Positions 1 through 64,000 of a DNA stretch of 64,000 nucleotides are shown here, in pieces. The translations under genes and the position numbers were made by a program. Below the pieces are notes generated by a model that was given only the letters and a program-made list of their open reading frames with translations, searched no databases and was not told where the DNA came from. This stretch comes from an uncultured Ruminococcus sp. (GTDB lineage: Bacteria; Bacillota; Clostridia; Oscillospirales; Ruminococcaceae), in assembly GCA_937926145.1 (NCBI GenBank), contig CALANW010000118.1, forward strand, positions 18,338-82,337. The letters are read 5' to 3'. Each line of letters opens with the position of its first letter. The stretch's first letter is position 1.

Positions 1-248
1 TTCTTGGACGGGATTCCGTGGATTACTTCGTTGTTGATCGAAATGCAGGCCGAACCGGGGAAACCGCAGTAACCGAGGCTCGAAGGCTTTGCACCGTTCT
101 TGACGATGTAATCGTGGATAAGCTTGTCAAGCTCATAAGTTGACATACCGACTTTTATTGACTGTCCGCCGTAGTGAAGAGCGTTAGCGGTGATAACACC
201 TGCTTTACGCATCTTCTCCAATTCGGACTTGGATTTAACATTAATCAT
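1..248 (-). CDS. map: methionine aminopeptidase type I (N-terminal part; gene runs off the left window edge)
   Basis: Own translation of the reverse complement from 248: MINVKSKSELEKMRKAGVITANALHYGGQSIKVGMSTYELDKLIHDYIVKNGAKPSSLGYCGFPGSACISINNEVIHGIPSK. It is open to the edge and sits in the canonical position after adk. Confidence 0.8.
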   Translation of the reverse strand, partial: MINVKSKSELEKMRKAGVITANALHYGGQSIKVGMSTYELDKLIHDYIVKNGAKPSSLGYCGFPGSACISINNEVIHGIPSK

Positions 249-260
249 TTTTCTCTGCCT

Positions 261-893
261 TTAAGCATTGAGCGCTTCTAAAACAACCTTTGAAGTTGCT
301 TCAACGCCGTCCAGACCCTTGACTCTTGTGAGCTTGCCCTTTGCTGCATAGAAATCAGCGAGAGGAGCAGTCTGAACATGGTAAGTTTTAAGTCTTTCAA
401 TAACAGTTTCGGGAGCGTCGTCCTTTCTCTGTACAGCGTTGCCGCCGCACTTGTCGCAAACGCCGTCTACCTTAGTCGGCTTGAAGTCAACGTGGTAGGA
501 AGCACCGCACTTTTCGCAAACTCTTCTGCCCGAGATACGAGCCTGAATGTCTGCATCGGGAACGTCGATCGAAAGTACCTTGTCAATGTTTACGCCCATA
601 GCCTCAAGAGCTTCTGCCTGAGGAACAGTTCTGGGGAAACCGTCAAGTATGAAACCGTTCTTGCAATCGTCTTCGGCAATTCTGTCTTTAAGAATACCGA
701 TCACAACCTCGTCAGGAACTAAAGCGCCGCTTTCCATATAGCTTTTAGCCTTAAGTCCGCATTCCGTACCGTTCTTTACTGCTTCACGCAGAATGTTGCC
801 GGTAGAGATCTGAGGGATACCGAGCTTTGCGCTGATAACCTCTGCCTGTGTGCCCTTGCCTGCACCGGGAGCGCCAAGTAAAATCAAATTCAT
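261..893 (-). CDS. adk: adenylate kinase
   Basis: 210 aa with P-loop GAPGAGKGT and a zinc lid (CEKCG...CDKCGG). Located between secY and map. Confidence 0.95.
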   Translation of the reverse strand: MNLILLGAPGAGKGTQAEVISAKLGIPQISTGNILREAVKNGTECGLKAKSYMESGALVPDEVVIGILKDRIAEDDCKNGFILDGFPRTVPQAEALEAMGVNIDKVLSIDVPDADIQARISGRRVCEKCGASYHVDFKPTKVDGVCDKCGGNAVQRKDDAPETVIERLKTYHVQTAPLADFYAAKGKLTRVKGLDGVEATSKVVLEALNA

Positions 894-935
894 AACAAAT
901 CCTCCTGACGATAAGTGTGTAATGGTTTGTGACGA

Positions 936-2240
936 TTATTCGAGGAATCCCTTGTGGTGACGCATCATCATCTGAGATTCGAGTGTTCTGGAAGTTTCAA
1001 GAACAACGCTTACCACGATGAGTATCGAAGTACCGCCCATTGCGATATTCAAGTCAGGCATTGCCATATTTGAAAGTATCGGGAAGATAGCGATAACGCC
1101 GAGGAAAAATGCACCGACCAAAGTGATCTTTGAAAGAACTTTCTGGATATAGTCGCTGGTAGGCTTACCGGGTCTGATACCGGGGATACCGCCGTTGCTC
1201 TGGCGGAGGTTGTTAGCTATTTCAATAGGATTATACTGCATTGCAACATAGAAGTAGTTGAAAGCAATGATAAGAATGAAATAGATGATAGCGTACCAAC
1301 CGCTGCGGTAGCTGAAGAAGTGAACGAAGCCTGCGTAGAACTTCTGCCAGAATGTGACTGGGTCAGCCTTTACAGGAATGAACATTTCAAGCGTAGCAGG
1401 GAGCGACATGATAGCCATCGCGAAGATGATCGGCATAACGCCGCTCATTGCGATCTTTATCGGAATATGAGTGCTCTGACCGCCGTACTGCTTTCTGCCG
1501 ACAACACGCTTAGCGTACTGGATCGGGATTCTTCTTTCGGATTCATTCATAAATACGATGAATGCGATCATAAGAACAAAAACAACGAGAACGATCGGAA
1601 CGATCAGGTAGTATTTCTTGTCGTCCTTCGCAAGTTCAAACATACGGAGAATGCTTGCAGGACCTCTCGAAACAATACCGGCGAAAAGTATCATTGAGAT
1701 ACCGTTGCCAATGCCCTTGTCATTGATGCAGTTGCCGAGCCAAACAACAACGCCTGCGCCTGCGGTGAACGCTGCGACAATAACTATCGCTGCAAATACG
1801 CCCGAAGCACCGTCTGTAAATCTTACAGCACCGTTGTTGCGCTGAGTAATGAAGTAAGCGTACGACATTACCAAAGCAATTGCCAGTGAAACATACATTG
1901 TTATCGTATCGAGTTTCTTTCTTCCCTCTTCGCCTTCCTTCTGAAGATTTTCAAGAGGAGGGAGCGCATACGTCAGAAGCTGAACGATGATCGAAGCATT
2001 GATGTATGGCTGGATCGAAAGAGCGAAGATAGTTCCCTTTGAGAGAGCGCCGCCGGAGAGGATATCCATATAGCTCAGGAAGCTTCCGCTGCCCGAAATA
2101 TCGGATGCCATTACCGAAGCGTCAAGAAAAGGAACAGGGATATGACAGCCTAAACGGAAAATAAAGATGATTAATAATGTGTAAAGGATTTTATTCCTTA
2201 ACTCTGGAACCTTCCAAGCGTTTCTGAAGGTCGTAAACAC
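936..2240 (-). CDS. secY: preprotein translocase subunit SecY
   Basis: 434-aa polytopic membrane protein in the conserved position after rplO. Confidence 0.95.
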   Translation of the reverse strand: MFTTFRNAWKVPELRNKILYTLLIIFIFRLGCHIPVPFLDASVMASDISGSGSFLSYMDILSGGALSKGTIFALSIQPYINASIIVQLLTYALPPLENLQKEGEEGRKKLDTITMYVSLAIALVMSYAYFITQRNNGAVRFTDGASGVFAAIVIVAAFTAGAGVVVWLGNCINDKGIGNGISMILFAGIVSRGPASILRMFELAKDDKKYYLIVPIVLVVFVLMIAFIVFMNESERRIPIQYAKRVVGRKQYGGQSTHIPIKIAMSGVMPIIFAMAIMSLPATLEMFIPVKADPVTFWQKFYAGFVHFFSYRSGWYAIIYFILIIAFNYFYVAMQYNPIEIANNLRQSNGGIPGIRPGKPTSDYIQKVLSKITLVGAFFLGVIAIFPILSNMAMPDLNIAMGGTSILIVVSVVLETSRTLESQMMMRHHKGFLE

Positions 2241-2241
2241 A

Positions 2242-2682
2242 TTACATCACCTCAGCCTTTCCGCCTGCCTTTTCAATTTTTTCTTTTGCTGAAGCGGAGA
2301 ATGCATCAGCCTTAACAGTTAAGTTCTTGGTGATCTCACCATTGCCGAGGATCTTAACGCCGTTGTCGATGTTCTTAACAAGACCTGAAGCGAGAAGAAG
2401 CTCTGCATCAACCTCTGTACCTTCCTTGAAGATTTCGAGTGAGGAAACATTAACAGCAGCCATCTTTGCTGCGAAGATGTTGTTGAAACCTCTCTTAGGG
2501 ATTCTTCTTGCGAGAGGCATCTGACCGCCTTCAAAGCCCGGTCTTACACCGCCGCCGGAACGAGCATTCTGTCCCTTGTGGCCCTTGCCGGAAGTTTTGC
2601 CCCAGCCTGAACCGTGACCTCTGCCGACTCTCTTAACGTCCTTCTTGGAACCTTCAGCAGGTGATAATTCGTGAATATACAT
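2242..2682 (-). CDS. rplO: 50S ribosomal protein L15 (uL15)
   Basis: 146 aa with a Gly/Arg/Lys-rich N-terminus ([19 protein letters not shown]). Operon position fits. Confidence 0.95.
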
Positions 2683-2702
2683 TGTATCGCACCTCCCTGC
2701 AA

Positions 2703-2879
2703 TTATGCTTCGGTAACTTCTACAAGGTGATTGATCTTAGCGATCTTTCCCTTTGTAGCATCATTATCGGGCTGAACCTTTTCAGCACCAACCTTATTGA
2801 GGCCGAGAGAATGTGCTACTGCGATCTGCGGCTTTGTGCAGCCGTTAAGGCTTTTAACAAGCTTTACTTTAAGTGCCAT
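2703..2879 (-). CDS. rpmD: 50S ribosomal protein L30 (uL30)
   Basis: Own translation, below the ORF-track cutoff: [58 protein letters not shown] (58 aa). Located between rpsE and rplO. Confidence 0.85.
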
Positions 2880-2893
2880 TTCAAACGTCCTCC

Positions 2894-3400
2894 TTAACCT
2901 AAGATCTCATTAACGGACTTGCCTCTGATGTCGGCAACGTCCTTAGCGCTGCGGAGAGTTGAAAGGCCCTGGATAGTAGCTCTTACAACATTGCAAGCGT
3001 TGTTGGAACGCAGGGACTTAGTTCTGATATCCTTGATACCTGCAATTTCAATAACTGCACGAACAGGACCGCCTGCGATGACACCGGTACCGGGAGCAGC
3101 GGGCTTCATAAGAACTCTGCCTGCGCCGTATTCACCGATAACCTCGTGAGGGATTGTTGTTCCTCTGAGGGAAACTTTAATCAAATTCTTCTTTGCATCC
3201 TCGATACCCTTACGGATAGCATCAGGAACTTCTCCTGATTTACCGATACCGAAACCAACTGTGCCGTTGCCGTCGCCTACTACAACGAGTGCAGCAAACT
3301 TGTAAATACGACCACCCTTAACAGTCTTGGAAACTCTGTTAATAGCAACAACCTTTTCGGAAAGTTCGAGTGCAGAAGCGTCTATCTTAGCATTAGCCAA
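2894..3400 (-). CDS. rpsE: 30S ribosomal protein S5 (uS5)
   Basis: 168 aa with the motif [27 protein letters not shown]. Operon order fits. Confidence 0.95.
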
Positions 3401-3437
3401 AAGAATAACCTCCTTATAAGTTACTTGGAAGCCGAAC

Positions 3438-3797
3438 TTAGAAGTTCAGACCGCCCTTTCTTGCGCCCTCGGCAAGTTCTGCAACTCTACCGTGGTAGAG
3501 ATAACCTGCACGATCGAATACAACGTCCTTGATGCCCTTTTCGGCAGCTCTTGCAGCGATCATCTCGCCAACCTTCATAGCGCCTTCCTTGTTTCCGCCG
3601 TTTGCACCGAAGTCCTTCTCTACGGAAGATGCAGCGCAAAGTGTTACGCCTGCAACATCATCGATGAGCTGTGCGTAAATGTGATTTGCAGAACGGAAAA
3701 CATTGAGTCTTGGGCACTGTGCTGTTCCGCTGATCTTGGAACGTACACGAACCTGTCTCTTAGCTCTTGCAGCCTTTCTGTTGAACTGCTTTACCAT
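3438..3797 (-). CDS. rplR: 50S ribosomal protein L18 (uL18)
   Basis: 119 aa with [19 protein letters not shown] and a C-terminal YHGRV motif. Confidence 0.95.
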
Positions 3798-3883
3798 TTA
3801 AATTCACTCCTTTTCAACAAGGAATAGTAGCCGATCTTTCAGGCTGTCCCATTCCTCCACATAACAGGATAAATATTATCGGA

Positions 3884-4429
3884 TTACTTCTTACCCTTAG
3901 CAGCTTTACCTTCCTTGCGGATGATATGCTCGCCCTGGTAACGGATACCCTTGCCCTTATATGGCTCAGGCGGTCTCTTCTCGCGGATCTCAGCAGCGTA
4001 CTGACCAACCTTCTGCTTGTCGATACCGTTAACAACGATCGTGTTAGGGTTAGGAACATCGAGCTTGATGTCAGCTGTTTCAGGAACAGTGACCTGGTGA
4101 GAGAAGCCGAGGTTCATAACAACGTTTGTACCCTGCTTAGCAGCACGGTAACCGATACCCTCGATCTCGAGAGTCTTGGAATAGCCGTTTGTAACGCCTT
4201 CGATCATGTTGTGGATAAGTGTTCTTGTAAGGCCGTGGAGGGACTTGTGGAGCTTATCCTCTGTAGGACGCTCAACAATAACTTCATTGCCTTCAAGCTT
4301 AATGATCATATCCTTGTTGAATGTTTCAACAAGAGTACCCTTAGGTCCCTTTACAGTAACGGTAGTGCCGTCGATCTTAACATCAACGCCTGCAGGAACA
4401 CTGATAGGCTTTTTACCAATTCTTGACAT
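3884..4429 (-). CDS. rplF: 50S ribosomal protein L6 (uL6)
   Basis: 181 aa starting MSRIGKKPISVPAGVDV. Confidence 0.95.
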   Translation of the reverse strand: MSRIGKKPISVPAGVDVKIDGTTVTVKGPKGTLVETFNKDMIIKLEGNEVIVERPTEDKLHKSLHGLTRTLIHNMIEGVTNGYSKTLEIEGIGYRAAKQGTNVVMNLGFSHQVTVPETADIKLDVPNPNTIVVNGIDKQKVGQYAAEIREKRPPEPYKGKGIRYQGEHIIRKEGKAAKGKK

Positions 4430-4443
4430 TTATGTGTTCCTCC

Positions 4444-4842
4444 TTACCATACGAATGCAAGAACTTCGCCGCCAACGTTGAGCTCTCTTGCCTTCTTATC
4501 TGTAACGATACCCTTAGATGTAGAGATAATAGCAATTCCGAGGCCGTTCATAACCTTTGGCATATCCTCGCAGCTGGAATAGATACGAAGACCGGGCTTT
4601 GAAACTCTGCGGAGTCCTGTGATAACCTGTGATTTATTTTCACCGTACTTAAGTGTGATTCTGATGATACCCTGTTTGCCGTCATCAATGATCTGGAAGC
4701 TCTTGATATATCCTTCGTCAACGAGGATCTGAGCGATAGACTTCTTCATGTTGGAAGCAGGCACATCAACTGTTGCGTGCTTAGCAGAATTCGCATTACG
4801 GATTCTGGTGAGCAAGTCTGCAATTGTATCAGTAATTTGCAT
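4444..4842 (-). CDS. rpsH: 30S ribosomal protein S8 (uS8)
   Basis: 132 aa starting [13 protein letters not shown]. Confidence 0.95.
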
Positions 4843-4895
4843 ACCTTGGTAACCTCCTTATTTTAGTGGGGAAAAGATCCCATTGCCGATTGTTT

Positions 4896-5081
4896 TTACC
4901 AGCTTGCCTTCTTAACGCCGGGGATCTGACCCTTGTGAGCCAGTTCTCTGAAGCAGATACGGCAAATACCGTATTTTCTCATATATGCGTGAGGTCTGCC
5001 GCAGATCTTGCATCTGTTGTAAGCTCTTGTGGAAAACTTAGGAGTCTTCTGCTGTTTCAGCTTCATTGCTTTTTTAGCCAT
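4896..5081 (-). CDS. rpsZ: 30S ribosomal protein S14 type Z (zinc-binding short form)
   Basis: 61 aa with a CxxC...CxxC pattern ([20 protein letters not shown]). Confidence 0.93.
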
Positions 5082-5104
5082 TATTAATTAACCCTCCTAA
5101 ATGA

Positions 5105-5647
5105 TTACTTGATGAATGGAGCGCCCATAAGCTCAAGAAGAGCCTTAGCTTCTTCATCTGTGTTTGCAGTAGTGATGATGTTGATATCCATACCGCGAAC
5201 CTTGTCGATCTTATCGTATTCGATTTCAGGGAAAATGAGCTGTTCCTTGATACCGGTAGAGTAGTTGCCTCTGCCGTCGAAGGAGTTAGCGCTGATGCCT
5301 CTGAAGTCACGAACACGTGGGAATGCTACATTGAAAAGTCTGTCGAGGAATTCGTACATCTTTTCGCTTCTGAGAGTAACCTTAACACCGATAGGCATGC
5401 CTTCACGGATCTTAAAGTTAGCTACCGACTTCTTAGCGCGGCATACAACAGGCTTCTGACCTGTGATAGCAGCGAGATCAGTCATGATAGCATCGATAAC
5501 CTTAGCGTTATCCTTTGCTTCACCTGCACCGACGTTGATAACAACCTTGTCGATCTTAGGGATCTGCATAACACTCTTGTACTCGAACTTTTTCATTAAA
5601 GCAGGAGCAACTGTGCTGACATAAAGTTCTTTTAAATTAGATGCCAT
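5105..5647 (-). CDS. rplE: 50S ribosomal protein L5 (uL5)
   Basis: I place the start at the internal ATG (MASNLKELY...), which is preceded by GGAAAGGAG. The longer track ORF would overlap rplX. Confidence 0.92.
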
Positions 5648-5664
5648 ATCAATTTCTCCTTTCC

Positions 5665-5988
5665 TTAATATGTCTTGCCGCAGTCTGCATTCTTGCAAAC
5701 TCTTGACTTAGTACCGTCAGCCTCGATCTTGTGGCCGATTCTTGTTGGCTTGCCGCAGTGTGGGCAAACAACCATTACCTTTGAAGCGTACATAGGAGCT
5801 TCGCACTTTACGATGCCGCCCTGCTGTCCCATCTGTCTGGGCTTAACGTGCTTTGTAGCGATGTTAAGACCTTCAACGATAACCTTTTTCTCCTTGGGGG
5901 ATACTTCCAAAACCTTGCCGCGCTCGCCCTTGTCGTTACCTGAGATAATAACAACGGTGTCGCCGGTTTTAACGTGAAGTTTATTCAT
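5665..5988 (-). CDS. rplX: 50S ribosomal protein L24 (uL24)
   Basis: 107 aa with a KOW motif ([21 protein letters not shown]) and a C-terminal Cys-containing extension. Confidence 0.93.
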
Positions 5989-6002
5989 TTCAGGACACCT
6001 CC

Positions 6003-6371
6003 TTAAAGTACTTCAGGAGCAAGTGAAAGGATCTTAGTATAGTCCTTGTCTCTGAGCTCACGAGCAACAGGTCCAAAGATACGAGTACCCTTCGGGTTCT
6101 TGTCTTCCTTGATAATAACAGCAGCATTCTCATCGAATCTGATGTAGGTTCCGTCTTCACGGCGAACACCCTTAGCAGAACGAACGATTACTGCCTTAAC
6201 AACGTCGCCTTTTTTAACAACGCCGCCTGGTGTTGCTTTCTTAACCGAAGCAACAACAACGTCACCGATATTAGCATATCTTCTGCGTGTGCCGCCGAGA
6301 ACTCTGATACACATAAGTTCCTTAGCACCCGTATTATCAGCGACTTTTAAATAAGTCTGCATCTGTACCAC
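6003..6371 (-). CDS. rplN: 50S ribosomal protein L14 (uL14)
   Basis: 122 aa. GTG start gives [18 protein letters not shown], which aligns with the canonical MIQ.ET.L.VADNSGA N-terminus. Confidence 0.95.
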
Positions 6372-6561
6372 AGTGCACTACTCCTTCCCGTTTTTACAGA
6401 GCATCGCGGCAGAAAGACCCGATTTTCGCTCCGATCTCGCCACCGTTCACTCATATAAATTGATTTTAATATTCAAACAAGCTAAAATGACTCAACGCTC
6501 CCGGGTGTTTCGCGCTTTAGGACGCTTTTCACACGTTCGGTACAGCCATCACCAAGAAAAC

Positions 6562-6590
6562 ATTATAGCATAGTTGCCCCTTGTTGTCAA
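6562..6590 (-). promoter_or_regulatory. perfect consensus sigma-A promoter (spc-operon promoter) in the rpsQ-rplN gap
   Basis: Minus strand reads TTGACA (6590-6585), a 17-nt spacer, then TATAAT (6567-6562). It lies about 190 nt upstream of the rplN GTG. Confidence 0.7.
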
Positions 6591-6632
6591 CTGGCGTTTT
6601 CACCAAAAACAAGGGACAATATGATATTTATT

Positions 6633-6899
6633 TTACTTAGCCTGCTCAATAACCTTTACTAAACGCCATCTCTTATCCTTGGAGATAGGACGGGTTTCCA
6701 TAATTTCAACGCGGTCGCCAATGTTGCAGATATTGTTCTCATCGTGAGCCTTAAGCTTAACAGTTCTCTTGATAGTCTTCTTATAAAGAGGATGCTTAAC
6801 GCTGTCTATGATAGCAACAACGATCGTCTTATCCATTTTGTTGGAAACGACCTTGCCGACTCTTGTTTTTCTAAGATTTCTCTCATCAGCCATCTTCAA
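6633..6899 (-). CDS. rpsQ: 30S ribosomal protein S17 (uS17)
   Basis: 88 aa with [14 protein letters not shown] and HDENN motifs. Confidence 0.95.
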
Positions 6900-6912
6900 A
6901 ACCCTCCTTCAC

Positions 6913-7110
6913 TTACTGCTGTACTTTGGAACGCTCAACAAGAATAGTCTTGATACGAGCGATGTCCTTCTTAACAGCCTTAAGACGTGTTGGATTGTCA
7001 AGCTGATTTACAGCGAGCTGAAAACGGAGAGCAAAAAGCTCTTTCTTGAGGTCAACAAGCTTGTTTTCAAGCTCGAGATCAGTCATTTCTCTAACTTCTG
7101 ATGCCTTCAT
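6913..7110 (-). CDS. rpmC: 50S ribosomal protein L29 (uL29)
   Basis: 65 aa with [19 protein letters not shown]. Confidence 0.93.
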
Positions 7111-7538
7111 TATACGCTCGCCTCCTCTTCTGCCTGACGCTTAACGAATTTGCACTTGATAGGGAGCTTGTGAGCTGCAAGACGCATAGCTTCACGAGCC
7201 TGCTCCTCAGTAACGCCATTGATCTCGAAAAGAACTCTGCCCGGCTTAACTACTGCAACCCAGTATTCAGGTGAACCCTTACCGGAACCCATTCGGGTTT
7301 CAGCAGGCTTTTCTGTGATCGGCTTGTCTGGGAAAATCTTGATCCAAACCTGACCGCCACGCTTGATGTAACGTGTCATAGCGATACGGGCAGCTTCGAT
7401 CTGGTTAGAGGTAATCCATGCAGGTTCAAGAGCCTGAAGACCGAAATCGCCGTATGAAACAACGTTACCTCTTGTAGCCTTACCTGTAAGTCTGCCTCTC
7501 TGTACTCTTCTGTACTTAACTCTCTTTGGAAGAAGCAT
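7110..7538 (-). CDS. rplP: 50S ribosomal protein L16 (uL16)
   Basis: 142 aa starting [16 protein letters not shown]. Confidence 0.95.
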
Positions 7539-8293
7539 TACTGGTTACCTCCTTCTCTTCTTTCTGTACGGTTTCTGCCGCCGTTTGTGCGGGGCTTGTC
7601 ACCGTTAGCTCTTCTGGGCTTTCTTTCTGGCTTCTCGGGAGCTGTCTTAGCAGCATTGAGGTCGCCCTTGAGAACTTCGCCCTTGTAGATCCAAACCTTA
7701 ACACCGATCTTGCCGTAGGTTGTGTTAGCCTCTGCAAAACCATAGTCGATGTCAGCACGGATCGTCTGAAGAGGAATTGTACCTTCATGGTAGCTTTCGG
7801 AACGTGCGATTTCAGCACCGCCAAGACGGCCGCCACACTTAACCTTGATGCCCTTAGCGCCGAGCTTCATAGCTCTGCCGATGGACTGCTTCATAGCTCT
7901 TCTGAAAGATACACGGTTTTCAAGCTGTGCAGCAATGTTTTCTGCAACGAGCTGTGCATTCATATCAGGTGTCTTAACTTCAACGATGTTGATAGCTACA
8001 GACTTACCGATCATCTTTTCAACTTTAGCGCGGATCTTTTCGATGTTCTCGCCGCCTCTTCCGATAACGATACCGGGCTTAGCGCAGTGAACATGGATTC
8101 TTACCTTATCAGCAAATCTTTCGATCTCGATCTTGGCAACGCCTGCTGCATAAAGTTCCTTCTTGATATAATTACGAACGTTGTAATCTTCTACGAGGGT
8201 ATCGCCGAAAGTTGCTTTGTTAGCAAACCAGCGGGAGTCCCAATCTTTGATTACGCCTACACGAAGGCCGTGGGGATTAACTTTCTGTCCCAT
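7538..8293 (-). CDS. rpsC: 30S ribosomal protein S3 (uS3)
   Basis: 251 aa starting [13 protein letters not shown], with a basic C-terminal extension. Confidence 0.95.
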
Positions 8294-8312
8294 TTAGTTT
8301 ACTCCTTTCGAC

Positions 8313-8648
8313 TTATTCTTTTTCCTTTACCACAAGAGTTACATGAGATGTTCTCTTGAGGATGCGGAATGCTCTGCCCTGTGCTCTCGGCATGATTCTC
8401 TTCATTGTAGGTCCGGGGCAAACGAAGCACTCGGATACATAAAGGTTGTTCTTATCCATACCGAAATTGTTTTCTGCATTTGCGATTGCGGACTTCAGAA
8501 GCTTCTCCAGATATTCACAAGCAGATTTAGGTGTGTTCTTTAAAATCGCCATAGCTGTTTCAACGTCTTTGCCTCTGATAAGGTCAAGAACGATCTGAAC
8601 CTTTCGAGGTGCTATGCGAGCATTTTTGAGGTATGCTCTTGCTTCCAT
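8313..8648 (-). CDS. rplV: 50S ribosomal protein L22 (uL22)
   Basis: 111 aa with [18 protein letters not shown]. Confidence 0.95.
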
Positions 8649-8671
8649 TCTAAATTCTCCTCTCTGCCTTA

Positions 8672-8953
8672 TTACTTACCGTTGTTGGATGTCTTTGAAC
8701 CCGCATGACCCTTATAGGTTCTTGTTGGTGCGAATTCACCGAGTCTGTGACCTACCATATCTTCAGTCACATATACGGGAACGTGCTTTCTGCCGTCATG
8801 AACGGCAAATGTATGACCTACGAAATCAGGGAAAATCGTTGAAGCTCTGCTCCAAGTCTTGAGGACTTTCTTTTCACCTGCTTCGTTCATAGCAATAACT
8901 CTCTTAAGAAGAGCTTCCTGGACGTATGGTCCTTTTTTAATGCTTCTGCTCAT
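8672..8953 (-). CDS. rpsS: 30S ribosomal protein S19 (uS19)
   Basis: I place the start at the internal ATG ([11 protein letters not shown]), which is preceded by GAGGGGAGGA. The upstream extension in the track ORF is non-canonical. Confidence 0.93.
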
Positions 8954-9063
8954 TGGTTTTCCTCCCCTCTCAAAATCAGAGGCAAGATGTCGGGAGCATG
9001 ATTGCTCCGACATTCCTCTTTACGATTCCTATGAGTAAACTTTCAATAAAATTTCTTATAAGA

Positions 9064-9897
9064 TTACTTGCCGTTTCTTCTCTTAACGATGAACTTGTCA
9101 GTTCTGTTATGAGTAGCTCTGGTCTTGTAACCGAGTGCCGGCTTGCCCCAAGGAGTAACAGGTCCCGGACGGCCGACAGGTGACTTACCTTCACCACCAC
9201 CGTGTGGGTGGTCGCATGGGTTCATGACAGAACCACGAACGGTAGGTCTGATACCTCTGTGGCGGGTCTTACCTGCCTTACCGAGGTTTACGTTTTCATG
9301 GTCAATGTTGGAAACCTGACCGATGGAAGCCATGCATCCTGCAGGGATCTTTCTCATTTCGCCGGAAGGAAGTCTTACGAGAACGTAGTCGTCTTCCTTA
9401 CCCATGAGCTGAGCCATGTTGCCTGCTGCACGAACGAGCTGTGCGCCCTTGCCGGGGTAAAGCTCAATGTTGTGGATGAATGTACCAACAGGGATATTAG
9501 CAAGAGCAAGAGCGTTGCCCGGCTTGATATCGGAGTCAGCACCTGCGCGGATAACGTCGCCAACAGCAAGGCCGTTAGGAGCGATGATGTATCTCTTTTC
9601 GCCGTCCTCGTACTGAACGAGAGCGATGAATGCGCTTCTGTTAGGATCGTACTCAAGTGTGAGAACAGTAGCGTTCATGCCCTGCTTATCTCTCTTGAAG
9701 TCGATGATTCTGTATTTTCTTCTGTTTCCGCCGCCTCTGTGACGAACAGTGATCCTACCGTAGCTGTTTCTGCCGGCATTCTTCTTGACAGGTGCAAGAA
9801 GGCTCTTTTCAGGAGCTACCTTGGAAAGACCGCTGTAGTCAGTTACAGTCATCTGACGTCTTGAAGCGGTGGTAGGCTGGTAAACTTTAATAGCCAT
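9064..9897 (-). CDS. rplB: 50S ribosomal protein L2 (uL2)
   Basis: 277 aa with [12 protein letters not shown] and [13 protein letters not shown] motifs. Confidence 0.96.
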
Positions 9898-10001
9898 TGT
9901 AGTTCAAATCTCCTTTATAAATTTGCGATGTTTTGCGGAAGCTGTTTCCTTCCATACTTACTCAATGCCCGTGGGCTAAGGAGTAAAAGCCTTATTGGGC
10001 C

Positions 10002-10292
10002 TTACATCATACCGTCGAAGAATTCGATGGTCTTAGAATCTGCTGTAAGAGTAACGATAGCCTTCTTCCAAGCTGCTGTGTAGCCTGCGTTCATGCCCAT
10101 TCTCTTATAACGTCCTCTTACGTTGAGAGTATTAACCTTTGCAACCTTAACGCCGAAGAGCTCTTCAACTGCCTTAGCAATTTCAACCTTGTTAGCGTTC
10201 TTGGCTACTTTAAAGGTGTACTTTCCATTCTGAAGACCGGACATGCTCTTTTCAGTGATGATAGGCTTGATTACGATATCCTGTGCTAACAT
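10002..10292 (-). CDS. rplW: 50S ribosomal protein L23 (uL23)
   Basis: 96 aa with IKPIITEKS. Confidence 0.93.
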   Translation of the reverse strand: MLAQDIVIKPIITEKSMSGLQNGKYTFKVAKNANKVEIAKAVEELFGVKVAKVNTLNVRGRYKRMGMNAGYTAAWKKAIVTLTADSKTIEFFDGMM

Positions 10293-10918
10293 TATGCGTA
10301 CACCTCCTCAATTTTAGCTACGGCATCCTTAACAACGATGAACTTATCAGCGTTGAGAATGTCATAAACATTGATCGTGTTAACGAGAGCTGTCTTAACA
10401 CCTGGGATGTTAGCAGCGCTCTTGATTACGAAGCTGTCATTTTCGGAAAGAACGATGAGAGCCTTCTTGCCCTCTGCTTCGATCGACTTGAGCATATTAA
10501 CAACAGTCTTTGTCTTGAATTCCTCCATCTTGATGGCATCAAGAACGATCATGTTGTTGTCTGCTACCTTAACGGACATTGCAGACTTCATAGCAAGTCT
10601 TCTTAACTTCTTGTTTACTGTGAAACGGTAGCTTCTTGGCTTAGGGCCGAGTGCGATACCGCCGTGTGTCCACTGAGGAGCTCTTGTAGAACCCTGTCTT
10701 GCGTGGCCTGTACCCTTCTGTCTCCAAGGCTTTCTACCGCCGCCTCTTACCTCTGTACGGGTGAGAGTGGACTGTGTGCCCTGACGCTGATTAGCAAGGT
10801 AGTTAACTACCATTGTGTGCATAGCGGACTCGTTGGGTGTGATACCGAAAATTGCATCTGACAGCTCAATGTTGGAAACCTCTTTACCTGTCATATCGAG
10901 AACTTTCATATTAGGCAT
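10292..10918 (-). CDS. rplD: 50S ribosomal protein L4 (uL4)
   Basis: 208 aa with GGGRKPWRQKGTGHARQGS. Confidence 0.95.
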   Translation of the reverse strand: MPNMKVLDMTGKEVSNIELSDAIFGITPNESAMHTMVVNYLANQRQGTQSTLTRTEVRGGGRKPWRQKGTGHARQGSTRAPQWTHGGIALGPKPRSYRFTVNKKLRRLAMKSAMSVKVADNNMIVLDAIKMEEFKTKTVVNMLKSIEAEGKKALIVLSENDSFVIKSAANIPGVKTALVNTINVYDILNADKFIVVKDAVAKIEEVYA

Positions 10919-10936
10919 TGTTGCTTCCTCCTTCCA

Positions 10937-11578
10937 TTAAGCTTTTTTCTTTACGCAGTCGCAGATAGTAACGATTCCGTTCTTAGGACCGGGAATAGCA
11001 CCCTTGATTGCGATAAGATTGTTTTCTGCGTCGATCTTGACAATCTCAAGATTCTGGATAGTAACCTTTTCTGCACCCATGTGACCTGCAAGCTTCTTGC
11101 CCTTGAAGATACGGGAAGGCGAGGAGCAGGCACCCATGGAACCTGCCTGTCTGTGAACAGGGCCTGTACCGTGAGTTTCCTTGAGTGAGCGCTGGTTGTT
11201 CTTCTTGATTGTACCCTGGAAGCCCTTACCCTTTGAAGTACCGCTTACATCAACGATGTCGCCTACTTCAAATGTATCAGCCTTAAGGATAGCTCCGACC
11301 TCGATAGCCTCTGCACCGTCAAGTCTGAACTCTTTGAGAGTTCTCTTGAGAGGAGCGTCAGCCTTTGCAAAGTGACCCTTTACAGGCTTGTTTGCAAGCT
11401 TTTCTCTGAGATCGCCGAAGCCGAGCTGTACTGCGCTGTAACCGTCGTTCTCAACTGTCTTCTTCTGAACGACTACGCAAGGGCCGGCTTCTACAACTGT
11501 CAAGGGGATAACCTTGTTAGTTGCTTCATCGAAAATCTGTGTCATACCGATTTTCTTACCGATGATTGCCTTTGTCAT
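10937..11578 (-). CDS. rplC: 50S ribosomal protein L3 (uL3)
   Basis: 213 aa starting [10 protein letters not shown], with TSKGKGFQG. Confidence 0.95.
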
Positions 11579-11663
11579 GATTTTTTCCTCCTATTGGTTA
11601 TTGGTTGTGTTTTTGCACAACATGACCTGCGGATCGATATTTTCGGAAATGGCAGGCTCTCGC

Positions 11664-11978
11664 TTACTTGATTTCCATTACGATATCAACGCCGGCAGGA
11701 AGTTCAAGACCCTGTAAAGCTTCAGTTGTCTTTGCAGTAGGTCTTATAACGTCGATGAGTCTCTTGTGGGTGCGAAGCTCGAACTGCTCACGGCTGTCCT
11801 TGTACTTGTGTACAGCACGGAGGATTGTAACGATCTCCTTGTCTGTTGGGAGCGGGATAGGACCCGAAACTCTTGCACCGCTGCGCTTTGCTGCCTCTAC
11901 GATCTTAGCTGCTGCTGCATCTACAACCGCATGGTCAAAGCCCTTGATTCTGATTCTGATTTTTTCATTGACTGCCAC
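11664..11978 (-). CDS. rpsJ: 30S ribosomal protein S10 (uS10)
   Basis: 104 aa with [10 protein letters not shown]. First gene of the cluster. Confidence 0.95.
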
Positions 11979-12064
11979 TTAGAATCGCCTCCTTAAGCAA
12001 ATTTAATAATGTAGAGGGGACAATGTAATGTTCAACGCTACCGTGTGTATCGCAAGCTTCACAT

Positions 12065-12096
12065 AAAAAAATCCGAAAAACACAGGTGTTTCCGGA
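12065..12096 (-). terminator. terminator-like hairpin plus U7 inside the S10 leader (candidate attenuator)
   Basis: Minus strand reads UCCGGAAACACCUGUGUUUUUCGGA followed by UUUUUUU, about 90 nt upstream of the rpsJ start. Confidence 0.45.
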
Positions 12097-12279
12097 AACG
12101 TCAGCTTTTATACACACAAAACTTACCTATCGGCATAAAAATGCCAACGGTTTAAGCACACACAGTGTTGATATTACAGCCGCCCGGTTTAAAATCGGAC
12201 ATACTCCATGAAAATTCCCCGGCAAACCGCCGGCCACCTTTCACTTCAACGCATATCTTGTTGCAGTCACGCAAGTAGT

Positions 12280-12308
12280 ATTATAACACACTAATTCTGT
12301 CATTTCAA
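12280..12308 (-). promoter_or_regulatory. S10-operon promoter with extended -10
   Basis: Minus strand reads TTGAAA (12308-12303), a 17-nt spacer ending in TGT, then TATAAT (12285-12280). It predicts a leader of about 290 nt. Confidence 0.65.
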
Positions 12309-12438
12309 GGGTTTTCGCGATTTTCCCGAAATTTTAAAATAGAATTTCGCCCCGATTTCCGATAAATTTTTATGCACTTCCGACAAAACAACGCTTTTTG
12401 TGCATAAAAAGTGTGTTTTCGTGGCAAAATAAGGGTTC

Positions 12439-13107
12439 TTATCCCGAATACGGTTCAAATTTTATGTCCATACAGTAGTCACAGCCGCCCAGTAATTCGT
12501 TTTGCTTTTGAATATACCGTTCATAGTCGTATTCAGTATAGCTGCCAATGTAAGCGTGGTGAAATTCATTGGTATCACAGTCATAAACCGCATCAAAAAC
12601 ACTGTTTCCCAACGGAGATATTATCTGTACCGTTTCATTGATACTTGATATCTGCGGCTTTTCTATTCTGTCGGTAATCTTGAACGCATATTCGGAATCG
12701 GAGCATCTGTAAACCTCTATTTTTGTCTGAGGGAAAAGATCCGCCATAATTCTTTTATCAAATAAAATATCCGCATTCCGAGAATCCATTATCACAAATT
12801 CAAATTGTGCATACAGCGAGTATAGTATCACCCGGTCGTCATAACCGTCATTGTTATAATCGAACGTCGTCCCGAAATATATATCCGTCACCCCAAAAAG
12901 CTCGTCCGTGCTGTCCAGCTCCGCTTTCTTTTCCTCGATAACTGCGGCGATATCTTTGTCAGACTCGCAGTTTTCCGATACCGTTTCCGAACAGCTGCTT
13001 GCTGTAATTTCTCCCGTCAAACTCTCCTGCACATTGTCGGCTGGCTTTCCGCAGGCGGTCATCGTAAGACAAACTGCGCATAAGAGATATATTGCTTTGT
13101 TTTTCAT
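12439..13107 (-). CDS. hypothetical lipoprotein (paralogue 1)
   Basis: Start placed at MKNKAIYLLCAVCLTMTACGK (lipobox LTMTAC). The signal peptide is identical to that of the upstream neighbour. No recognisable domain. Confidence 0.7.
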   Translation of the reverse strand: MKNKAIYLLCAVCLTMTACGKPADNVQESLTGEITASSCSETVSENCESDKDIAAVIEEKKAELDSTDELFGVTDIYFGTTFDYNNDGYDDRVILYSLYAQFEFVIMDSRNADILFDKRIMADLFPQTKIEVYRCSDSEYAFKITDRIEKPQISSINETVQIISPLGNSVFDAVYDCDTNEFHHAYIGSYTEYDYERYIQKQNELLGGCDYCMDIKFEPYSG

Positions 13108-13123
13108 AATATCGCCCGAAAGA

Positions 13124-13936
13124 TCAAGTTTCATCATCACAATAATAGGTATCGGAGAAAAGCCCAAGCTTATTTTCCAAAGAAATATCAAAATCACCGC
13201 AAAGTTTTCCGTCAGCGTTTAAAGTGAACGAAAAATAAAGGTCGTCATCATCTTCCTCGGTCGTTTTTGCAAAGCAGTCGTAAGTAACACTTCCGTCGTC
13301 ATTTTCGGTATATCCTATAATGTGAGCGTGTTCATTGCGCATCTGATATATAAAAGTCGGTTCATTTCCGTTTACATAAATGCAGTTATCCTTGCCCGTA
13401 AATAAACCACCAATTAAATAATTCTGTTTGAATTCTTCAAACAATTCATCTGAATAAAAGCTTTTGATATAAGCTATAAGCTCATCGTAAGTATAATCAG
13501 TGATCAATAATTTGTAATACGGTATAGGGTCGAAGGTCACGCCCTCGGCAGCAGGCATATTTTCGTCATCTTCAAAATAATTGCCATCGCTTTTATCGTC
13601 AAAATCGAAATACGGTGTATTCAAATAATCTTCCCAAGCCGCACCGCAAAGATAATCCCAGTACATTTTGGCATAACCTTCCGCAAATTCCTGACCCCTG
13701 ACAAGGATCTCATCATTTTCATCAAATGTCGTTTCGGGTGTTGGTCTTGTTGTGGTGGTGACCGTCGTTTCGGTCGGTGCCGTGGTTATCGTTTCGGAAG
13801 CCTTTTCGGTTTCCGTTGCCTCTGAAATTGTTGTTATTTCCTCTGTCAAGCTCTCCTGCTCATTATTTACTGTCTTTCCGCAGGCTGTCATTGTAAGGCA
13901 AACTGCACATAAAAGATATATCGCTTTGTTTTTCAT
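13124..13936 (-). CDS. hypothetical lipoprotein (paralogue 2) with Thr-rich linker and acidic C-terminus
   Basis: Start placed at the second ATG (MKNKAIYLLCAVCLTMTACGK), with GGAG 7 nt upstream. Contains a TTAPTETTVTTTTRPTPETT linker. Confidence 0.7.
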   Translation of the reverse strand: MKNKAIYLLCAVCLTMTACGKTVNNEQESLTEEITTISEATETEKASETITTAPTETTVTTTTRPTPETTFDENDEILVRGQEFAEGYAKMYWDYLCGAAWEDYLNTPYFDFDDKSDGNYFEDDENMPAAEGVTFDPIPYYKLLITDYTYDELIAYIKSFYSDELFEEFKQNYLIGGLFTGKDNCIYVNGNEPTFIYQMRNEHAHIIGYTENDDGSVTYDCFAKTTEEDDDDLYFSFTLNADGKLCGDFDISLENKLGLFSDTYYCDDET

Positions 13937-13948
13937 AAACTTCTCCAT

Positions 13949-15250
13949 TCAATTCAGCCATTCGACCCTATGCGATGTTTTCTTATATAATTCGGAAAAA
14001 TAGTCATCGGATAAGATAGCATTTTTCTCTATGGCGTTTGTCGGTATCCCGATAATAAGCTCGGGTTCGTATTTGTCCAGATATGGAAGAGCGTAATTTA
14101 CCGCCTCAAGGTTTCCCGTTTTGCATACGTTGATAAGAACCTCTGTCAGCTTGCTGTTTTCTTCTGCTTTATCGAGTTTGTCAAAACGCACAGTATGCCA
14201 TTCACCGTTTTCATTCTTGTATGCAATAAGAGTTGTTTCGCACACAACAGCCATGCAGTCAGCATCTCCGTAATCGGCAAGCCAATCCGAGCTTGCAAGC
14301 GGTTCAGTTTTGAACCTGCATACAAATTCGTCACCGATATAAACATAATTCACATCGCAGGCGCACCAAGTATGCCGCTCGCTTCCAATACCCCTCAATA
14401 GCTGCCATACGTCATAATCGACAGTCATAACGGACGGCTCTTTTTCAAAAACCGCTTTTCCGTGATAAATTCCCGTAAAAACATTTGCATTATTAAAGCA
14501 TAGATTCAAAACATAACATAAAACAACACAGCCGACCTCAGCCGAAAACCGCCGCTTTTTCACCTGCTCCCCATGTATCGCACCGAATATATTTGAAACA
14601 GATACAAATATAAGCGTTCGCATGAAAACTGAAACAATGCCGTATATCTCCGATGCACTGTTTATATAGTATTCAAAGTTGGTGCGAAAATCGGGTAAAG
14701 CATCGGGAGAATAGCTGTCCGCTATTATTTGGTCAATATTGTATTTGTAAACCGTATCATTGATAAAATCGGAAAGTATCACGCCCGAAACCGCCAAGCA
14801 AACTATTCCGACCGACAGCAAAACAGCATTGACCGCAAGCTTTTTTCCGTCAAGACTTTTTTTCGGCTTCCAAACGACCCAAATCACCGCAAAAATTATA
14901 AAAATATGCAGAACGTGGAAAATATCCCATATAAATTTGTTGAAAAGCGGCTCTGCGGAAAGCTCGTCCGTCCGTATAGTAGCATAATATGACACAATAT
15001 CCGATATTATCTTCACGGACAGCAGTATGACCGCAGCTTTGAGCAGTTTTGTCTTCTCGACTTTTAGCTCCGTCATTTTTAAACAGAGAAAAAACACCGC
15101 AGCATATTCAATGAACTGCATAAGCAGGTGAATTATATTCTCCGATCCAAGCACTGACGGCGGAATAAACGACTGCAGCACAGTATTTGTGTCAAAAATG
15201 TAAAATAAGAGTTCAAAGAAGAATATATAAAGGTATTTTGTGACGGTCAC
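13949..15250 (-). CDS. hypothetical polytopic membrane protein with soluble C-terminal domain
   Basis: 433 aa with several hydrophobic segments in the first ~260 aa and a Cys/Trp-containing C-terminal domain. GTG start is uncertain. Low-GC region. Confidence 0.55.
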   Translation of the reverse strand: MTVTKYLYIFFFELLFYIFDTNTVLQSFIPPSVLGSENIIHLLMQFIEYAAVFFLCLKMTELKVEKTKLLKAAVILLSVKIISDIVSYYATIRTDELSAEPLFNKFIWDIFHVLHIFIIFAVIWVVWKPKKSLDGKKLAVNAVLLSVGIVCLAVSGVILSDFINDTVYKYNIDQIIADSYSPDALPDFRTNFEYYINSASEIYGIVSVFMRTLIFVSVSNIFGAIHGEQVKKRRFSAEVGCVVLCYVLNLCFNNANVFTGIYHGKAVFEKEPSVMTVDYDVWQLLRGIGSERHTWCACDVNYVYIGDEFVCRFKTEPLASSDWLADYGDADCMAVVCETTLIAYKNENGEWHTVRFDKLDKAEENSKLTEVLINVCKTGNLEAVNYALPYLDKYEPELIIGIPTNAIEKNAILSDDYFSELYKKTSHRVEWLN

Positions 15251-15327
15251 TACTTCACTTCCAATAAGTATTTTAATTAAAATACCGCCTGATTTTGTCA
15301 GATTTCTGGAAACTGCACCTTAAACCA

Positions 15328-15361
15328 ATCGCCGACCATTACCGCTATAATGATCGGCGAT
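15328..15361 (-). terminator. hairpin downstream of pfk
   Basis: The inverted repeat ATCGCCGA...TCGGCGAT lies directly after the pfk stop. The U-tract is weak. Confidence 0.4.
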
Positions 15362-15369
15362 CAATTAAT

Positions 15370-16455
15370 TTATTCTCCGAACGAAACCCCAAGTTCCTTT
15401 GCCGTAATGACAAGCTGGTTGTCGGGGGTCACGAATTTTGTCTTGCCGGCAATGTCGGAAAGCTTGTTTTCGGTGATCTTTCCGTCTACCATTGCTACTG
15501 TGTAGCCGTACTTGCCCGATTTGATGAGGCTTGCGGCTCTTACACCGAACTTTGTTGCGAGAACTCTGTCATAGGCTGACGGACTGCCGCCTCTGAGCAT
15601 ATGTCCCGGAACACAGACTCTTGCTTCGATGCCCGTTTCAGCCTGAACCTGTGCGGCAAGTCTTGATGTTGCGGTTGTGATGCCTGCTTCCTGTCTGCGC
15701 TTTGCGCGCTCTTTCTTTTTGAGCTTTGCTTCTTCCTGATCGAATGCGCCCTCTGCCACTGCTACGATAGAGAAAGTCTTTCCTGCTTTCGATCTCTTTT
15801 CGACAGCTGCGCAGATGCTTTCCGTATTATATGGTATCTCGGGGATAACGATGATATCAGCACCGCCTGCGATGCCAGAATAGAGTGTGAGCCAGCCTGC
15901 CTTGTTGCCCATTATTTCGACCATAAGGATTCTGCTGTGCGAAGCAGCTGTGGTGTGAAGTCTGTCGATAACATCGGTAGCAGTATCAACAGCTGTGTGG
16001 AAGCCGAATGTTACGTCCGTGCCGAAGATATCATTGTCGATAGTCTTTGGAAGACCGATAACGTTAAGTCCCTCTTCGGAGAGGAGATTTGCAGTCTTGT
16101 GTGTGCCGTTGCCGCCGAGGGTGAGCAGGCAGTCAAGCTTCTGTGCCTTGTATGTGTCTTTCATAGCCTTGACTTTGTCAACGTTGTCCTCTTCGATAAC
16201 GGACATCATCTTGAACGGCTGACGCTTTGTGCCGAGGATAGTTCCGCCCTGAGTGAGAATACCCGAAAATTCGGACGGCTTCATCTCTCTTGCGATGTTG
16301 TTGATAAGTCCGTAATAGCCGTTCTGGATTCCGACGATCTCAACGTTGTCCTCTCCCATTTCCTCGAAGCAGGCTTTCGCCACTCCTCTGATAGTTGCGT
16401 TAAGACCCGGGCAGTCGCCGCCGCTTGTAAGGATACCGATTCTTCTCTTTGCCAT
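15370..16455 (-). CDS. pfkA: 6-phosphofructokinase (phosphoryl-donor specificity not assignable by eye)
   Basis: 361 aa with GILTSGGDCPGLNA, LGGNGT and GLPKTIDNDI motifs of the PFK family. Confidence 0.9.
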   Translation of the reverse strand: MAKRRIGILTSGGDCPGLNATIRGVAKACFEEMGEDNVEIVGIQNGYYGLINNIAREMKPSEFSGILTQGGTILGTKRQPFKMMSVIEEDNVDKVKAMKDTYKAQKLDCLLTLGGNGTHKTANLLSEEGLNVIGLPKTIDNDIFGTDVTFGFHTAVDTATDVIDRLHTTAASHSRILMVEIMGNKAGWLTLYSGIAGGADIIVIPEIPYNTESICAAVEKRSKAGKTFSIVAVAEGAFDQEEAKLKKKERAKRRQEAGITTATSRLAAQVQAETGIEARVCVPGHMLRGGSPSAYDRVLATKFGVRAASLIKSGKYGYTVAMVDGKITENKLSDIAGKTKFVTPDNQLVITAKELGVSFGE

Positions 16456-16489
16456 ATTGGACCAATCCTTTCAACATTTATTTTTATTC

Positions 16490-18850
16490 TTATTTATCTG
16501 CACCGACCGAGACGCTGTCGGGCTGTTCGGTAAGCTTTTTCTGGTCTTCGCGCTTAGCCTGCTCGGCTTTCATCTTCATAAATTCTTCAAACTTATCCGC
16601 AGGCATCGGCTTTCCGAAGAAGAAGCCCTGCGCAAGATCGCAGCCCGACTGTTTGAGTATATCCACCTGACCCGGAGTTTCGATGCCCTCGGCGATGGTC
16701 TCTATCTTCTTGGATTTTGCAATTCTTATAACAGCCGAGACGATCTCTCGTGAAATCTCATCATCTTCAAGATACATTACGAACGAGCGGTCGAGTTTCA
16801 GCAGCGTGATAGGAAGTATCTGAATGTAGCTGAGCGAAGAATAACCCGTTCCGAAATCGTCCATTGAAAGCTTGATGCCGAGCGATTTTATCTCGTTCAT
16901 CTGCGCAACGGCATGGTCTATGTCTTTGAGTGCGAGCGATTCGGTAAGCTCAACATCGAGCCACTGCGGTTCCATACCCGTTTCTTCGAGCGCCCTCTTG
17001 ATATTTTCGGTAACATTGGTCTGATAGAAATCAACAGCCGTAAGGTTTATCGAAACCGTTACCGGCGGATAGCCCTTATCCTGCCATTCCTTGTTCTGAC
17101 GGCAAGCGTTGTAAAGAACGAAGCGGCTTATCTTCGTGATGAGCATTGAGCTTTCGGCAACGGGGATAAAGTTTCCCGGAGGAATGATAGTGCCGTCGGG
17201 CTTTACCCAGCGGATAAGTGCTTCCATACCCGTAAGTCTGCCCGTGTTGAGGTCGATCTTAGGCTGATAGTAAAGCACGAGCTCGTTGTTTTCGATAGCG
17301 CTTGCAAGCTCTTTTTCGATAGCGTTGCTCTTGATGATCTGATCGTGTATCTCGCGGTCGTAGCGGACTATGCTGCCCTTTGTATCGTCCGAATGTGAAA
17401 GTGCGAATTCCGCACGGTCGAGGACTTGGAGGAAGTCGTTTCCTCCGTCCGACATTTTGCAGTAGCCTGCGGAGCAAGTGATAGTCTGCGTTGAGAAATT
17501 CTCCTCGGAGAATGCGGCAAAGTCTTTCTGTATGCTCTTTACAAGTCTTACGGGAAGTTCGTCATCGCCATTATCCTTTACTATAATGGCAAAATTATCG
17601 CCGCCTATTCTTGCGCCGAGCGAACTTTCACCGAGAGTGCTGAGAGCTTTGTTAAGAATAGAGCCGAACTCCTTAAGGAGCATATTACCGTTCTGATAGC
17701 CGCAGGTGTCGTTGATGATATGGAAATCATCGATATCGAAAATGATTATCCAGTAATCGAGGTCCTGACCTTCAACGGAATCATAAAGTCGGAAGGTTTC
17801 TTCGCCCGTAACGATGAACTTATTGCGGTTGTAGATCTGAGTAACTTCATCGATATAAGCCATTTTCTCGATGATAAGGTCTTTTTCTCTGTCGTCGTTG
17901 ATATCGATAACTGCGCCGCCTATCGTTGACATAAGGATATTTGCGCAGGGAGTTACTTTATATCGGTACTGGAGCCAGCGGTAGGAATCACTGTTCTTAG
18001 GCTTCATTCTGAATTCAACGGAATAGATCTCGCCCGACTTTGTGGGGGTCTGCGCCGTCATTGCACGTCTTAATGTTTCGACAACGAACCTGTCATCAGG
18101 GTAAATGAGCGATTTTAACTCATCAAAGCCGATATATTCCGAATCAAAGCCGCCCATCTGACGGAACTGCTCGGAAGTATAAAGTCTGTAGTCGTTGGCA
18201 TCTTTGAGCATAAGACCTACGCCCGAATACTCCATCGCCATTGTGAAGCGGCTTTCGGACGAAGCAAGGGCGTGAGCATAATTTGTAAGCTCCTCTTTCA
18301 TCTTGGCGTTCTCCGAAAGGTCATGACCTATCGAAAGGAGAATATATTTAGTGTTATTCTTGCCGTGCTTTTCAACGAACATAAGCGAGGTATTCCAAAT
18401 AGTGCAAACTTTTGCACCCGTTTTTGAGGTCACGAAAAACTCCTCGTCACGGTTATTGATTATCGCCTGAAGGCTCGGTGCGAAAGCGTCCTTTGGAAGA
18501 AGCTTCTGAATGTTCTTTGCATTGTCGCGAAGATCGTCGGCAGTATAACCCGTGACGGTGGTAAGCTCGGAGTTTACCTCTATCTCATGGAAATTGCTCT
18601 CCCAGACGATAGCCATAGCGTTAAGACTCTGGACGATATCGGAAAGATAGCTTCTCTGCTTTGCTATCCTTGTACGCTCATTGCGCTTCATCACACCGCA
18701 GAGCACAACGACCGAAACAGCCGCCAGCGCAAGATACATCACAATGACTGCCGCCATATATTCGGGCAGGTTGACAGCCACGATAAGCGCCGCCATTACC
18801 GACGCTATATATGAAAGGGCGATGATAAGCCCCGTATAATTTTTCTTCAT
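16490..18850 (-). CDS. membrane-anchored PAS / degenerate GGDEF / EAL signalling protein (likely c-di-GMP phosphodiesterase)
   Basis: Start at MKKNYTGL after GGGGAG. The GGDEF site reads GGDNF. EAL-domain motifs EALIRW, DDFGTGYSSL, AEGIET and QGFFFGKP are intact. Confidence 0.85.
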   Translation of the reverse strand: MKKNYTGLIIALSYIASVMAALIVAVNLPEYMAAVIVMYLALAAVSVVVLCGVMKRNERTRIAKQRSYLSDIVQSLNAMAIVWESNFHEIEVNSELTTVTGYTADDLRDNAKNIQKLLPKDAFAPSLQAIINNRDEEFFVTSKTGAKVCTIWNTSLMFVEKHGKNNTKYILLSIGHDLSENAKMKEELTNYAHALASSESRFTMAMEYSGVGLMLKDANDYRLYTSEQFRQMGGFDSEYIGFDELKSLIYPDDRFVVETLRRAMTAQTPTKSGEIYSVEFRMKPKNSDSYRWLQYRYKVTPCANILMSTIGGAVIDINDDREKDLIIEKMAYIDEVTQIYNRNKFIVTGEETFRLYDSVEGQDLDYWIIIFDIDDFHIINDTCGYQNGNMLLKEFGSILNKALSTLGESSLGARIGGDNFAIIVKDNGDDELPVRLVKSIQKDFAAFSEENFSTQTITCSAGYCKMSDGGNDFLQVLDRAEFALSHSDDTKGSIVRYDREIHDQIIKSNAIEKELASAIENNELVLYYQPKIDLNTGRLTGMEALIRWVKPDGTIIPPGNFIPVAESSMLITKISRFVLYNACRQNKEWQDKGYPPVTVSINLTAVDFYQTNVTENIKRALEETGMEPQWLDVELTESLALKDIDHAVAQMNEIKSLGIKLSMDDFGTGYSSLSYIQILPITLLKLDRSFVMYLEDDEISREIVSAVIRIAKSKKIETIAEGIETPGQVDILKQSGCDLAQGFFFGKPMPADKFEEFMKMKAEQAKREDQKKLTEQPDSVSVGADK

Positions 18851-19188
18851 ATAATTCTCCCCTTTAAGATGAAAGCTGCTCGATTGTTTGAAAAGACACA
18901 ATGCTGAAAAAATTCGGGAAAAAAGCAGTTTTTAAATGGTAAATTATTGCACAATAAGTCAATTTTGCCATACTATTCTAAGATAATGATACTCTTATTT
19001 TTGCATTTTGTCAAGGCAATGACAATAAAAGCTTAAAAATACGCTGAATTTTCACATATCTTTCATATTTTCGTGGTAAACTTATTTTTAAATTAAAATG
19101 GCAGAAAAACGCTCGGAAAAGTCGTGGAAAACGGATAAAATATATGGGTTTTATATGGCTTTTCGGTAAAAATCAAGGAGATGACATT

Positions 19189-19860
19189 ATGCAGAGAATA
19201 CTTGTTGTTGACGATGAAAAAATGATACGAAATGTTATTAAGGAATACGCCGAATTTGACGGTTTTGAAGTCACAGAGGCTGAGGACGGAATGGAAGCGG
19301 TCGAAATTTGCCGCAAAGAAGACTTCGACCTTATAGTTATGGATATAATGATGCCAAGGCTCGACGGATATTCGGCGATAAAGGAAATTCGCAAGACCAA
19401 GCAGATACCCGTCATAATGCTTTCGGCAAGGGGCGAGGAATACGACAAGCTTTTCGGCTTCGAGATAGGCATTGACGACTATGTTGTAAAGCCTTTCTCC
19501 CCTAAGGAGCTTCTTGCAAGAATAAAAGCTGTCCTCAAGCGCGCAGCCGCAAAGGAACAGCCAATGGATATTATCCGTTACGAGGGTCTTGAGATCAACG
19601 TCACGGGCAGAGAGGTCAGCGTTGACGGCAAGCCTGTTTCGCTCACGCCAAAGGAATACGACCTGCTCTTCTACCTTGTGCGGAACAAGGGCATCGCACT
19701 TTCGCGTGAAAAGCTCCTCGAAGAAGTATGGGGTTATGACTTCTTCGGCGATGACAGAACCGTTGATACACATATAAAAATGCTCCGAAATTCCCTCGGC
19801 GAATACCGCAAGTTCATCAAAACTCTGAGAGGAATGGGATATAAGTTTGAAACAACATAA
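19189..19860 (+). CDS. OmpR/PhoB-family response regulator
   Basis: Start at MQRILVVDDE after AAGGAG. Receiver domain (DLIVMDIMMPRLDG) plus winged-helix C-terminus (LRGMGYKF). Confidence 0.92.
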   Translation: MQRILVVDDEKMIRNVIKEYAEFDGFEVTEAEDGMEAVEICRKEDFDLIVMDIMMPRLDGYSAIKEIRKTKQIPVIMLSARGEEYDKLFGFEIGIDDYVVKPFSPKELLARIKAVLKRAAAKEQPMDIIRYEGLEINVTGREVSVDGKPVSLTPKEYDLLFYLVRNKGIALSREKLLEEVWGYDFFGDDRTVDTHIKMLRNSLGEYRKFIKTLRGMGYKFETT

Positions 19861-21274
19861 AAGTATCTTGAACCTCAAAACGGCGATATGGATGTACTTG
19901 GTCATCTTTATAACGGGTATTTTTGTACTGCTGTGGTTCACGTTCGGCGTGTCGCTCGAAGCGAACTACAAGAGCAAAAAGACCAAGGACATCGTTTCTA
20001 TCGCTTCGTATATTCTCAAGGGCTGGAACGAGGACGGACTGACTACCGAAAATCTCGACAATACGGCATACAATAATAATATGTGCATCCTTATTCAGGA
20101 CGCCGACGGCTACACGGTATATTCCTACGATATGATGGCGAACAACTGCCTTATCCACGGCGTTTACAGCCTGAACCTTTTCAAATACCGAAATCAGGCT
20201 CTTGCGAGCAGCAACGGCTATTATTACGCCGAGGTCAACAACCCGCGCTTCAACACGAACACACTGCTTTTCGTTATGGTCATAGGCTCGGTCGATGACC
20301 CCGAGGGCTATATTTACCTCAACACCTCTCTCGCACCGCTCAAATCGACCGCTGATATTATCAAGCGGCAGATATATTGGATAGGTATTATCCTGCTTCT
20401 GCTCGGACTTATCATTGCGTATTTCCTCGCGTCCGTTATCGAAGCGCCTATCGTCCGCATTACAAAAACCGCGAAGAAAATGGGCGAGGGAAACTACAAC
20501 GTTGTCTTTGACGGACACGGATATGAGGAAACGGAAATTCTCGCCGATACTCTGAACAGTGCGGAGGAAGAAATCTCAAAGGTCGATACTCTCCGCCGTG
20601 ACCTTATCGCGAACGTTTCGCACGATCTGAGAACGCCGCTCACAATGGTCAAAGCCTACGCCGAGATGATACGCGATATTTCGGGCGATAATCCGCAGAA
20701 GCGCGCTGAACATCTGAACGTTATCATCGAAGAGAGTGACCGACTTGCAAAGCTCGTCAATGATATCCTTGACCTTTCCAAACTTGAAAGCGGCAACTTT
20801 GAGATAACCGAAACGGAATTCTGCATCACCGACACGATACGAAGCATAATGGAGCGCTATACCCTGCTTTCCGAGCAGAAAGGCTACACCTTTATCGTTT
20901 CTGCCGAGCAGAATTTCATCGTCAAAGCCGATGCTGTTAAAATTCAGCAGGTAATTTACAACCTTATCAACAACGCCGTCAACTACACGGGCGAGGACAA
21001 GACCGTTTATATCACGCAGATAGTCAAGAAGAAAAAACTCGTCCGAATCGAGATAACCGACACGGGCGCAGGCATCGACCCCGAGCTGATACCGCTCATC
21101 TTCGACCGCTACTACCGCACGGAAAAGAGCAAGCGTGAGGTCATCGGCACGGGACTTGGACTTTCCATAGTAAAGCAGATACTCCAGCGCCACAACTATG
21201 AATTCGGCGTTCGTTCCGAAAAAGGTGTCGGAAGCACATTCTGGTTCGAGATGCCGGGACATCTTGAAGAATAA
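19847..21274 (+). CDS. sensor histidine kinase (HAMP-HisKA-HATPase)
   Basis: 475 aa with H-box SHDLRTPL, N-box NLINNAVNYT and G-boxes DTGAGI and GTGLGLSIV. The TTG start overlaps the regulator stop, so the start is uncertain. Confidence 0.9.
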   Translation: MKQHKSILNLKTAIWMYLVIFITGIFVLLWFTFGVSLEANYKSKKTKDIVSIASYILKGWNEDGLTTENLDNTAYNNNMCILIQDADGYTVYSYDMMANNCLIHGVYSLNLFKYRNQALASSNGYYYAEVNNPRFNTNTLLFVMVIGSVDDPEGYIYLNTSLAPLKSTADIIKRQIYWIGIILLLLGLIIAYFLASVIEAPIVRITKTAKKMGEGNYNVVFDGHGYEETEILADTLNSAEEEISKVDTLRRDLIANVSHDLRTPLTMVKAYAEMIRDISGDNPQKRAEHLNVIIEESDRLAKLVNDILDLSKLESGNFEITETEFCITDTIRSIMERYTLLSEQKGYTFIVSAEQNFIVKADAVKIQQVIYNLINNAVNYTGEDKTVYITQIVKKKKLVRIEITDTGAGIDPELIPLIFDRYYRTEKSKREVIGTGLGLSIVKQILQRHNYEFGVRSEKGVGSTFWFEMPGHLEE

Positions 21275-21384
21275 TGCGTAATTCGTAATGCTTAATGCGT
21301 AATTATTTTGTTCCGCAGGTTTACGGTGAGAACCCTATCTTCATAGGGACGGGTTTATATTCGACTGTTTTCCAACAAAAACTC

Positions 21385-21413
21385 TTGACATATCAGTTTA
21401 AAAGTCTTATAAT
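21385..21413 (+). promoter_or_regulatory. consensus promoter of candidate antitoxin sRNA, copy 1
   Basis: TTGACA (21385-21390), 17-nt spacer, TATAAT (21408-21413). Confidence 0.7.
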
Positions 21414-21419
21414 ATAAAT

Positions 21420-21512
21420 ACAAAGAGGGCACACCGATAGACGGTCACTCCCAATATTTAGGTTAAGAAATAACCGTCCAAGTTTGGTCGCTCTGGGCGG
21501 TTATTTCTTTTT
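21420..21512 (+). ncRNA. candidate antisense (antitoxin) sRNA, copy 1 (ends approximate)
   Basis: No ORF. It ends in the hairpin GAAAUAACCGUCC...GGGCGGUUAUUUC (21467-21507) plus U5. The 3' end overlaps the last four codons and the 3' UTR of the convergent peptide gene. Confidence 0.55.
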
Positions 21513-21590
21513 ATTGTTGCAGCAATTCAACACTATCTGTATGATATTGCATATAAGTATTCCTAAAGATACAACTTCTGTGATACTCAT
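21501..21590 (-). CDS. 29-aa hydrophobic peptide, candidate type I toxin, copy 1
   Basis: Own translation: MSITEVVSLGILICNIIQIVLNCCNNKKK. The GGGGG SD lies 9 nt upstream. The peptide has one TM-like segment and a Lys tail. Confidence 0.6.
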   Translation of the reverse strand: MSITEVVSLGILICNIIQIVLNCCNNKKK

Positions 21591-21657
21591 ATCGCAACGC
21601 CCCCTTTCAGGGAGCAAAGATTGACCGCCTACCGTTTCTGGTATGCCCATAGATTCT

Positions 21658-21686
21658 ATTTTATCTTTTATGTTGAAATTTGTCAA
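21658..21686 (-). promoter_or_regulatory. promoter of peptide gene, copy 1
   Basis: Minus strand reads TTGACA (21686-21681), 17-nt spacer, TAAAAT (21663-21658). Confidence 0.6.
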
Positions 21687-21775
21687 TTATTTGAAATAAA
21701 TACACTTTTTTGTTGTTTTAAGCATCGACAGTTTACAATTGATAATTTTGTCGGAAACAAAATCAAAAACAGCTC

Positions 21776-21804
21776 TTGACATATCATTTTAAAAGCATTA
21801 TAAT
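21776..21804 (+). promoter_or_regulatory. consensus promoter of candidate antitoxin sRNA, copy 2
   Basis: TTGACA (21776-21781), 17-nt spacer, TATAAT (21799-21804). Confidence 0.7.
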
Positions 21805-21810
21805 ATAAAT

Positions 21811-21902
21811 ACAAAGAGGGCATACTGATAGACGGTCGCTCCCAAAATTAGCGAAAAAAAGTAATCGCTCCGGTTTGGTCGCTCGGGCGGTTACTTCTTT
21901 TT
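21811..21902 (+). ncRNA. candidate antisense (antitoxin) sRNA, copy 2 (ends approximate)
   Basis: Same architecture as copy 1, with a terminator hairpin at 21858-21897 plus U5. Confidence 0.55.
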
Positions 21903-21980
21903 ATTGTTGCAGCAATTCAATACTATCTGTATGATATTGCATATAAGTATTCCTAAAGATACAACTTCTGTGATACTCAT
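21891..21980 (-). CDS. 29-aa hydrophobic peptide, candidate type I toxin, copy 2
   Basis: Own translation gives a peptide identical to copy 1. Only 2 of 90 nt differ and both changes are synonymous. Not in the ORF track because it is under 60 aa. Confidence 0.6.
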   Translation of the reverse strand: MSITEVVSLGILICNIIQIVLNCCNNKKK

Positions 21981-22046
21981 ATCGCAACGCCCCCTTTCAG
22001 GGAGCAAAGATTGACCGCCTACCGTTCAGGTATGCCCATAAACCTT

Positions 22047-22075
22047 ATTTTATCATTTAAATAGTATTTTGTCAA
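22047..22075 (-). promoter_or_regulatory. promoter of peptide gene, copy 2
   Basis: Minus strand reads TTGACA (22075-22070), 17-nt spacer, TAAAAT (22052-22047). Confidence 0.6.
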
Positions 22076-22139
22076 TTATTTGAAATAAATACACTTTCTT
22101 GTTGTTCTTATAGTAAAAATAAAATCTGCACATTAAATC

Positions 22140-22183
22140 AACAGACCTGTTTTCGAGGATTTTTCCTTGAAAACAGGTCTGTT
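22140..22183. terminator. long perfect hairpin (15-bp stem), member of a repeated terminator family
   Basis: AACAGACCTGTTTTC-loop-GAAAACAGGTCTGTT. Near-identical stems occur at 42234-42277 and 48030-48072. Confidence 0.65.
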
Positions 22184-22379
22184 CGTTTATTTCATAACAC
22201 ATTGCGGCGCAGGATGGGCAACCGTCCATTGTAGTTTCGTGGGTCGCTAACGGGCGGATATGGAATCCGCCCCTACGGAATTCAGCCTTTCGTAAAATAT
22301 GCGGAGCAAGAATAATTGCGCATTACGAATTACGCATTGAATTAATTCCGCATTCCGAATTCCGAATTTAAACCAAGTA

Positions 22380-22943
22380 TTATCCTACCGCATTTATACT
22401 CATAGTATAAACCGCTTCATCATTATCCATATCATCGATAGCCGCGTGGTAGTTGTATATCCGCGCAAGTGCGTTCCATGTCGCGTGATTGAGATCACCC
22501 GTTACGGGCAGACCCGATATCGCTTGGATTCGGCGTATCTCCTCGGCGGTTTCGCTGTCATAGATCCCGTTTATCGCCGCACCTTTAAGATTGTCGTAAA
22601 ACTGCGCGATAGTGTTTAGCATCACCTGAATGATATAAACGGGATAGCCTGCCGAGCCTGTCGTTAGTGGAGTTTCGCTGACCGCGCGCGGATTTATGCT
22701 TTCAAGCTCGGCGAAGAACAGTGCCGCTTCTTTATACAGCTTATAAAGTTCGTCCCATGTCCTCGGATCGATCTCCCCCGTTTCGGGCAGACCTCTCTCA
22801 CGCTGAAATGCCGCAACTGCGTCCCTTGTGTCATCACTGTAAGTTCCGTCTGCGACAGTCATAGGGATATTGGGGTTGTATTTCGATATCGTCCGAAGAT
22901 AACGCTGTGCCTCACGAACGTCCGAAGCTTTGTTTTCTGCCAT
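22380..22943 (-). CDS. peptidoglycan-binding domain protein (two PG_binding_1-type repeats)
   Basis: 187 aa with two copies of the pattern DG.Y...T..AV..FQ...GLP.TG..D..TW..L. Confidence 0.75.
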   Translation of the reverse strand: MAENKASDVREAQRYLRTISKYNPNIPMTVADGTYSDDTRDAVAAFQRERGLPETGEIDPRTWDELYKLYKEAALFFAELESINPRAVSETPLTTGSAGYPVYIIQVMLNTIAQFYDNLKGAAINGIYDSETAEEIRRIQAISGLPVTGDLNHATWNALARIYNYHAAIDDMDNDEAVYTMSINAVG

Positions 22944-22979
22944 TTGATTACCCTCCGTATTATATCTGATAAATGTACA

Positions 22980-24380
22980 TTATGAAATAGTGTAACCCGG
23001 GTTCTGCCCTGCCTGCTTTACATAGCCGAATCGATGCTCGCTGTATATCTCGGAGATCTTGTTCCAGGTATCAGCACCGACAGCGCCGTTCTGCGGAAGT
23101 CCGAAGATGCGCTGGAACTCGGTCACGCCCTGCTTCGTCAGCGGCCCGTAGAAGCCTGTCGGCTGAATTTCGGGTATTGTCGGATAGAACCGATGCAGAT
23201 AGTTCAGATACTCCTGCAAAATCCGTATATAAGGATTTGTCATACCCTCGTTCAGGATAATTCCGGGGAAAAGCACGGGGTTTTCGCTGTTTTCATTGAG
23301 CGGAACGTTCTCAACAATGCCGAGGTAAGCGTCCTCGAGCAAATTCCACGTTTCACGGTCAACAACGCCCGTCTGCGGCAGACCGAAGACCTGCTGGAAT
23401 GAGCGGACGGAATTCTCGGTCGCAGTGTCAAAAGTTCCCGTTATCGTGACGGGCAGGACATTATTATAGTACGCCCCGACGACTTCGAGATAATACTGCA
23501 GATAGCGCACAGCCATTCCGCTCTCGCCGAATGAAAGCCTTTCGGGGAAAACGACCGCCGTTTCTTCGAGAGTAAGTCCCTCGGACGCAAGCTGGGAGAG
23601 CTTTTTCACGCTCGTATAAATATAGTGTATCCGATACCATGTCGCCTTATCGACAACTCCCGTCTGCGGAAGATTGAAGATCTTCTGAAAAGCTCGCACA
23701 GCCTCTTCCGTTGCACTGTCATAAACTGTCCCCTCAGTCGGGATTTTCGGTATCGCAGGATAATTCCGTGAAATTCGGTTGAGCTCACGGCGAATTCGGA
23801 CAACATCATTTCCGCCGTCGCCAAGACTTAGCGGCTCGCCGGGATAGGACGGCGCATTCGTCCTTACGTCTGTATTGGTCACAATGTCAATATCATCTCC
23901 ATAAAAGCGTGTCAGAATATCATACGGTCCAAGACCCTCACGAGCGAGGGCAACTGTCCCCCACTGGGTCAGACCTCCGCAGTCGGCAACATCTCTTCCG
24001 TCACAATAGACCGCAAAAAGCGGTTCAACTCTCCCTTGGCGAACGATATATTCGTTGAAAATTTCGTCAACTATCTGAGCTATCGGCTCGTAAATATCTC
24101 TGTCCTTGAAGAAAGACTGGTCGAACTGAATGGAGTTCGTTATATCGAAGTCATAGCCCTGCGAGGGATACCATTCGGTAAAAATGCGGTTGAGCGTGAA
24201 TGAGATTATCGCGTAAATATTTGCGCGAAGTGCGGCTTCGGGCCAAGTCGGATAAAGCTCGCTCGATGCGACATTTTTTATATAGTCGGGAAAGCTCACG
24301 GTCACATTCTCCGCAGAAGCGTCATTCGGTCTGCCGAGGTGGACTGTGACAGTTTCGGGAATAAACGGTTCAGGCATCAT
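22980..24380 (-). CDS. SleC-like spore cortex-lytic enzyme core with three C-terminal peptidoglycan-binding repeats
   Basis: Start at MMPEPF after GGCGGTGGA. The N-terminal block VTVHLGRP...FPDYIKNVASSELYPTWPEAALRANIYAIISFTLNRIFTEWY resembles the clostridial SleC core (recalled from memory). Three PG_binding_1-type repeats are visible. Confidence 0.65.
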   Translation of the reverse strand: MMPEPFIPETVTVHLGRPNDASAENVTVSFPDYIKNVASSELYPTWPEAALRANIYAIISFTLNRIFTEWYPSQGYDFDITNSIQFDQSFFKDRDIYEPIAQIVDEIFNEYIVRQGRVEPLFAVYCDGRDVADCGGLTQWGTVALAREGLGPYDILTRFYGDDIDIVTNTDVRTNAPSYPGEPLSLGDGGNDVVRIRRELNRISRNYPAIPKIPTEGTVYDSATEEAVRAFQKIFNLPQTGVVDKATWYRIHYIYTSVKKLSQLASEGLTLEETAVVFPERLSFGESGMAVRYLQYYLEVVGAYYNNVLPVTITGTFDTATENSVRSFQQVFGLPQTGVVDRETWNLLEDAYLGIVENVPLNENSENPVLFPGIILNEGMTNPYIRILQEYLNYLHRFYPTIPEIQPTGFYGPLTKQGVTEFQRIFGLPQNGAVGADTWNKISEIYSEHRFGYVKQAGQNPGYTIS

Positions 24381-24391
24381 TCCACCGCCTT

Positions 24392-25390
24392 TCAACCAAG
24401 CATGGATCTGCCATCATCGCTCGATCTTGGGATAAGCGCGATAGGCTGTATCGACTTCACGCCCGAAAAAACGGGGACTTCCATATCATTTTCGGCGTAA
24501 AAGCCGTCAGCATAGGCACTTATATAATAATCGGCGAAAGGCTTCTCGGTCGGGTCGGGCGTTTCGGAAAACGAAACGTTCGGCGCAGGCAAAGCCACCG
24601 TTTCGGTCGAGCCGCTCTCGTCCGAGATAAGCATTTTCAGCAGGTAAGTTTTGCCGTTTTCCTTTTTCGTGATAAGAACGACTGCATTTTCGATTGGAAC
24701 AGCACCGCTGCCCGTTGTGACCTCTGCCTTTATGTAGCCGATGCCGTCTTCATCGGACGTTTCGTCCTCACCTCCGCTGTATCTCGGTTCAAGAGGGTCG
24801 GAAAGGTCGGAGAACTCCTCGGAGTTATAGTTTCCCTGAAAATTTTCGGGTTCGGAAGTCATAATATCACGGGGCGAAGTCATTTCGGGACGAAACTCCC
24901 CTGCCGACGGCTCATTCCGCCCCCCGTCCGAACCGTTATTGCCCGACATAACTTCATTCACGAACCTGTTTTCCATTGACGCCTCGAATTCCTCGCGCAT
25001 TATATCCTCGGGCGAGGGAAATTTTGAGTTGGTCTTTGGCATCTCCTGCATTTGCGGCGTTTTCGGCTTCGATTTTACGCTGTCAGCATTTTCCGACATC
25101 AATGATGCTGACGTTGGAACTGCTTTGGGGATAATGCTGCGCTCATTTTTGGCAGAAAAAAACTCTGCAGCTGCTTTCGGCTTTATCGGCTGAACATTTT
25201 GTGCAGATTGTGCAGGCTGAACCGACTTTGGCGGCACTGAACTTTGCACGGAATGCACAGGCTGAACATTTCTCGGCGGAGATATCGTTTCAGCCGCTCC
25301 CCCACCCGTTTTACTGCTCTGTTTGTACATTCGCAGCATTTCTTCCTTATATTTTCGTGCCATTGCTTCGATTTGAGCTTTGCTGTCCAT
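24392..25390 (-). CDS. low-complexity protein ending in a carboxypeptidase-regulatory-like beta-sandwich (resembles the SleC N-terminal pro-region)
   Basis: 332 aa with a Q/P/S/V-rich repeat region (VQP..SVQ). The C-terminus reads GYIKAEVTTGSGAVPIENAVVLIT...ALPAPNVSF...YYISAYADGFY. Its stop lies just upstream of the next gene's start. Confidence 0.5.
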   Translation of the reverse strand: MDSKAQIEAMARKYKEEMLRMYKQSSKTGGGAAETISPPRNVQPVHSVQSSVPPKSVQPAQSAQNVQPIKPKAAAEFFSAKNERSIIPKAVPTSASLMSENADSVKSKPKTPQMQEMPKTNSKFPSPEDIMREEFEASMENRFVNEVMSGNNGSDGGRNEPSAGEFRPEMTSPRDIMTSEPENFQGNYNSEEFSDLSDPLEPRYSGGEDETSDEDGIGYIKAEVTTGSGAVPIENAVVLITKKENGKTYLLKMLISDESGSTETVALPAPNVSFSETPDPTEKPFADYYISAYADGFYAENDMEVPVFSGVKSIQPIALIPRSSDDGRSMLG

Positions 25391-25442
25391 TTTTATCCTC
25401 CTTGAAGTATTATTTTTCCTTTAATTCTATTCATTTGAGGAT

Positions 25443-25475
25443 AAAAAAATACCTCGGAGCTTTCGTCCGAGGTAT
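25443..25475 (-). terminator. rho-independent terminator after pilA paralogue 2
   Basis: Minus strand reads AUACCUCGGACGAAAGCUCCGAGGUAU followed by U7. Confidence 0.8.
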
Positions 25476-25491
25476 AGAAGATCCAATCGCA

Positions 25492-25974
25492 TTATGGCGC
25501 AAGCGGGTGACATCCGAGGGGAACAGAGCCGTTCGTGAAGCGCGCATTTACATCATTATATGAATACATTCCCGTGAAGTCAGATGCAGAAAGCGGCTGA
25601 TCGCTCCATAATGCGTATGAAGCGCCCGTTCCTGCTGTATCTGTCACGAACCCAAAATAGCCTCTGAAATTTTCACCTACATAATCTGTGATATCGCAGA
25701 CATCGCCGCTTGTCTGTCCCACACATTCAGCGTCCCCGTCGGCAGAATTAAGAAAAAGCTCACCTGCATTGAAAAACTGCCCTGCATTATAGTTATCCGT
25801 GATAGCAAGCTGTGCTCCTGAAAAGACAGTCTTGGCATTTGCATTGAATTGTGATATTCTCGATTTTTTCACATATCCAAGCATTGATGGCACGAGTATT
25901 GCTGCCAGTATACCAATTATCGCAATTACTACGATCAGTTCAATCAATGTAAAACCCTTTGTTTTTCCCCTCAT
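25492..25974 (-). CDS. type IV pilin (paralogue 2), prepilin-type N-terminal methylation domain
   Basis: Start at MRGKTKG/FTLIELIVVIAIIGILAAILVPSMLGYV, with a class III signal (G|FTLIE). Confidence 0.85.
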   Translation of the reverse strand: MRGKTKGFTLIELIVVIAIIGILAAILVPSMLGYVKKSRISQFNANAKTVFSGAQLAITDNYNAGQFFNAGELFLNSADGDAECVGQTSGDVCDITDYVGENFRGYFGFVTDTAGTGASYALWSDQPLSASDFTGMYSYNDVNARFTNGSVPLGCHPLAP

Positions 25975-26036
25975 AGCATTGTCCCCTTCCAAATGTAAAA
26001 TAATCATATATATTTAACTGAAATTATTATACTTTC

Positions 26037-26065
26037 ATAATATAACAATTTCTATATTTTGTCAA
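26037..26065 (-). promoter_or_regulatory. promoter of pilin paralogue 2
   Basis: Minus strand reads TTGACA (26065-26060), 17-nt spacer, TATTAT (26042-26037). Confidence 0.55.
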
Positions 26066-26098
26066 CAGCAAAGCAAATTTGTAATCAAATTGTAATAT

Positions 26099-26911
26099 TC
26101 ATTCTTTCCAAATCTCCCAATATCTCAGAATTTCGGGAGAAAACTCATCAAATGCCCACGTTCTTGCACTTTTTTCGGGATTTGCAGGGTCATTGATGAT
26201 GAATCCTGTTTTATCATAGCCGCGGATTACAAATGCGTGGCTTCCGAACGTATCACCTTTCACGTTCACAATAAGCGGTCTGCCTTTATCAAGAATATCT
26301 TTCATTTGCTTTTCATCGGGTTTGCCGTTTCCGCCCTCATCGGGGTCAAAGTTGTAGCTGTTGTATTTCAGACCGACAGCCTCGCAAATGTTTCCAATCT
26401 CGCTGTTCCTTACACCGCCCATAAAACCGCTCGCGCCTAAGTCTTCCGCTACCCTCGAAACCCTCACGGGATCATAATAGCCGTCACCTGTCAAACCGAC
26501 ATCTACCATTGAAATGCTTACAACTGCGCAGCCGCCCGAAAAGATATATCTACCTCCGATCGTTTCATACGCCCAACGGTAATCATCCATATAAAAATTC
26601 GGAATAGTTCCGCTATCGAGCTCTTCCTCGGTGAACGACATCGTTTTATAATCGTCCTTATGCTCAACATAATTATAAACCATATCAATAAATTCATCGT
26701 TCATATAGTAATAGTCGAGCAATGCCCTGGGGTATTCGTCAACGTGTTCAAGAATATATGCCGATCGTTCGTCCGTTTCGGCATTTTCCGCAAGCTTTCC
26801 ATACTGTTCGTGCAGCTTTTGTTTTTTTTCAACCGGTATGAGCAGGAGCAGCACTGCGACAACTGCAAGAATTACCACTATTATTATCATAACCTTCGTT
26901 TTTGTTTTCAT
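26099..26911 (-). CDS. membrane-anchored papain-fold (C39-like) cysteine peptidase
   Basis: 270 aa with an N-terminal TM anchor. Candidate catalytic residues are Cys in SGGCAVVSISM and His/Asp in GSHAFVIRGYD...IINDP. Confidence 0.5.
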   Translation of the reverse strand: MKTKTKVMIIIVVILAVVAVLLLLIPVEKKQKLHEQYGKLAENAETDERSAYILEHVDEYPRALLDYYYMNDEFIDMVYNYVEHKDDYKTMSFTEEELDSGTIPNFYMDDYRWAYETIGGRYIFSGGCAVVSISMVDVGLTGDGYYDPVRVSRVAEDLGASGFMGGVRNSEIGNICEAVGLKYNSYNFDPDEGGNGKPDEKQMKDILDKGRPLIVNVKGDTFGSHAFVIRGYDKTGFIINDPANPEKSARTWAFDEFSPEILRYWEIWKE

Positions 26912-26933
26912 ATTGTCCTCACAAATGACTTTA

Positions 26934-26966
26934 TAAAAAAACAGCAGCAGAAAGGTCTGCTGCTGT
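26934..26966 (-). terminator. strong rho-independent terminator after the major pilin gene
   Basis: Minus strand reads ACAGCAGCAGACCUUUCUGCUGCUGU followed by U7. Confidence 0.85.
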
Positions 26967-26993
26967 CATTTTCAATTAGTCGCTCAAAGTCGA

Positions 26994-27569
26994 TTACGGA
27001 TTAGAGCTAGAAGTGCCAAGGGAAGGAGCAGGGTATACACCGTAAATGTTACCAGCCTTAGCGTCAGACTTCTGATCGCCCTCTGTGATAGCCTTAACAT
27101 CATCGGAAGATGTCTTAGTGCTGATTACGTTCCAACCCTGTGCTGTTGTTGCATATACAGCAACGGAAACAGAGTATGTACCAGGATTGAAGAATGCTCT
27201 GCCGTAGCCTGTGAATTCTTCGCCAAGGTAAGCAGCAAGGTCAACGTCAGCATCCTGAGGTGTGTTATTAACGTTATTCCAAGACACAGGAATAACACCG
27301 TTGCTAATTGGGTTATCAGTTGTATTTACTGTGAGGTAACCTTCTGTTTGTGTAGTGCCAGACCAAGACCAGTTAGCGATACCGAGCTGTGTAAGAGCGG
27401 AAGCACATGCTGTGTGAACCTGCTTAGCACCGGAGTTAGCGGAAGAAATTCTTGCGTTTCTAACGTAACCGAGCATAGAAGGTACGAGGATAGCAGCAAG
27501 AATACCGATAATCGCAATAACTACGATAAGTTCGATAAGGGTGAAGCCCTTAGTTTTTGAATTTCTCAT
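26994..27569 (-). CDS. pilA: major type IV pilin
   Basis: Start at MRNSKTKG/FTLIELIVVIAIIGILAAILVPSMLGYV after AAGGAGG. It has its own strong terminator, and by eye its codon usage looks biased compared with paralogue 2. Confidence 0.85.
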   Translation of the reverse strand: MRNSKTKGFTLIELIVVIAIIGILAAILVPSMLGYVRNARISSANSGAKQVHTACASALTQLGIANWSWSGTTQTEGYLTVNTTDNPISNGVIPVSWNNVNNTPQDADVDLAAYLGEEFTGYGRAFFNPGTYSVSVAVYATTAQGWNVISTKTSSDDVKAITEGDQKSDAKAGNIYGVYPAPSLGTSSSNP

Positions 27570-27640
27570 GTGGAAATTCCTCCTTTTCAATATTTAAAAT
27601 GTTTTTTTATTAAAACCGAACCATGCGGTTTTATACGTTA

Positions 27641-28438
27641 TTAAGTGTAGGAAACAGTTGTGGAATTCTCAATATCCGCATACAACGGATAATATCCAAC
27701 TGCTGTTCCTGCGGCTTTTCCGAGGAACGTGCCGTCATCAAGAGTTTTTCCGGAATATATTCTCTTCTGTGAATAAATGTCCTCGCAGAAAGGAATCCTT
27801 CCGTTTGAAGCAGTCATAATGTTTGTGCTGCCTGAACTTTTTGTCTTGAACATTGGAACAAAATCAGCAATACCGTTTGCTGAATTCTCGACTCTTTCAT
27901 AGTCTTCGGCGAAGACCACACTGTCAACTATCCAATCTTCCATATCGATAGCTGCATAAACATAACCTGTAAAGTCCATTGCGAGGTTATCGGTCAGATA
28001 CTTCGCAAGCTTACGGAATTTCTTCTCCGTATTGGTCGTTGCCGATGCTGCATCCGGATAATTGTATGAAAGAGTTGCTGTTGTTGTTCCATCATTAATA
28101 ACAAGACTATGCGAACTTGTCATTATTCCGTTATCCATTACAAAACTCAAGGTAACATATTTGGAAAATGTTCCGCCTGCACCGTATGTAGTCGGGTCAA
28201 GCAAATCGCTTTCCTGCTTTATCTCTATCTGTATGAGTGCATTCTGAACGCTTGTATAAACGGTCTGTGCTTTATCTCTTGCTGTTTCAAGCCTTGAATC
28301 ACGCACAAGTCCCGTTGTAAGTATTGAGATCATTCCTGCAAGTATTGCAAGTATCGCAATAACGATCAGAAGCTCGATGAGGGTAAAGCCCTTTAAGCTT
28401 TTTGCGGAGGACTTACCGCAGTTTTTATTACTGTCCAT
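27641..28438 (-). CDS. pilin-like protein with prepilin-type N-terminus (265 aa)
   Basis: The N-terminus reads ...SLKG/FTLIELLIVIAILAILAGMI. First gene after a consensus promoter. Confidence 0.75.
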   Translation of the reverse strand: MDSNKNCGKSSAKSLKGFTLIELLIVIAILAILAGMISILTTGLVRDSRLETARDKAQTVYTSVQNALIQIEIKQESDLLDPTTYGAGGTFSKYVTLSFVMDNGIMTSSHSLVINDGTTTATLSYNYPDAASATTNTEKKFRKLAKYLTDNLAMDFTGYVYAAIDMEDWIVDSVVFAEDYERVENSANGIADFVPMFKTKSSGSTNIMTASNGRIPFCEDIYSQKRIYSGKTLDDGTFLGKAAGTAVGYYPLYADIENSTTVSYT

Positions 28439-28495
28439 TGGGATCTCCTCCTAATAAGTTTCACACATTTTATGTAGTGTTCTCTTACTGTTATT

Positions 28496-28524
28496 ATTAT
28501 ATAGCGCGAGTATCTTTTTGTCAA
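28496..28524 (-). promoter_or_regulatory. perfect consensus promoter of the pilin sub-operon
   Basis: Minus strand reads TTGACA (28524-28519), 17-nt spacer, TATAAT (28501-28496). Confidence 0.7.
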
Positions 28525-28749
28525 TAGATTTTGTAATATTTCTGCACTAAAAAAGTGAATTTGTGTATAATTTCTTTTTATCACTAAAATTGTGATTATT
28601 TTTTGCCATTTTGACTAAATTATTAATAAACACAAACGTTTTCTTATACTCTCGGTAAAATGCATATAAGTTCTGCCAAAGTATGCACTTTTTTGTTGAA
28701 AACGTTTATGTAAAATCACACTTTTTTCTTCGGCATAACTTTTTTATTA

Positions 28750-29886
28750 TCAGAAGCGGTTCATACCGGGAGCGCCGCCTGCACCCTTGAGGTAACGCTC
28801 ATATTCAGCGATATCAAGGCTCTTTTCACGGGCATTTGCGTCTGTGATAACGCCGTCCTTAACAAGTCGTGCAAGCTCCTGATCGAGGCAGACCATTCCT
28901 TCTTTTTTACCTGTCTGGATAGCTGTCTGGATAAGATGTACCTTGTTGTCACGAACCATTGCCTTAACGGCATCGGTAGCGTTAAGAATTTCGAGAGCCG
29001 CAACACGTCCCGTACCGTCAGCCTTAGGGATAAGGGTCTGGGCGATGATACCTACGAGAACTGTTGCGAGCTGTGAACGGATCTGGTTCTGCTGATGTGC
29101 AGGGAAAACGTCGATGATACGGTTGATAGTATCGGCTGCACACGTTGTATGAAGTGTGGACATTACAAGGTGTCCCGTTTCAGCGGCGGTAACAGCGGCG
29201 TTAATGGTTTCAAAGTCTCTCATTTCTCCGACGAGGATAACGTCAGGGTCTTCACGGAGTGCGGCACGGAGGGACATTGCAAACGATTCAACGTCGTCGC
29301 CGATCTCTCTCTGGTTTACCATACAGCGCTTATGCTCGTGAACGTACTCGATAGGGTCTTCAACGGTGATGATATGCGCCGAACGGTTGATATTTACATA
29401 GTCGATCATAGCTGCGAGGGTCGTAGATTTACCTGAACCTGTAGGACCTGTTACAAGGATAAGTCCACGGGGACGCATTGCAAATTCGCCGAGGATAGGA
29501 GGAAGATCGAGGTCAGCAAGGGACGGAATATCGTTTCTGAGAAGACGGATAGAGATAGCCGTGTTGCCCTTCTGGTGGTAAACATTGACTCTGTGACGGT
29601 AGCCTCTCTTTGTAACGTACGAGAAGTCGGTATCGACCTTGTTCTTGATATTTTCAAGCTGTCTGCCGTTTGTCATCTGTTCAACGATCTTCATGATAGC
29701 GGCTTCGGTCATCTCGGGGTAAGATGCAAGTCTGCGGAGCGAGCCGTGAAGACGAACTACAGGCGCGATCTTCGTTGTGAAATGCACGTCGGAGCAGCCG
29801 AGAACTCGAGCTTCGTCAAGAATTTTGTTGATGTTGATGACTACTTTTTCGGGAGCTTTGGTTTCCATTTCTGCCATTTGATTCAA
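28750..29886 (-). CDS. pilT: type IV pilus retraction ATPase PilT
   Basis: 378 aa with Walker A GPTGSGKST and the PilT-type motif AHQQNQIRSQLA. The exact start is uncertain. Confidence 0.88.
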   Translation of the reverse strand: MNQMAEMETKAPEKVVININKILDEARVLGCSDVHFTTKIAPVVRLHGSLRRLASYPEMTEAAIMKIVEQMTNGRQLENIKNKVDTDFSYVTKRGYRHRVNVYHQKGNTAISIRLLRNDIPSLADLDLPPILGEFAMRPRGLILVTGPTGSGKSTTLAAMIDYVNINRSAHIITVEDPIEYVHEHKRCMVNQREIGDDVESFAMSLRAALREDPDVILVGEMRDFETINAAVTAAETGHLVMSTLHTTCAADTINRIIDVFPAHQQNQIRSQLATVLVGIIAQTLIPKADGTGRVAALEILNATDAVKAMVRDNKVHLIQTAIQTGKKEGMVCLDQELARLVKDGVITDANAREKSLDIAEYERYLKGAGGAPGMNRF

Positions 29887-29930
29887 TTCCTTTCAAGATT
29901 ATATGTTTGAAAAATATATAATAGTATATT

Positions 29931-31619
29931 TTATACTGCGTATGTAACTCTGACGAGTTCGTCCATTGTGGTCTTGCCCTGCTGAACGAGTTCCGAAACG
30001 TTGTCACGGAGGAGCTTTGTACCCTGCTTAGCTGCGAGTGCTGCGATAGCGTCGGTCTTGCCGCCGTTCGCGATAAGGCTGCTCATTTCCGTTGTGCAGG
30101 TGAGAACTTCATGGATAGCGGTACGTCCCGTGTAACCCGTGTTATTGCACTTCGGGCAGCCGCAGGCATCATAAATAGTGATAGGTGCGCTGATTCCCAT
30201 AAGTTCGTCCTCTTCGGGGGTAGACATACGCGGCGTACGGCAGTCTTCGCATATCTTTTTAACAAGTCGCTGTGCAACGATACCGATAAGCGAAGTAGCG
30301 ACCATGTACGGTGCAACGCCCATATCCACAAGACGGGTAACGGTCGATGCGGAGTCGTTTGTATGGAGTGTCGAGAGAACCATATGACCGGTGATAGCAG
30401 CTCTGATAGCGATCTCGGCTGTTTCCTGGTCACGCATTTCACCGATCATTACGATATCAGGGTCCTGACGGAGGATAGAACGGAGGGCAGCGGAGAATGT
30501 CATACCTGCCTTAGCGTTTACCTGACACTGATTGATGCCTTCGATATCTTTTTCGACAGGGTCTTCGACCGTAACTACGTTTACGTTAGGCTTTGCAAGC
30601 TCACCGAGAGCGGCATAAAGGGTGGTTGTTTTACCTGAACCTGTAGGTCCTGTTACGAGCATAACGCCCTGCGGAACTTTGATAAGTTTTGAGAATCTCT
30701 GATAGTTATAATCGGTCATACCGAGGTCTGTGATCTTACGGAGGGCAACGTTACCCGTTGAAAGGATACGGATAACGACCTTTTCGCCGTTTACCATCGG
30801 GAGGTTAGATACACGGACGTCGAGCGTTGTTCCGTCAACGACCTGCGAGAAACGTCCGTCCTGCGGCACACGCTTTTCCGCGATGTTCATACCGCTTATG
30901 ATCTTAAGTCTTGTAACGAGTGCATTATGTACAACGTTTGAAACGTTCATAAGCTCGATAAGGTCGCCGTTAACTCTGATACGGATACGGGTAAAGGTCT
31001 TGAACGGCTCGATATGAATATCCGTTGCGCCTGCACGGAACGAGTTTTCAACGATAGTCGTTGCGAGTTTAACGATAGGAGCGTTGTCGATTCTGTCTGC
31101 GGATTCGTCATCGACGCCGTTGAGGTCATCATCGGCGAACTGGCTCGTAACGCTGTCGAGGATAGCGCCCGTGTTCTGCATCGAATAGCATTTGCCGATA
31201 GCCTTTGTGATAGCTTCCTTTGTTGCGAGGACAGGAACAACGTCCATTCCCGTTGAAACCTTGATATCTTCAAAAATATAGAAGTTTACAGGGTCGTGCG
31301 AAGCAACGGTAAGTCTTTTGCCTGTTACCTTTATAGCAATAATAGTATGCTTCTTTGCGAGCGCTTCCGGTATCTTCTTAACGGCTTCGATGTCGATGTT
31401 GACTTCGGGGTCGTTAAGGTCAACGAACGGAACGTTGAGCTTCTTTGCGAGGATCTGTGCGAACTGAACGTCGGTAACGTATCCAAGCTGGATAACATAA
31501 TCGCCGAAGAATTTACCGGGGACATTTTCCTCTTTCTTAACGTCAAGAACGTGCTGGAGCTGTTCTTCGGTAATTACGCCCTCATTGACCATATATTGTC
31601 CTATTGGGATATTCTTCAT
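29931..31619 (-). CDS. pilB: type IV pilus assembly ATPase PilB (GspE family)
   Basis: 562 aa with an N-terminal GSPII_E_N-like domain, Walker A GPTGSGKTT and a tetracysteine motif (CEDC...CPKC). Confidence 0.92.
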   Translation of the reverse strand: MKNIPIGQYMVNEGVITEEQLQHVLDVKKEENVPGKFFGDYVIQLGYVTDVQFAQILAKKLNVPFVDLNDPEVNIDIEAVKKIPEALAKKHTIIAIKVTGKRLTVASHDPVNFYIFEDIKVSTGMDVVPVLATKEAITKAIGKCYSMQNTGAILDSVTSQFADDDLNGVDDESADRIDNAPIVKLATTIVENSFRAGATDIHIEPFKTFTRIRIRVNGDLIELMNVSNVVHNALVTRLKIISGMNIAEKRVPQDGRFSQVVDGTTLDVRVSNLPMVNGEKVVIRILSTGNVALRKITDLGMTDYNYQRFSKLIKVPQGVMLVTGPTGSGKTTTLYAALGELAKPNVNVVTVEDPVEKDIEGINQCQVNAKAGMTFSAALRSILRQDPDIVMIGEMRDQETAEIAIRAAITGHMVLSTLHTNDSASTVTRLVDMGVAPYMVATSLIGIVAQRLVKKICEDCRTPRMSTPEEDELMGISAPITIYDACGCPKCNNTGYTGRTAIHEVLTCTTEMSSLIANGGKTDAIAALAAKQGTKLLRDNVSELVQQGKTTMDELVRVTYAV

Positions 31620-31759
31620 ATATATTCTCCGTTTCTCCGTGACTAATTTTTGTGCCGCTCACGGTGCGGATTTTAAAATTGCTATTGAAAAATTTAAAAT
31701 TATATGTTAAGATATTGTTTAAGCAAATATCAAATTTTCACTGTAAAGGAGTTTTGCAA

Positions 31760-32767
31760 ATGAACATTGCCTTTGCCGCATCAGAAATGATCGGCTTGCA
31801 GATCGGTATCTATGTAATGGTGTTCCTTTTCGGGATCACGATCGGAAGCTTCCTGAACGTCTGCATATTCAGGCTTCCTGAGGGCGAATCGCTCATCAAA
31901 CGGAATTCGCACTGTATGACCTGCGGCGCGGAGATAAAGCGATATGATCTTATCCCGCTTTTCAGCTGGCTCATACTCGGGGGAAAATGCCGTTCCTGCG
32001 GAGCGAAGATATCGGGAAGATATCCGCTTGTCGAAGGATTGACGGGTGTGCTTTTCGTACTGGTCTACACACAGTATGATCTTATCACCGACGGACTTAT
32101 TTATCCTGCTGTTGTGTGTCTTTTCATTGCAGGCATCATCGTTATCGGATTTGAGGATTTTGATACGCAGGAAATGTCGGTATGTGTGCTTGTTTATCTC
32201 GGCATTGAAGCTTTTCTGACGAGAGTTCTTTCGGTGCTTCTTCCGACTGCATTCAGAGGAAACGATGTTCCGCTCGTTGACGGTATCATCGGACTTTTTG
32301 CAGTAAGCGTTCCGCTTCTTCTCATCGGTTTCGTGTTCACGCCGCTTATTTACATATTATTTATAAGTGAAGATCACAAAACTGTAAGAAAGCTGAAAAA
32401 ACGTCTTGCAAAAGAGAAGCTGAGCGAAAAGGAAGCCGAAAAACTGACCAAGCTTCTTAATGAAACTCTTGAAAAGATCAAGGAAAAAGGCCCTGTTTAC
32501 GGATTTGGAATGGGCGATATACTGTTTATGGCTGCAGGCGGCTTGATGTTCGGCTGGAAAGCAGCTGTTGTAGCGCTTTTCATCGCAATAATCATCGGAG
32601 CGGTCGCTGCCGTTGTTATCAAGATCAAAAACAAGGACAAAGAGGACGCTGACAACGCATTCGCGTTCGGTCCGTGCCTTGCAGTGGGACTTGTCTGTGC
32701 ATCATTCTTCGGAACGAAGCTTTTCGATATGTACTGGACTGCTATGACTGTTCCGCACGTTATGTGA
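31760..32767 (+). CDS. pilD: prepilin peptidase (A24 family) with N-terminal Cys-rich methyltransferase-type region
   Basis: Start at MNIAFAAS after AAAGGAG. Motifs: CxxC...CxxC (HCMTCG, CRSCG) and catalytic-type GFGMGD. An extra charged insert of about 60 aa precedes GFGMGD. Confidence 0.88.
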
Positions 32768-32782
32768 TTTGACCGATCATAT

Positions 32783-32816
32783 CGGGGGTGTGCTTATGCG
32801 CACCCCCGAATTTTTT
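32783..32816. terminator. bidirectional terminator between pilD and the convergent minor pilin gene
   Basis: CGGGGGTGTGC-TTAT-GCGCACCCCCG followed by AATTTTTT. Confidence 0.75.
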
Positions 32817-33588
32817 AATCTTTCGGAAGAGTAAAAATGATATAGGTATTTGCGTTATTTGCTGTTGTGCTTGCTCCTGCGTAAAGAGCATCAGTTGCTC
32901 CATTTATGGGAGAACTCAGATTCAAGCAATTTACCTCACCATCCGTCGAAACAAATTTATAACCTGAAACATCATTTGTACCAACGGTTGTTCCTGCACG
33001 ATTCACTTGGTCAAGTGAAGATGGTAGAAGACTCGAAACAGTAATCTTCAATCCGTCGAAGGTTTTTCCTGTCACCTTCGACGGATCAGATGGGTCATCA
33101 TGCTTTGGAACAATATTAACCGGTACAACATTAATGGAGTAAGTATATTTTCCGTAGTAAGCCTCACCAAGAGCAAGACGTGATGTCGTTCCGGTGGCGG
33201 TCTTGCTTCGGAGGATACGTCCGTATGAATCTGCGTCGTTGTACTTATACTGCGTCTTGTTGTCAATCGTGATAACATTAAGATCGCCATCTGTTGCAGA
33301 ATTGTAACCGGTTGCATTTGTAAACGCTGTAATAGCGTCTGAAAGATTGTTGATCGCCGTTGTCTGCTCGTTGTATATTCCCATTTTGGTAGCATAGCGT
33401 GTACTTTCCGTAATGTATGTCACAATGCCGCTTTGGGTATTGCGCTGAGCTTCATAATATGTCGCATCAACGTACGTGTTTCTTATCGGCTTCATCATCT
33501 GCATTATACCGACCATAAGAATTGACATAACTGCCATTACAACAATCAACTCAATAAGGGTAAAGCCTTTTATCAATTTATTTTTCAT
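32815..33588 (-). CDS. minor pilin / pseudopilin (257 aa)
   Basis: N-terminus reads MKNKLIKG/FTLIELIVVMAVMSIL. Confidence 0.75.
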   Translation of the reverse strand: MKNKLIKGFTLIELIVVMAVMSILMVGIMQMMKPIRNTYVDATYYEAQRNTQSGIVTYITESTRYATKMGIYNEQTTAINNLSDAITAFTNATGYNSATDGDLNVITIDNKTQYKYNDADSYGRILRSKTATGTTSRLALGEAYYGKYTYSINVVPVNIVPKHDDPSDPSKVTGKTFDGLKITVSSLLPSSLDQVNRAGTTVGTNDVSGYKFVSTDGEVNCLNLSSPINGATDALYAGASTTANNANTYIIFTLPKD

Positions 33589-33600
33589 AAGAGCCCCCTA

Positions 33601-34140
33601 TCAATTGCTGTGACCCACTATGTATTTATAGCGGAGCGAGATATCCTTTTCAGCCAAGCCGGTATATGCGGGATTATCCACCCAAGTACCCGACACAAGT
33701 GTTTTAGATGGTACATCGTTATTAGGATTGTTTTTGTCGTGACTGCGGCTGAGAAGAACATAGATATCAACAGGGTAGCTGTACATTTCACCTGTAAGGT
33801 TTCCTGCACTGTCGTATTTTTTGATCTCAATATAATTTTTCTGTACGGAAACGTCCGTAACCTTGCTTGGAGGGGTGCAGTCACCGCTTTTGCTTGCACT
33901 GTGGTTATCCGCAACCGATGTAGCAGATGTGCTGCCATAATAGATTGGTATAGAATCCGTTCCTGTAGCATCTTCAACAATTTTCATCTGGTATGACAAA
34001 CTTGCGTTAACGTTATGGTTGTTCAAATTTGTACGGCTTACATCTGCATAGATCTGAGCCATTACCAGTGAAGCAATGCCAAGTATCGCAAGAGCAATAA
34101 GACATTCAATAAGGGTAAAACCTCTGAAACTTTTTTTCAT
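33601..34140 (-). CDS. minor pilin / pseudopilin (179 aa)
   Basis: Start at MKKSFRG/FTLIECLIALAILGIASL after AGGAGG. The longer track ORF overlaps the upstream gene. Confidence 0.75.
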   Translation of the reverse strand: MKKSFRGFTLIECLIALAILGIASLVMAQIYADVSRTNLNNHNVNASLSYQMKIVEDATGTDSIPIYYGSTSATSVADNHSASKSGDCTPPSKVTDVSVQKNYIEIKKYDSAGNLTGEMYSYPVDIYVLLSRSHDKNNPNNDVPSKTLVSGTWVDNPAYTGLAEKDISLRYKYIVGHSN

Positions 34141-34153
34141 AGCATTTACCTCC

Positions 34154-36589
34154 TTAGTTTCTCGAATACTGGTATGACTTGAAGTCATGAATCGGATCAC
34201 CAGCCTGACCATTATCACCTGAGCTTTTATCGAGGTAAAGTATGCCTGACTGGTTGCTTTCGCTAAATTCCTGACAAAGAAGTGAACCTATAATTGCAGC
34301 GTTTTGAACGTTTGTAACTGCTCCATTACCGTTATCGTATGCAACCGTTCCTATCTTTCCACCATTATTAAGATAAAGGAAACCTGTAGGCATCATAATA
34401 TATCCGCAGATAAGGTTCTGGTTGCCTGTATTAAGGAATGAACCCGTTCCGCCATAAATATCAATGGAAGGCGCCTTTGTTGTACCATTTGTAATTGCAG
34501 TCGTTGCTGTATTGACATCGTCTGTAACAAGTATGCAATTGTCAAAGGTAGTTGTTGCAGACGCTCCTACAAGCGCTGTGTTGCTATCTTCAGGAAGTAA
34601 CAGAATAAGTCTGCCATTATCCCCTGTTACTGTCCAGCGGCAGCCATAATATGCGTTTCTATCAAGTACATAATACTGGTCACCGCTACTCAAATCAAAA
34701 GTGTAGCTGCCCGTAGGCATCGACTGAACATTTGGAATTGTACCATCGGCAATCATTGATGTAATGGTTCTGGGTCCTGCGCCTGGAGTGACAGGATCAA
34801 GCTCAAGATAATCGGCAAGCAAGTCAGCCCCCGAATTAAGCCATTTTATTTTGTTCGTTTGGCTGTAAATATTAGAATATGCATTGTCTGGATGAGTTGG
34901 ATCTGCAACTGTCGGATTGTCAAAATTCTTTAATTCACCTGTGGACTCATGAAAAGCACCATCTGCGAAATAATCATTGAAATATGCCTGAGCAGTTGGA
35001 ACTTCAATGGTGTTGCTTCCGTCAATCTGAAAAGGAAGAATATACTGTTTAAAAATCCTGTCATTTGAATCCTTTACTGTAGAATAATCGTTAATATCAA
35101 ATGGATCTGTTGATGTTTCCGGAAGAACAATTGCTCCATTTATTGTGAAAACACAAGTGTCCATAGCTGTTGCTCTTATTCCGGTTGAATCAGAAATTGT
35201 AAAGTTTCTGCAAAGTTTTAAATTTGCATTTGAATACTGATTAAGATTTATTGTTACTGTAGGCCAAGTCGATGTATCAATACAATCATCAGGCAACACC
35301 AAATTTTTTACATAAAGACTTCCATCGTTTGTATGGACCTTACCAGGATTTGTGTCTTGAACTTCAAAAGTTGTAACGTACGCATCACCATAAAAGTTTA
35401 AATCAGTAGCACTTGTTTTTACTATTTGATCTGCGATAACATTTACTTTATATGTATTATCACCGAACGTACCGCCGTTGTTGAGAACGCTTGTTCCCCC
35501 AAGGAATACATAGCAGCCATCACCTGTTGCCTTGACCTTAGTCGGGTTTGAAGATGAAACAATACCATCCATTCCAACTATAGAATCACCTGCATTGATA
35601 ACCGTGTCAGCAGATGAAACCCACTGTAGGGAACCAAGCGAAAATACAGAACCTGACATATTGTTACCATCACCTACCGCAGATGTTCCAATATCCATGC
35701 TTGCTACGCCGCCCGCAGTCCTCACCTGTGCACCGCCAGCGCCTGCAAAACTACCGGTCGTTGTAAGTGCATTATCAGAAGCCGGAGGATCTTTCTGGTT
35801 TGTATCATATATAAGCACAGCTGTGCTTTCAACGTCCATAAATGTTACAGTAGACGTTATTTTAAGACGCATCTGGTCCTTGCCTCTGGCACCGTTTTCA
35901 AACGCCTCAGGACCATCGGAGCTTGCAAGAAGAGTAGCTCTGTCCGCATAGGTTCCATCAGTTATCTTACTTTCATCAATATCATATTTTCTGTCAAGAA
36001 CTTCGACTCTGATAGTAGCTTCTATTTGGTCGACGCCTCCAACTTTAGAAGTATCGACCATTTTACCGTAGTTGTCAGAAGCACTGCTCACCTGTGGAAA
36101 AACAGTGATACGGTATTCAATATACTCATTACCTGTTGTGGAATCAGTCTGAACCTTTGTGTTGTCAGCTCCGTAATAATGATGATATTCGTCCTTTGGC
36201 GTTGCAGGCGAATAACCATTTAAAGCCGTTTGCTCAATATTATCACCACTCTGAGAATGAATATTGTACAGATCAAGCTGCAGCGCAAGACCCTGCTTCA
36301 TTTTATCTGTGGTAACATTGTTGTCATGTATATACGTTCTTACACCGCTTGAATCATAGGCATAATAATCCTTGTCATTAAGCAGGTTGTTCGTAAACAC
36401 GTCCAAAGCCGACCGCGCGGTATAATACGCCTGGTTTTCTTCATATTTGGTATAGTATCTGTTCTGCGCCGTTGAAACAACGCTCAGTGTCGCCAACAGC
36501 ATTATGATCAGAACAAACATTACCGTAACTACCATGATAAGAACAACGCCGCTAAGGCTTTTTTTCTTATCGGTACTGATTTTTGCCAT
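34154..36589 (-). CDS. very large PilX/PilK-like pilus-associated protein (N-terminal PilX_N-type anchor, no G|F cleavage motif)
   Basis: Start at MAKISTDKKKSLSGVVLIMVVTVMFVLIIMLLATLSVV...AYYTARSALD. The rest is rich in Thr/Asn/Gly/Asp, consistent with beta structure. Confidence 0.6.
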   Translation of the reverse strand: MAKISTDKKKSLSGVVLIMVVTVMFVLIIMLLATLSVVSTAQNRYYTKYEENQAYYTARSALDVFTNNLLNDKDYYAYDSSGVRTYIHDNNVTTDKMKQGLALQLDLYNIHSQSGDNIEQTALNGYSPATPKDEYHHYYGADNTKVQTDSTTGNEYIEYRITVFPQVSSASDNYGKMVDTSKVGGVDQIEATIRVEVLDRKYDIDESKITDGTYADRATLLASSDGPEAFENGARGKDQMRLKITSTVTFMDVESTAVLIYDTNQKDPPASDNALTTTGSFAGAGGAQVRTAGGVASMDIGTSAVGDGNNMSGSVFSLGSLQWVSSADTVINAGDSIVGMDGIVSSSNPTKVKATGDGCYVFLGGTSVLNNGGTFGDNTYKVNVIADQIVKTSATDLNFYGDAYVTTFEVQDTNPGKVHTNDGSLYVKNLVLPDDCIDTSTWPTVTINLNQYSNANLKLCRNFTISDSTGIRATAMDTCVFTINGAIVLPETSTDPFDINDYSTVKDSNDRIFKQYILPFQIDGSNTIEVPTAQAYFNDYFADGAFHESTGELKNFDNPTVADPTHPDNAYSNIYSQTNKIKWLNSGADLLADYLELDPVTPGAGPRTITSMIADGTIPNVQSMPTGSYTFDLSSGDQYYVLDRNAYYGCRWTVTGDNGRLILLLPEDSNTALVGASATTTFDNCILVTDDVNTATTAITNGTTKAPSIDIYGGTGSFLNTGNQNLICGYIMMPTGFLYLNNGGKIGTVAYDNGNGAVTNVQNAAIIGSLLCQEFSESNQSGILYLDKSSGDNGQAGDPIHDFKSYQYSRN

Positions 36590-36716
36590 TTTTTCCACCC
36601 TTTCTTAAAATTTTATGCCGGGGTATGAACAAAATCTTCTCTTCTTTAAAATATTTTCTCTATATGCCACTTATGCCGATGAAGAAAGGTTTCTTCATCG
36701 GCTGCGGCTTTTTTGA

Positions 36717-37472
36717 TCACTCTGCTGTTTCTTCGGTTTCAACGAGGCTTGGGTCAAAAACGAACTGGTCGCTTTCTTCCATTACCTTATCGATATTCAG
36801 AGGATAGATGGAATAGATCTTAAGATTTATTGAGCTTTCTACCTCTGCTGCACCCTGTTCATCTTCGCCCTTATTGAATTCGGTGACGATAATAGTCTTG
36901 CCGTTTTCCTTTACAGCGTCAATAAACTTATAAAGTCCGGAATAATCCATTTTATCTCTGTAGTCAACGGTCATAGATGTAACGCCGATGATGCTGCTGC
37001 CGCCTGTGCGCTTGTTTGCCTTATTATATGCATCATAAACTTCCTGCGGAAGTTCATTGTAAAGGTCGCTGTCGATGAAGATATCGCAGGCAGCGATATT
37101 CTGCGCATTTACGACATACTGTTCAATATCGTCAGCGGATGTGTACTGAGTGTTCATTCCGCGAACTGTTACGTTATTTCCGAGGATCTCACGGACATAC
37201 TGTTCGTTGAGGTACGGATCCTGCTCAGGCATAAAATATTCCTGGATCTCGCCAACATCCTGTGCTGCGGATTTAAGTGCAGCAACAACATCAGGGAGGG
37301 TGTTTATCTTAGCTTCAACATCAGCCTGTTCTGACTGTTTTGCCTGGAGTGCGCTCTTTGCATAATTCATTTCCTCAAACTTAGGCTTGATGAAAACGAA
37401 AATACCTGCAACGATAATAATTATAACGATCGCTGCAACAAAAATTACTTTATCTCTGTATGAAAGCTTCAT
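36717..37472 (-). CDS. PilO-like pilus assembly protein (single N-terminal TM, coiled coil)
   Basis: 251 aa with a TM at residues ~10-30, then a coiled-coil segment. The call rests on its position after pilMN. Confidence 0.5.
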   Translation of the reverse strand: MKLSYRDKVIFVAAIVIIIIVAGIFVFIKPKFEEMNYAKSALQAKQSEQADVEAKINTLPDVVAALKSAAQDVGEIQEYFMPEQDPYLNEQYVREILGNNVTVRGMNTQYTSADDIEQYVVNAQNIAACDIFIDSDLYNELPQEVYDAYNKANKRTGGSSIIGVTSMTVDYRDKMDYSGLYKFIDAVKENGKTIIVTEFNKGEDEQGAAEVESSINLKIYSIYPLNIDKVMEESDQFVFDPSLVETEETAE

Positions 37473-37474
37473 TC

Positions 37475-38983
37475 TTATTCAGCCTCCTCTGTTGTTTCTT
37501 CGGGAACGACTTCCTTTATCTGGACAAAGATCGTGAAATCATATACTTCCTTTACCGAATCCTTATCCGACGAGCTGCTGTAGCCTGTGTAGGTTATATT
37601 GGAGAAAGCATCCTGATCGACAAAATTCGTAACTACCTTTGCAGGTGTCTGGTTGTCATCAGCACGGCACTGGAGAGTGATCGCACCGTTGGAATAAGTG
37701 TAACTGAGTATCTTTGCATCTGTGCCCTTGAAGTTTTCCTCGAGGGTCGTTTTAACTTCTGTTGTGAATACAGGAAGCGAATCGAAATAGCCCTTAGCTT
37801 CTTCAAGGCTGCTGCGGAACGAATTTACCTTGTCGAGCTTTGCCTGAGCTGTGTCAACAGCGGCAGTCTTCTGTGCTGTTTCGGGACTGTCGAGCCAAGC
37901 CTGGATCGTTGCGGTATCGTCCTCATACTGGCTCTTTACAACGTTTGCGCCGAGAGTAATACCTGCAACAAGAGCGATCGAAGCAAGAGCTGCGACTGCA
38001 ACGGTAACAACAAAGGAAGCACCTGCAGCGGAACGTCCCGATGTTGCGTCTGTTTCGATAAGGTTGATTCTTTCGGAGTCCTTGTTGCTTCTGAGCATAG
38101 CGCCGATAGCGTTTGCATAAGCCTGGAACTCGAAGTTTTCATAGCCGCCGACGTTGTTCGGAACACCGAGGAGGCTCGTTACGATATCAAGGGATTCAAG
38201 AGCATTTGTAAGGCGGATATACTCTGTTGTATCACCGTAGAAAACAACGTTCTTGATAGGATCTTCGGGATTTCTCGATCTCTGGAACTGGAACATACGG
38301 GAGATGTTTTCGGTAACAGCTTCGTAGATGTAATCCTCGGAGTTGTCATAGTCAACAGGGTCGATCGATGCAAAACGCGAGAATGTAAGCTGGTTGTTCT
38401 CATAGAGGTTAAGGCTTACGAAGTTCGGGTCGATCTGAACGAGGAGCATAGGCATTTTTGCCTTCATCTTCGGATCGGAAATGATAAGTCTTGAAATAGT
38501 GTTGCAGGCAACGGCTACGGAACGAAGTCCTATGCCGAGCATCGAGAACACCTTTCTGAAGCAGTCAACGACTTCAAACGGGCAGGCTGTTGCAAGTATC
38601 TTAAGAGCCGCAACGCCATCCTCTTCGATCTCACCTGCAATGGTGTAGGAGATCGAATAGTCGTCAGCAATACCCATTGTATGCTGCATCTGGTTCTGGA
38701 CCATTGAAAGGAGCTGAGCGCCCTTTGCCTTAGGGATATGTAACTCCTTGAAGATAACAAGGTTCGAGGAAATGCTGATAACAGCTTCCTTGTCAGCCAT
38801 CTTCTTGTTTTTGAGTTCTTCGTTGATTATTGTTGCGATTTTAGGTATATCTTTAATGTGACCATTAACGATAAGACCTTCTTCGAGATCGATAGCAGCA
38901 GCAGCGGAAACCTTGATCTTGTTGTTTGCTTCTGTACCACGAATAATTCGAATATGTCTGTCGGTAATATCAAATGAAAGCAT
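37475..38983 (-). CDS. pilM: PilM-PilN fusion-type pilus assembly protein
   Basis: Start at MLSFDIT after GAGGTG. Actin-like N-terminal ~330 aa, a TM segment (FVVTVAVAALASIALVAGITLG), then an extracytoplasmic tail. Confidence 0.65.
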   Translation of the reverse strand: MLSFDITDRHIRIIRGTEANNKIKVSAAAAIDLEEGLIVNGHIKDIPKIATIINEELKNKKMADKEAVISISSNLVIFKELHIPKAKGAQLLSMVQNQMQHTMGIADDYSISYTIAGEIEEDGVAALKILATACPFEVVDCFRKVFSMLGIGLRSVAVACNTISRLIISDPKMKAKMPMLLVQIDPNFVSLNLYENNQLTFSRFASIDPVDYDNSEDYIYEAVTENISRMFQFQRSRNPEDPIKNVVFYGDTTEYIRLTNALESLDIVTSLLGVPNNVGGYENFEFQAYANAIGAMLRSNKDSERINLIETDATSGRSAAGASFVVTVAVAALASIALVAGITLGANVVKSQYEDDTATIQAWLDSPETAQKTAAVDTAQAKLDKVNSFRSSLEEAKGYFDSLPVFTTEVKTTLEENFKGTDAKILSYTYSNGAITLQCRADDNQTPAKVVTNFVDQDAFSNITYTGYSSSSDKDSVKEVYDFTIFVQIKEVVPEETTEEAE

Positions 38984-39026
38984 ACTCGTCACCTCACTGA
39001 TTTATTTTTTAAATAGATTTTTATTT

Positions 39027-40220
39027 TTACTGGATATTTTCGAACGAACCGTAAAGAGCCGGAAGGATACCTGCAATAACGAAACCGATCGCAGTACCCA
39101 TAAAGATGATCATTACAGGCTCGATCATACCGACAAGACGTCCGATAGCAGCGTCCGATTCATCTTCATAGAATTCAGCGGACTTTGTAAGAATGGTATC
39201 GAGCGCACCGGATTCCTCACCAACATAGATGATAGAAACGAACATTGACTCGAAAATGCCCGTTCTCTGAATGGAAACGGAGAGCTGTTCACCCTGCTTT
39301 ACTTCATCAACGACTGTTTCAAAAGCCTTTTCGATATAGTCATTGTTAAGGATAGCAGCCGAACGTTCAAGTGCTTCGACCATAGGGATACCGGAGGAAT
39401 AAAGCGACGAAAGTGTTCTTGCGAATTTACCGGTATAAACCTTTACAACAAGCTTTCCGAAGCCGGGACCTTTACATTTCAGTTTATCCCATTTATAATG
39501 TATCGACGGAACTTTAAGAGCATACTTTACTGCAAAGATAACGCCGAGGATAACAGCGATGTAAACATACCAGTAGCCGATAAGGCTGTCGGAGAATGCA
39601 AAAAGAGCACCTGTGATACCCTTCATATCCTCTTCTCTCATCATATCCTTGAATGTAGGCATGATAAATGTGAAAAGGAGAACAACGATCGCTACGCAGA
39701 GAACAGCAAGGATAATAGGATACATCATTGAGCCTTTTATCTTGTTGTTGAGTTTAGCTTCCTTTGCGTAGTTATCTTCAAGTCGCTTTGAAATAACGTC
39801 AAGAGAACCCGAAGCTTCACCTGCCTGAACCATCGAGATCATAAAGTTCGGGAATGCACCCTGCTGCATTTTGAGAGCGTCCGAGAAAGACGAACCCTTC
39901 TGAACTTCTTCGTAGATCTCCTGATAGATCTGCTTCTGCGCTTTCTTTTCCTGCTCTTTATACAGGATATCGAGCGCCTTGACGAGTGTGAGTCCCGATG
40001 TCAGCATTGCGCTGAGCTGTCTGCAGTCATTGGAGAGCTCTTTTGTCGTGAACTTATGAAGAGTGTTTGTCGTTTTGGAAGAAGCTTCCTTGTAGCTGGA
40101 GCAAAAAAGCCCCTTTTCGTGGATCTTTTCCAAAAAGTCATTTACATCCTCAGCCGTCATTCGAGCGTTCTTGACAGTATTGCCCTGAACGTCTGTGGCG
40201 GTGTAGATAAATGTCTTCAT
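39027..40220 (-). CDS. pilC: type IV pilus platform protein PilC (GspF family)
   Basis: 397 aa with two GspF-type repeats and three TM segments. Confidence 0.88.
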   Translation of the reverse strand: MKTFIYTATDVQGNTVKNARMTAEDVNDFLEKIHEKGLFCSSYKEASSKTTNTLHKFTTKELSNDCRQLSAMLTSGLTLVKALDILYKEQEKKAQKQIYQEIYEEVQKGSSFSDALKMQQGAFPNFMISMVQAGEASGSLDVISKRLEDNYAKEAKLNNKIKGSMMYPIILAVLCVAIVVLLFTFIMPTFKDMMREEDMKGITGALFAFSDSLIGYWYVYIAVILGVIFAVKYALKVPSIHYKWDKLKCKGPGFGKLVVKVYTGKFARTLSSLYSSGIPMVEALERSAAILNNDYIEKAFETVVDEVKQGEQLSVSIQRTGIFESMFVSIIYVGEESGALDTILTKSAEFYEDESDAAIGRLVGMIEPVMIIFMGTAIGFVIAGILPALYGSFENIQ

Positions 40221-40288
40221 ATAGGATTTACACCTCCGGTTGGATAAAAAAGATTTAAGGGCACACCCTGCCCCAAGATACTACCCCT

Positions 40289-40317
40289 ATTATAACATTT
40301 TGGTTACAAATTGGCAA
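40289..40317 (-). promoter_or_regulatory. promoter of the pilC-pilMN-... operon (extended -10)
   Basis: Minus strand reads TTGCCA (40317-40312), a 17-nt spacer ending in TGT, then TATAAT (40294-40289). Confidence 0.6.
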
Positions 40318-40616
40318 TATGTTATTTTCAACAAAATGTCTAAAAATATTGTACGTTTATCACAAAGCTTTCAACAACATCTATGTTTTAAGTCTAAAAT
40401 ATGTCCTGATTTTGTATTTATTTCATCTTTTTGATATACTATTCTTGTCCTCCAAAAACTTGCACAGCAATAGTGCTTTTTCCTGCAAAAACTCAAAAAC
40501 AAGCCTCTGCAATGCAACTTATCTTTTAAAATCCTGCATCATTACGTCATATTGCTCAATATTTATGGTCAAATATTGTAAACCTATAAAAAATTTGATT
40601 TTTTGGCAAAAAGCTC

Positions 40617-40645
40617 TTGCAAACCAAAGATGTATAGTGTATAAT
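40617..40645 (+). promoter_or_regulatory. gdhA promoter (extended -10)
   Basis: TTGCAA (40617-40622), a 17-nt spacer ending in TG, then TATAAT (40640-40645). Confidence 0.6.
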
Positions 40646-40728
40646 AGAAACTGTAATGTTCTCCGTAACGAAAAAGCGGCGGAACGAGAAGCTGTGAGTG
40701 AGTCATCAGCACTATATACTATTATTAA

Positions 40729-42099
<1,371 letters not shown>

Positions 42100-42102
<3 letters not shown>

Positions 42103-42585
42103 TTCGGAATTAGGAATTCGGAATGCGGAATTAGTTTGCTTCGCAAATAATTTTAAATCGTTGGGGCGGATTCTATATCCGCCCTTTTCGTGTTTAATTG
42201 CTAATTGGATTTTCGATATGCGAATAAACAAAGACAGACCTGTTTTCAAAGAATTATCCCTTTGAAAACAGGTCTGTTCGTTTATTTTATACTAAACACC
42301 AATTAAAAACTATACAAAAAATCAAGCAAAAGCTCGTAGCTGTTATAACAGCTTGATGTTGAAAACAGGTTTATATGGCTTTTGCGCCGATTTTTTGTCT
42401 ACACTTTGATTAAAAATTAGTATTATAACGCCTTGCGGCGCGGGACGGGAAACCCGTCCCCTACAGTAGTTCCGCTGTAATTCGTAGATTGCATCGGGCG
42501 GATATGGAATCCGCCCCTACGAAAATCCGTTTTTTCGCCGTAAATTTTCGGAGCAAAATAATTCCGAATTCCGCATTCCGAATTA
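42100..42585. repeat. mosaic intergenic repeat locus B (type example)
   Basis: Left array T(AATKMGG)x4AATTAG at 42100-42134. Right array (ATTCCGM)x3 at 42558-42585. Palindromes at 42163-42184 (+), 42442-42464 (-) and 42496-42520 (-). Central terminator hairpin at 42234-42277. Confidence 0.85.
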
Positions 42586-43635
42586 ATCCTTAATGTTTTC
42601 TATAAACTTCGTCAATTCCCCTGCCATTTCATTGTGTTCCGCAAGTCTTGGGTGTCCGGGAGTTGCCGCGCCGTTTCTTGTAAAGAGGTTATGGTATGCT
42701 TTTATGCCCATTTCGTTAAGCTCGTTCTTTATCTCCTCTATTGCGTTATCCCATTCGGCATCGTGCATCAATATTGTCGTTGTGAGGACAAATTTCGGCG
42801 AGGAATACTTTTTATCGAGGTCGCGGACCATTTTGATATATGCGGTCTTCCACACTTTTCTGTACTCGGGGTCGGAGATGTTTATATCGTCGCTGTCCGT
42901 TCTGCCGTTATGCTTATCGTTCTGACCGATAGCAATTACGACGATATCGGGGATATAACGTGAGAAATCCCACTGCGAAAGTCCGCCCTCGGGGAAGTAA
43001 CAGAGCTTATCATAGACGCTTTCCAGTCCGATATAATCGGGGTGGTGGAAATATCCCGTTCCGTCAAAGAGCGCGATGCCGCCCTGACAGATATTATGTA
43101 TTTCCGCACCGATATTGCGCGCGGTCTGCATCACAAAGCTGTTCCAGACGTTATCATAGCGGCTATTGTGATTTTCTGGGTCACATTTGCCGATATAATC
43201 TGCGGCTTCGATGACCTCACCTGCGCAAACGCTGTCGCCGTAAACTTCCATTTTAAGCTTCGGCTTTTCGGGCGCATCGAGCATTTCGCCGTCTATCTCA
43301 ATACCTTTGAGGGTCAAAAGCTGGTTTGCGGCGTGCTGCTTGTATATTGTGACATTATGCTCGGTGTTTTCAAGGTTTTCCGCTATAACAATATCGATAT
43401 CCCTGCCGTTATTTTCGGCGGAAAGCTTCACACTGCACTGTTTTCCGTCAACGACTGCGCCGAGGGAAAGTTCGCCCCAATAGATAACGGTGTTGATCCT
43501 GACGGTGAGTGCTGTTCCCTTGAAGCGGAACGAAGCACTTGAACCTGCGTAGTAAAACACGGGTGCATTTTCATCACCGAAATTTATTCTTCCGCTGTAT
43601 GATATCCTTTTATCCGACATTTTTATGCTGTTCAT
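42583..43635 (-). CDS. SGNH-hydrolase carbohydrate esterase (CE2-like acetyl esterase) with N-terminal beta-sandwich
   Basis: 350 aa with GDS block (VYGDSVCAG), GQND block and a C-terminal His (PGHP). No signal peptide. Confidence 0.75.
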   Translation of the reverse strand: MNSIKMSDKRISYSGRINFGDENAPVFYYAGSSASFRFKGTALTVRINTVIYWGELSLGAVVDGKQCSVKLSAENNGRDIDIVIAENLENTEHNVTIYKQHAANQLLTLKGIEIDGEMLDAPEKPKLKMEVYGDSVCAGEVIEAADYIGKCDPENHNSRYDNVWNSFVMQTARNIGAEIHNICQGGIALFDGTGYFHHPDYIGLESVYDKLCYFPEGGLSQWDFSRYIPDIVVIAIGQNDKHNGRTDSDDINISDPEYRKVWKTAYIKMVRDLDKKYSSPKFVLTTTILMHDAEWDNAIEEIKNELNEMGIKAYHNLFTRNGAATPGHPRLAEHNEMAGELTKFIENIKD

Positions 43636-43839
43636 TTTTTATCCTCCTAAAACCGGAAATGAAAACATTTTCATTCCTACTGTTATAATATTTTAACATA
43701 CATTCTCGGTATGTTCAAGCAAAATCATATAATTTTTTCAAAAATATACAGAAAATCCTCATTATAAACTCATTATGGAATAGTATAATTAAGGTAGAAA
43801 GAAGTACACTTTATCATTCCGATAGGCGGTGAAGACAAT

Positions 43840-45471
43840 ATGAAATCAAGGCTTTTTATCAACCAGCTCGGCTATGAGCTTTACGGTCCGAAAACGGCTG
43901 TTGTCACGGGCATCACCCAAACAGAATATTTCAGCATTGTCGATTGCTCCACTGAGAAAACTATGCTCACGGGGCAGCTTTCCAAGCCGCTTTTTGACGA
44001 AGCTTCGGGAGAATACACTGCCATTGCGGATTTCTCCACGTTCCGTCTTCCGGGAAGATATTACATAAAGGTCGGCAGGAAGCACTCATACGAATTCGAT
44101 GTGCGCGAACGCCCCTACTGCAACCTTAAAGCAACGCTGCTCCGCGGATTTTATTACAACCGCTGCGGCGAAGTGAGCGATGAGAATCCTGCAATTATCC
44201 CCGAATATGCTCACCCGAAATGCCACTGCGAGCCTGCGGAGCTTGTCGAGAACCGTGAAAAGATCATCGATGTTTCGGGCGGCTGGCACGATTCGGGCAG
44301 CTATGTAAAGGCTGTCCCGAGCGCCTGCATTGCCCTTGCTCAGATGCTTTATGCTTATAAAATGTTCCCTGCCGAATTTTGCAGCAGGGACAATATCCCC
44401 GATTCGCCCAAGGGTATGCCCGATATCCTCGCCGAGTGCAGAGTCGAACTTGTATGGCTGCTGAAAATGCAGACGAGGAGCGGCGGAGTTTACCACAAGG
44501 TTTCGACACCGAACGTCAGCGTTTTTGCACGTCCCGAAAATGACCACGAGCTTCAGCTCGTTGCGCCCGTTTCGTTCCAGGCGACCGCCTGCTTTACGGC
44601 TGTTGCGGCGCTCGCAAGCAGTATATACGAAGAATTCGACAGGGACTTCGCCGACCTGCTCCAGTCTGCGGCTTTCAGCGGTTGGATATGGCTTTCCTCC
44701 TGCGAAGAACCTCAGCAGTTCGTCAACTCTCCCGAATTTACACATTCATCGAGCGGCGATATCAAACCGAGAAGCCTTACGGATACGCTCTTCTGGACAG
44801 TGTGCGAGCTTTATTCGCTCACGGGCGAAGAATCGTTCCGCAGGAAGATACATCAACTCTATAAAAATGTCTGCGCAACGGAATTTTCCTGCTTCGGCAC
44901 GGGCGGCTTCGGCGCACTCGCCTATATCACGACCGACAGAGTAAAAGACCTCGAAGTGGATCGTCATATACGCCTCCAGTTCCGTATCGAAGCCGACAAT
45001 ATCATCGGTCTTTCCGAGCATAACGGCTTTGAAACTGCGCAAGCACCCTCGGAGTATAACTACTTCACCAATATAAATGTCCTTAACCGTGCAATGGTGC
45101 TTATCGTTGCGAATATCTTTTTCCACAGCAGAGAGTATGTCAACGCCGCCGCAAGCCAGTTCGACTATATCCTCGGAAAAAATCCGCTCGGGCAGTGCTT
45201 TATCACGGGCGTTGGCATCAACCCAGTAAAAAATCCGCACCACAGACTTTCGGCATTCTCCGAAACGGACGACCCCGTACCGGGACTTCTCGTCATAGGC
45301 GTATGCGCGGACGACGATGCAAAGGATTCATTCGCGAAATGGAATATCCCGAGAGGAACACCGCGCGCGAAATGCTACTGCGACAACAAAGTATGCTATT
45401 CGACAAATGAAACCGTACTCTTTGCAAACTCGGCAATGCTGTTTGTTACGGCGTTTTTCGACAAAATGTGA
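43840..45471 (+). CDS. glycoside hydrolase family 9 protein with N-terminal Ig-like domain, no signal peptide
   Basis: Near matches to both GH9 signatures (GVGINPVKNPHHR; YCDNKVCYSTNETVLFANS). The DAGD box reads GGWHDSGS. Confidence 0.8.
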   Translation: MKSRLFINQLGYELYGPKTAVVTGITQTEYFSIVDCSTEKTMLTGQLSKPLFDEASGEYTAIADFSTFRLPGRYYIKVGRKHSYEFDVRERPYCNLKATLLRGFYYNRCGEVSDENPAIIPEYAHPKCHCEPAELVENREKIIDVSGGWHDSGSYVKAVPSACIALAQMLYAYKMFPAEFCSRDNIPDSPKGMPDILAECRVELVWLLKMQTRSGGVYHKVSTPNVSVFARPENDHELQLVAPVSFQATACFTAVAALASSIYEEFDRDFADLLQSAAFSGWIWLSSCEEPQQFVNSPEFTHSSSGDIKPRSLTDTLFWTVCELYSLTGEESFRRKIHQLYKNVCATEFSCFGTGGFGALAYITTDRVKDLEVDRHIRLQFRIEADNIIGLSEHNGFETAQAPSEYNYFTNINVLNRAMVLIVANIFFHSREYVNAAASQFDYILGKNPLGQCFITGVGINPVKNPHHRLSAFSETDDPVPGLLVIGVCADDDAKDSFAKWNIPRGTPRAKCYCDNKVCYSTNETVLFANSAMLFVTAFFDKM

Positions 45472-45476
45472 TAGTT

Positions 45477-45820
45477 TAATGCGGAATTAGGAATTCGGAA
45501 TTATTAGCATAGCTAACATTTGCCTGGTATTGCGAAGCCAAGCGAAACTTTATAAACCAACAATCAAATAGCGTGATATTTAGCAGATCAAAAGCGCAGT
45601 TCACACGATAACGGAAAACGAAATTCGTGATCTTTAATGTGAATTGCGCTGTTCTGTTTTTCCGAAACAAGCAAACAGCTTATACATAATGTTAGAATAT
45701 AACAACGCGTCAAAGCAATATGCCGCAGGGCTATTTACTTTTATATTTTTTACGGTATAATTAAAAATCAGAGCATGGACCCACGGCAATTCCGAATTCC
45801 GCATTCCGAATTCCGAATTT
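45477..45820. repeat. mosaic intergenic repeat locus C
   Basis: Left array at 45477-45503 (TAATGCGGAATTAGGAATTCGGAATTA). Right array (ATTCCGM)x4 at 45788-45820, directly upstream of the traX RBS. Confidence 0.8.
45593..45661 (+). terminator. long-loop hairpin plus U-rich tail inside locus C
   Basis: AGCGCAGTTCACA...TGTGAATTGCGCT followed by GTTCTGTTTTT. Plausible GH9 terminator. Confidence 0.45.
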
Positions 45821-45841
45821 ATCATAAGGGGTATTTTTTAA

Positions 45842-46591
45842 ATGAAAAAGGGCTTGAACTCCAATGCACTTAAAATGATCGCCGTTGCCGCAATGACGAT
45901 AGACCATATCGCATGGCTCGCTTTCCCCGATTATCCGCACGAAGCTCTGCCCGTTATCCTGCACATCATCGGCAGGCTGACCTGCCCCATTATGTGCTTT
46001 TTTATCGCAGAGGGATATCACTACACCAAAAATATCCGCAAATATACCTGCCGATTGTTCGTATTTGCGTTCATCTCGCATTTCGCATATATTTTCGCAT
46101 CTGCGGATTTTGTCGATTGGAAGTCATTTATCCCGTTTTATTACGGAAATATCCTCAACCAGACGAGCGTTATCTGGCCTCTCGCATGGGGGCTTGTTAT
46201 GCTGCGCGTAGTCAACAGCGAAAAGATACGGAAGCAATGGGTCAAAACCGTTCTTATACTGCTGATATGCCTTGTGACATTCCCGAGCGACTGGAGCTGC
46301 ATCGCAAGTCTTTGCATACTCGCATTCGGCACGAACCGCGGCAACCTCAAAGCGCAGTCGCTTTGGATGATCTTCTATGTTGCTATCTATTCAGCTGTTT
46401 ATTGCTTCACTATCGACTGGGTATACGGACTTGTGCAAATGGGCGTTGTCCTCGCGATACCGTTCATAAAGCTTTACAACGGCGAAAGAGGCAAAAACCC
46501 TCGCACAAACAAAGCTATGAAGTGGATTTTCTACATATACTATCCGCTTCATCTTGCAATTCTCGGCTTTATCCAGCTTGCTTTGCGATAA
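45842..46591 (+). CDS. TraX-family membrane protein
   Basis: 249 aa starting LKMIAVAAMTIDHIAW, as is typical of the TraX family. Polytopic. Confidence 0.8.
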   Translation: MKKGLNSNALKMIAVAAMTIDHIAWLAFPDYPHEALPVILHIIGRLTCPIMCFFIAEGYHYTKNIRKYTCRLFVFAFISHFAYIFASADFVDWKSFIPFYYGNILNQTSVIWPLAWGLVMLRVVNSEKIRKQWVKTVLILLICLVTFPSDWSCIASLCILAFGTNRGNLKAQSLWMIFYVAIYSAVYCFTIDWVYGLVQMGVVLAIPFIKLYNGERGKNPRTNKAMKWIFYIYYPLHLAILGFIQLALR

Positions 46592-46615
46592 AACCTTATT
46601 AATTTGGTGAGAAAA

Positions 46616-47098
46616 ATGAACAAACAAGAAACCTACGCTTTTCTAAAGGAAAATAACATAGAATTTGAAGCTGTCGAGCATAAAGCCGTGTTCAATATGG
46701 ACGAACTCGGCACGATCGAGCTTCCCCACCCCGAATGGGAAGCGAAAAACCTTTTTGTCCGTGATGATAAAAAGCGGAACTACTACCTTATCACCGTTAA
46801 GGGCGACAAGCGTGTCGATCTAAAGGATTTTCGCCAAAAGCACGAATTAAGACATCTTTCGTTTGCCTCTGCCGATGACCTGCTCGAAATTATGGAACTC
46901 ACCCCGGGCTCGGTAACACCGCTCGGACTGCTTAACGACAGCGAATGCAAGGTGAAATTTTACCTTGATGCCGAATTTGAGAGTGGAATGATCGGTGTTC
47001 ACCCTAACGACAACACCGCGACCGTTTATATGAAAGCCGATGATGTTCTGCGACTTATCATTGAACACGGCAATGAAGCGGAAATGACCGAAATATAA
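46616..47098 (+). CDS. YbaK/ProX-type aminoacyl-tRNA editing domain protein
   Basis: Start at MNKQETY after GGTGAG. Contains the NLFVRDDKKRNYYLI...GSVTPLGL pattern of the prolyl-tRNA editing family. Confidence 0.75.
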   Translation: MNKQETYAFLKENNIEFEAVEHKAVFNMDELGTIELPHPEWEAKNLFVRDDKKRNYYLITVKGDKRVDLKDFRQKHELRHLSFASADDLLEIMELTPGSVTPLGLLNDSECKVKFYLDAEFESGMIGVHPNDNTATVYMKADDVLRLIIEHGNEAEMTEI

Positions 47099-47158
47099 GG
47101 AGTTACATTTAATGATATTGAATAATCGGAGAATTCCGATATTAGACCCAAGAACCTG

Positions 47159-47192
47159 CCTTGAAAACCGAATCTAAAAATTTTCAAGGGAG
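47159..47192 (+). promoter_or_regulatory. SD-occluding hairpin in the pnuC leader
   Basis: CCTTGAAAA (47159-47167) pairs with TTTTCAAGG (47181-47189). The 3' arm overlaps the AAGGGAG SD, 9 nt before the ATG. Confidence 0.45.
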
Positions 47193-47200
47193 AAATGTAA

Positions 47201-47908
47201 ATGAGCAATCCAATTAAAGAACTTACAGCAAAGGAATGGGCGCTTTGGCTCTGTTCTCTGCTTGCGGTAATAGCTTCAAACCTGCTTGCGGGAAATGTCG
47301 ATATCCTCACGCTCGCGGCGGTATGCATCGGTGTGACTTCACTTGTATTTGCCGCGAAGGGCAATGTCTGGTCGCAAATACTGATGATAGTTTTCAGTGT
47401 CCTCTACGGTATAATTTCGTGGAGATTCCGATACTGGGGCGAAATGATGACCTACCTCGGAATGACCCTGCCAATGGCGGTCTGGTCAACGATAACGTGG
47501 ATAAAAAATCCGTCCGAGAACGGAAAAGAGGTCGAAATACAGAAGCTCACCAAGAAGCACGTCATAGGACTTGTTTTCTTCGGGATAGTAACGACAGCCG
47601 TGTTCTATTTTATATTGAAAGCACTCGGCACACCGAATATCGCCTTCAGTACACTGTCGGTAACAACGAGCTTTTTCGCCGCATCACTCACAATGCTCCG
47701 CTCGCCATTCTATGCGCTCGGATATGCATCGAATGATATCGTGCTCATAGTTTTGTGGGTGCTGGCTTCGATGAATGACCCTCAGTATATCCCCGTTGCG
47801 GTCAATTTTGCGATATTCTTTTTCAATGATATGTATGGATTTGTCAGTTGGAGAAAGAGAGCGCAGGTTCAGAACAGTAATCTGTCGGAGAAATGCGAAG
47901 CTGAATAA
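47201..47908 (+). CDS. pnuC: nicotinamide riboside transporter PnuC family
   Basis: 235-aa polytopic protein with Trp-rich PnuC-like segments (WSTITWIKNP, NDMYGFVSW). Confidence 0.75.
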   Translation: MSNPIKELTAKEWALWLCSLLAVIASNLLAGNVDILTLAAVCIGVTSLVFAAKGNVWSQILMIVFSVLYGIISWRFRYWGEMMTYLGMTLPMAVWSTITWIKNPSENGKEVEIQKLTKKHVIGLVFFGIVTTAVFYFILKALGTPNIAFSTLSVTTSFFAASLTMLRSPFYALGYASNDIVLIVLWVLASMNDPQYIPVAVNFAIFFFNDMYGFVSWRKRAQVQNSNLSEKCEAE

Positions 47909-47943
47909 AGTTAAATAAAATTTAGCAGAGTGTACGAATTTCG

Positions 47944-48181
47944 GCAGGGACGAATTCCATATCCTCCGGATAAACGCACGATTTTGCTCCGCAAAACAAA
48001 TATTGCAGGACATTGTAATATAAACGAACAAGACCTGTTTTCATTGGAATTTTCCTTTGAAAACAGGTCTGTTTTTATAATTATTTCCGACACTTCGTGC
48101 GCCGAAAAATCACTTCGCGATTTGGGACAGGTGCCCCGCCCCTACGGAGTTTATGACAAATATACGCAATACAAATAATTA
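47944..48181. repeat. degenerate mosaic repeat locus D
   Basis: Degenerate palindromes at 47947-47970 and 48124-48145. The GATAAACGCACGATTTTGCTCCGCAAAAC module is present. Terminator hairpin at 48030-48072 plus T5. An ATTACGC heptamer remnant contains the galK stop. Confidence 0.65.
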
Positions 48182-49426
48182 CGCATTGATCTCAGTTCCG
48201 CCAACAGGACGAATGAAAAGCTTGTGGCACGAACCCTCGCCGAAGACAGCGTTTTCTGCCTTGATGAATTCGTCAAGAAGCTCGTTCGGAACGAACGCCT
48301 GAATAGTGCCAGCGAAGCCGCCGCCGTGTACACGCGATGCGCCCTTTCCGCCGAGAACGCGCTCTGCGGTGTAAAGTCCGACCGCAACGCCCTGCTCTTC
48401 GGGGTTCTTGTTCGCATAAACATTCTGCAGGAATTTATAGGAGCTGTTTCCGCTCGCGTTAATTGCTGCGAGGAATGTGTCGATATCGCCCGATTTGAGC
48501 GCTTCTGCCGCTTTTTCCACGCGGTTGTTCTCATCGAAGAAATGCGCCGCACGGAGAACTGCTCTGTCACCGCACTTTTTGCGAAGTTCGCCCATTTTCG
48601 CGAAGAACTCCTCTTCCTCGACCTCGCGGAGAACGGTCTTTCCGAGTGCCGCCGCAACCGACTTCATCTCGGCAGGGATAGCCGCATATTCGGGGGTAAG
48701 GTCTGCGTGGCTGCCCTTGGTGTCAACGATGCAGAGGGTGTAGCCGTACTGATTGATGTTGAACTCGATCGGCACGATGATAGGATACTGCGTTTTCTTG
48801 AAGTCAACATAAACGAAGCCGCCGACCGAAGCCGCCATTTGGTCAAGAAGTCCGCTCGGCTTGCCAAAATATTCATTCTCGGCGAACTGTGATATCTGCG
48901 CCGCCTTAACTGCGCTCACGGTGTTGTCATTGTAAAGTCCCGAAAGTATGCTTGCAACGAGGACTTCAAACGCTGCCGAGGACGAAACGCCGCTTCCTTT
49001 CATAACGTCCGAGGTCATATAAGCCTTGAAGCCGCCTATTTTAAGTCCGTTTTTTGCAAAGCCTGCCGCAACACCTCTAACGAGCGCAGGAGTTGTGTCC
49101 TTTTCGTCAGCCTTGGCTTCAAGCTCTTTCGTGTCAACGGTGAAAAGTGGATAGCCCTCCGATTTTACGGTGATGATGCCGTCATCGGTCGGAACGGTGT
49201 ATGCGATGATGTCAAGGTTTACAGCCGCCGCAAGAACCTTGCCGTTGTTGTGGTCGGTGTGGTTGCCGCTTACCTCTGTTCTGCCGGGGGCGGAGAAAAT
49301 TCTCATGCCGCTCTGCTCGCCGAATTCCCTGACAAAGCTTTCCTCAGCAGCCTTGTAACGTGCTTTCTGGCGGTCAAGCTGATCTTCGCCGTAAAGCTTT
49401 ATAAGCTCATTTTCATTGATATTCAT
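48179..49426 (-). CDS. galK: galactokinase
   Basis: 415 aa with the galactokinase signature GRTEVSGNHTDHNNG and a GHMP motif (GSGVSSSAA). Confidence 0.93.
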   Translation of the reverse strand: MNINENELIKLYGEDQLDRQKARYKAAEESFVREFGEQSGMRIFSAPGRTEVSGNHTDHNNGKVLAAAVNLDIIAYTVPTDDGIITVKSEGYPLFTVDTKELEAKADEKDTTPALVRGVAAGFAKNGLKIGGFKAYMTSDVMKGSGVSSSAAFEVLVASILSGLYNDNTVSAVKAAQISQFAENEYFGKPSGLLDQMAASVGGFVYVDFKKTQYPIIVPIEFNINQYGYTLCIVDTKGSHADLTPEYAAIPAEMKSVAAALGKTVLREVEEEEFFAKMGELRKKCGDRAVLRAAHFFDENNRVEKAAEALKSGDIDTFLAAINASGNSSYKFLQNVYANKNPEEQGVAVGLYTAERVLGGKGASRVHGGGFAGTIQAFVPNELLDEFIKAENAVFGEGSCHKLFIRPVGGTEINA

Positions 49427-49439
49427 AGTTTTATTCTCC

Positions 49440-50720
49440 TTAGCTTTCCATTATTGCAAGAATTGTGATGCCCTTGTCCTCCGAACCATCGGCAGGCTTT
49501 ATTTCAACAGTGTGCTTTTCGGTGTCCTTTGCAAGAAGAACCTGCTTCGGGAAAGCGTAATTTCCCCAGCCGCCCGAGAAGTCGCCCTCGAGCTTGCCCT
49601 TGCGCTCGCCGTCAACATAAACTTCGTAAGTACCGCTCTTGCCGTCCGTAGTTTTGAGGTAAAGTATGCCGATGTTCTGACATTCAACATCGAATGAGAG
49701 CGTTCCGCCGCCCTCCGTTATCCAGTTTTCGGGGAACTGTGAGTAGACCTTGTTCTGACCGACCTCGAAGCCGTCGGCAGTATATTCGATCTGCGAAGCG
49801 TTGACAAGCTTTGCGTTTTTGTAGTAATCGTTTGTGTAGCCCTCTGTGTCGAATGCAGTCACTTCAGCGGCAAGAGAAGCTGTGTCGGAATCGTAAATTC
49901 CGTCAAGATAGCGGGAAAGAAGCTGACCGATGATGCCGTGACCGATATCGTTCGGGTGAATGTTGTCGGGCGAAATGTCTTTCCAGTTGATAGTTCCTGC
50001 CGCAACCTCGGGATAAACGGCTTCACGGTAGCTTATCATTGGCAGATCGTAAGCCTTGCCTATCTCCTTGTGAACGTCCTGCAGGCTCGTTCCGTCCTCC
50101 TGCGTGGTGAAAAGGAGAATGACAGCAGGCTCGTTTTCAGCGGAAAGAACCTTGCGCACAAGGCTGTCGTAGGAGTATTTGTTCATGGTCTTGTCCGTGT
50201 CGTTTACCGAGAATTCGATAACAACAACATCGGGGTTGTAGGAAAGAAGCTGTTCGTCAGCGCGGTGAACGCCAAGATAGGAGTCCGTTCCGCCGATGCC
50301 TGCATTAACTGTGTTGACTTCGCACTCGGGGAACTTTTCCTGCCACCAGGAGAAAAATCTCGAAGCATAGCAGCTGTTAGTGCTTGATGCCGCCGTTCCC
50401 TGCGTGATAGAGCCGCCGATAGCCGCAACGGTGATGCTTTCACCCTTTTTAGCCTTTTCCATAGCCGCTGCAAGACGGGAAGTGTTGCCCTCGTTGAGGA
50501 GTGCGCGGTTGTACATCTTGTCGGTAACGCCGCCCTCAAGGTCGAACGGTACGCTCGGGTCAACAGCGTTTTCATCTACCGAAACAGCGGTGGTAACAAC
50601 CGTCGCCGCCTCGCTCGTTTCGGAAGTGCCTGCATCGTCAGTCTTGTTTCCGCAGCCGCCGAGCATCGAAATGCATATAAGCGCCGCGATAAAAGCGGAA
50701 ATGCGCTTTGTATTCTTCAT
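49440..50720 (-). CDS. secreted SGNH/GDSL-type esterase lipoprotein with C-terminal beta-sandwich domain
   Basis: Lipobox ISMLGGCG. Block I reads AAIGGSITQG and block V reads DNIHPNDIGH. Confidence 0.75.
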   Translation of the reverse strand: MKNTKRISAFIAALICISMLGGCGNKTDDAGTSETSEAATVVTTAVSVDENAVDPSVPFDLEGGVTDKMYNRALLNEGNTSRLAAAMEKAKKGESITVAAIGGSITQGTAASSTNSCYASRFFSWWQEKFPECEVNTVNAGIGGTDSYLGVHRADEQLLSYNPDVVVIEFSVNDTDKTMNKYSYDSLVRKVLSAENEPAVILLFTTQEDGTSLQDVHKEIGKAYDLPMISYREAVYPEVAAGTINWKDISPDNIHPNDIGHGIIGQLLSRYLDGIYDSDTASLAAEVTAFDTEGYTNDYYKNAKLVNASQIEYTADGFEVGQNKVYSQFPENWITEGGGTLSFDVECQNIGILYLKTTDGKSGTYEVYVDGERKGKLEGDFSGGWGNYAFPKQVLLAKDTEKHTVEIKPADGSEDKGITILAIMES

Positions 50721-50816
50721 ATATTATCGTTCCTTTCCGATTTTTAGGAAAAATATTCAATGTACTAATTATACCAAACTTTTGCTGTAAATGCAATAAT
50801 GTTTGAGGGATTTTAT

Positions 50817-50919
50817 TAATGCTTAATGCGTAATTCGTAATGCGTAATTATTTTATTTCGGGAAATTGTTGTTTCGCCGTAAATTTGCGGAGCAAAATAA
50901 TTACGCATTGCGAATTGCA
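50817..50919. repeat. minimal mosaic repeat element (locus E, 103 bp)
   Basis: The (AATKCKT)x4 array at 50817-50850 and the inverted ATTRCGM array at 50899-50919 are separated only by the ATTTCGGG...CGCCGTAAATTTGCGGAGCAAAAT core. Confidence 0.8.
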
Positions 50920-50981
50920 AATGTTATACCCTCTATAACTAATTTAAATATCGCAATATTTATAAATTAATAAAAAATCGG

Positions 50982-51010
50982 TTGACTTTAAAAGGGAATA
51001 ATATTATAAT
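50982..51010 (+). promoter_or_regulatory. ilvBNC promoter
   Basis: TTGACT (50982-50987), 17-nt spacer, TATAAT (51005-51010). Confidence 0.65.
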
Positions 51011-51044
51011 AATAAGTATATTTATTATGTTTGGAGTGATTAGG

Positions 51045-52673
51045 ATGACTGAGAAGATCAAAGCCGCCGAAGCCATGGTCAAGTGCCTGGAGCAAGAGGG
51101 TGTCAAAGTCGTCTTCGGTTATCCCGGAGCTGCTATCTGCCCTTTCTATGATGAGCTTTACAAAAGCGATATACACCATGTCCTTGTAAGACACGAAGCA
51201 AACGCAGGTCATGCCGCTAACGGCTATGCAAGAATCACCAACAAGCCTGCTGTATGTATTGCCACATCGGGTCCGGGCGCAACTAATCTTATTACCGCGA
51301 TAGCTACCGCTTATGCCGACAGTATCCCGATAATCTGTATCACGGGTCAGGTTTCCACCGACCAGATCGGCTGCGATGTTTTCCAGGAGGCAGACATTAC
51401 GGGTTCTGCGATGCCGTTCGTAAAGCACAGCTACCTTGTCAAGAACGCAAGCGACCTCCCGCGAATTTTCAAGGAGGCTTTCCATATTGCAGGAACGGGC
51501 AGAAAAGGTCCTGTCCTGATAGATGTTCCGATCGATGTTCAGCAGGCTGTCATCAAATATGAGCCCGTTGAAGAAGTTTCGATGCGCACATACAAGCCCA
51601 CTTTCAAGGGCAACACAATGCAGGTAAAGAAGATCGCAAAGGCTCTCGAAGCTGCCAAGAAGCCGCTTATCTGCGCAGGCGGCGGTGTTTTTGCCTCCGA
51701 CGCTGCGGACGAGCTTATCGCTTTTGCCGAAAAGTCGGGTATCCCTGCTGTTTCGACAATGATGGGCATAAGCCTTTTCCCTACCGACCACCCGCTTTAT
51801 ATGGGTATGCTCGGTATGCACGGCGTTAAGACCGCTAACCACGCTGTCAGCGAGTGCGACACGCTTATCCTCATCGGCGCAAGAGTTGGCGACAGAGCTG
51901 TTACTTCGCCGAGCTTCCTTGCCGAAAACAAGAAGATCATACATATTGATATAGACCCTGCCGAGATAGGCAAGAACATTGAAACGGATATCCCGCTTGT
52001 AGGTGACTGCAAGGCTATCCTCACAGAGCTCACCGACTACATCGAGAAGAAAGACCGCTCCGAGTGGCTTTCCGAGCTCAACGAGGTAAAGAATTCCATT
52101 CCTACCGAAAACGAGACTGAAGGTTACGTCAACCCGAAGATGTTTATCCGCAAGCTTTCTAACGCACTCCCCGACAACTCGGTATGCGTTGCCGATGTCG
52201 GTCAGAACCAGATCTGGGCTTGCAACAATTTCAACATCAAAAAGGGCGGCAGATTCCTCACGAGCGGCGGCATGGGAACAATGGGTTACTCCGTTCCTGC
52301 GGCTGTCGGCGCGAAAATGGCTGCACCCGACAAGGAAGTTGTCGTTATCTGCGGCGACGGTTCGTTCCAGATGCAGATGATGGAGCTTGCGACTATCGTT
52401 CAGGAGAACATTGCCGTAAAGATAATCATTATGCGAAACAACCGCCTCGGAATGGTTCGTGAGCTTCAGACAAAGGCTTATAAAGATCAGCAGATAGCAG
52501 TTCGTCTTACGGACGGAAACCCTGATTTCGCGATGCTTGCAAAGGCTTACGGCATTGATTCTATGTCCGTTTCAAATATGTCCGAAGCGGAAGAAGCTAT
52601 CGGAAAGCTCGCAGCTTCCGACAAGCCGTTCCTGCTTGAAGTCAACGTATTCAAAAACGAAAGCACTTTATAA
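51045..52673 (+). CDS. ilvB: acetolactate synthase large subunit
   Basis: Start at MTEKIKAAEAM after GGAGTGA. ThDP-enzyme motifs are present (GYPGAAICP, GDGSFQMQMMEL). Confidence 0.93.
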   Translation: MTEKIKAAEAMVKCLEQEGVKVVFGYPGAAICPFYDELYKSDIHHVLVRHEANAGHAANGYARITNKPAVCIATSGPGATNLITAIATAYADSIPIICITGQVSTDQIGCDVFQEADITGSAMPFVKHSYLVKNASDLPRIFKEAFHIAGTGRKGPVLIDVPIDVQQAVIKYEPVEEVSMRTYKPTFKGNTMQVKKIAKALEAAKKPLICAGGGVFASDAADELIAFAEKSGIPAVSTMMGISLFPTDHPLYMGMLGMHGVKTANHAVSECDTLILIGARVGDRAVTSPSFLAENKKIIHIDIDPAEIGKNIETDIPLVGDCKAILTELTDYIEKKDRSEWLSELNEVKNSIPTENETEGYVNPKMFIRKLSNALPDNSVCVADVGQNQIWACNNFNIKKGGRFLTSGGMGTMGYSVPAAVGAKMAAPDKEVVVICGDGSFQMQMMELATIVQENIAVKIIIMRNNRLGMVRELQTKAYKDQQIAVRLTDGNPDFAMLAKAYGIDSMSVSNMSEAEEAIGKLAASDKPFLLEVNVFKNESTL

Positions 52674-52690
52674 TAGGGAGAGAAAAATAT

Positions 52691-53185
52691 ATGAAACACA
52701 CTATCTCAGTCCTTGTTGAGAACCATGCAGGCGTTCTTTCCAGAGTTTCGGGACTTTTTTCAAGAAGAGGCTTCAACATCGACAGCCTTGCAGTAGGCGT
52801 TACCGATGACCCCGAAATTTCAAGAATCACCATTGTTGCCGACGGTGATGAACACACCGCTCAGCAGCTTGAAAAGCAGCTCAACAAGCTCATCGATACT
52901 CTCAAAGTCAAGAATCTCAGCGAGGGCGAGTTCATTTCAAGAGAGCTTCAGATGATAAAGATAAACGCAAACGCTTCGCAGAGAAGCGAAATTCTCACCA
53001 TCTGCGAGATCATGGGTGCAAAGGTTGTTGACCTTACTTCCAACACCGTTACGGTCGAAATCTGCGACACAACGCCGACTTTGAAGCGCTTTGCGGAGCT
53101 TGTTCGTCCTTACGGCATAAAGGAACTCGTAAGAACGGGTGTTATCGCTATCGAAAAGGGTTCGGATAGCCTTAAGACCAAGTAA
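52691..53185 (+). CDS. ilvN: acetolactate synthase small (regulatory) subunit
   Basis: 164 aa with an ACT-domain start (ISVLVENHAGVLSRVSGLFSRRGFNIDSL). Confidence 0.93.
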   Translation: MKHTISVLVENHAGVLSRVSGLFSRRGFNIDSLAVGVTDDPEISRITIVADGDEHTAQQLEKQLNKLIDTLKVKNLSEGEFISRELQMIKINANASQRSEILTICEIMGAKVVDLTSNTVTVEICDTTPTLKRFAELVRPYGIKELVRTGVIAIEKGSDSLKTK

Positions 53186-53251
53186 TAATGTTTCTGATTC
53201 TGCGTCAGAATTTTTCTGCACAGTTCAAAAAATGGGTTTGCTAAAGTTTGA

Positions 53252-54319
<1,068 letters not shown>

Positions 54320-54322
<3 letters not shown>

Positions 54323-54590
54323 TTCGGAATTAGGAATTCGGAATGCGGAATTATTGGTGATTTGTACATTTGTCACGAAACGCCAAAATTTCGTACCATA
54401 AGGCATTAATATAATAACAAACAACCCTGTTTTCAATGGTTTTATCCAAAGAAAATAGGGTTGTTTTTGTTATTATTCAAGATATTGGGTACACATAAAA
54501 TTGCTGACGCAATTCGGGACGGAAATCGGTTCTCGCCATAAATTTGCGGAGCAAAGTAATTCCGAATTCCGCATTCCGAATTCCGAATTA
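54320..54590. repeat. mosaic intergenic repeat locus F
   Basis: Left array at 54320-54353 starts with the ilvC stop TAA. Right array (ATTCCGM)x4 at 54558-54590 ends with the sod stop. Terminator hairpin at 54421-54464. Degenerate palindrome at 54516-54535. Confidence 0.85.
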
Positions 54591-55187
54591 ATATAAAATG
54601 TTTCTCTCCAATTCGTCCCAGTTAAGTATTTCAAGCGCCGCATCAATGTAATCATCACGGTGGTTCTGACGGTCGAGGTAGTAGCTGTGTTCCCATAGAT
54701 CGAGAGCGCAGACGGGACGGATATTTTCACCCTCGGGGAGCGTATGATTCGGCGTTGACATTATAAACAGTCCTCCGCAGCAGTCCTCGCAGACCCATGT
54801 AAAACCCGAGCCGTAGACCTTTGCGGCGGTTTCTTTTATCGCTTTGAGAAATTTCTCCACACTGCCAAACTGCTTGTTCAGGATCATTTTCAAATGGTCG
54901 GACGGCTCTTTCCGATTCGGCGAAAGCGACTTGAAATACAGCTCGTGTCCGAACACTGATGCGGCGGCTCTTGCGATATCGATATCTTTCCAGTGAGCAA
55001 GGTTTTCAAGGCTGATATTCTGCGCCTGCGGCTGTTCAAGCACCATTGCATTGAGCTTTTTCAGCGTCGGCAGATAATGCTCATTATAGTGAAAAAACAC
55101 GGTGAAGCGCCCGATATTCGGTTCGAGCGCATTGTCCTCATACTCCAATTTCAGTTCCGCAAAGGGATAATATTGTTCATATACCAT
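54588..55187 (-). CDS. sodA: Fe/Mn-family superoxide dismutase
   Basis: 199 aa with DLWEHSYYLD. The four metal ligands can be aligned by eye (H in FFHYNEH, H in FGHELYF, and D and H in DLWEH). Confidence 0.8.
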   Translation of the reverse strand: MVYEQYYPFAELKLEYEDNALEPNIGRFTVFFHYNEHYLPTLKKLNAMVLEQPQAQNISLENLAHWKDIDIARAAASVFGHELYFKSLSPNRKEPSDHLKMILNKQFGSVEKFLKAIKETAAKVYGSGFTWVCEDCCGGLFIMSTPNHTLPEGENIRPVCALDLWEHSYYLDRQNHRDDYIDAALEILNWDELERNILY

Positions 55188-55199
55188 AGTCGGTCTCCT

Positions 55200-57302
55200 T
55201 TATATAAATAGATTTGAAATGCCCGAAACTGCGGCGCAGAGTATAAGTCCTACCGCCGTCGGGAGTGTCGCACCAAGCAGTGTCCACTTCAGACTTCCCG
55301 TTTCCTTTTTCATCGTCATAAGCGAGGTCGAACACGGGAAATGGCAGAGCATAAATATCAGCGTACACACTGCCGTAACGGGTGTCCAGCCGTTCGCGAG
55401 CAGGATATTTTTCAGCGAATCAAGGTTCTCGTAGTCGGTCATCACCCCCGATGAAAGATATCCCATAAGCATTATCGGGATAACAATTTCATTCGCAGGA
55501 AAACCTAAAATAAACGCAAGCAGGATAACTCCGTCCATTCCGAAAAACCGTGCGAAAGGGTCGAGTGCACCCGAGCATATCGAAAGTATGCTTTCGCCGC
55601 CGATTTGGACATTTGCCGCAAGCCATATAATAAGACCTGCAGGAGCGGCGGCTGTCACGGCTCTGCCGAGGACGAAAACCGTTCTGTCGAGCAGTGAGCG
55701 AATGAGTATCTTCCCTATCTGCGGTCGGCGGTAAGGCGGAAGTTCAAGCGTGAACGAGGACGGTTCGCCTTTCAGTAACGTTTTTGACAGCAGTTTCGAG
55801 ATAAAGAGCGTCAGCATCACGCCGAAAAGTATAAAAAGTATCAGAATTCCGACCGAGATGAGCGAGCCGCCGAAGCCGCCCGTTCCTGCCGCAAAAAATA
55901 TCGTTATTATTGCGATAAGCGCAGGAAAACGCCCGTTGCACGGGACAAAATTGTTCGTGAGGATAGCAATGAGCCTTTCCCTCGGCGAATCGATTATGCG
56001 GCAGCCCGTTATTCCGACCGCGTTGCAGCCGAAGCCCATTGCCATTGTCAGCGATTGCTTTCCGCAAGCACCTGCGCGCTTAAAATATCGGTCGAGGTTG
56101 AATGCCGCCCTCGGCAGGTAGCCAAGGTCTTCGAGCAGCGTGAAAAGCGGAAAAAATATTGCCATTGGCGGCAGCATTACCGAAATTACCCACGTCAGAA
56201 TACGGTAGATTCCGTCTAAAAGCACACCTTTCAGCCATTGCGGAGCGGCGGTCATTTCCATAAGTGCGCGGAGCTTTTCCCCGAGCGCGCCGAACGCCGA
56301 TGAAAGCAGTGCCGAGGGGTAATTTGCGCCGTAAATCGTTATCCAGAATATGACGGCGAGCATTGCCGCCATTATCGGAACGCCCCAGACTTTGTGGGTT
56401 AAAACACGGTCAATTTTGCGGTCGCGTTTAAGGCAGTTTTCGTCGCCGAAGTGAACACATTCCGCAGCGATATCTTCGCCCTTGCGGACGAGCGTTGTAA
56501 CGATAGTATCGCGTATCTTCTGTCCGTCATAGCCGACCGATGCAAGGCGTTCTTTTTCCGCTGAAATAACAGTAAGCGTTTCTTCATCGGCGCTTTCGAG
56601 AAATCTCTGCGAAAGCTTTTCGTCACCCTCCAAAATGCGCAGAGCAGCAAAGCGTCCGCCGCCGTTTTCGCCGAGCCTTTCGGATATCACAGCCGCGGAG
56701 CGCTCTATTTCTTCGTCATAAGTACAGCGGAAAGCCTGCTCCCTCGTTATGTCTTTTATTGCGGAAAGTCCGTTTGCGAACGCTTCCATACCCTCGCCCG
56801 AACGTGCCGCCGCAGGATAGACGGGTACTCCGAGCAATGTCGAAAGCTTTTCGCAGTCAACGGATATCTGCTTTTTCCGAGCCTCGTCGATAAGATTCAC
56901 GCAGACGACAACGTGCGGCGTTATTTCAAGTATCTGCAGAACAAGGTTGAGGTTTCGTTCAAGACAGGACGCATCGCATACGACCGCAACACCCTGCGCG
57001 CCGCCGAAGCAGATAAAATCGCGCGCGGCTTCTTCCTCCGCCGAGTGCGCAAGTATCGAATATGTACCGGGGATATCGACAAGAGTATATGAATTCCCGC
57101 CGCAGGAAAAGCTTCCGCAGGCGTTCTGCACCGTTTTTCCCGTCCAGTTTCCCGTATGCTGATGAAGTCCCGTAAGAAAGTTGAAAACCGTTGATTTTCC
57201 GACATTCGGGTTGCCTGCAAGCGCAAGAACGATGCTGTCCGTGTCGGAAATATGCTCGATATCGCCGCAGCATTTGCCCGTATTTGAGGCTGTAAGTCCC
57301 AT
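55200..57302 (-). CDS. feoB: ferrous iron transporter FeoB
   Basis: 700 aa with an N-terminal G-domain (GNPNVGKSTVFN) and a polytopic C-terminal permease. Confidence 0.93.
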   Translation of the reverse strand: MGLTASNTGKCCGDIEHISDTDSIVLALAGNPNVGKSTVFNFLTGLHQHTGNWTGKTVQNACGSFSCGGNSYTLVDIPGTYSILAHSAEEEAARDFICFGGAQGVAVVCDASCLERNLNLVLQILEITPHVVVCVNLIDEARKKQISVDCEKLSTLLGVPVYPAAARSGEGMEAFANGLSAIKDITREQAFRCTYDEEIERSAAVISERLGENGGGRFAALRILEGDEKLSQRFLESADEETLTVISAEKERLASVGYDGQKIRDTIVTTLVRKGEDIAAECVHFGDENCLKRDRKIDRVLTHKVWGVPIMAAMLAVIFWITIYGANYPSALLSSAFGALGEKLRALMEMTAAPQWLKGVLLDGIYRILTWVISVMLPPMAIFFPLFTLLEDLGYLPRAAFNLDRYFKRAGACGKQSLTMAMGFGCNAVGITGCRIIDSPRERLIAILTNNFVPCNGRFPALIAIITIFFAAGTGGFGGSLISVGILILFILFGVMLTLFISKLLSKTLLKGEPSSFTLELPPYRRPQIGKILIRSLLDRTVFVLGRAVTAAAPAGLIIWLAANVQIGGESILSICSGALDPFARFFGMDGVILLAFILGFPANEIVIPIMLMGYLSSGVMTDYENLDSLKNILLANGWTPVTAVCTLIFMLCHFPCSTSLMTMKKETGSLKWTLLGATLPTAVGLILCAAVSGISNLFI

Positions 57303-57420
57303 ACGCTCCCTCCTTTTATTGATTGACTTGATACAAGTCTATTCAGCGGCGGCAAGTCCTTATTCGTTACGAAAAATTATTTTAAAATGTTAAAAAAGTG
57401 TAAAAACACTTCAAAATCTC

Positions 57421-57451
57421 TTGACTTTGAGCCAACTCCAAGTATTATAAT
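57421..57451 (+). promoter_or_regulatory. MerR-type promoter with 19-bp spacer and internal dyad operator
   Basis: TTGACT (57421-57426), 19-nt spacer, TATAAT (57446-57451). The dyad is ACTTTGAG (57424-57431), ccaa, CTCCAAGT (57436-57443). Confidence 0.65.
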
Positions 57452-57515
57452 GTAATCAGAAAAAAGGTGGTGATCCGAATTTCCCGAAAAGCGTGATTCG
57501 GGAGATCAGAAGAAT

Positions 57516-57896
57516 ATGACTATTAAAGAAGTAAGCGAAAAATACGGACTTTCGCAGGATACTCTGCGATATTACGAAAAAATCGGCGTTATCCCACCCG
57601 TTACAAGAACTTCGGGCGGTATCCGAAACTACACCGAAAAGGATATAGGCTGGGTCGAAAACGCCGTTTGTATGCGTAATGCAGGACTTCCCGTTGAAGT
57701 CATAGCCGAGTATTGCAGGCTTTTCAGCATGGGCGACTCGACTATCGACGCACGGCTCGAACTTCTCACCGAGCAGCGCAAAAAACTCATTGAGCAAAAG
57801 GAACAGCTTGAAGCGGAAATTTCACGCCTTGACTACAAGATAGGCAGATATGAGATAGCCGTAAAGACTGGCGTTTTAAGCTGGGAAAAAGAATAA
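57516..57896 (+). CDS. MerR-family transcriptional regulator (NmlR/AdhR-like, single Cys at position 52)
   Basis: 126 aa with an HTH (IKEVSEKYGLSQDTLRYYEKIGVI) and a coiled-coil dimerisation helix. Cys52 lies in NAVCMRNAG. Confidence 0.85.
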   Translation: MTIKEVSEKYGLSQDTLRYYEKIGVIPPVTRTSGGIRNYTEKDIGWVENAVCMRNAGLPVEVIAEYCRLFSMGDSTIDARLELLTEQRKKLIEQKEQLEAEISRLDYKIGRYEIAVKTGVLSWEKE

Positions 57897-57914
57897 TGAA
57901 AGGACTTGAAAATC

Positions 57915-59663
57915 ATGTATATTGAAAAGATCAACTCTCCAAGTGACGTTAAAAAGCTTGACCACGATGAAAGGATCGCTCTTGCCGCTGAAATGCGTGA
58001 GGCTCTTTTGAAGAGAGCAAGTATTCACGGCGGACACTTCGGCCCTAACTTCGGTATGGTTGAGGCTACTATCGCTCTCCACTACGTTTTCAACTCGCCC
58101 GAGGACAAGATCATCTTCGATGTTTCGCACCAGAGCTACCCTCACAAGATGCTCACGGGCAGAAAGGACGCTTATCTTTACCCCGAAAAATATGACGATG
58201 TTTCGGGCTATACGAACCCAAACGAAAGCGAGCACGACTTCTTCGAGGTAGGTCACACCTCCACTTCGATAAGCCTTGCCTGCGGTACTGCAAAGGCTCG
58301 TGACCTCACGGGCGGCAAGGGCAACGTTATCGCTGTTATCGGCGACGGCTCACTCAGCGGCGGCGAGGCTCTCGAGGGTCTTGACATGGCAGGCGAACTC
58401 AACACGAACCTTATCATCATCATCAACGACAACGATATGTCCATTGCCGAGAACCACGGCGGACTTTACCGCAACCTCAAGGCTCTCCGCGAGGGCAACG
58501 GCAAGGCTGAAACCAACCTTTTCACTGCAATGGGTCTTGACTATGTTTTCGTCAAGGACGGAAACGATATTGACGCGCTCATCAAGGCTTTTGAAAGCGT
58601 TAAGGACACGAAGAAAGCTGTTGCCGTTCACATCGTAACGCAGAAGGGCAAGGGTTATGCTCCTGCCGAAAAGGACAAGGAAAACTGGCACTGGCACATG
58701 CCTTTCAACATTGAAACGGGCGAATGTACTTTCAGCTTTGACGGCGAAGATTACGGCGCAATGACCGCTGATTATCTCCTTGACAAGATGAAGAAAGACC
58801 CTGCCGTTGTTGCTCTCACAGCAGGCACTCCGACCGTTATGGGCTTCACAAAGGACAAGCGTGAACTCGCAGAAAAGCAGTTTGTCGATGTCGGCATCGC
58901 AGAAGAAAACGCAGTTGCAATGAGCTCCGCACTCGCAAAGTTCGGCGCAAAGCCCGTTTTCGGCGTTTACAGTCCGTTCCTCCAGCGCACCTACGACCAG
59001 ATCTCACATGATGTCTGCATCAACAGGAACGCTGCAACATTTGTCGTTTTCTCTGCCTCCGTATGGGGTATGAATGACGTTACCCACCTTGGACTTTACG
59101 ATATCCCGATGATATCGAATATCCCAGAGCTTGTTTACCTCGCACCGACCTGTGCAGAGGAATACTTTGCAATGCTCGACTGGGCAATTGAGCAGAACGA
59201 GCGTCCCGTTGCGATCCGTGTTCCCTGCAACGGCGTTACCCACTCGGACAGAAAGTTCCCGACCGATTACAGCGCGCTTTCTTCCGAGGTCGTTGCAAAG
59301 GGCAGCAAGGCAGCTATCATCGCACTCGGCGACTTCTATCAGCTTGGTGAAGAAACTGCAGCTATCCTCAAAGAAAGCGGCATAAATGCAACTCTCGTTA
59401 ACGCACGTTATGCAAGCGGAGTTGACGCAAAGCTTCTTGACGAGCTGAAAAAGGATCACTCGCTCGTTGTTACTCTCGAAGACGGCTCGCTTGAGGGCGG
59501 CTTCGGCGGCAAGGTAGCATCATACCTCGGTGATTCGGGTGTCAAGGTCAAGAATTTCGGCATCACGAAGTCGTTCTACGACCGCTACACCCCCGATGAA
59601 CTTCTTGAAAAGCTTGGCGTTACACCTAAGAACATTGCGGAATACATCATTAACAATGCGTGA
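57915..59663 (+). CDS. dxs: 1-deoxy-D-xylulose-5-phosphate synthase-like transketolase-family enzyme
   Basis: Start at MYIEKINSP. Motifs: GGHFGPNFG, DVSHQSYPHKMLTGR, GHTSTSISLACG, VIGDGSLSGGEALEGL. Confidence 0.8.
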   Translation: MYIEKINSPSDVKKLDHDERIALAAEMREALLKRASIHGGHFGPNFGMVEATIALHYVFNSPEDKIIFDVSHQSYPHKMLTGRKDAYLYPEKYDDVSGYTNPNESEHDFFEVGHTSTSISLACGTAKARDLTGGKGNVIAVIGDGSLSGGEALEGLDMAGELNTNLIIIINDNDMSIAENHGGLYRNLKALREGNGKAETNLFTAMGLDYVFVKDGNDIDALIKAFESVKDTKKAVAVHIVTQKGKGYAPAEKDKENWHWHMPFNIETGECTFSFDGEDYGAMTADYLLDKMKKDPAVVALTAGTPTVMGFTKDKRELAEKQFVDVGIAEENAVAMSSALAKFGAKPVFGVYSPFLQRTYDQISHDVCINRNAATFVVFSASVWGMNDVTHLGLYDIPMISNIPELVYLAPTCAEEYFAMLDWAIEQNERPVAIRVPCNGVTHSDRKFPTDYSALSSEVVAKGSKAAIIALGDFYQLGEETAAILKESGINATLVNARYASGVDAKLLDELKKDHSLVVTLEDGSLEGGFGGKVASYLGDSGVKVKNFGITKSFYDRYTPDELLEKLGVTPKNIAEYIINNA

Positions 59664-59673
59664 TACGCATTGT

Positions 59674-60096
59674 TAAATTCGGAATTCGGAATGCGGAATT
59701 CGAAATTATTTTGCTCCGTAAATTTATGGCGAGAACCGATTTTCCGTAGGGGCGGATTCTATATCCGCCCGATAAACGCACGATTTTGTTCCGCAAAACG
59801 GAATGTAAAGGACGTTTTTCCAGTTCCGCGCCGCAAGGCGTTTATACAATAAAAACAACCCTGTTTCAATGGCTTTTAACCGATGAAACAGAGTTGTTTT
59901 GTTATGCGGTAAACCATACCGAAATATATGCACCGAAAAATCGCTGGCGCGATTCGGGACGGGCAACCCGTCCCCTACAGAAAATGCGCCCAAATATAGA
60001 TTTTGCATCGGTCGGATATGGAATCCGACCCTACGATTTACGGCAATTTGCGGAGCAAAAATAATTCCGAATTCCGAATTCATAATTCCGAATTTA
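59674..60096. repeat. mosaic intergenic repeat locus G
   Basis: Left array at 59674-59708 and right array at 60059-60096. GTAG-headed palindromes at 59746-59770 (+), 59956-59978 (-) and 60010-60034 (-). Terminator hairpin at 59852-59900. Confidence 0.85.
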
Positions 60097-60099
60097 ATA

Positions 60100-61332
60100 T
60101 CAGTAGTCTATTATAAACACAAGAATCCTATACTGCGAATAATAGTCTGTCCAGCTGACATTGAGTTTGACGTTCATCTCGGAACTTATGTCGGCTATCC
60201 TGCCTTTGAGGTAATCTCCCCCGCTGCTTGCGCTGTCCATCATCTGCCGAACGGTCGAAAGCATCATATTGTTCGTGCTGAACTTTACCGAAGCGGTGTG
60301 TTTGCCCTCGGATATTGCTTTTCGCAGGGCGTTTTCTATCGTCTGCTCGGTCGCTTCCTCGCTTTCGACATACAGTCCCTCTTTGATGAAGTAGTTCTCC
60401 GTTGTACCGTATGCTTTCGGCGGAGGCGAGATTATCGTCCATATCGTGTGGTTGTTCTCTATGACCGAATCGGTGACGAGAAAATACTGATACATCACCA
60501 TATCGGGATACATTTCGGCGATCATTCCGTCGGGTTTATCCCATGTCACATCGACGTGATACCAGTTTCCGTCGATCTTGACCATATTCCACATATGGGC
60601 GGTATCCGTTTCGCCAGTGACGATGATATTCTCTATCCCAGCTTTATTGCAGAGGTAGGAAAAGCTCTTCGCATAGCCTTCGCAGAGCGCCTTTCCCCTT
60701 ACGAGCGCACCATAGATAGTGTTCGCATAGACATCTTCTGAGTCGCTATCGCAATGGGTGATAAGGTAATCGTGGAAATATTTCAGCTTATCATAGGTCG
60801 TCATTTCGTCGGTGACACCGCTCATTATCTCATTTGCGGCTGCTTCCGCGGCTCGGTTCATATTGCTCATTTCCTCGCAGGAAAAGCGATAGGTGAACTC
60901 AACGGGAAAGTGCTGGGTTTCGGTATCGAAATTGCCGACCTTTCTGTCTGAAACATTGCCGAAGCCCATTTGCTCAACTCCGATAAGATTCAGGATCTTT
61001 GTATAGGTCACGCCGTCCGATTCCATAGGCACGGACGGTTCTTCGTTGCCAATAGCTTCAACGAGCGAATTATATATTTTCTTTTCATCGGAGGAAAGGA
61101 AATTCTGTCCGTACACCGTTTCCATATCCTCGGGAAAATAGATAAGGCTGTTGCGGACAACTGACGATGAATCTTCGATAAGTATCGAAGTTCCGCCCTC
61201 TATCATGTGATAGCTGCCGTTATAGGTCATATCCTCTGTCGGGTCTTTTTCCGAACCGCACGAGGAAAAAGCCATAGTTACCGTTATTGCCGCTGCGGCA
61301 GCTGCGCAGCGCTTCGGTATAAGTTTACGCAA
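60100..61332 (-). CDS. transglutaminase-like (papain-fold) lipoprotein, paralogue 1
   Basis: Lipobox MAFSSCG. Cys-His-Asp core: KALCEGYAKSFSYLC, HMWNMVKIDGNWYHVDVTWD. Confidence 0.8.
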   Translation of the reverse strand: MRKLIPKRCAAAAAAITVTMAFSSCGSEKDPTEDMTYNGSYHMIEGGTSILIEDSSSVVRNSLIYFPEDMETVYGQNFLSSDEKKIYNSLVEAIGNEEPSVPMESDGVTYTKILNLIGVEQMGFGNVSDRKVGNFDTETQHFPVEFTYRFSCEEMSNMNRAAEAAANEIMSGVTDEMTTYDKLKYFHDYLITHCDSDSEDVYANTIYGALVRGKALCEGYAKSFSYLCNKAGIENIIVTGETDTAHMWNMVKIDGNWYHVDVTWDKPDGMIAEMYPDMVMYQYFLVTDSVIENNHTIWTIISPPPKAYGTTENYFIKEGLYVESEEATEQTIENALRKAISEGKHTASVKFSTNNMMLSTVRQMMDSASSGGDYLKGRIADISSEMNVKLNVSWTDYYSQYRILVFIIDY

Positions 61333-61375
61333 GGTGATTTACCTCCAAAGCCTTTCAAAACAATGGATAAAGGAT

Positions 61376-62896
61376 TCAGCTGTTATCATTGCTGAGATAC
61401 TGAAGGAAAAGCTTTATAACTCTTGTCTTTGGGTCACTGTGATACTGTATAGAGTTCAGGTTGTATTTATTTTCCGCCGAATCGTAGGTGTTTTCATAGA
61501 TGTCGATAGCGTGGCGCTGTTCGGGGTCGAAAAGATAGAAGATAACGTCCTCGAAAGTCGTATCGTCTGCACAGGCGAACTGGACTGCGGGTATTTTCGC
61601 CGCCGAAGCCTTTATGATCTCCTCTGCGATAAGTGCTGCCGCATCGGGAACATCTCTCGCAATGAGGTTGTTATAAACGAAGTAGTTGTACTTTTCGGAA
61701 GTCGCCTTTGGGTAGTCGAACGGCTGGTCGTAAAGGACGTGATACTTGTTTATTATATCGTCCGTAACGCAGAAATAGTCGTATCTTATGTATGGGAATT
61801 CGGTGTTCGTTGCATTGCCCGAGGTTACGTCAACGTGATACCAGTTCCCGTCTATCTTGACCATATTCCACATATGCGGAGTTTCGTTGAAGTCGCCGAG
61901 GGTCGTAATGGTTTCGATGCCGACCTTTGAGCAGAGGTAGGAAAATGCTCTTGCATATCCTCCGCATACTGTCGATTTTTCGACGAGTGCACCGTAGATA
62001 TCGCGGAGATTTTCGGCATTTTCGTTGTATTCGACCTCGGAAGCGAGCTTATCGTAGAAAAACTTCACTATCTCATATTCCGACATTCCGTCCCAAAGCT
62101 CGGAGATGATCTTATCCGCAGCGGCATCGACCTTTTTCTGCATATCATCGACCTGCTCGGAGGTGTAGAGGTAGGAAAGCTGCGCAGAAACGACATTTCC
62201 CGTGTTTGAAGCGCTTGTATAACGGATATTTACGTCAAGATCAAAGATGCTGTATTCAAAGTCATATATAAGCTGATAAAGTTCGACATATTCATCACCC
62301 GAGATCTTAACTCCGTCTGGGATATCGAATCTGTCCTTATGCGCCTTGATCGCTGTGAGCATAGCGTCATAGGCGGCTTTTTTGTTGCTGTCGAGAGTGT
62401 TATAAGGATAAGCTTTTTTTATGGGCGAACCCTTGACGAAGACATACTCCCCGTCTGCGCGCTTTACGGGCGCTGCCGTGATTACGGTTTCGGTCGTGAC
62501 GAGCGTCGTTGTTTCAGAGGAAGTTACGGTCGTACCCGTTGTCGGGACGGTCGTAGCGGCAGGTGATGCGCTTTCCGAAAACACCGTCGTATCAGGTGCA
62601 GTCGTTACCGATGATACAGGTGAAAAGGACGATCTTTCTTCCGATGTTTCGGGCGGAGCGGTCGTTGTTGCAAGCTCCGTGCTTTTCTCCGTTGTCGTCG
62701 TTGTTTCGGGAACGGATATCGAAATCGGCGGATTGGTTTCCGCTTCGATAACGGAAACTTCCTTTTCGGGCTCGGTCGTAATGGCAGAGGGAAGCGTATC
62801 TTCCCAGTCGGCATCACTGCCCCCTCCGCAGCCCGAAAGCATGAGCGCAGCCGCAAGCAGGGCGGCTATGAACGCGCTGACTTTATTTTTATTCAT
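61376..62896 (-). CDS. transglutaminase-like lipoprotein, paralogue 2, with long Thr/Ser/Pro linker
   Basis: Lipobox LMLSGCG, a T/S/P-rich linker of about 110 aa, and the core STVCGGYARAFSYLC, HMWNMVKIDGNWYHVDVT. Confidence 0.8.
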   Translation of the reverse strand: MNKNKVSAFIAALLAAALMLSGCGGGSDADWEDTLPSAITTEPEKEVSVIEAETNPPISISVPETTTTTEKSTELATTTAPPETSEERSSFSPVSSVTTAPDTTVFSESASPAATTVPTTGTTVTSSETTTLVTTETVITAAPVKRADGEYVFVKGSPIKKAYPYNTLDSNKKAAYDAMLTAIKAHKDRFDIPDGVKISGDEYVELYQLIYDFEYSIFDLDVNIRYTSASNTGNVVSAQLSYLYTSEQVDDMQKKVDAAADKIISELWDGMSEYEIVKFFYDKLASEVEYNENAENLRDIYGALVEKSTVCGGYARAFSYLCSKVGIETITTLGDFNETPHMWNMVKIDGNWYHVDVTSGNATNTEFPYIRYDYFCVTDDIINKYHVLYDQPFDYPKATSEKYNYFVYNNLIARDVPDAAALIAEEIIKASAAKIPAVQFACADDTTFEDVIFYLFDPEQRHAIDIYENTYDSAENKYNLNSIQYHSDPKTRVIKLFLQYLSNDNS

Positions 62897-63024
62897 AATA
62901 AACCTACAGTCCTTCCCGGTTCTGGCGTAAAAAATTCACAATAGGGAGGAAAATCAGCCGTTTCGCACCGAATTTCGCCATAATGCGACGATATCGGAGC
63001 AAAATGCGGCATTTTCCGCTGATC

Positions 63025-64000
63025 TTAGAATATCAATGATATATGGATCACATAAAGCGAACTGTTTTCAATATGGTGAGCCGAGCTTATTTTAAGCCCG
63101 TCATTTGCATTCAGTTCCTCGATGATCTCTTTTAGACCCTGCTGATCGTAAAGATACGAACAGACCTCGCTGAAAGCTTCTTCGTTATCGAAGCGTATCT
63201 CCGCTTCTCCGCTGCCGTTTCGGGCGGCTTCCTTTATCGAAGCTGAAAGTCCCGCAAGTCCGTCTGTATAATTATCGAAATAAAGTCCGCTTTTGACGAA
63301 ATAATTTTCACTTCTGTCCGTACATGCCACCGACGGAAGATACTCGGTGTCGGGGAAATGCGAGATGCCGTTTATCTCATCGTCCGATACGAGAAAATAG
63401 TCGTGCCGCAGAAATTTTTCGTTTTCATCTTTAAGGATAGGATCGTCCCATGTGCAGTCAACGTTGTACCACTCGCCATTGCAGACAGCCTTGTTCCAGA
63501 GGTGCGGTTCGCCGTTTTCGTTTGAGCCGCTTACAACGTAGTTTTCGATGCCTGCCGCTGTGCAGAGGTAAGAAAATGCGAACGCATAGCCTTCGCACAT
63601 CGCCGAGCCATCAACGAGCGCGCCGTAAGCAGTGGCGGCGTTGTTTCCGTCCTCGGAGAAAGTGCAGGAAAGGACTATCGCATCGTGTATCGCAAGGAGC
63701 TTTTCATAATCGTCCGTATTCTGACCGAAGCCTGCGATAATTTTGCCTGCTTCAAGGTCGAGCGCAACGCGCATACGGTCGGTCTGCTCTTCGTCATAGC
63801 GATACATAAAATATAACATTCGCTGCCCGTCATCGCAGTAGAATCTGCTGTCGAGCCAGAAGATACGTTCCTGCTGGGTATAAAGAAGAGTGAAAAGCTT
63901 TCGCATTTCATCGCTGTCAAAGCCCTCGGGGAACGGAAATTCATTTTCGCGTCTGTTCACCGCTCCGATCATATCGGAATAGGTTTCCTTTTCCTTATCG
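63025..64000 (-). CDS. transglutaminase-like protein, paralogue 3 (reading frame open to the right window edge; N-terminus probably outside)
   Basis: Core SAMCEGYAFAFSYLC, HLWNKAVCNGEWYNVDCTWD. No stop codon between 63972 and 64000 in frame. Confidence 0.75.
   Translation of the reverse strand, partial: DKEKETYSDMIGAVNRRENEFPFPEGFDSDEMRKLFTLLYTQQERIFWLDSRFYCDDGQRMLYFMYRYDEEQTDRMRVALDLEAGKIIAGFGQNTDDYEKLLAIHDAIVLSCTFSEDGNNAATAYGALVDGSAMCEGYAFAFSYLCTAAGIENYVVSGSNENGEPHLWNKAVCNGEWYNVDCTWDDPILKDENEKFLRHDYFLVSDDEINGISHFPDTEYLPSVACTDRSENYFVKSGLYFDNYTDGLAGLSASIKEAARNGSGEAEIRFDNEEAFSEVCSYLYDQQGLKEIIEELNANDGLKISSAHHIENSSLYVIHISLIF

Follow-up and report, generated by a model that had tools for sequence, protein, structure and literature searches.

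GTAG-headed palindromes in intergenic mosaics of a Ruminococcus belong to a REP superfamily with a probable RAYT partner

The intergenic stretch 59674-60096 of the 64-kb Ruminococcus DNA analysed here (the window) contains short GC-rich palindromes preceded by GTAG, and the question is whether these are REP elements and what has spread them. The palindromes fall into two types, GTAG-GGGCGGAT-TCYAT-ATCCGCCC (type 1, 25 nt) and GTAG-GGGACGGG-TTK-CCCGTCCC (type 2, 23 nt), with perfect 8-bp stems and loops of 3–5 nt. Seven intact or near-intact copies of the two types are present in the window together with several decayed ones, while the chance expectation is 0, dinucleotide-preserving shuffles having produced 0 matches to either pattern. 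The type 1 unit at 59746-59770 (+), GTAG followed by GGGCGGATTCYATATCCGCCC, is an exact pattern match also recovered by the hairpin scan, with the stem GGGCGGAT/ATCCGCCC and the loop TCTAT. Its inverted partner at 60010-60034 (−) is the variant GTAG-GGTCGGAT-TCCAT-ATCCGACC, in which two compensatory substitutions preserve the stem. Similarly, the type 1 copy at 42496-42520 (−), with loop TCCAT, is the inverted partner of the copy at 42160-42184 (+) in the gdh/CE2 mosaic (42100-42584), which departs from the pattern by 1 mismatch and has the degenerate head GTTG. Another type 1 copy occupies the right arm of the large mosaic 21272-22368, at 22252-22276 (−), and like 42496-42520 it was found both by pattern match and by the hairpin scan. 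Type 2, GTAG followed by GGGACGGGTTKCCCGTCCC, is represented by an exact match at 59956-59978 (−), with stem GGGACGGG/CCCGTCCC and loop TTG, and by a match at 42442-42464 (−) with loop TTT, both of which were also detected by the hairpin scan.

The decayed copies extend this picture. At 59805-59827 (+) the sequence GTAAAGGACGTTTTTCCAGTTCC retains type 2 character with 6 mismatches to the consensus; it mirrors the intact unit at 59956-59978 and lies within the inverted repeat I14 shared with 42427-42465. A type 1 derivative with 5 mismatches, GCAG-GGACGAAT-TCCAT-ATCCTCCG, is located at 47944-47968 (+), in an 80-nt repeat family (D13) common to 59737-59816, and GTAG-GGGCGGGG-CAC-CTGTCCC at 48124-48145 (−) keeps the GTAG head on a decayed stem, 7 mismatches away from type 2. 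An earlier note on this DNA had placed the exact and near-exact palindromes correctly, had rightly paired 59746 (+) with 60010 (−) and 42160 (+) with 42496 (−), and had listed five degenerate copies. Those at 42160-42184, 47944-47968 and 48124-48145 stand, whereas the ones at 54516 and 21346 are half-stems that alone are at chance level, yet sit at the expected position within mosaic loci. All REP copies of the window are intergenic and all lie inside mosaic elements built of inverted repeats, most of which separate convergent housekeeping genes. Two other repeat classes were set aside from the sequences alone, CRISPR because the spacers are not regular and integron attC sites because there is no R''/L'' grammar.

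The hairpins are not confined to the window. A search with the headless 21-mer recovered at least 116 foreign stretches with unrelated flanks, hosted by Oscillospiraceae, other Clostridia, Erysipelotrichaceae, Actinomycetota, Bacteroidota and Desulfobacterota. GTAG heads 130 of the 146 copies of this 21-mer in the window and the foreign loci (at least 116), and in perfect hairpins of the form GGG-N5-loop-N5'-CCC, whose stems all open with GGG and close with CCC, it stands on exactly one side in 253 of 283 and on both sides in 1. Conservation of the head, whose failure the earlier note had named as grounds for giving up its proposal, is what these counts give. The copies are strongly extragenic, 20 of 146 (14%) falling inside long ORFs against an ORF coverage of 83% (p = 3e-74), and adjacent copies are arranged +− in 79 cases versus −+ in 23, so that inverted doublets with heads outward are favoured, with a commonest spacing of about 25–31 nt. 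These data show that the hairpins belong to a large REP superfamily of the form GTAG-GGG-N5-loop-N5'-CCC. The REP/REPIN-like identity that had been proposed is supported by the GC-rich palindromes with GTAG at the foot, their extragenic position, their dispersal among unrelated flanks and their inverted doublets. One exact 21-nt REP core, almost always GTAG-headed, is common to at least four phyla, and a full-text literature search with the exact 25-mer found no paper.

This distribution bears directly on an alternative in which the hairpins are cis-acting RNA or DNA signals, such as terminators, 3'-end stabilisers or protein-binding sites, that arose where they now stand, independently of any transposase. 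The location of the hairpins in the 3' regions of convergent genes, in the sense orientation for each, would suit such a function, as would the T-run after the copy at 42163-42185, which was called terminator-like, and E. coli REPs do have secondary roles such as termination- or stabilisation-type signals (PMC6006769). However, the same 21-nt core with its GTAG in at least four phyla, amid unrelated flanks, is not expected from evolution in place, and the T-run is absent from most copies. Rfam, searched over the whole window at gathering thresholds, matched the S10 ribosomal leader only and no family at the hairpins. With the in-frame copies in RAYT genes and the 10–20 times enrichment around them described below also against it, this explanation is quite improbable. 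For REPs the same location has a consequence of its own: since they lie in the gaps between convergent genes, the 3' end of each gene would be transcribed through sense-oriented GUAG hairpins, and secondary roles of the window's REPs as 3'-end stabilisers or terminator helpers are probable.

The enzyme associated with the superfamily was found in other genomes. HUH/Y1 genes adjoin the hairpins or hold them in frame in Fumia xinanensis, in Oscillospiraceae and Ruminococcaceae MAGs and at 77 of 80 metagenomic loci. Among the foreign stretches, RAYT-like ORFs border or enclose the hairpins at L050 (Fumia xinanensis), L100 and L115, and remnants occur at L033, L104 and L085. The earlier note had predicted a RAYT-type transposase and had suggested a search for Y1/HUH genes flanked by the palindromes; run in other genomes, that search was positive at L050, L100, L115 and the metagenomic loci, and the predicted enzyme does exist in the repeat family. 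Neither of the two outcomes that the note had named as refuting its proposal was obtained. An E. coli RayT sequence served as first phmmer probe only and carries no evidential weight; all of its hits were re-verified with Pfam, NCBIfam and PDB. The ORFs match Pfam Y1_Tnp (PF01797) and NCBIfam REP_Tyr_transpos (NF047646) with E-values of 2e-15 to 1e-20. All 25 of the family members tested match NF047646; the RAYT proteins score 57–74 bits, under the 80 bits required by the NCBIfam equivalog cut-off. The best PDB match of the family profile is E. coli TnpAREP (4ER8; 3e-8, versus 0.5 for ISDra2 TnpA), and the alignment spans the HUH and Y-x-x-NP motifs. The proteins are ~160 aa long, with H84, H86, Y146 and N150 invariant and P151 nearly invariant.

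The hairpins are concentrated in and around these genes. At the 80 metagenomic RAYT loci their density is 3.0/kb in the gene, 1.4–1.6/kb within 300 bp and 0.16/kb beyond, that is, they are 10–20 times denser in or beside the RAYT gene than farther off. Most RAYT genes contain an inverted hairpin pair at about +120 and +295, the two sites of which co-vary, and at several loci the distant hairpin copies have the same stem as the in-gene copy. The RAYTs P0002, P0005, P0007 and P0015 and that of L100 include in-frame peptides matching the type 1 REP of the window. Against a link to type 1, its loop is 5 nt long, whereas in-gene REPs of the Oscillospiraceae-type RAYT have loops of 3 nt. Most RAYT protein clusters were each seen on one contig, and the seven gene contexts looked up are housekeeping, for example ruvC-ruvA-RAYT-ruvB or a position after ilvD. 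With mostly single-contig clusters and one gene inside a ruvCAB operon, the RAYT genes look domesticated.

The protein evidence also weighs on the possibility that the hairpins are subterminal LE/RE ends, or solo PATE-like remnants, of IS200/IS605 elements (TnpA with or without TnpB). The associated proteins match the Pfam entry PF01797, 'Transposase IS200 like', and IS200/IS605 elements are common in Clostridia (PMC6006769), which counts for such an origin. Against it, the proteins match REP_Tyr_transpos at 1e-15 to 1e-21 but IS200 weakly or not at all (a hit in 1 of 25 members tested), and the best structure is TnpAREP, not the TnpA of IS608 or ISDra2. Single-contig clusters, the housekeeping contexts of the seven look-ups and the absence of tnpB beside the RAYT genes point the same way, and GTAG directly at the stem foot is REP-like. 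We consider an IS200/IS605 origin very unlikely indeed.

The reading that best accounts for these observations is that the window palindromes are GTAG-tagged REPs whose spread is tied to a RAYT/TnpAREP enzyme, to which we assign a probability of roughly 0.8. Each REP unit consists of GTAG, as a 4-nt guide, at the base of a perfect 8-bp stem whose first three pairs are G-C, and of a 3–5 nt loop. By analogy with the TnpAREP systems of E. coli, Stenotrophomonas and Marinomonas, the hairpin would extrude where the DNA is single-stranded, such as the template of the lagging strand; the RAYT would bind the stem-loop and read the GTAG, and it would then cleave and rejoin nearby, so that REPs and their doublets would be copied, swapped or deleted. 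Turnover also favours this reading: at gdh/CE2, in synteny, the window and a ~93–96% identical MAG carry different REP types, and in the related MAG L029 a type 2-like REP stands at the position of the window's 42160-42184.

A cognate, active RAYT in the window's own genome is a prediction, whereas the REPtron, a REP together with a RAYT gene flanked by its own REPs, is seen in other genomes. Profile searches of six-frame ORFs of at least 25 aa revealed no RAYT gene or remnant in the 64-kb window below E = 0.3, and the 90-odd RAYT loci retrieved include no member of the window's lineage. The 80 metagenomic RAYT loci and 7 RAYT contigs are devoid of heptamer arrays, exact type 1 or type 2 REPs and similarity to the window, and a chimeric query carrying the peptides predicted from the window's type 2 REP (VGDGFPVP / GTGNPSPT) found no such protein among its top matches. 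REPs can persist after RAYT loss.

To our knowledge, work on REP/RAYT systems has dealt almost exclusively with Proteobacteria. In Clostridia, both the GTAG REP superfamily and a large RAYT family, for which public data contain at least 8000 proteins, are common; the few organism-named RAYT members are from Clostridia, mostly from Oscillospiraceae and Ruminococcaceae. The remark that a clostridial genome is an unusual place for such repeats is true of the published REP catalogues and fails for the sequence data. The superfamily offers a tractable non-proteobacterial model for RAYT/REP co-evolution and spread, and annotators could assign intergenic repeats of this kind to a known class. Because RAYT contigs are often no longer than about 1 kb, REP repeats probably break metagenome assemblies.

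Comparison with described systems places the hairpins and their enzymes closest, to judge from their features, to TnpAREP subclass 2.4 (Quentin et al. 2018, PMC6006769) and RAYT group 4 (Bertels et al. 2017, PMC5581495), whose grammar they appear to match. In subclass 2.4, as published, the stem rests on 3 G-C pairs and tnpAREP contains REPs in frame (PMC6006769). Shared traits are the 5' GTAG at the hairpin foot with three G-C pairs, REPs that flank the RAYT gene and also lie in frame inside it, around the HuH motif, a protein of ~160 aa lacking a C-terminal extension and a patchy multi-phylum distribution. In contrast, the published members of subclass 2.4/group 4 are mostly from Cyanobacteria, Bacteroidetes, Chlorobia and Caldilineae, while the present members derive from gut Oscillospiraceae/Ruminococcaceae and other Clostridia, and its stems are 'long canonical' where those reported here are short (8 bp) and perfect. 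The REP/BIME system of E. coli (TnpAREP, RayT/YafM, PDB 4ER8) resembles the window in its GTAG-headed extragenic palindromes, its mosaics of alternating orientation with short modules and its location at gene 3' ends, and its HUH/Y1 enzyme is the best structural relative. However, E. coli REPs are longer and imperfect, with a bulge required by the enzyme, whereas the perfect 8-bp stems recall the second group of Corneloup et al. 2021 (PMC8266576), and the heptamer arrays that terminate the window mosaics are absent from E. coli BIMEs. The REPINs of P. fluorescens (Bertels and Rainey 2011) share the heads-outward inverted doublets that fold to one hairpin and an apparently single-copy RAYT; family doublets are here spaced at ~25–31 nt but the pairs in the window are 239–311 nt apart. 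The catalogue of GTAG-tagged REPs of Di Nocera et al. 2013 (PMC3733652) comprises 24 families from Proteobacteria, Cyanobacteria, Chloroflexi and the PVC superphylum, with no Firmicutes, and these are alike in the GTAG tag and stem-loop, in occupying gaps between convergent or co-directional genes and in occasional in-frame copies.

The wide spacing of the window pairs reflects the mosaics in which they are embedded. Each mosaic consists of two inverted arms around a central hairpin, with the arm order heptamer array, 35-nt module, REP1, REP2; the REP pairs enclose the terminator-like hairpin and other modules, and the mosaics are BIME-like and occupy gaps between convergent genes. At the locus under study the left terminal inverted repeat (59673-59712) begins 10 nt past the stop codon of dxs, identified by Pfam, and contains the heptamer array (AATTCGG)n at 59676-59696, found by regular expression. 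It is 90% complementary to the right terminal repeat at 60058-60097 (inverted repeat I9), which carries a (CCGAATT)n array, also found by regular expression, and ends 2 nt short of the stop codon of the convergent transglutaminase-like gene 60100-61332 (−). At the centre, an AT-rich hairpin, AACAACCCTGTTTCA...TGAAACAGAGTTGTT, with a T-run behind it, spans 59855-59898 (repeat family D10/D8) and corresponds to the bidirectional terminator-like hairpin of other mosaics; the terminator scan did not call this hairpin itself. Its equivalent in the mosaic 42100-42584, at 42233-42278, has a 19–20 bp stem with T-runs on both strands and is terminator-like on both, a bidirectional call made for that mosaic only. 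As single-stranded DNA, 59674-60096 folds to one long hairpin (−114 kcal/mol, z = −11.9) in which 59746-59770 pairs with 60010-60034. When the mosaic ends were checked by eye for target-site duplications, they read T(T)AAT...ATT(A)A.

What is repeated within the window is an arm of ~150 nt that includes non-REP modules (families D2, D4, D12 and D13). As this unit exceeds the REP, local copies may have spread by recombination or another form of mobility and not REP by REP. Such a unit leads to the idea that the whole mosaic is a MITE-like non-autonomous element with (AATTCGG)n arrays and the 35-nt module as its ends, moved by a transposase unrelated to RAYT that possibly targets TA/TAA, the GTAG hairpins being passengers or later insertions. 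The homology between loci does reach beyond the REPs to the end arrays (families D1–D4 and I1–I13), a REP is missing from a minimal 106-nt palindrome at 50817-50923 that does have the arrays and module, element ends coincide with the TAA stop codons of five flanking genes and the arrays are found in several related MAGs. In contrast, neither a definable target-site duplication nor a candidate transposase was found, the 25-nt GTAG unit alone is conserved across genomes amid unrelated flanks, the arrays change between strains by slippage in the manner of microsatellites, and syntenic mosaics vary module by module and are not present or absent as blocks. We regard this origin of the mosaics as possible, on balance unlikely; it is compatible with the REP identity of the hairpins, and both can hold.

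A more doubtful proposal would make the mosaics (~260–1100 bp) a distinct composite element of Ruminococcus and its relatives, an 'intergenic cassette' system driven by RAYT, whose 25-nt REP would have been transferred horizontally to at least four phyla. REP doublets would here have expanded to giant hairpins with the terminator-like hairpin at the centre, and the termini would be (AATTCGG)n microsatellite arrays abutting, and often supplying, the TAA stops of the convergent genes. The elements would occasionally bear cargo, such as the duplicated toxin-antitoxin-like cassette at 21373-22106, and their builder and reshuffler would be a RAYT lineage with a co-evolving inverted REP pair in its own gene. 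If true, this would mean RAYT-driven cassettes rather than a simple scatter of REPs.

Two types of GTAG-headed hairpin, each with a perfect 8-bp stem that starts with GGG and ends with CCC, are present in the window, the loop being 5 nt long (TCYAT) in type 1 and 3 nt long (TTK) in type 2. The pattern GTAG plus GGGCGGATTCYATATCCGCCC, at three mismatches or fewer, has five matches, located at 22252-22276 (-), 42160-42184 (+), 42496-42520 (-), 59746-59770 (+) and 60010-60034 (-), the last being a variant (GGTCGGAT...ATCCGACC) with two substitutions that preserve pairing; 100 dinucleotide-preserving shuffles of the window gave 0 matches. Type 2 units, GTAG plus GGGACGGGTTKCCCGTCCC, occupy 42442-42464 (-) and 59956-59978 (-), with 0 matches expected by chance in the window. 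The two recurring palindromes thus lie where the earlier note had placed them, and the sequence at 59674-60096 is exactly as it had been read there. The copy reported at 42163 as lacking GTAG corresponds to 42160-42184 (+), which has a GTTG head. Among the supposed degenerate copies, 47944-47968 and 48124-48145 are decayed REPs, as is 59805-59827, while those at 54516 and 21346 are half-stems that only their context makes recognisable.

The 21-mer of type 1 was searched without its head in 185,579 species genomes, since head conservation could thereby be assessed without bias, and at least 116 stretches were recovered. Among the matches listed, many hosts are MAGs of Oscillospiraceae and other Clostridia, and Gemmiger formicilis, Fumia xinanensis and Oscillospiraceae bacterium WX1 are isolates; Christensenellaceae, Bulleidia, Coriobacteriaceae/Raoultibacter, Bacteroidota and Desulfobacteraceae are represented as well. 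In these listed matches together with the window, GTAG precedes 130 of the 146 copies, most exceptions being one base off, the base right after the stem is usually G, and the sequences beyond the unit are unrelated to one another. Long ORFs make up 83% of this DNA but hold only 20 of the 146 copies (p = 3e-74). A more general grammar, the perfect hairpin GGG-N5-loop(3-5)-N5'-CCC, was scanned in 0.88 Mb of fetched loci, where GTAG flanks exactly one side of 253 of 283 hairpins and both sides of a single one, with stem variants that include CGGAT, ACGGG, AGCAT, CGCAT, CGAAC and CAGAA, among others. Adjacent hairpins in the same loci are inverted with heads outward in 79 cases versus 23 in the opposite arrangement, at a spacing most often of 25-31 nt. 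Unit anatomy, head conservation, extragenic dispersal and doublets are directly observed, and the last three are what defines GTAG-tagged REPs and REPIN-type doublets, in agreement with the REP/REPIN-like nature first proposed for the palindromes. The exact 21-nt palindrome, GTAG-headed in almost every copy, is found in MAGs of Desulfobacterota, Actinomycetota, Bacteroidota, Erysipelotrichaceae and Clostridia (loci L002, L009, L015, L044, L047, L071, L100, L103, L107 and others), a distribution on MAG contigs, where mis-binning is possible, that suggests that the REP/RAYT pair has spread horizontally.

An E. coli RayT sequence served as a first probe against all ORFs of the fetched loci, and the search was then extended with profiles. 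Three loci, L050 (Fumia xinanensis), L100 and L115, have intact HUH/Y1 ORFs and three more, L033, L104 and L085, have truncated remnants, in all cases with a hairpin inside or within a few hundred bases. A RAYT-type transposase, as predicted from these palindromes, exists in other genomes; ORF and profile searches found no RAYT gene in the 64-kb window, and the RAYT loci retrieved all come from other lineages. The three intact ORFs match Pfam Y1_Tnp, and their match to NCBIfam NF047646, 'REP-associated tyrosine transposase', is much stronger (E = 2e-15 to 1e-20, with scores below the equivalog cut-off). For the L115 type, protein searches returned more than 1200 relatives, many of which carry the JGI name 'REP element-mobilizing transposase RayT', and for the Fumia type (~161 aa) at least 8000, whose named sources include Fumia, Oscillospiraceae, Ruminococcaceae, Porcipelethomonas and Clostridia. 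NF047646 is matched by all 25 aligned Fumia-type members and IS200 by one of the 25. The best solved structure for the Fumia-type profile is E. coli TnpAREP 4ER8 (3e-8; 0.5 for ISDra2 TnpA), with which the HUH and Y-x-x-NP motifs align, His-84, His-86, Tyr-146 and Asn-150 being invariant and Pro-151 nearly so. Most family clusters are represented by one contig each, and the genes looked up have housekeeping neighbours, lying between ruvA and ruvB, after ilvD or beside prfB. At L210 5088-5585 (also L211-L213; JGI metagenome contigs of a Ruminococcaceae bacterium MAG) the Holliday-junction operon reads ruvC-ruvA-RAYT-DUF6487-ruvB and the RAYT start overlaps the ruvA stop, a setting that suggests that the gene was domesticated for a role in DNA repair or recombination.

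Within the Fumia-type gene itself lies an inverted pair of GTAG hairpins, near nt +120 (+) and +295 (-), located in L050 at 2565-2587 (+) and 2736-2758 (-) and present also in L123, L124, L127 and L130-L209; the pair brackets the region of the HuH motif. The encoded peptides, VGARIARP and GRAMRAPT, are replaced in a co-varying manner by ASIARP/GRAMLAPT, ATIGRP/GRPMVAPT, ADIIRP/GRIISAPT and others. The two sites usually share an identical stem within a gene and differ between genes (discordant in 20 of 166 genes), which indicates concerted evolution of the pair. In 77 of 80 metagenomic RAYT loci a GTAG hairpin lies in the gene or within 300 bp, and hairpin density in these 80 loci is 3.0 per kb in the gene, 1.4-1.6 within 300 bp and 0.16 farther out, distant hairpins sharing the stem of the in-gene copy in several loci (L148, L157, L163, L184). 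The type 1 REP of the window, translated in frame, gives VGADSISA and RADMESAP, which match peptides in RAYT proteins P0002, P0005, P0007 and P0015 and in that of L100, for which the DNA itself also shows the hairpins. The link between REPs and RAYT genes is therefore both physical and co-evolutionary, and the REP identity and RAYT-type interpretation of the window hairpins are supported.

TnpAREP subclass 2.4 of Quentin et al. 2018, equivalent to RAYT group 4 of Bertels, displays the pattern of the clostridial hairpins and RAYTs described here: its REPs have a stem foot of three G-C pairs, in-frame REP insertion within tnpAREP is unique to it, its members lack a C-terminal extension and they are scattered over several phyla (PMC6006769). 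Corneloup et al. 2021 (PMC8266576) demonstrate that RAYTs whose REPs are perfect palindromes constitute a recognition group of their own. The GTAG REPs catalogued by Di Nocera et al. 2013 belong to Proteobacteria, Cyanobacteria, Chloroflexi and the PVC superphylum, with no Firmicutes (PMC3733652), and a full-text search of the available literature for the type 1 25-mer returned no paper. Taken with the subclass 2.4 pattern, this makes the system a new, large, gut-clostridial representative of a known REP/RAYT kind. For specialists, the noteworthy points are how large the clostridial RAYT family is, the conserved and co-varying in-gene REP pair, the one REP identical across phyla and the unusual array-bounded mosaics. 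By analogy with the studied TnpAREPs, the hairpin would form on single-stranded DNA, the enzyme would read stem-loop and GTAG, and REPs would be copied, exchanged or removed by the cleavage and strand transfer that follow.

In the window the hairpins are confined to related mosaic loci at 21272-22368, 42100-42584, 47935-48145, 54320-54589 and 59673-60097, and members of the same family at 45477-45819 and 50817-50923 carry no REP. Every full mosaic is a long imperfect palindrome in which an (AATTCGG)n array, a ~35-nt module, the type 1 REP, a spacer, the type 2 REP (intact or decayed) and a GCGCCGCAAGGCG mini-hairpin follow one another inwards to an AT-rich central hairpin. As single-stranded DNA, 59674-60096 folds into one long hairpin (-114 kcal/mol, z = -11.9). 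The central hairpin at 42233-42278 is terminator-like on both strands; a terminator scan made no call for its counterpart in the 59674 element. The neighbours are housekeeping genes in convergent pairs (dxs/transglutaminase-like, gdh/CE2 esterase, histidine kinase/PG-binding protein, ilvC/sod and pnuC/galK), and given the palindromic layout each convergent gene would be transcribed through sense-oriented GUAG hairpins before the central hairpin, which makes it likely that they serve secondarily to protect 3' ends or in termination.

The unit repeated inside the window is the ~150-nt arm and not the bare REP, and the mosaic is possibly of MITE-like origin, a reading compatible with the REP identity of its hairpins. 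The 106-nt minimal palindrome at 50817-50923, between divergent genes, consists of heptamer arrays and the 35-nt module only and lacks a REP; its arms are 13 nt apart, and it may represent either a MITE-like core or what a deletion has left of a full mosaic. Tandem heptamer arrays bound every mosaic, with (AATTCGG)n on the left (42101-42128, 45478-45498, 54321-54348, 59676-59696) and (CCGAATT)n on the right (22348-22368, 42564-42584, 45792-45819, 54562-54589, 60067-60080). With array ends at 21272-21274, 42100-42102, 42583-42585, 54320-54322 and 54588-54590, the outermost TAA/TTA serves the flanking gene as its stop codon at five gene ends (histidine kinase, gdh, CE2, ilvC and sod). The RAYT model does not account for the arrays or for this coincidence. 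Strains are one heptamer apart in array length (L117 versus L118/L119), and the heptamer itself also varies, to AATKCGT at window positions 21273 and 50825 and to AATGAGG in L034, a Gemmiger MAG.

The window comes from a Ruminococcus-like member of the Clostridia, and its region 41-48 kb shares 87-96% identity with L029, a MAG of 'uncultured Ruminococcus sp.'. At the syntenic gdh/CE2 site the type 1 REP of the window has a type-2-like REP as its counterpart in L029, and the mosaic centre differs by an indel of ~115 nt; the syntenic intergenic region downstream of GH9 is largely unalignable. The mosaics compared (window 42134-42440 versus L029 6481-6672 and window 45496-45818 versus L029 2513-2822) are largely unalignable or different module by module, and mosaic regions thus turn over much faster than their flanking genes.

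The largest mosaic holds a ~390-bp tandem duplication at 21373-22106 (units 21373-21717 and 21764-22106), for which Rfam has no matching family. Each unit carries a small hydrophobic minus-strand ORF with core MSITEVVSLGILICNIIQIVLNCCNNKKK, ending at 21501 and 21891; near-consensus promoters, read by eye, apparently face each other, and the arrangement resembles a type I toxin-antitoxin cassette. The five-copy 56-nt repeat D5 at 25914-34135 reads by eye on the minus strand as a prepilin-type N-terminus (KGFTLIELIVVIAI...), suggesting a pilin or pseudopilin gene cluster. The GH9 protein of the window also occurs on metagenome contigs (ENA, Logan). An S10-Clostridia ribosomal protein leader (RF03136, 38.5 bits) at 12177-12257 (-), upstream of a ribosomal protein operon, supports a clostridial origin of the window.
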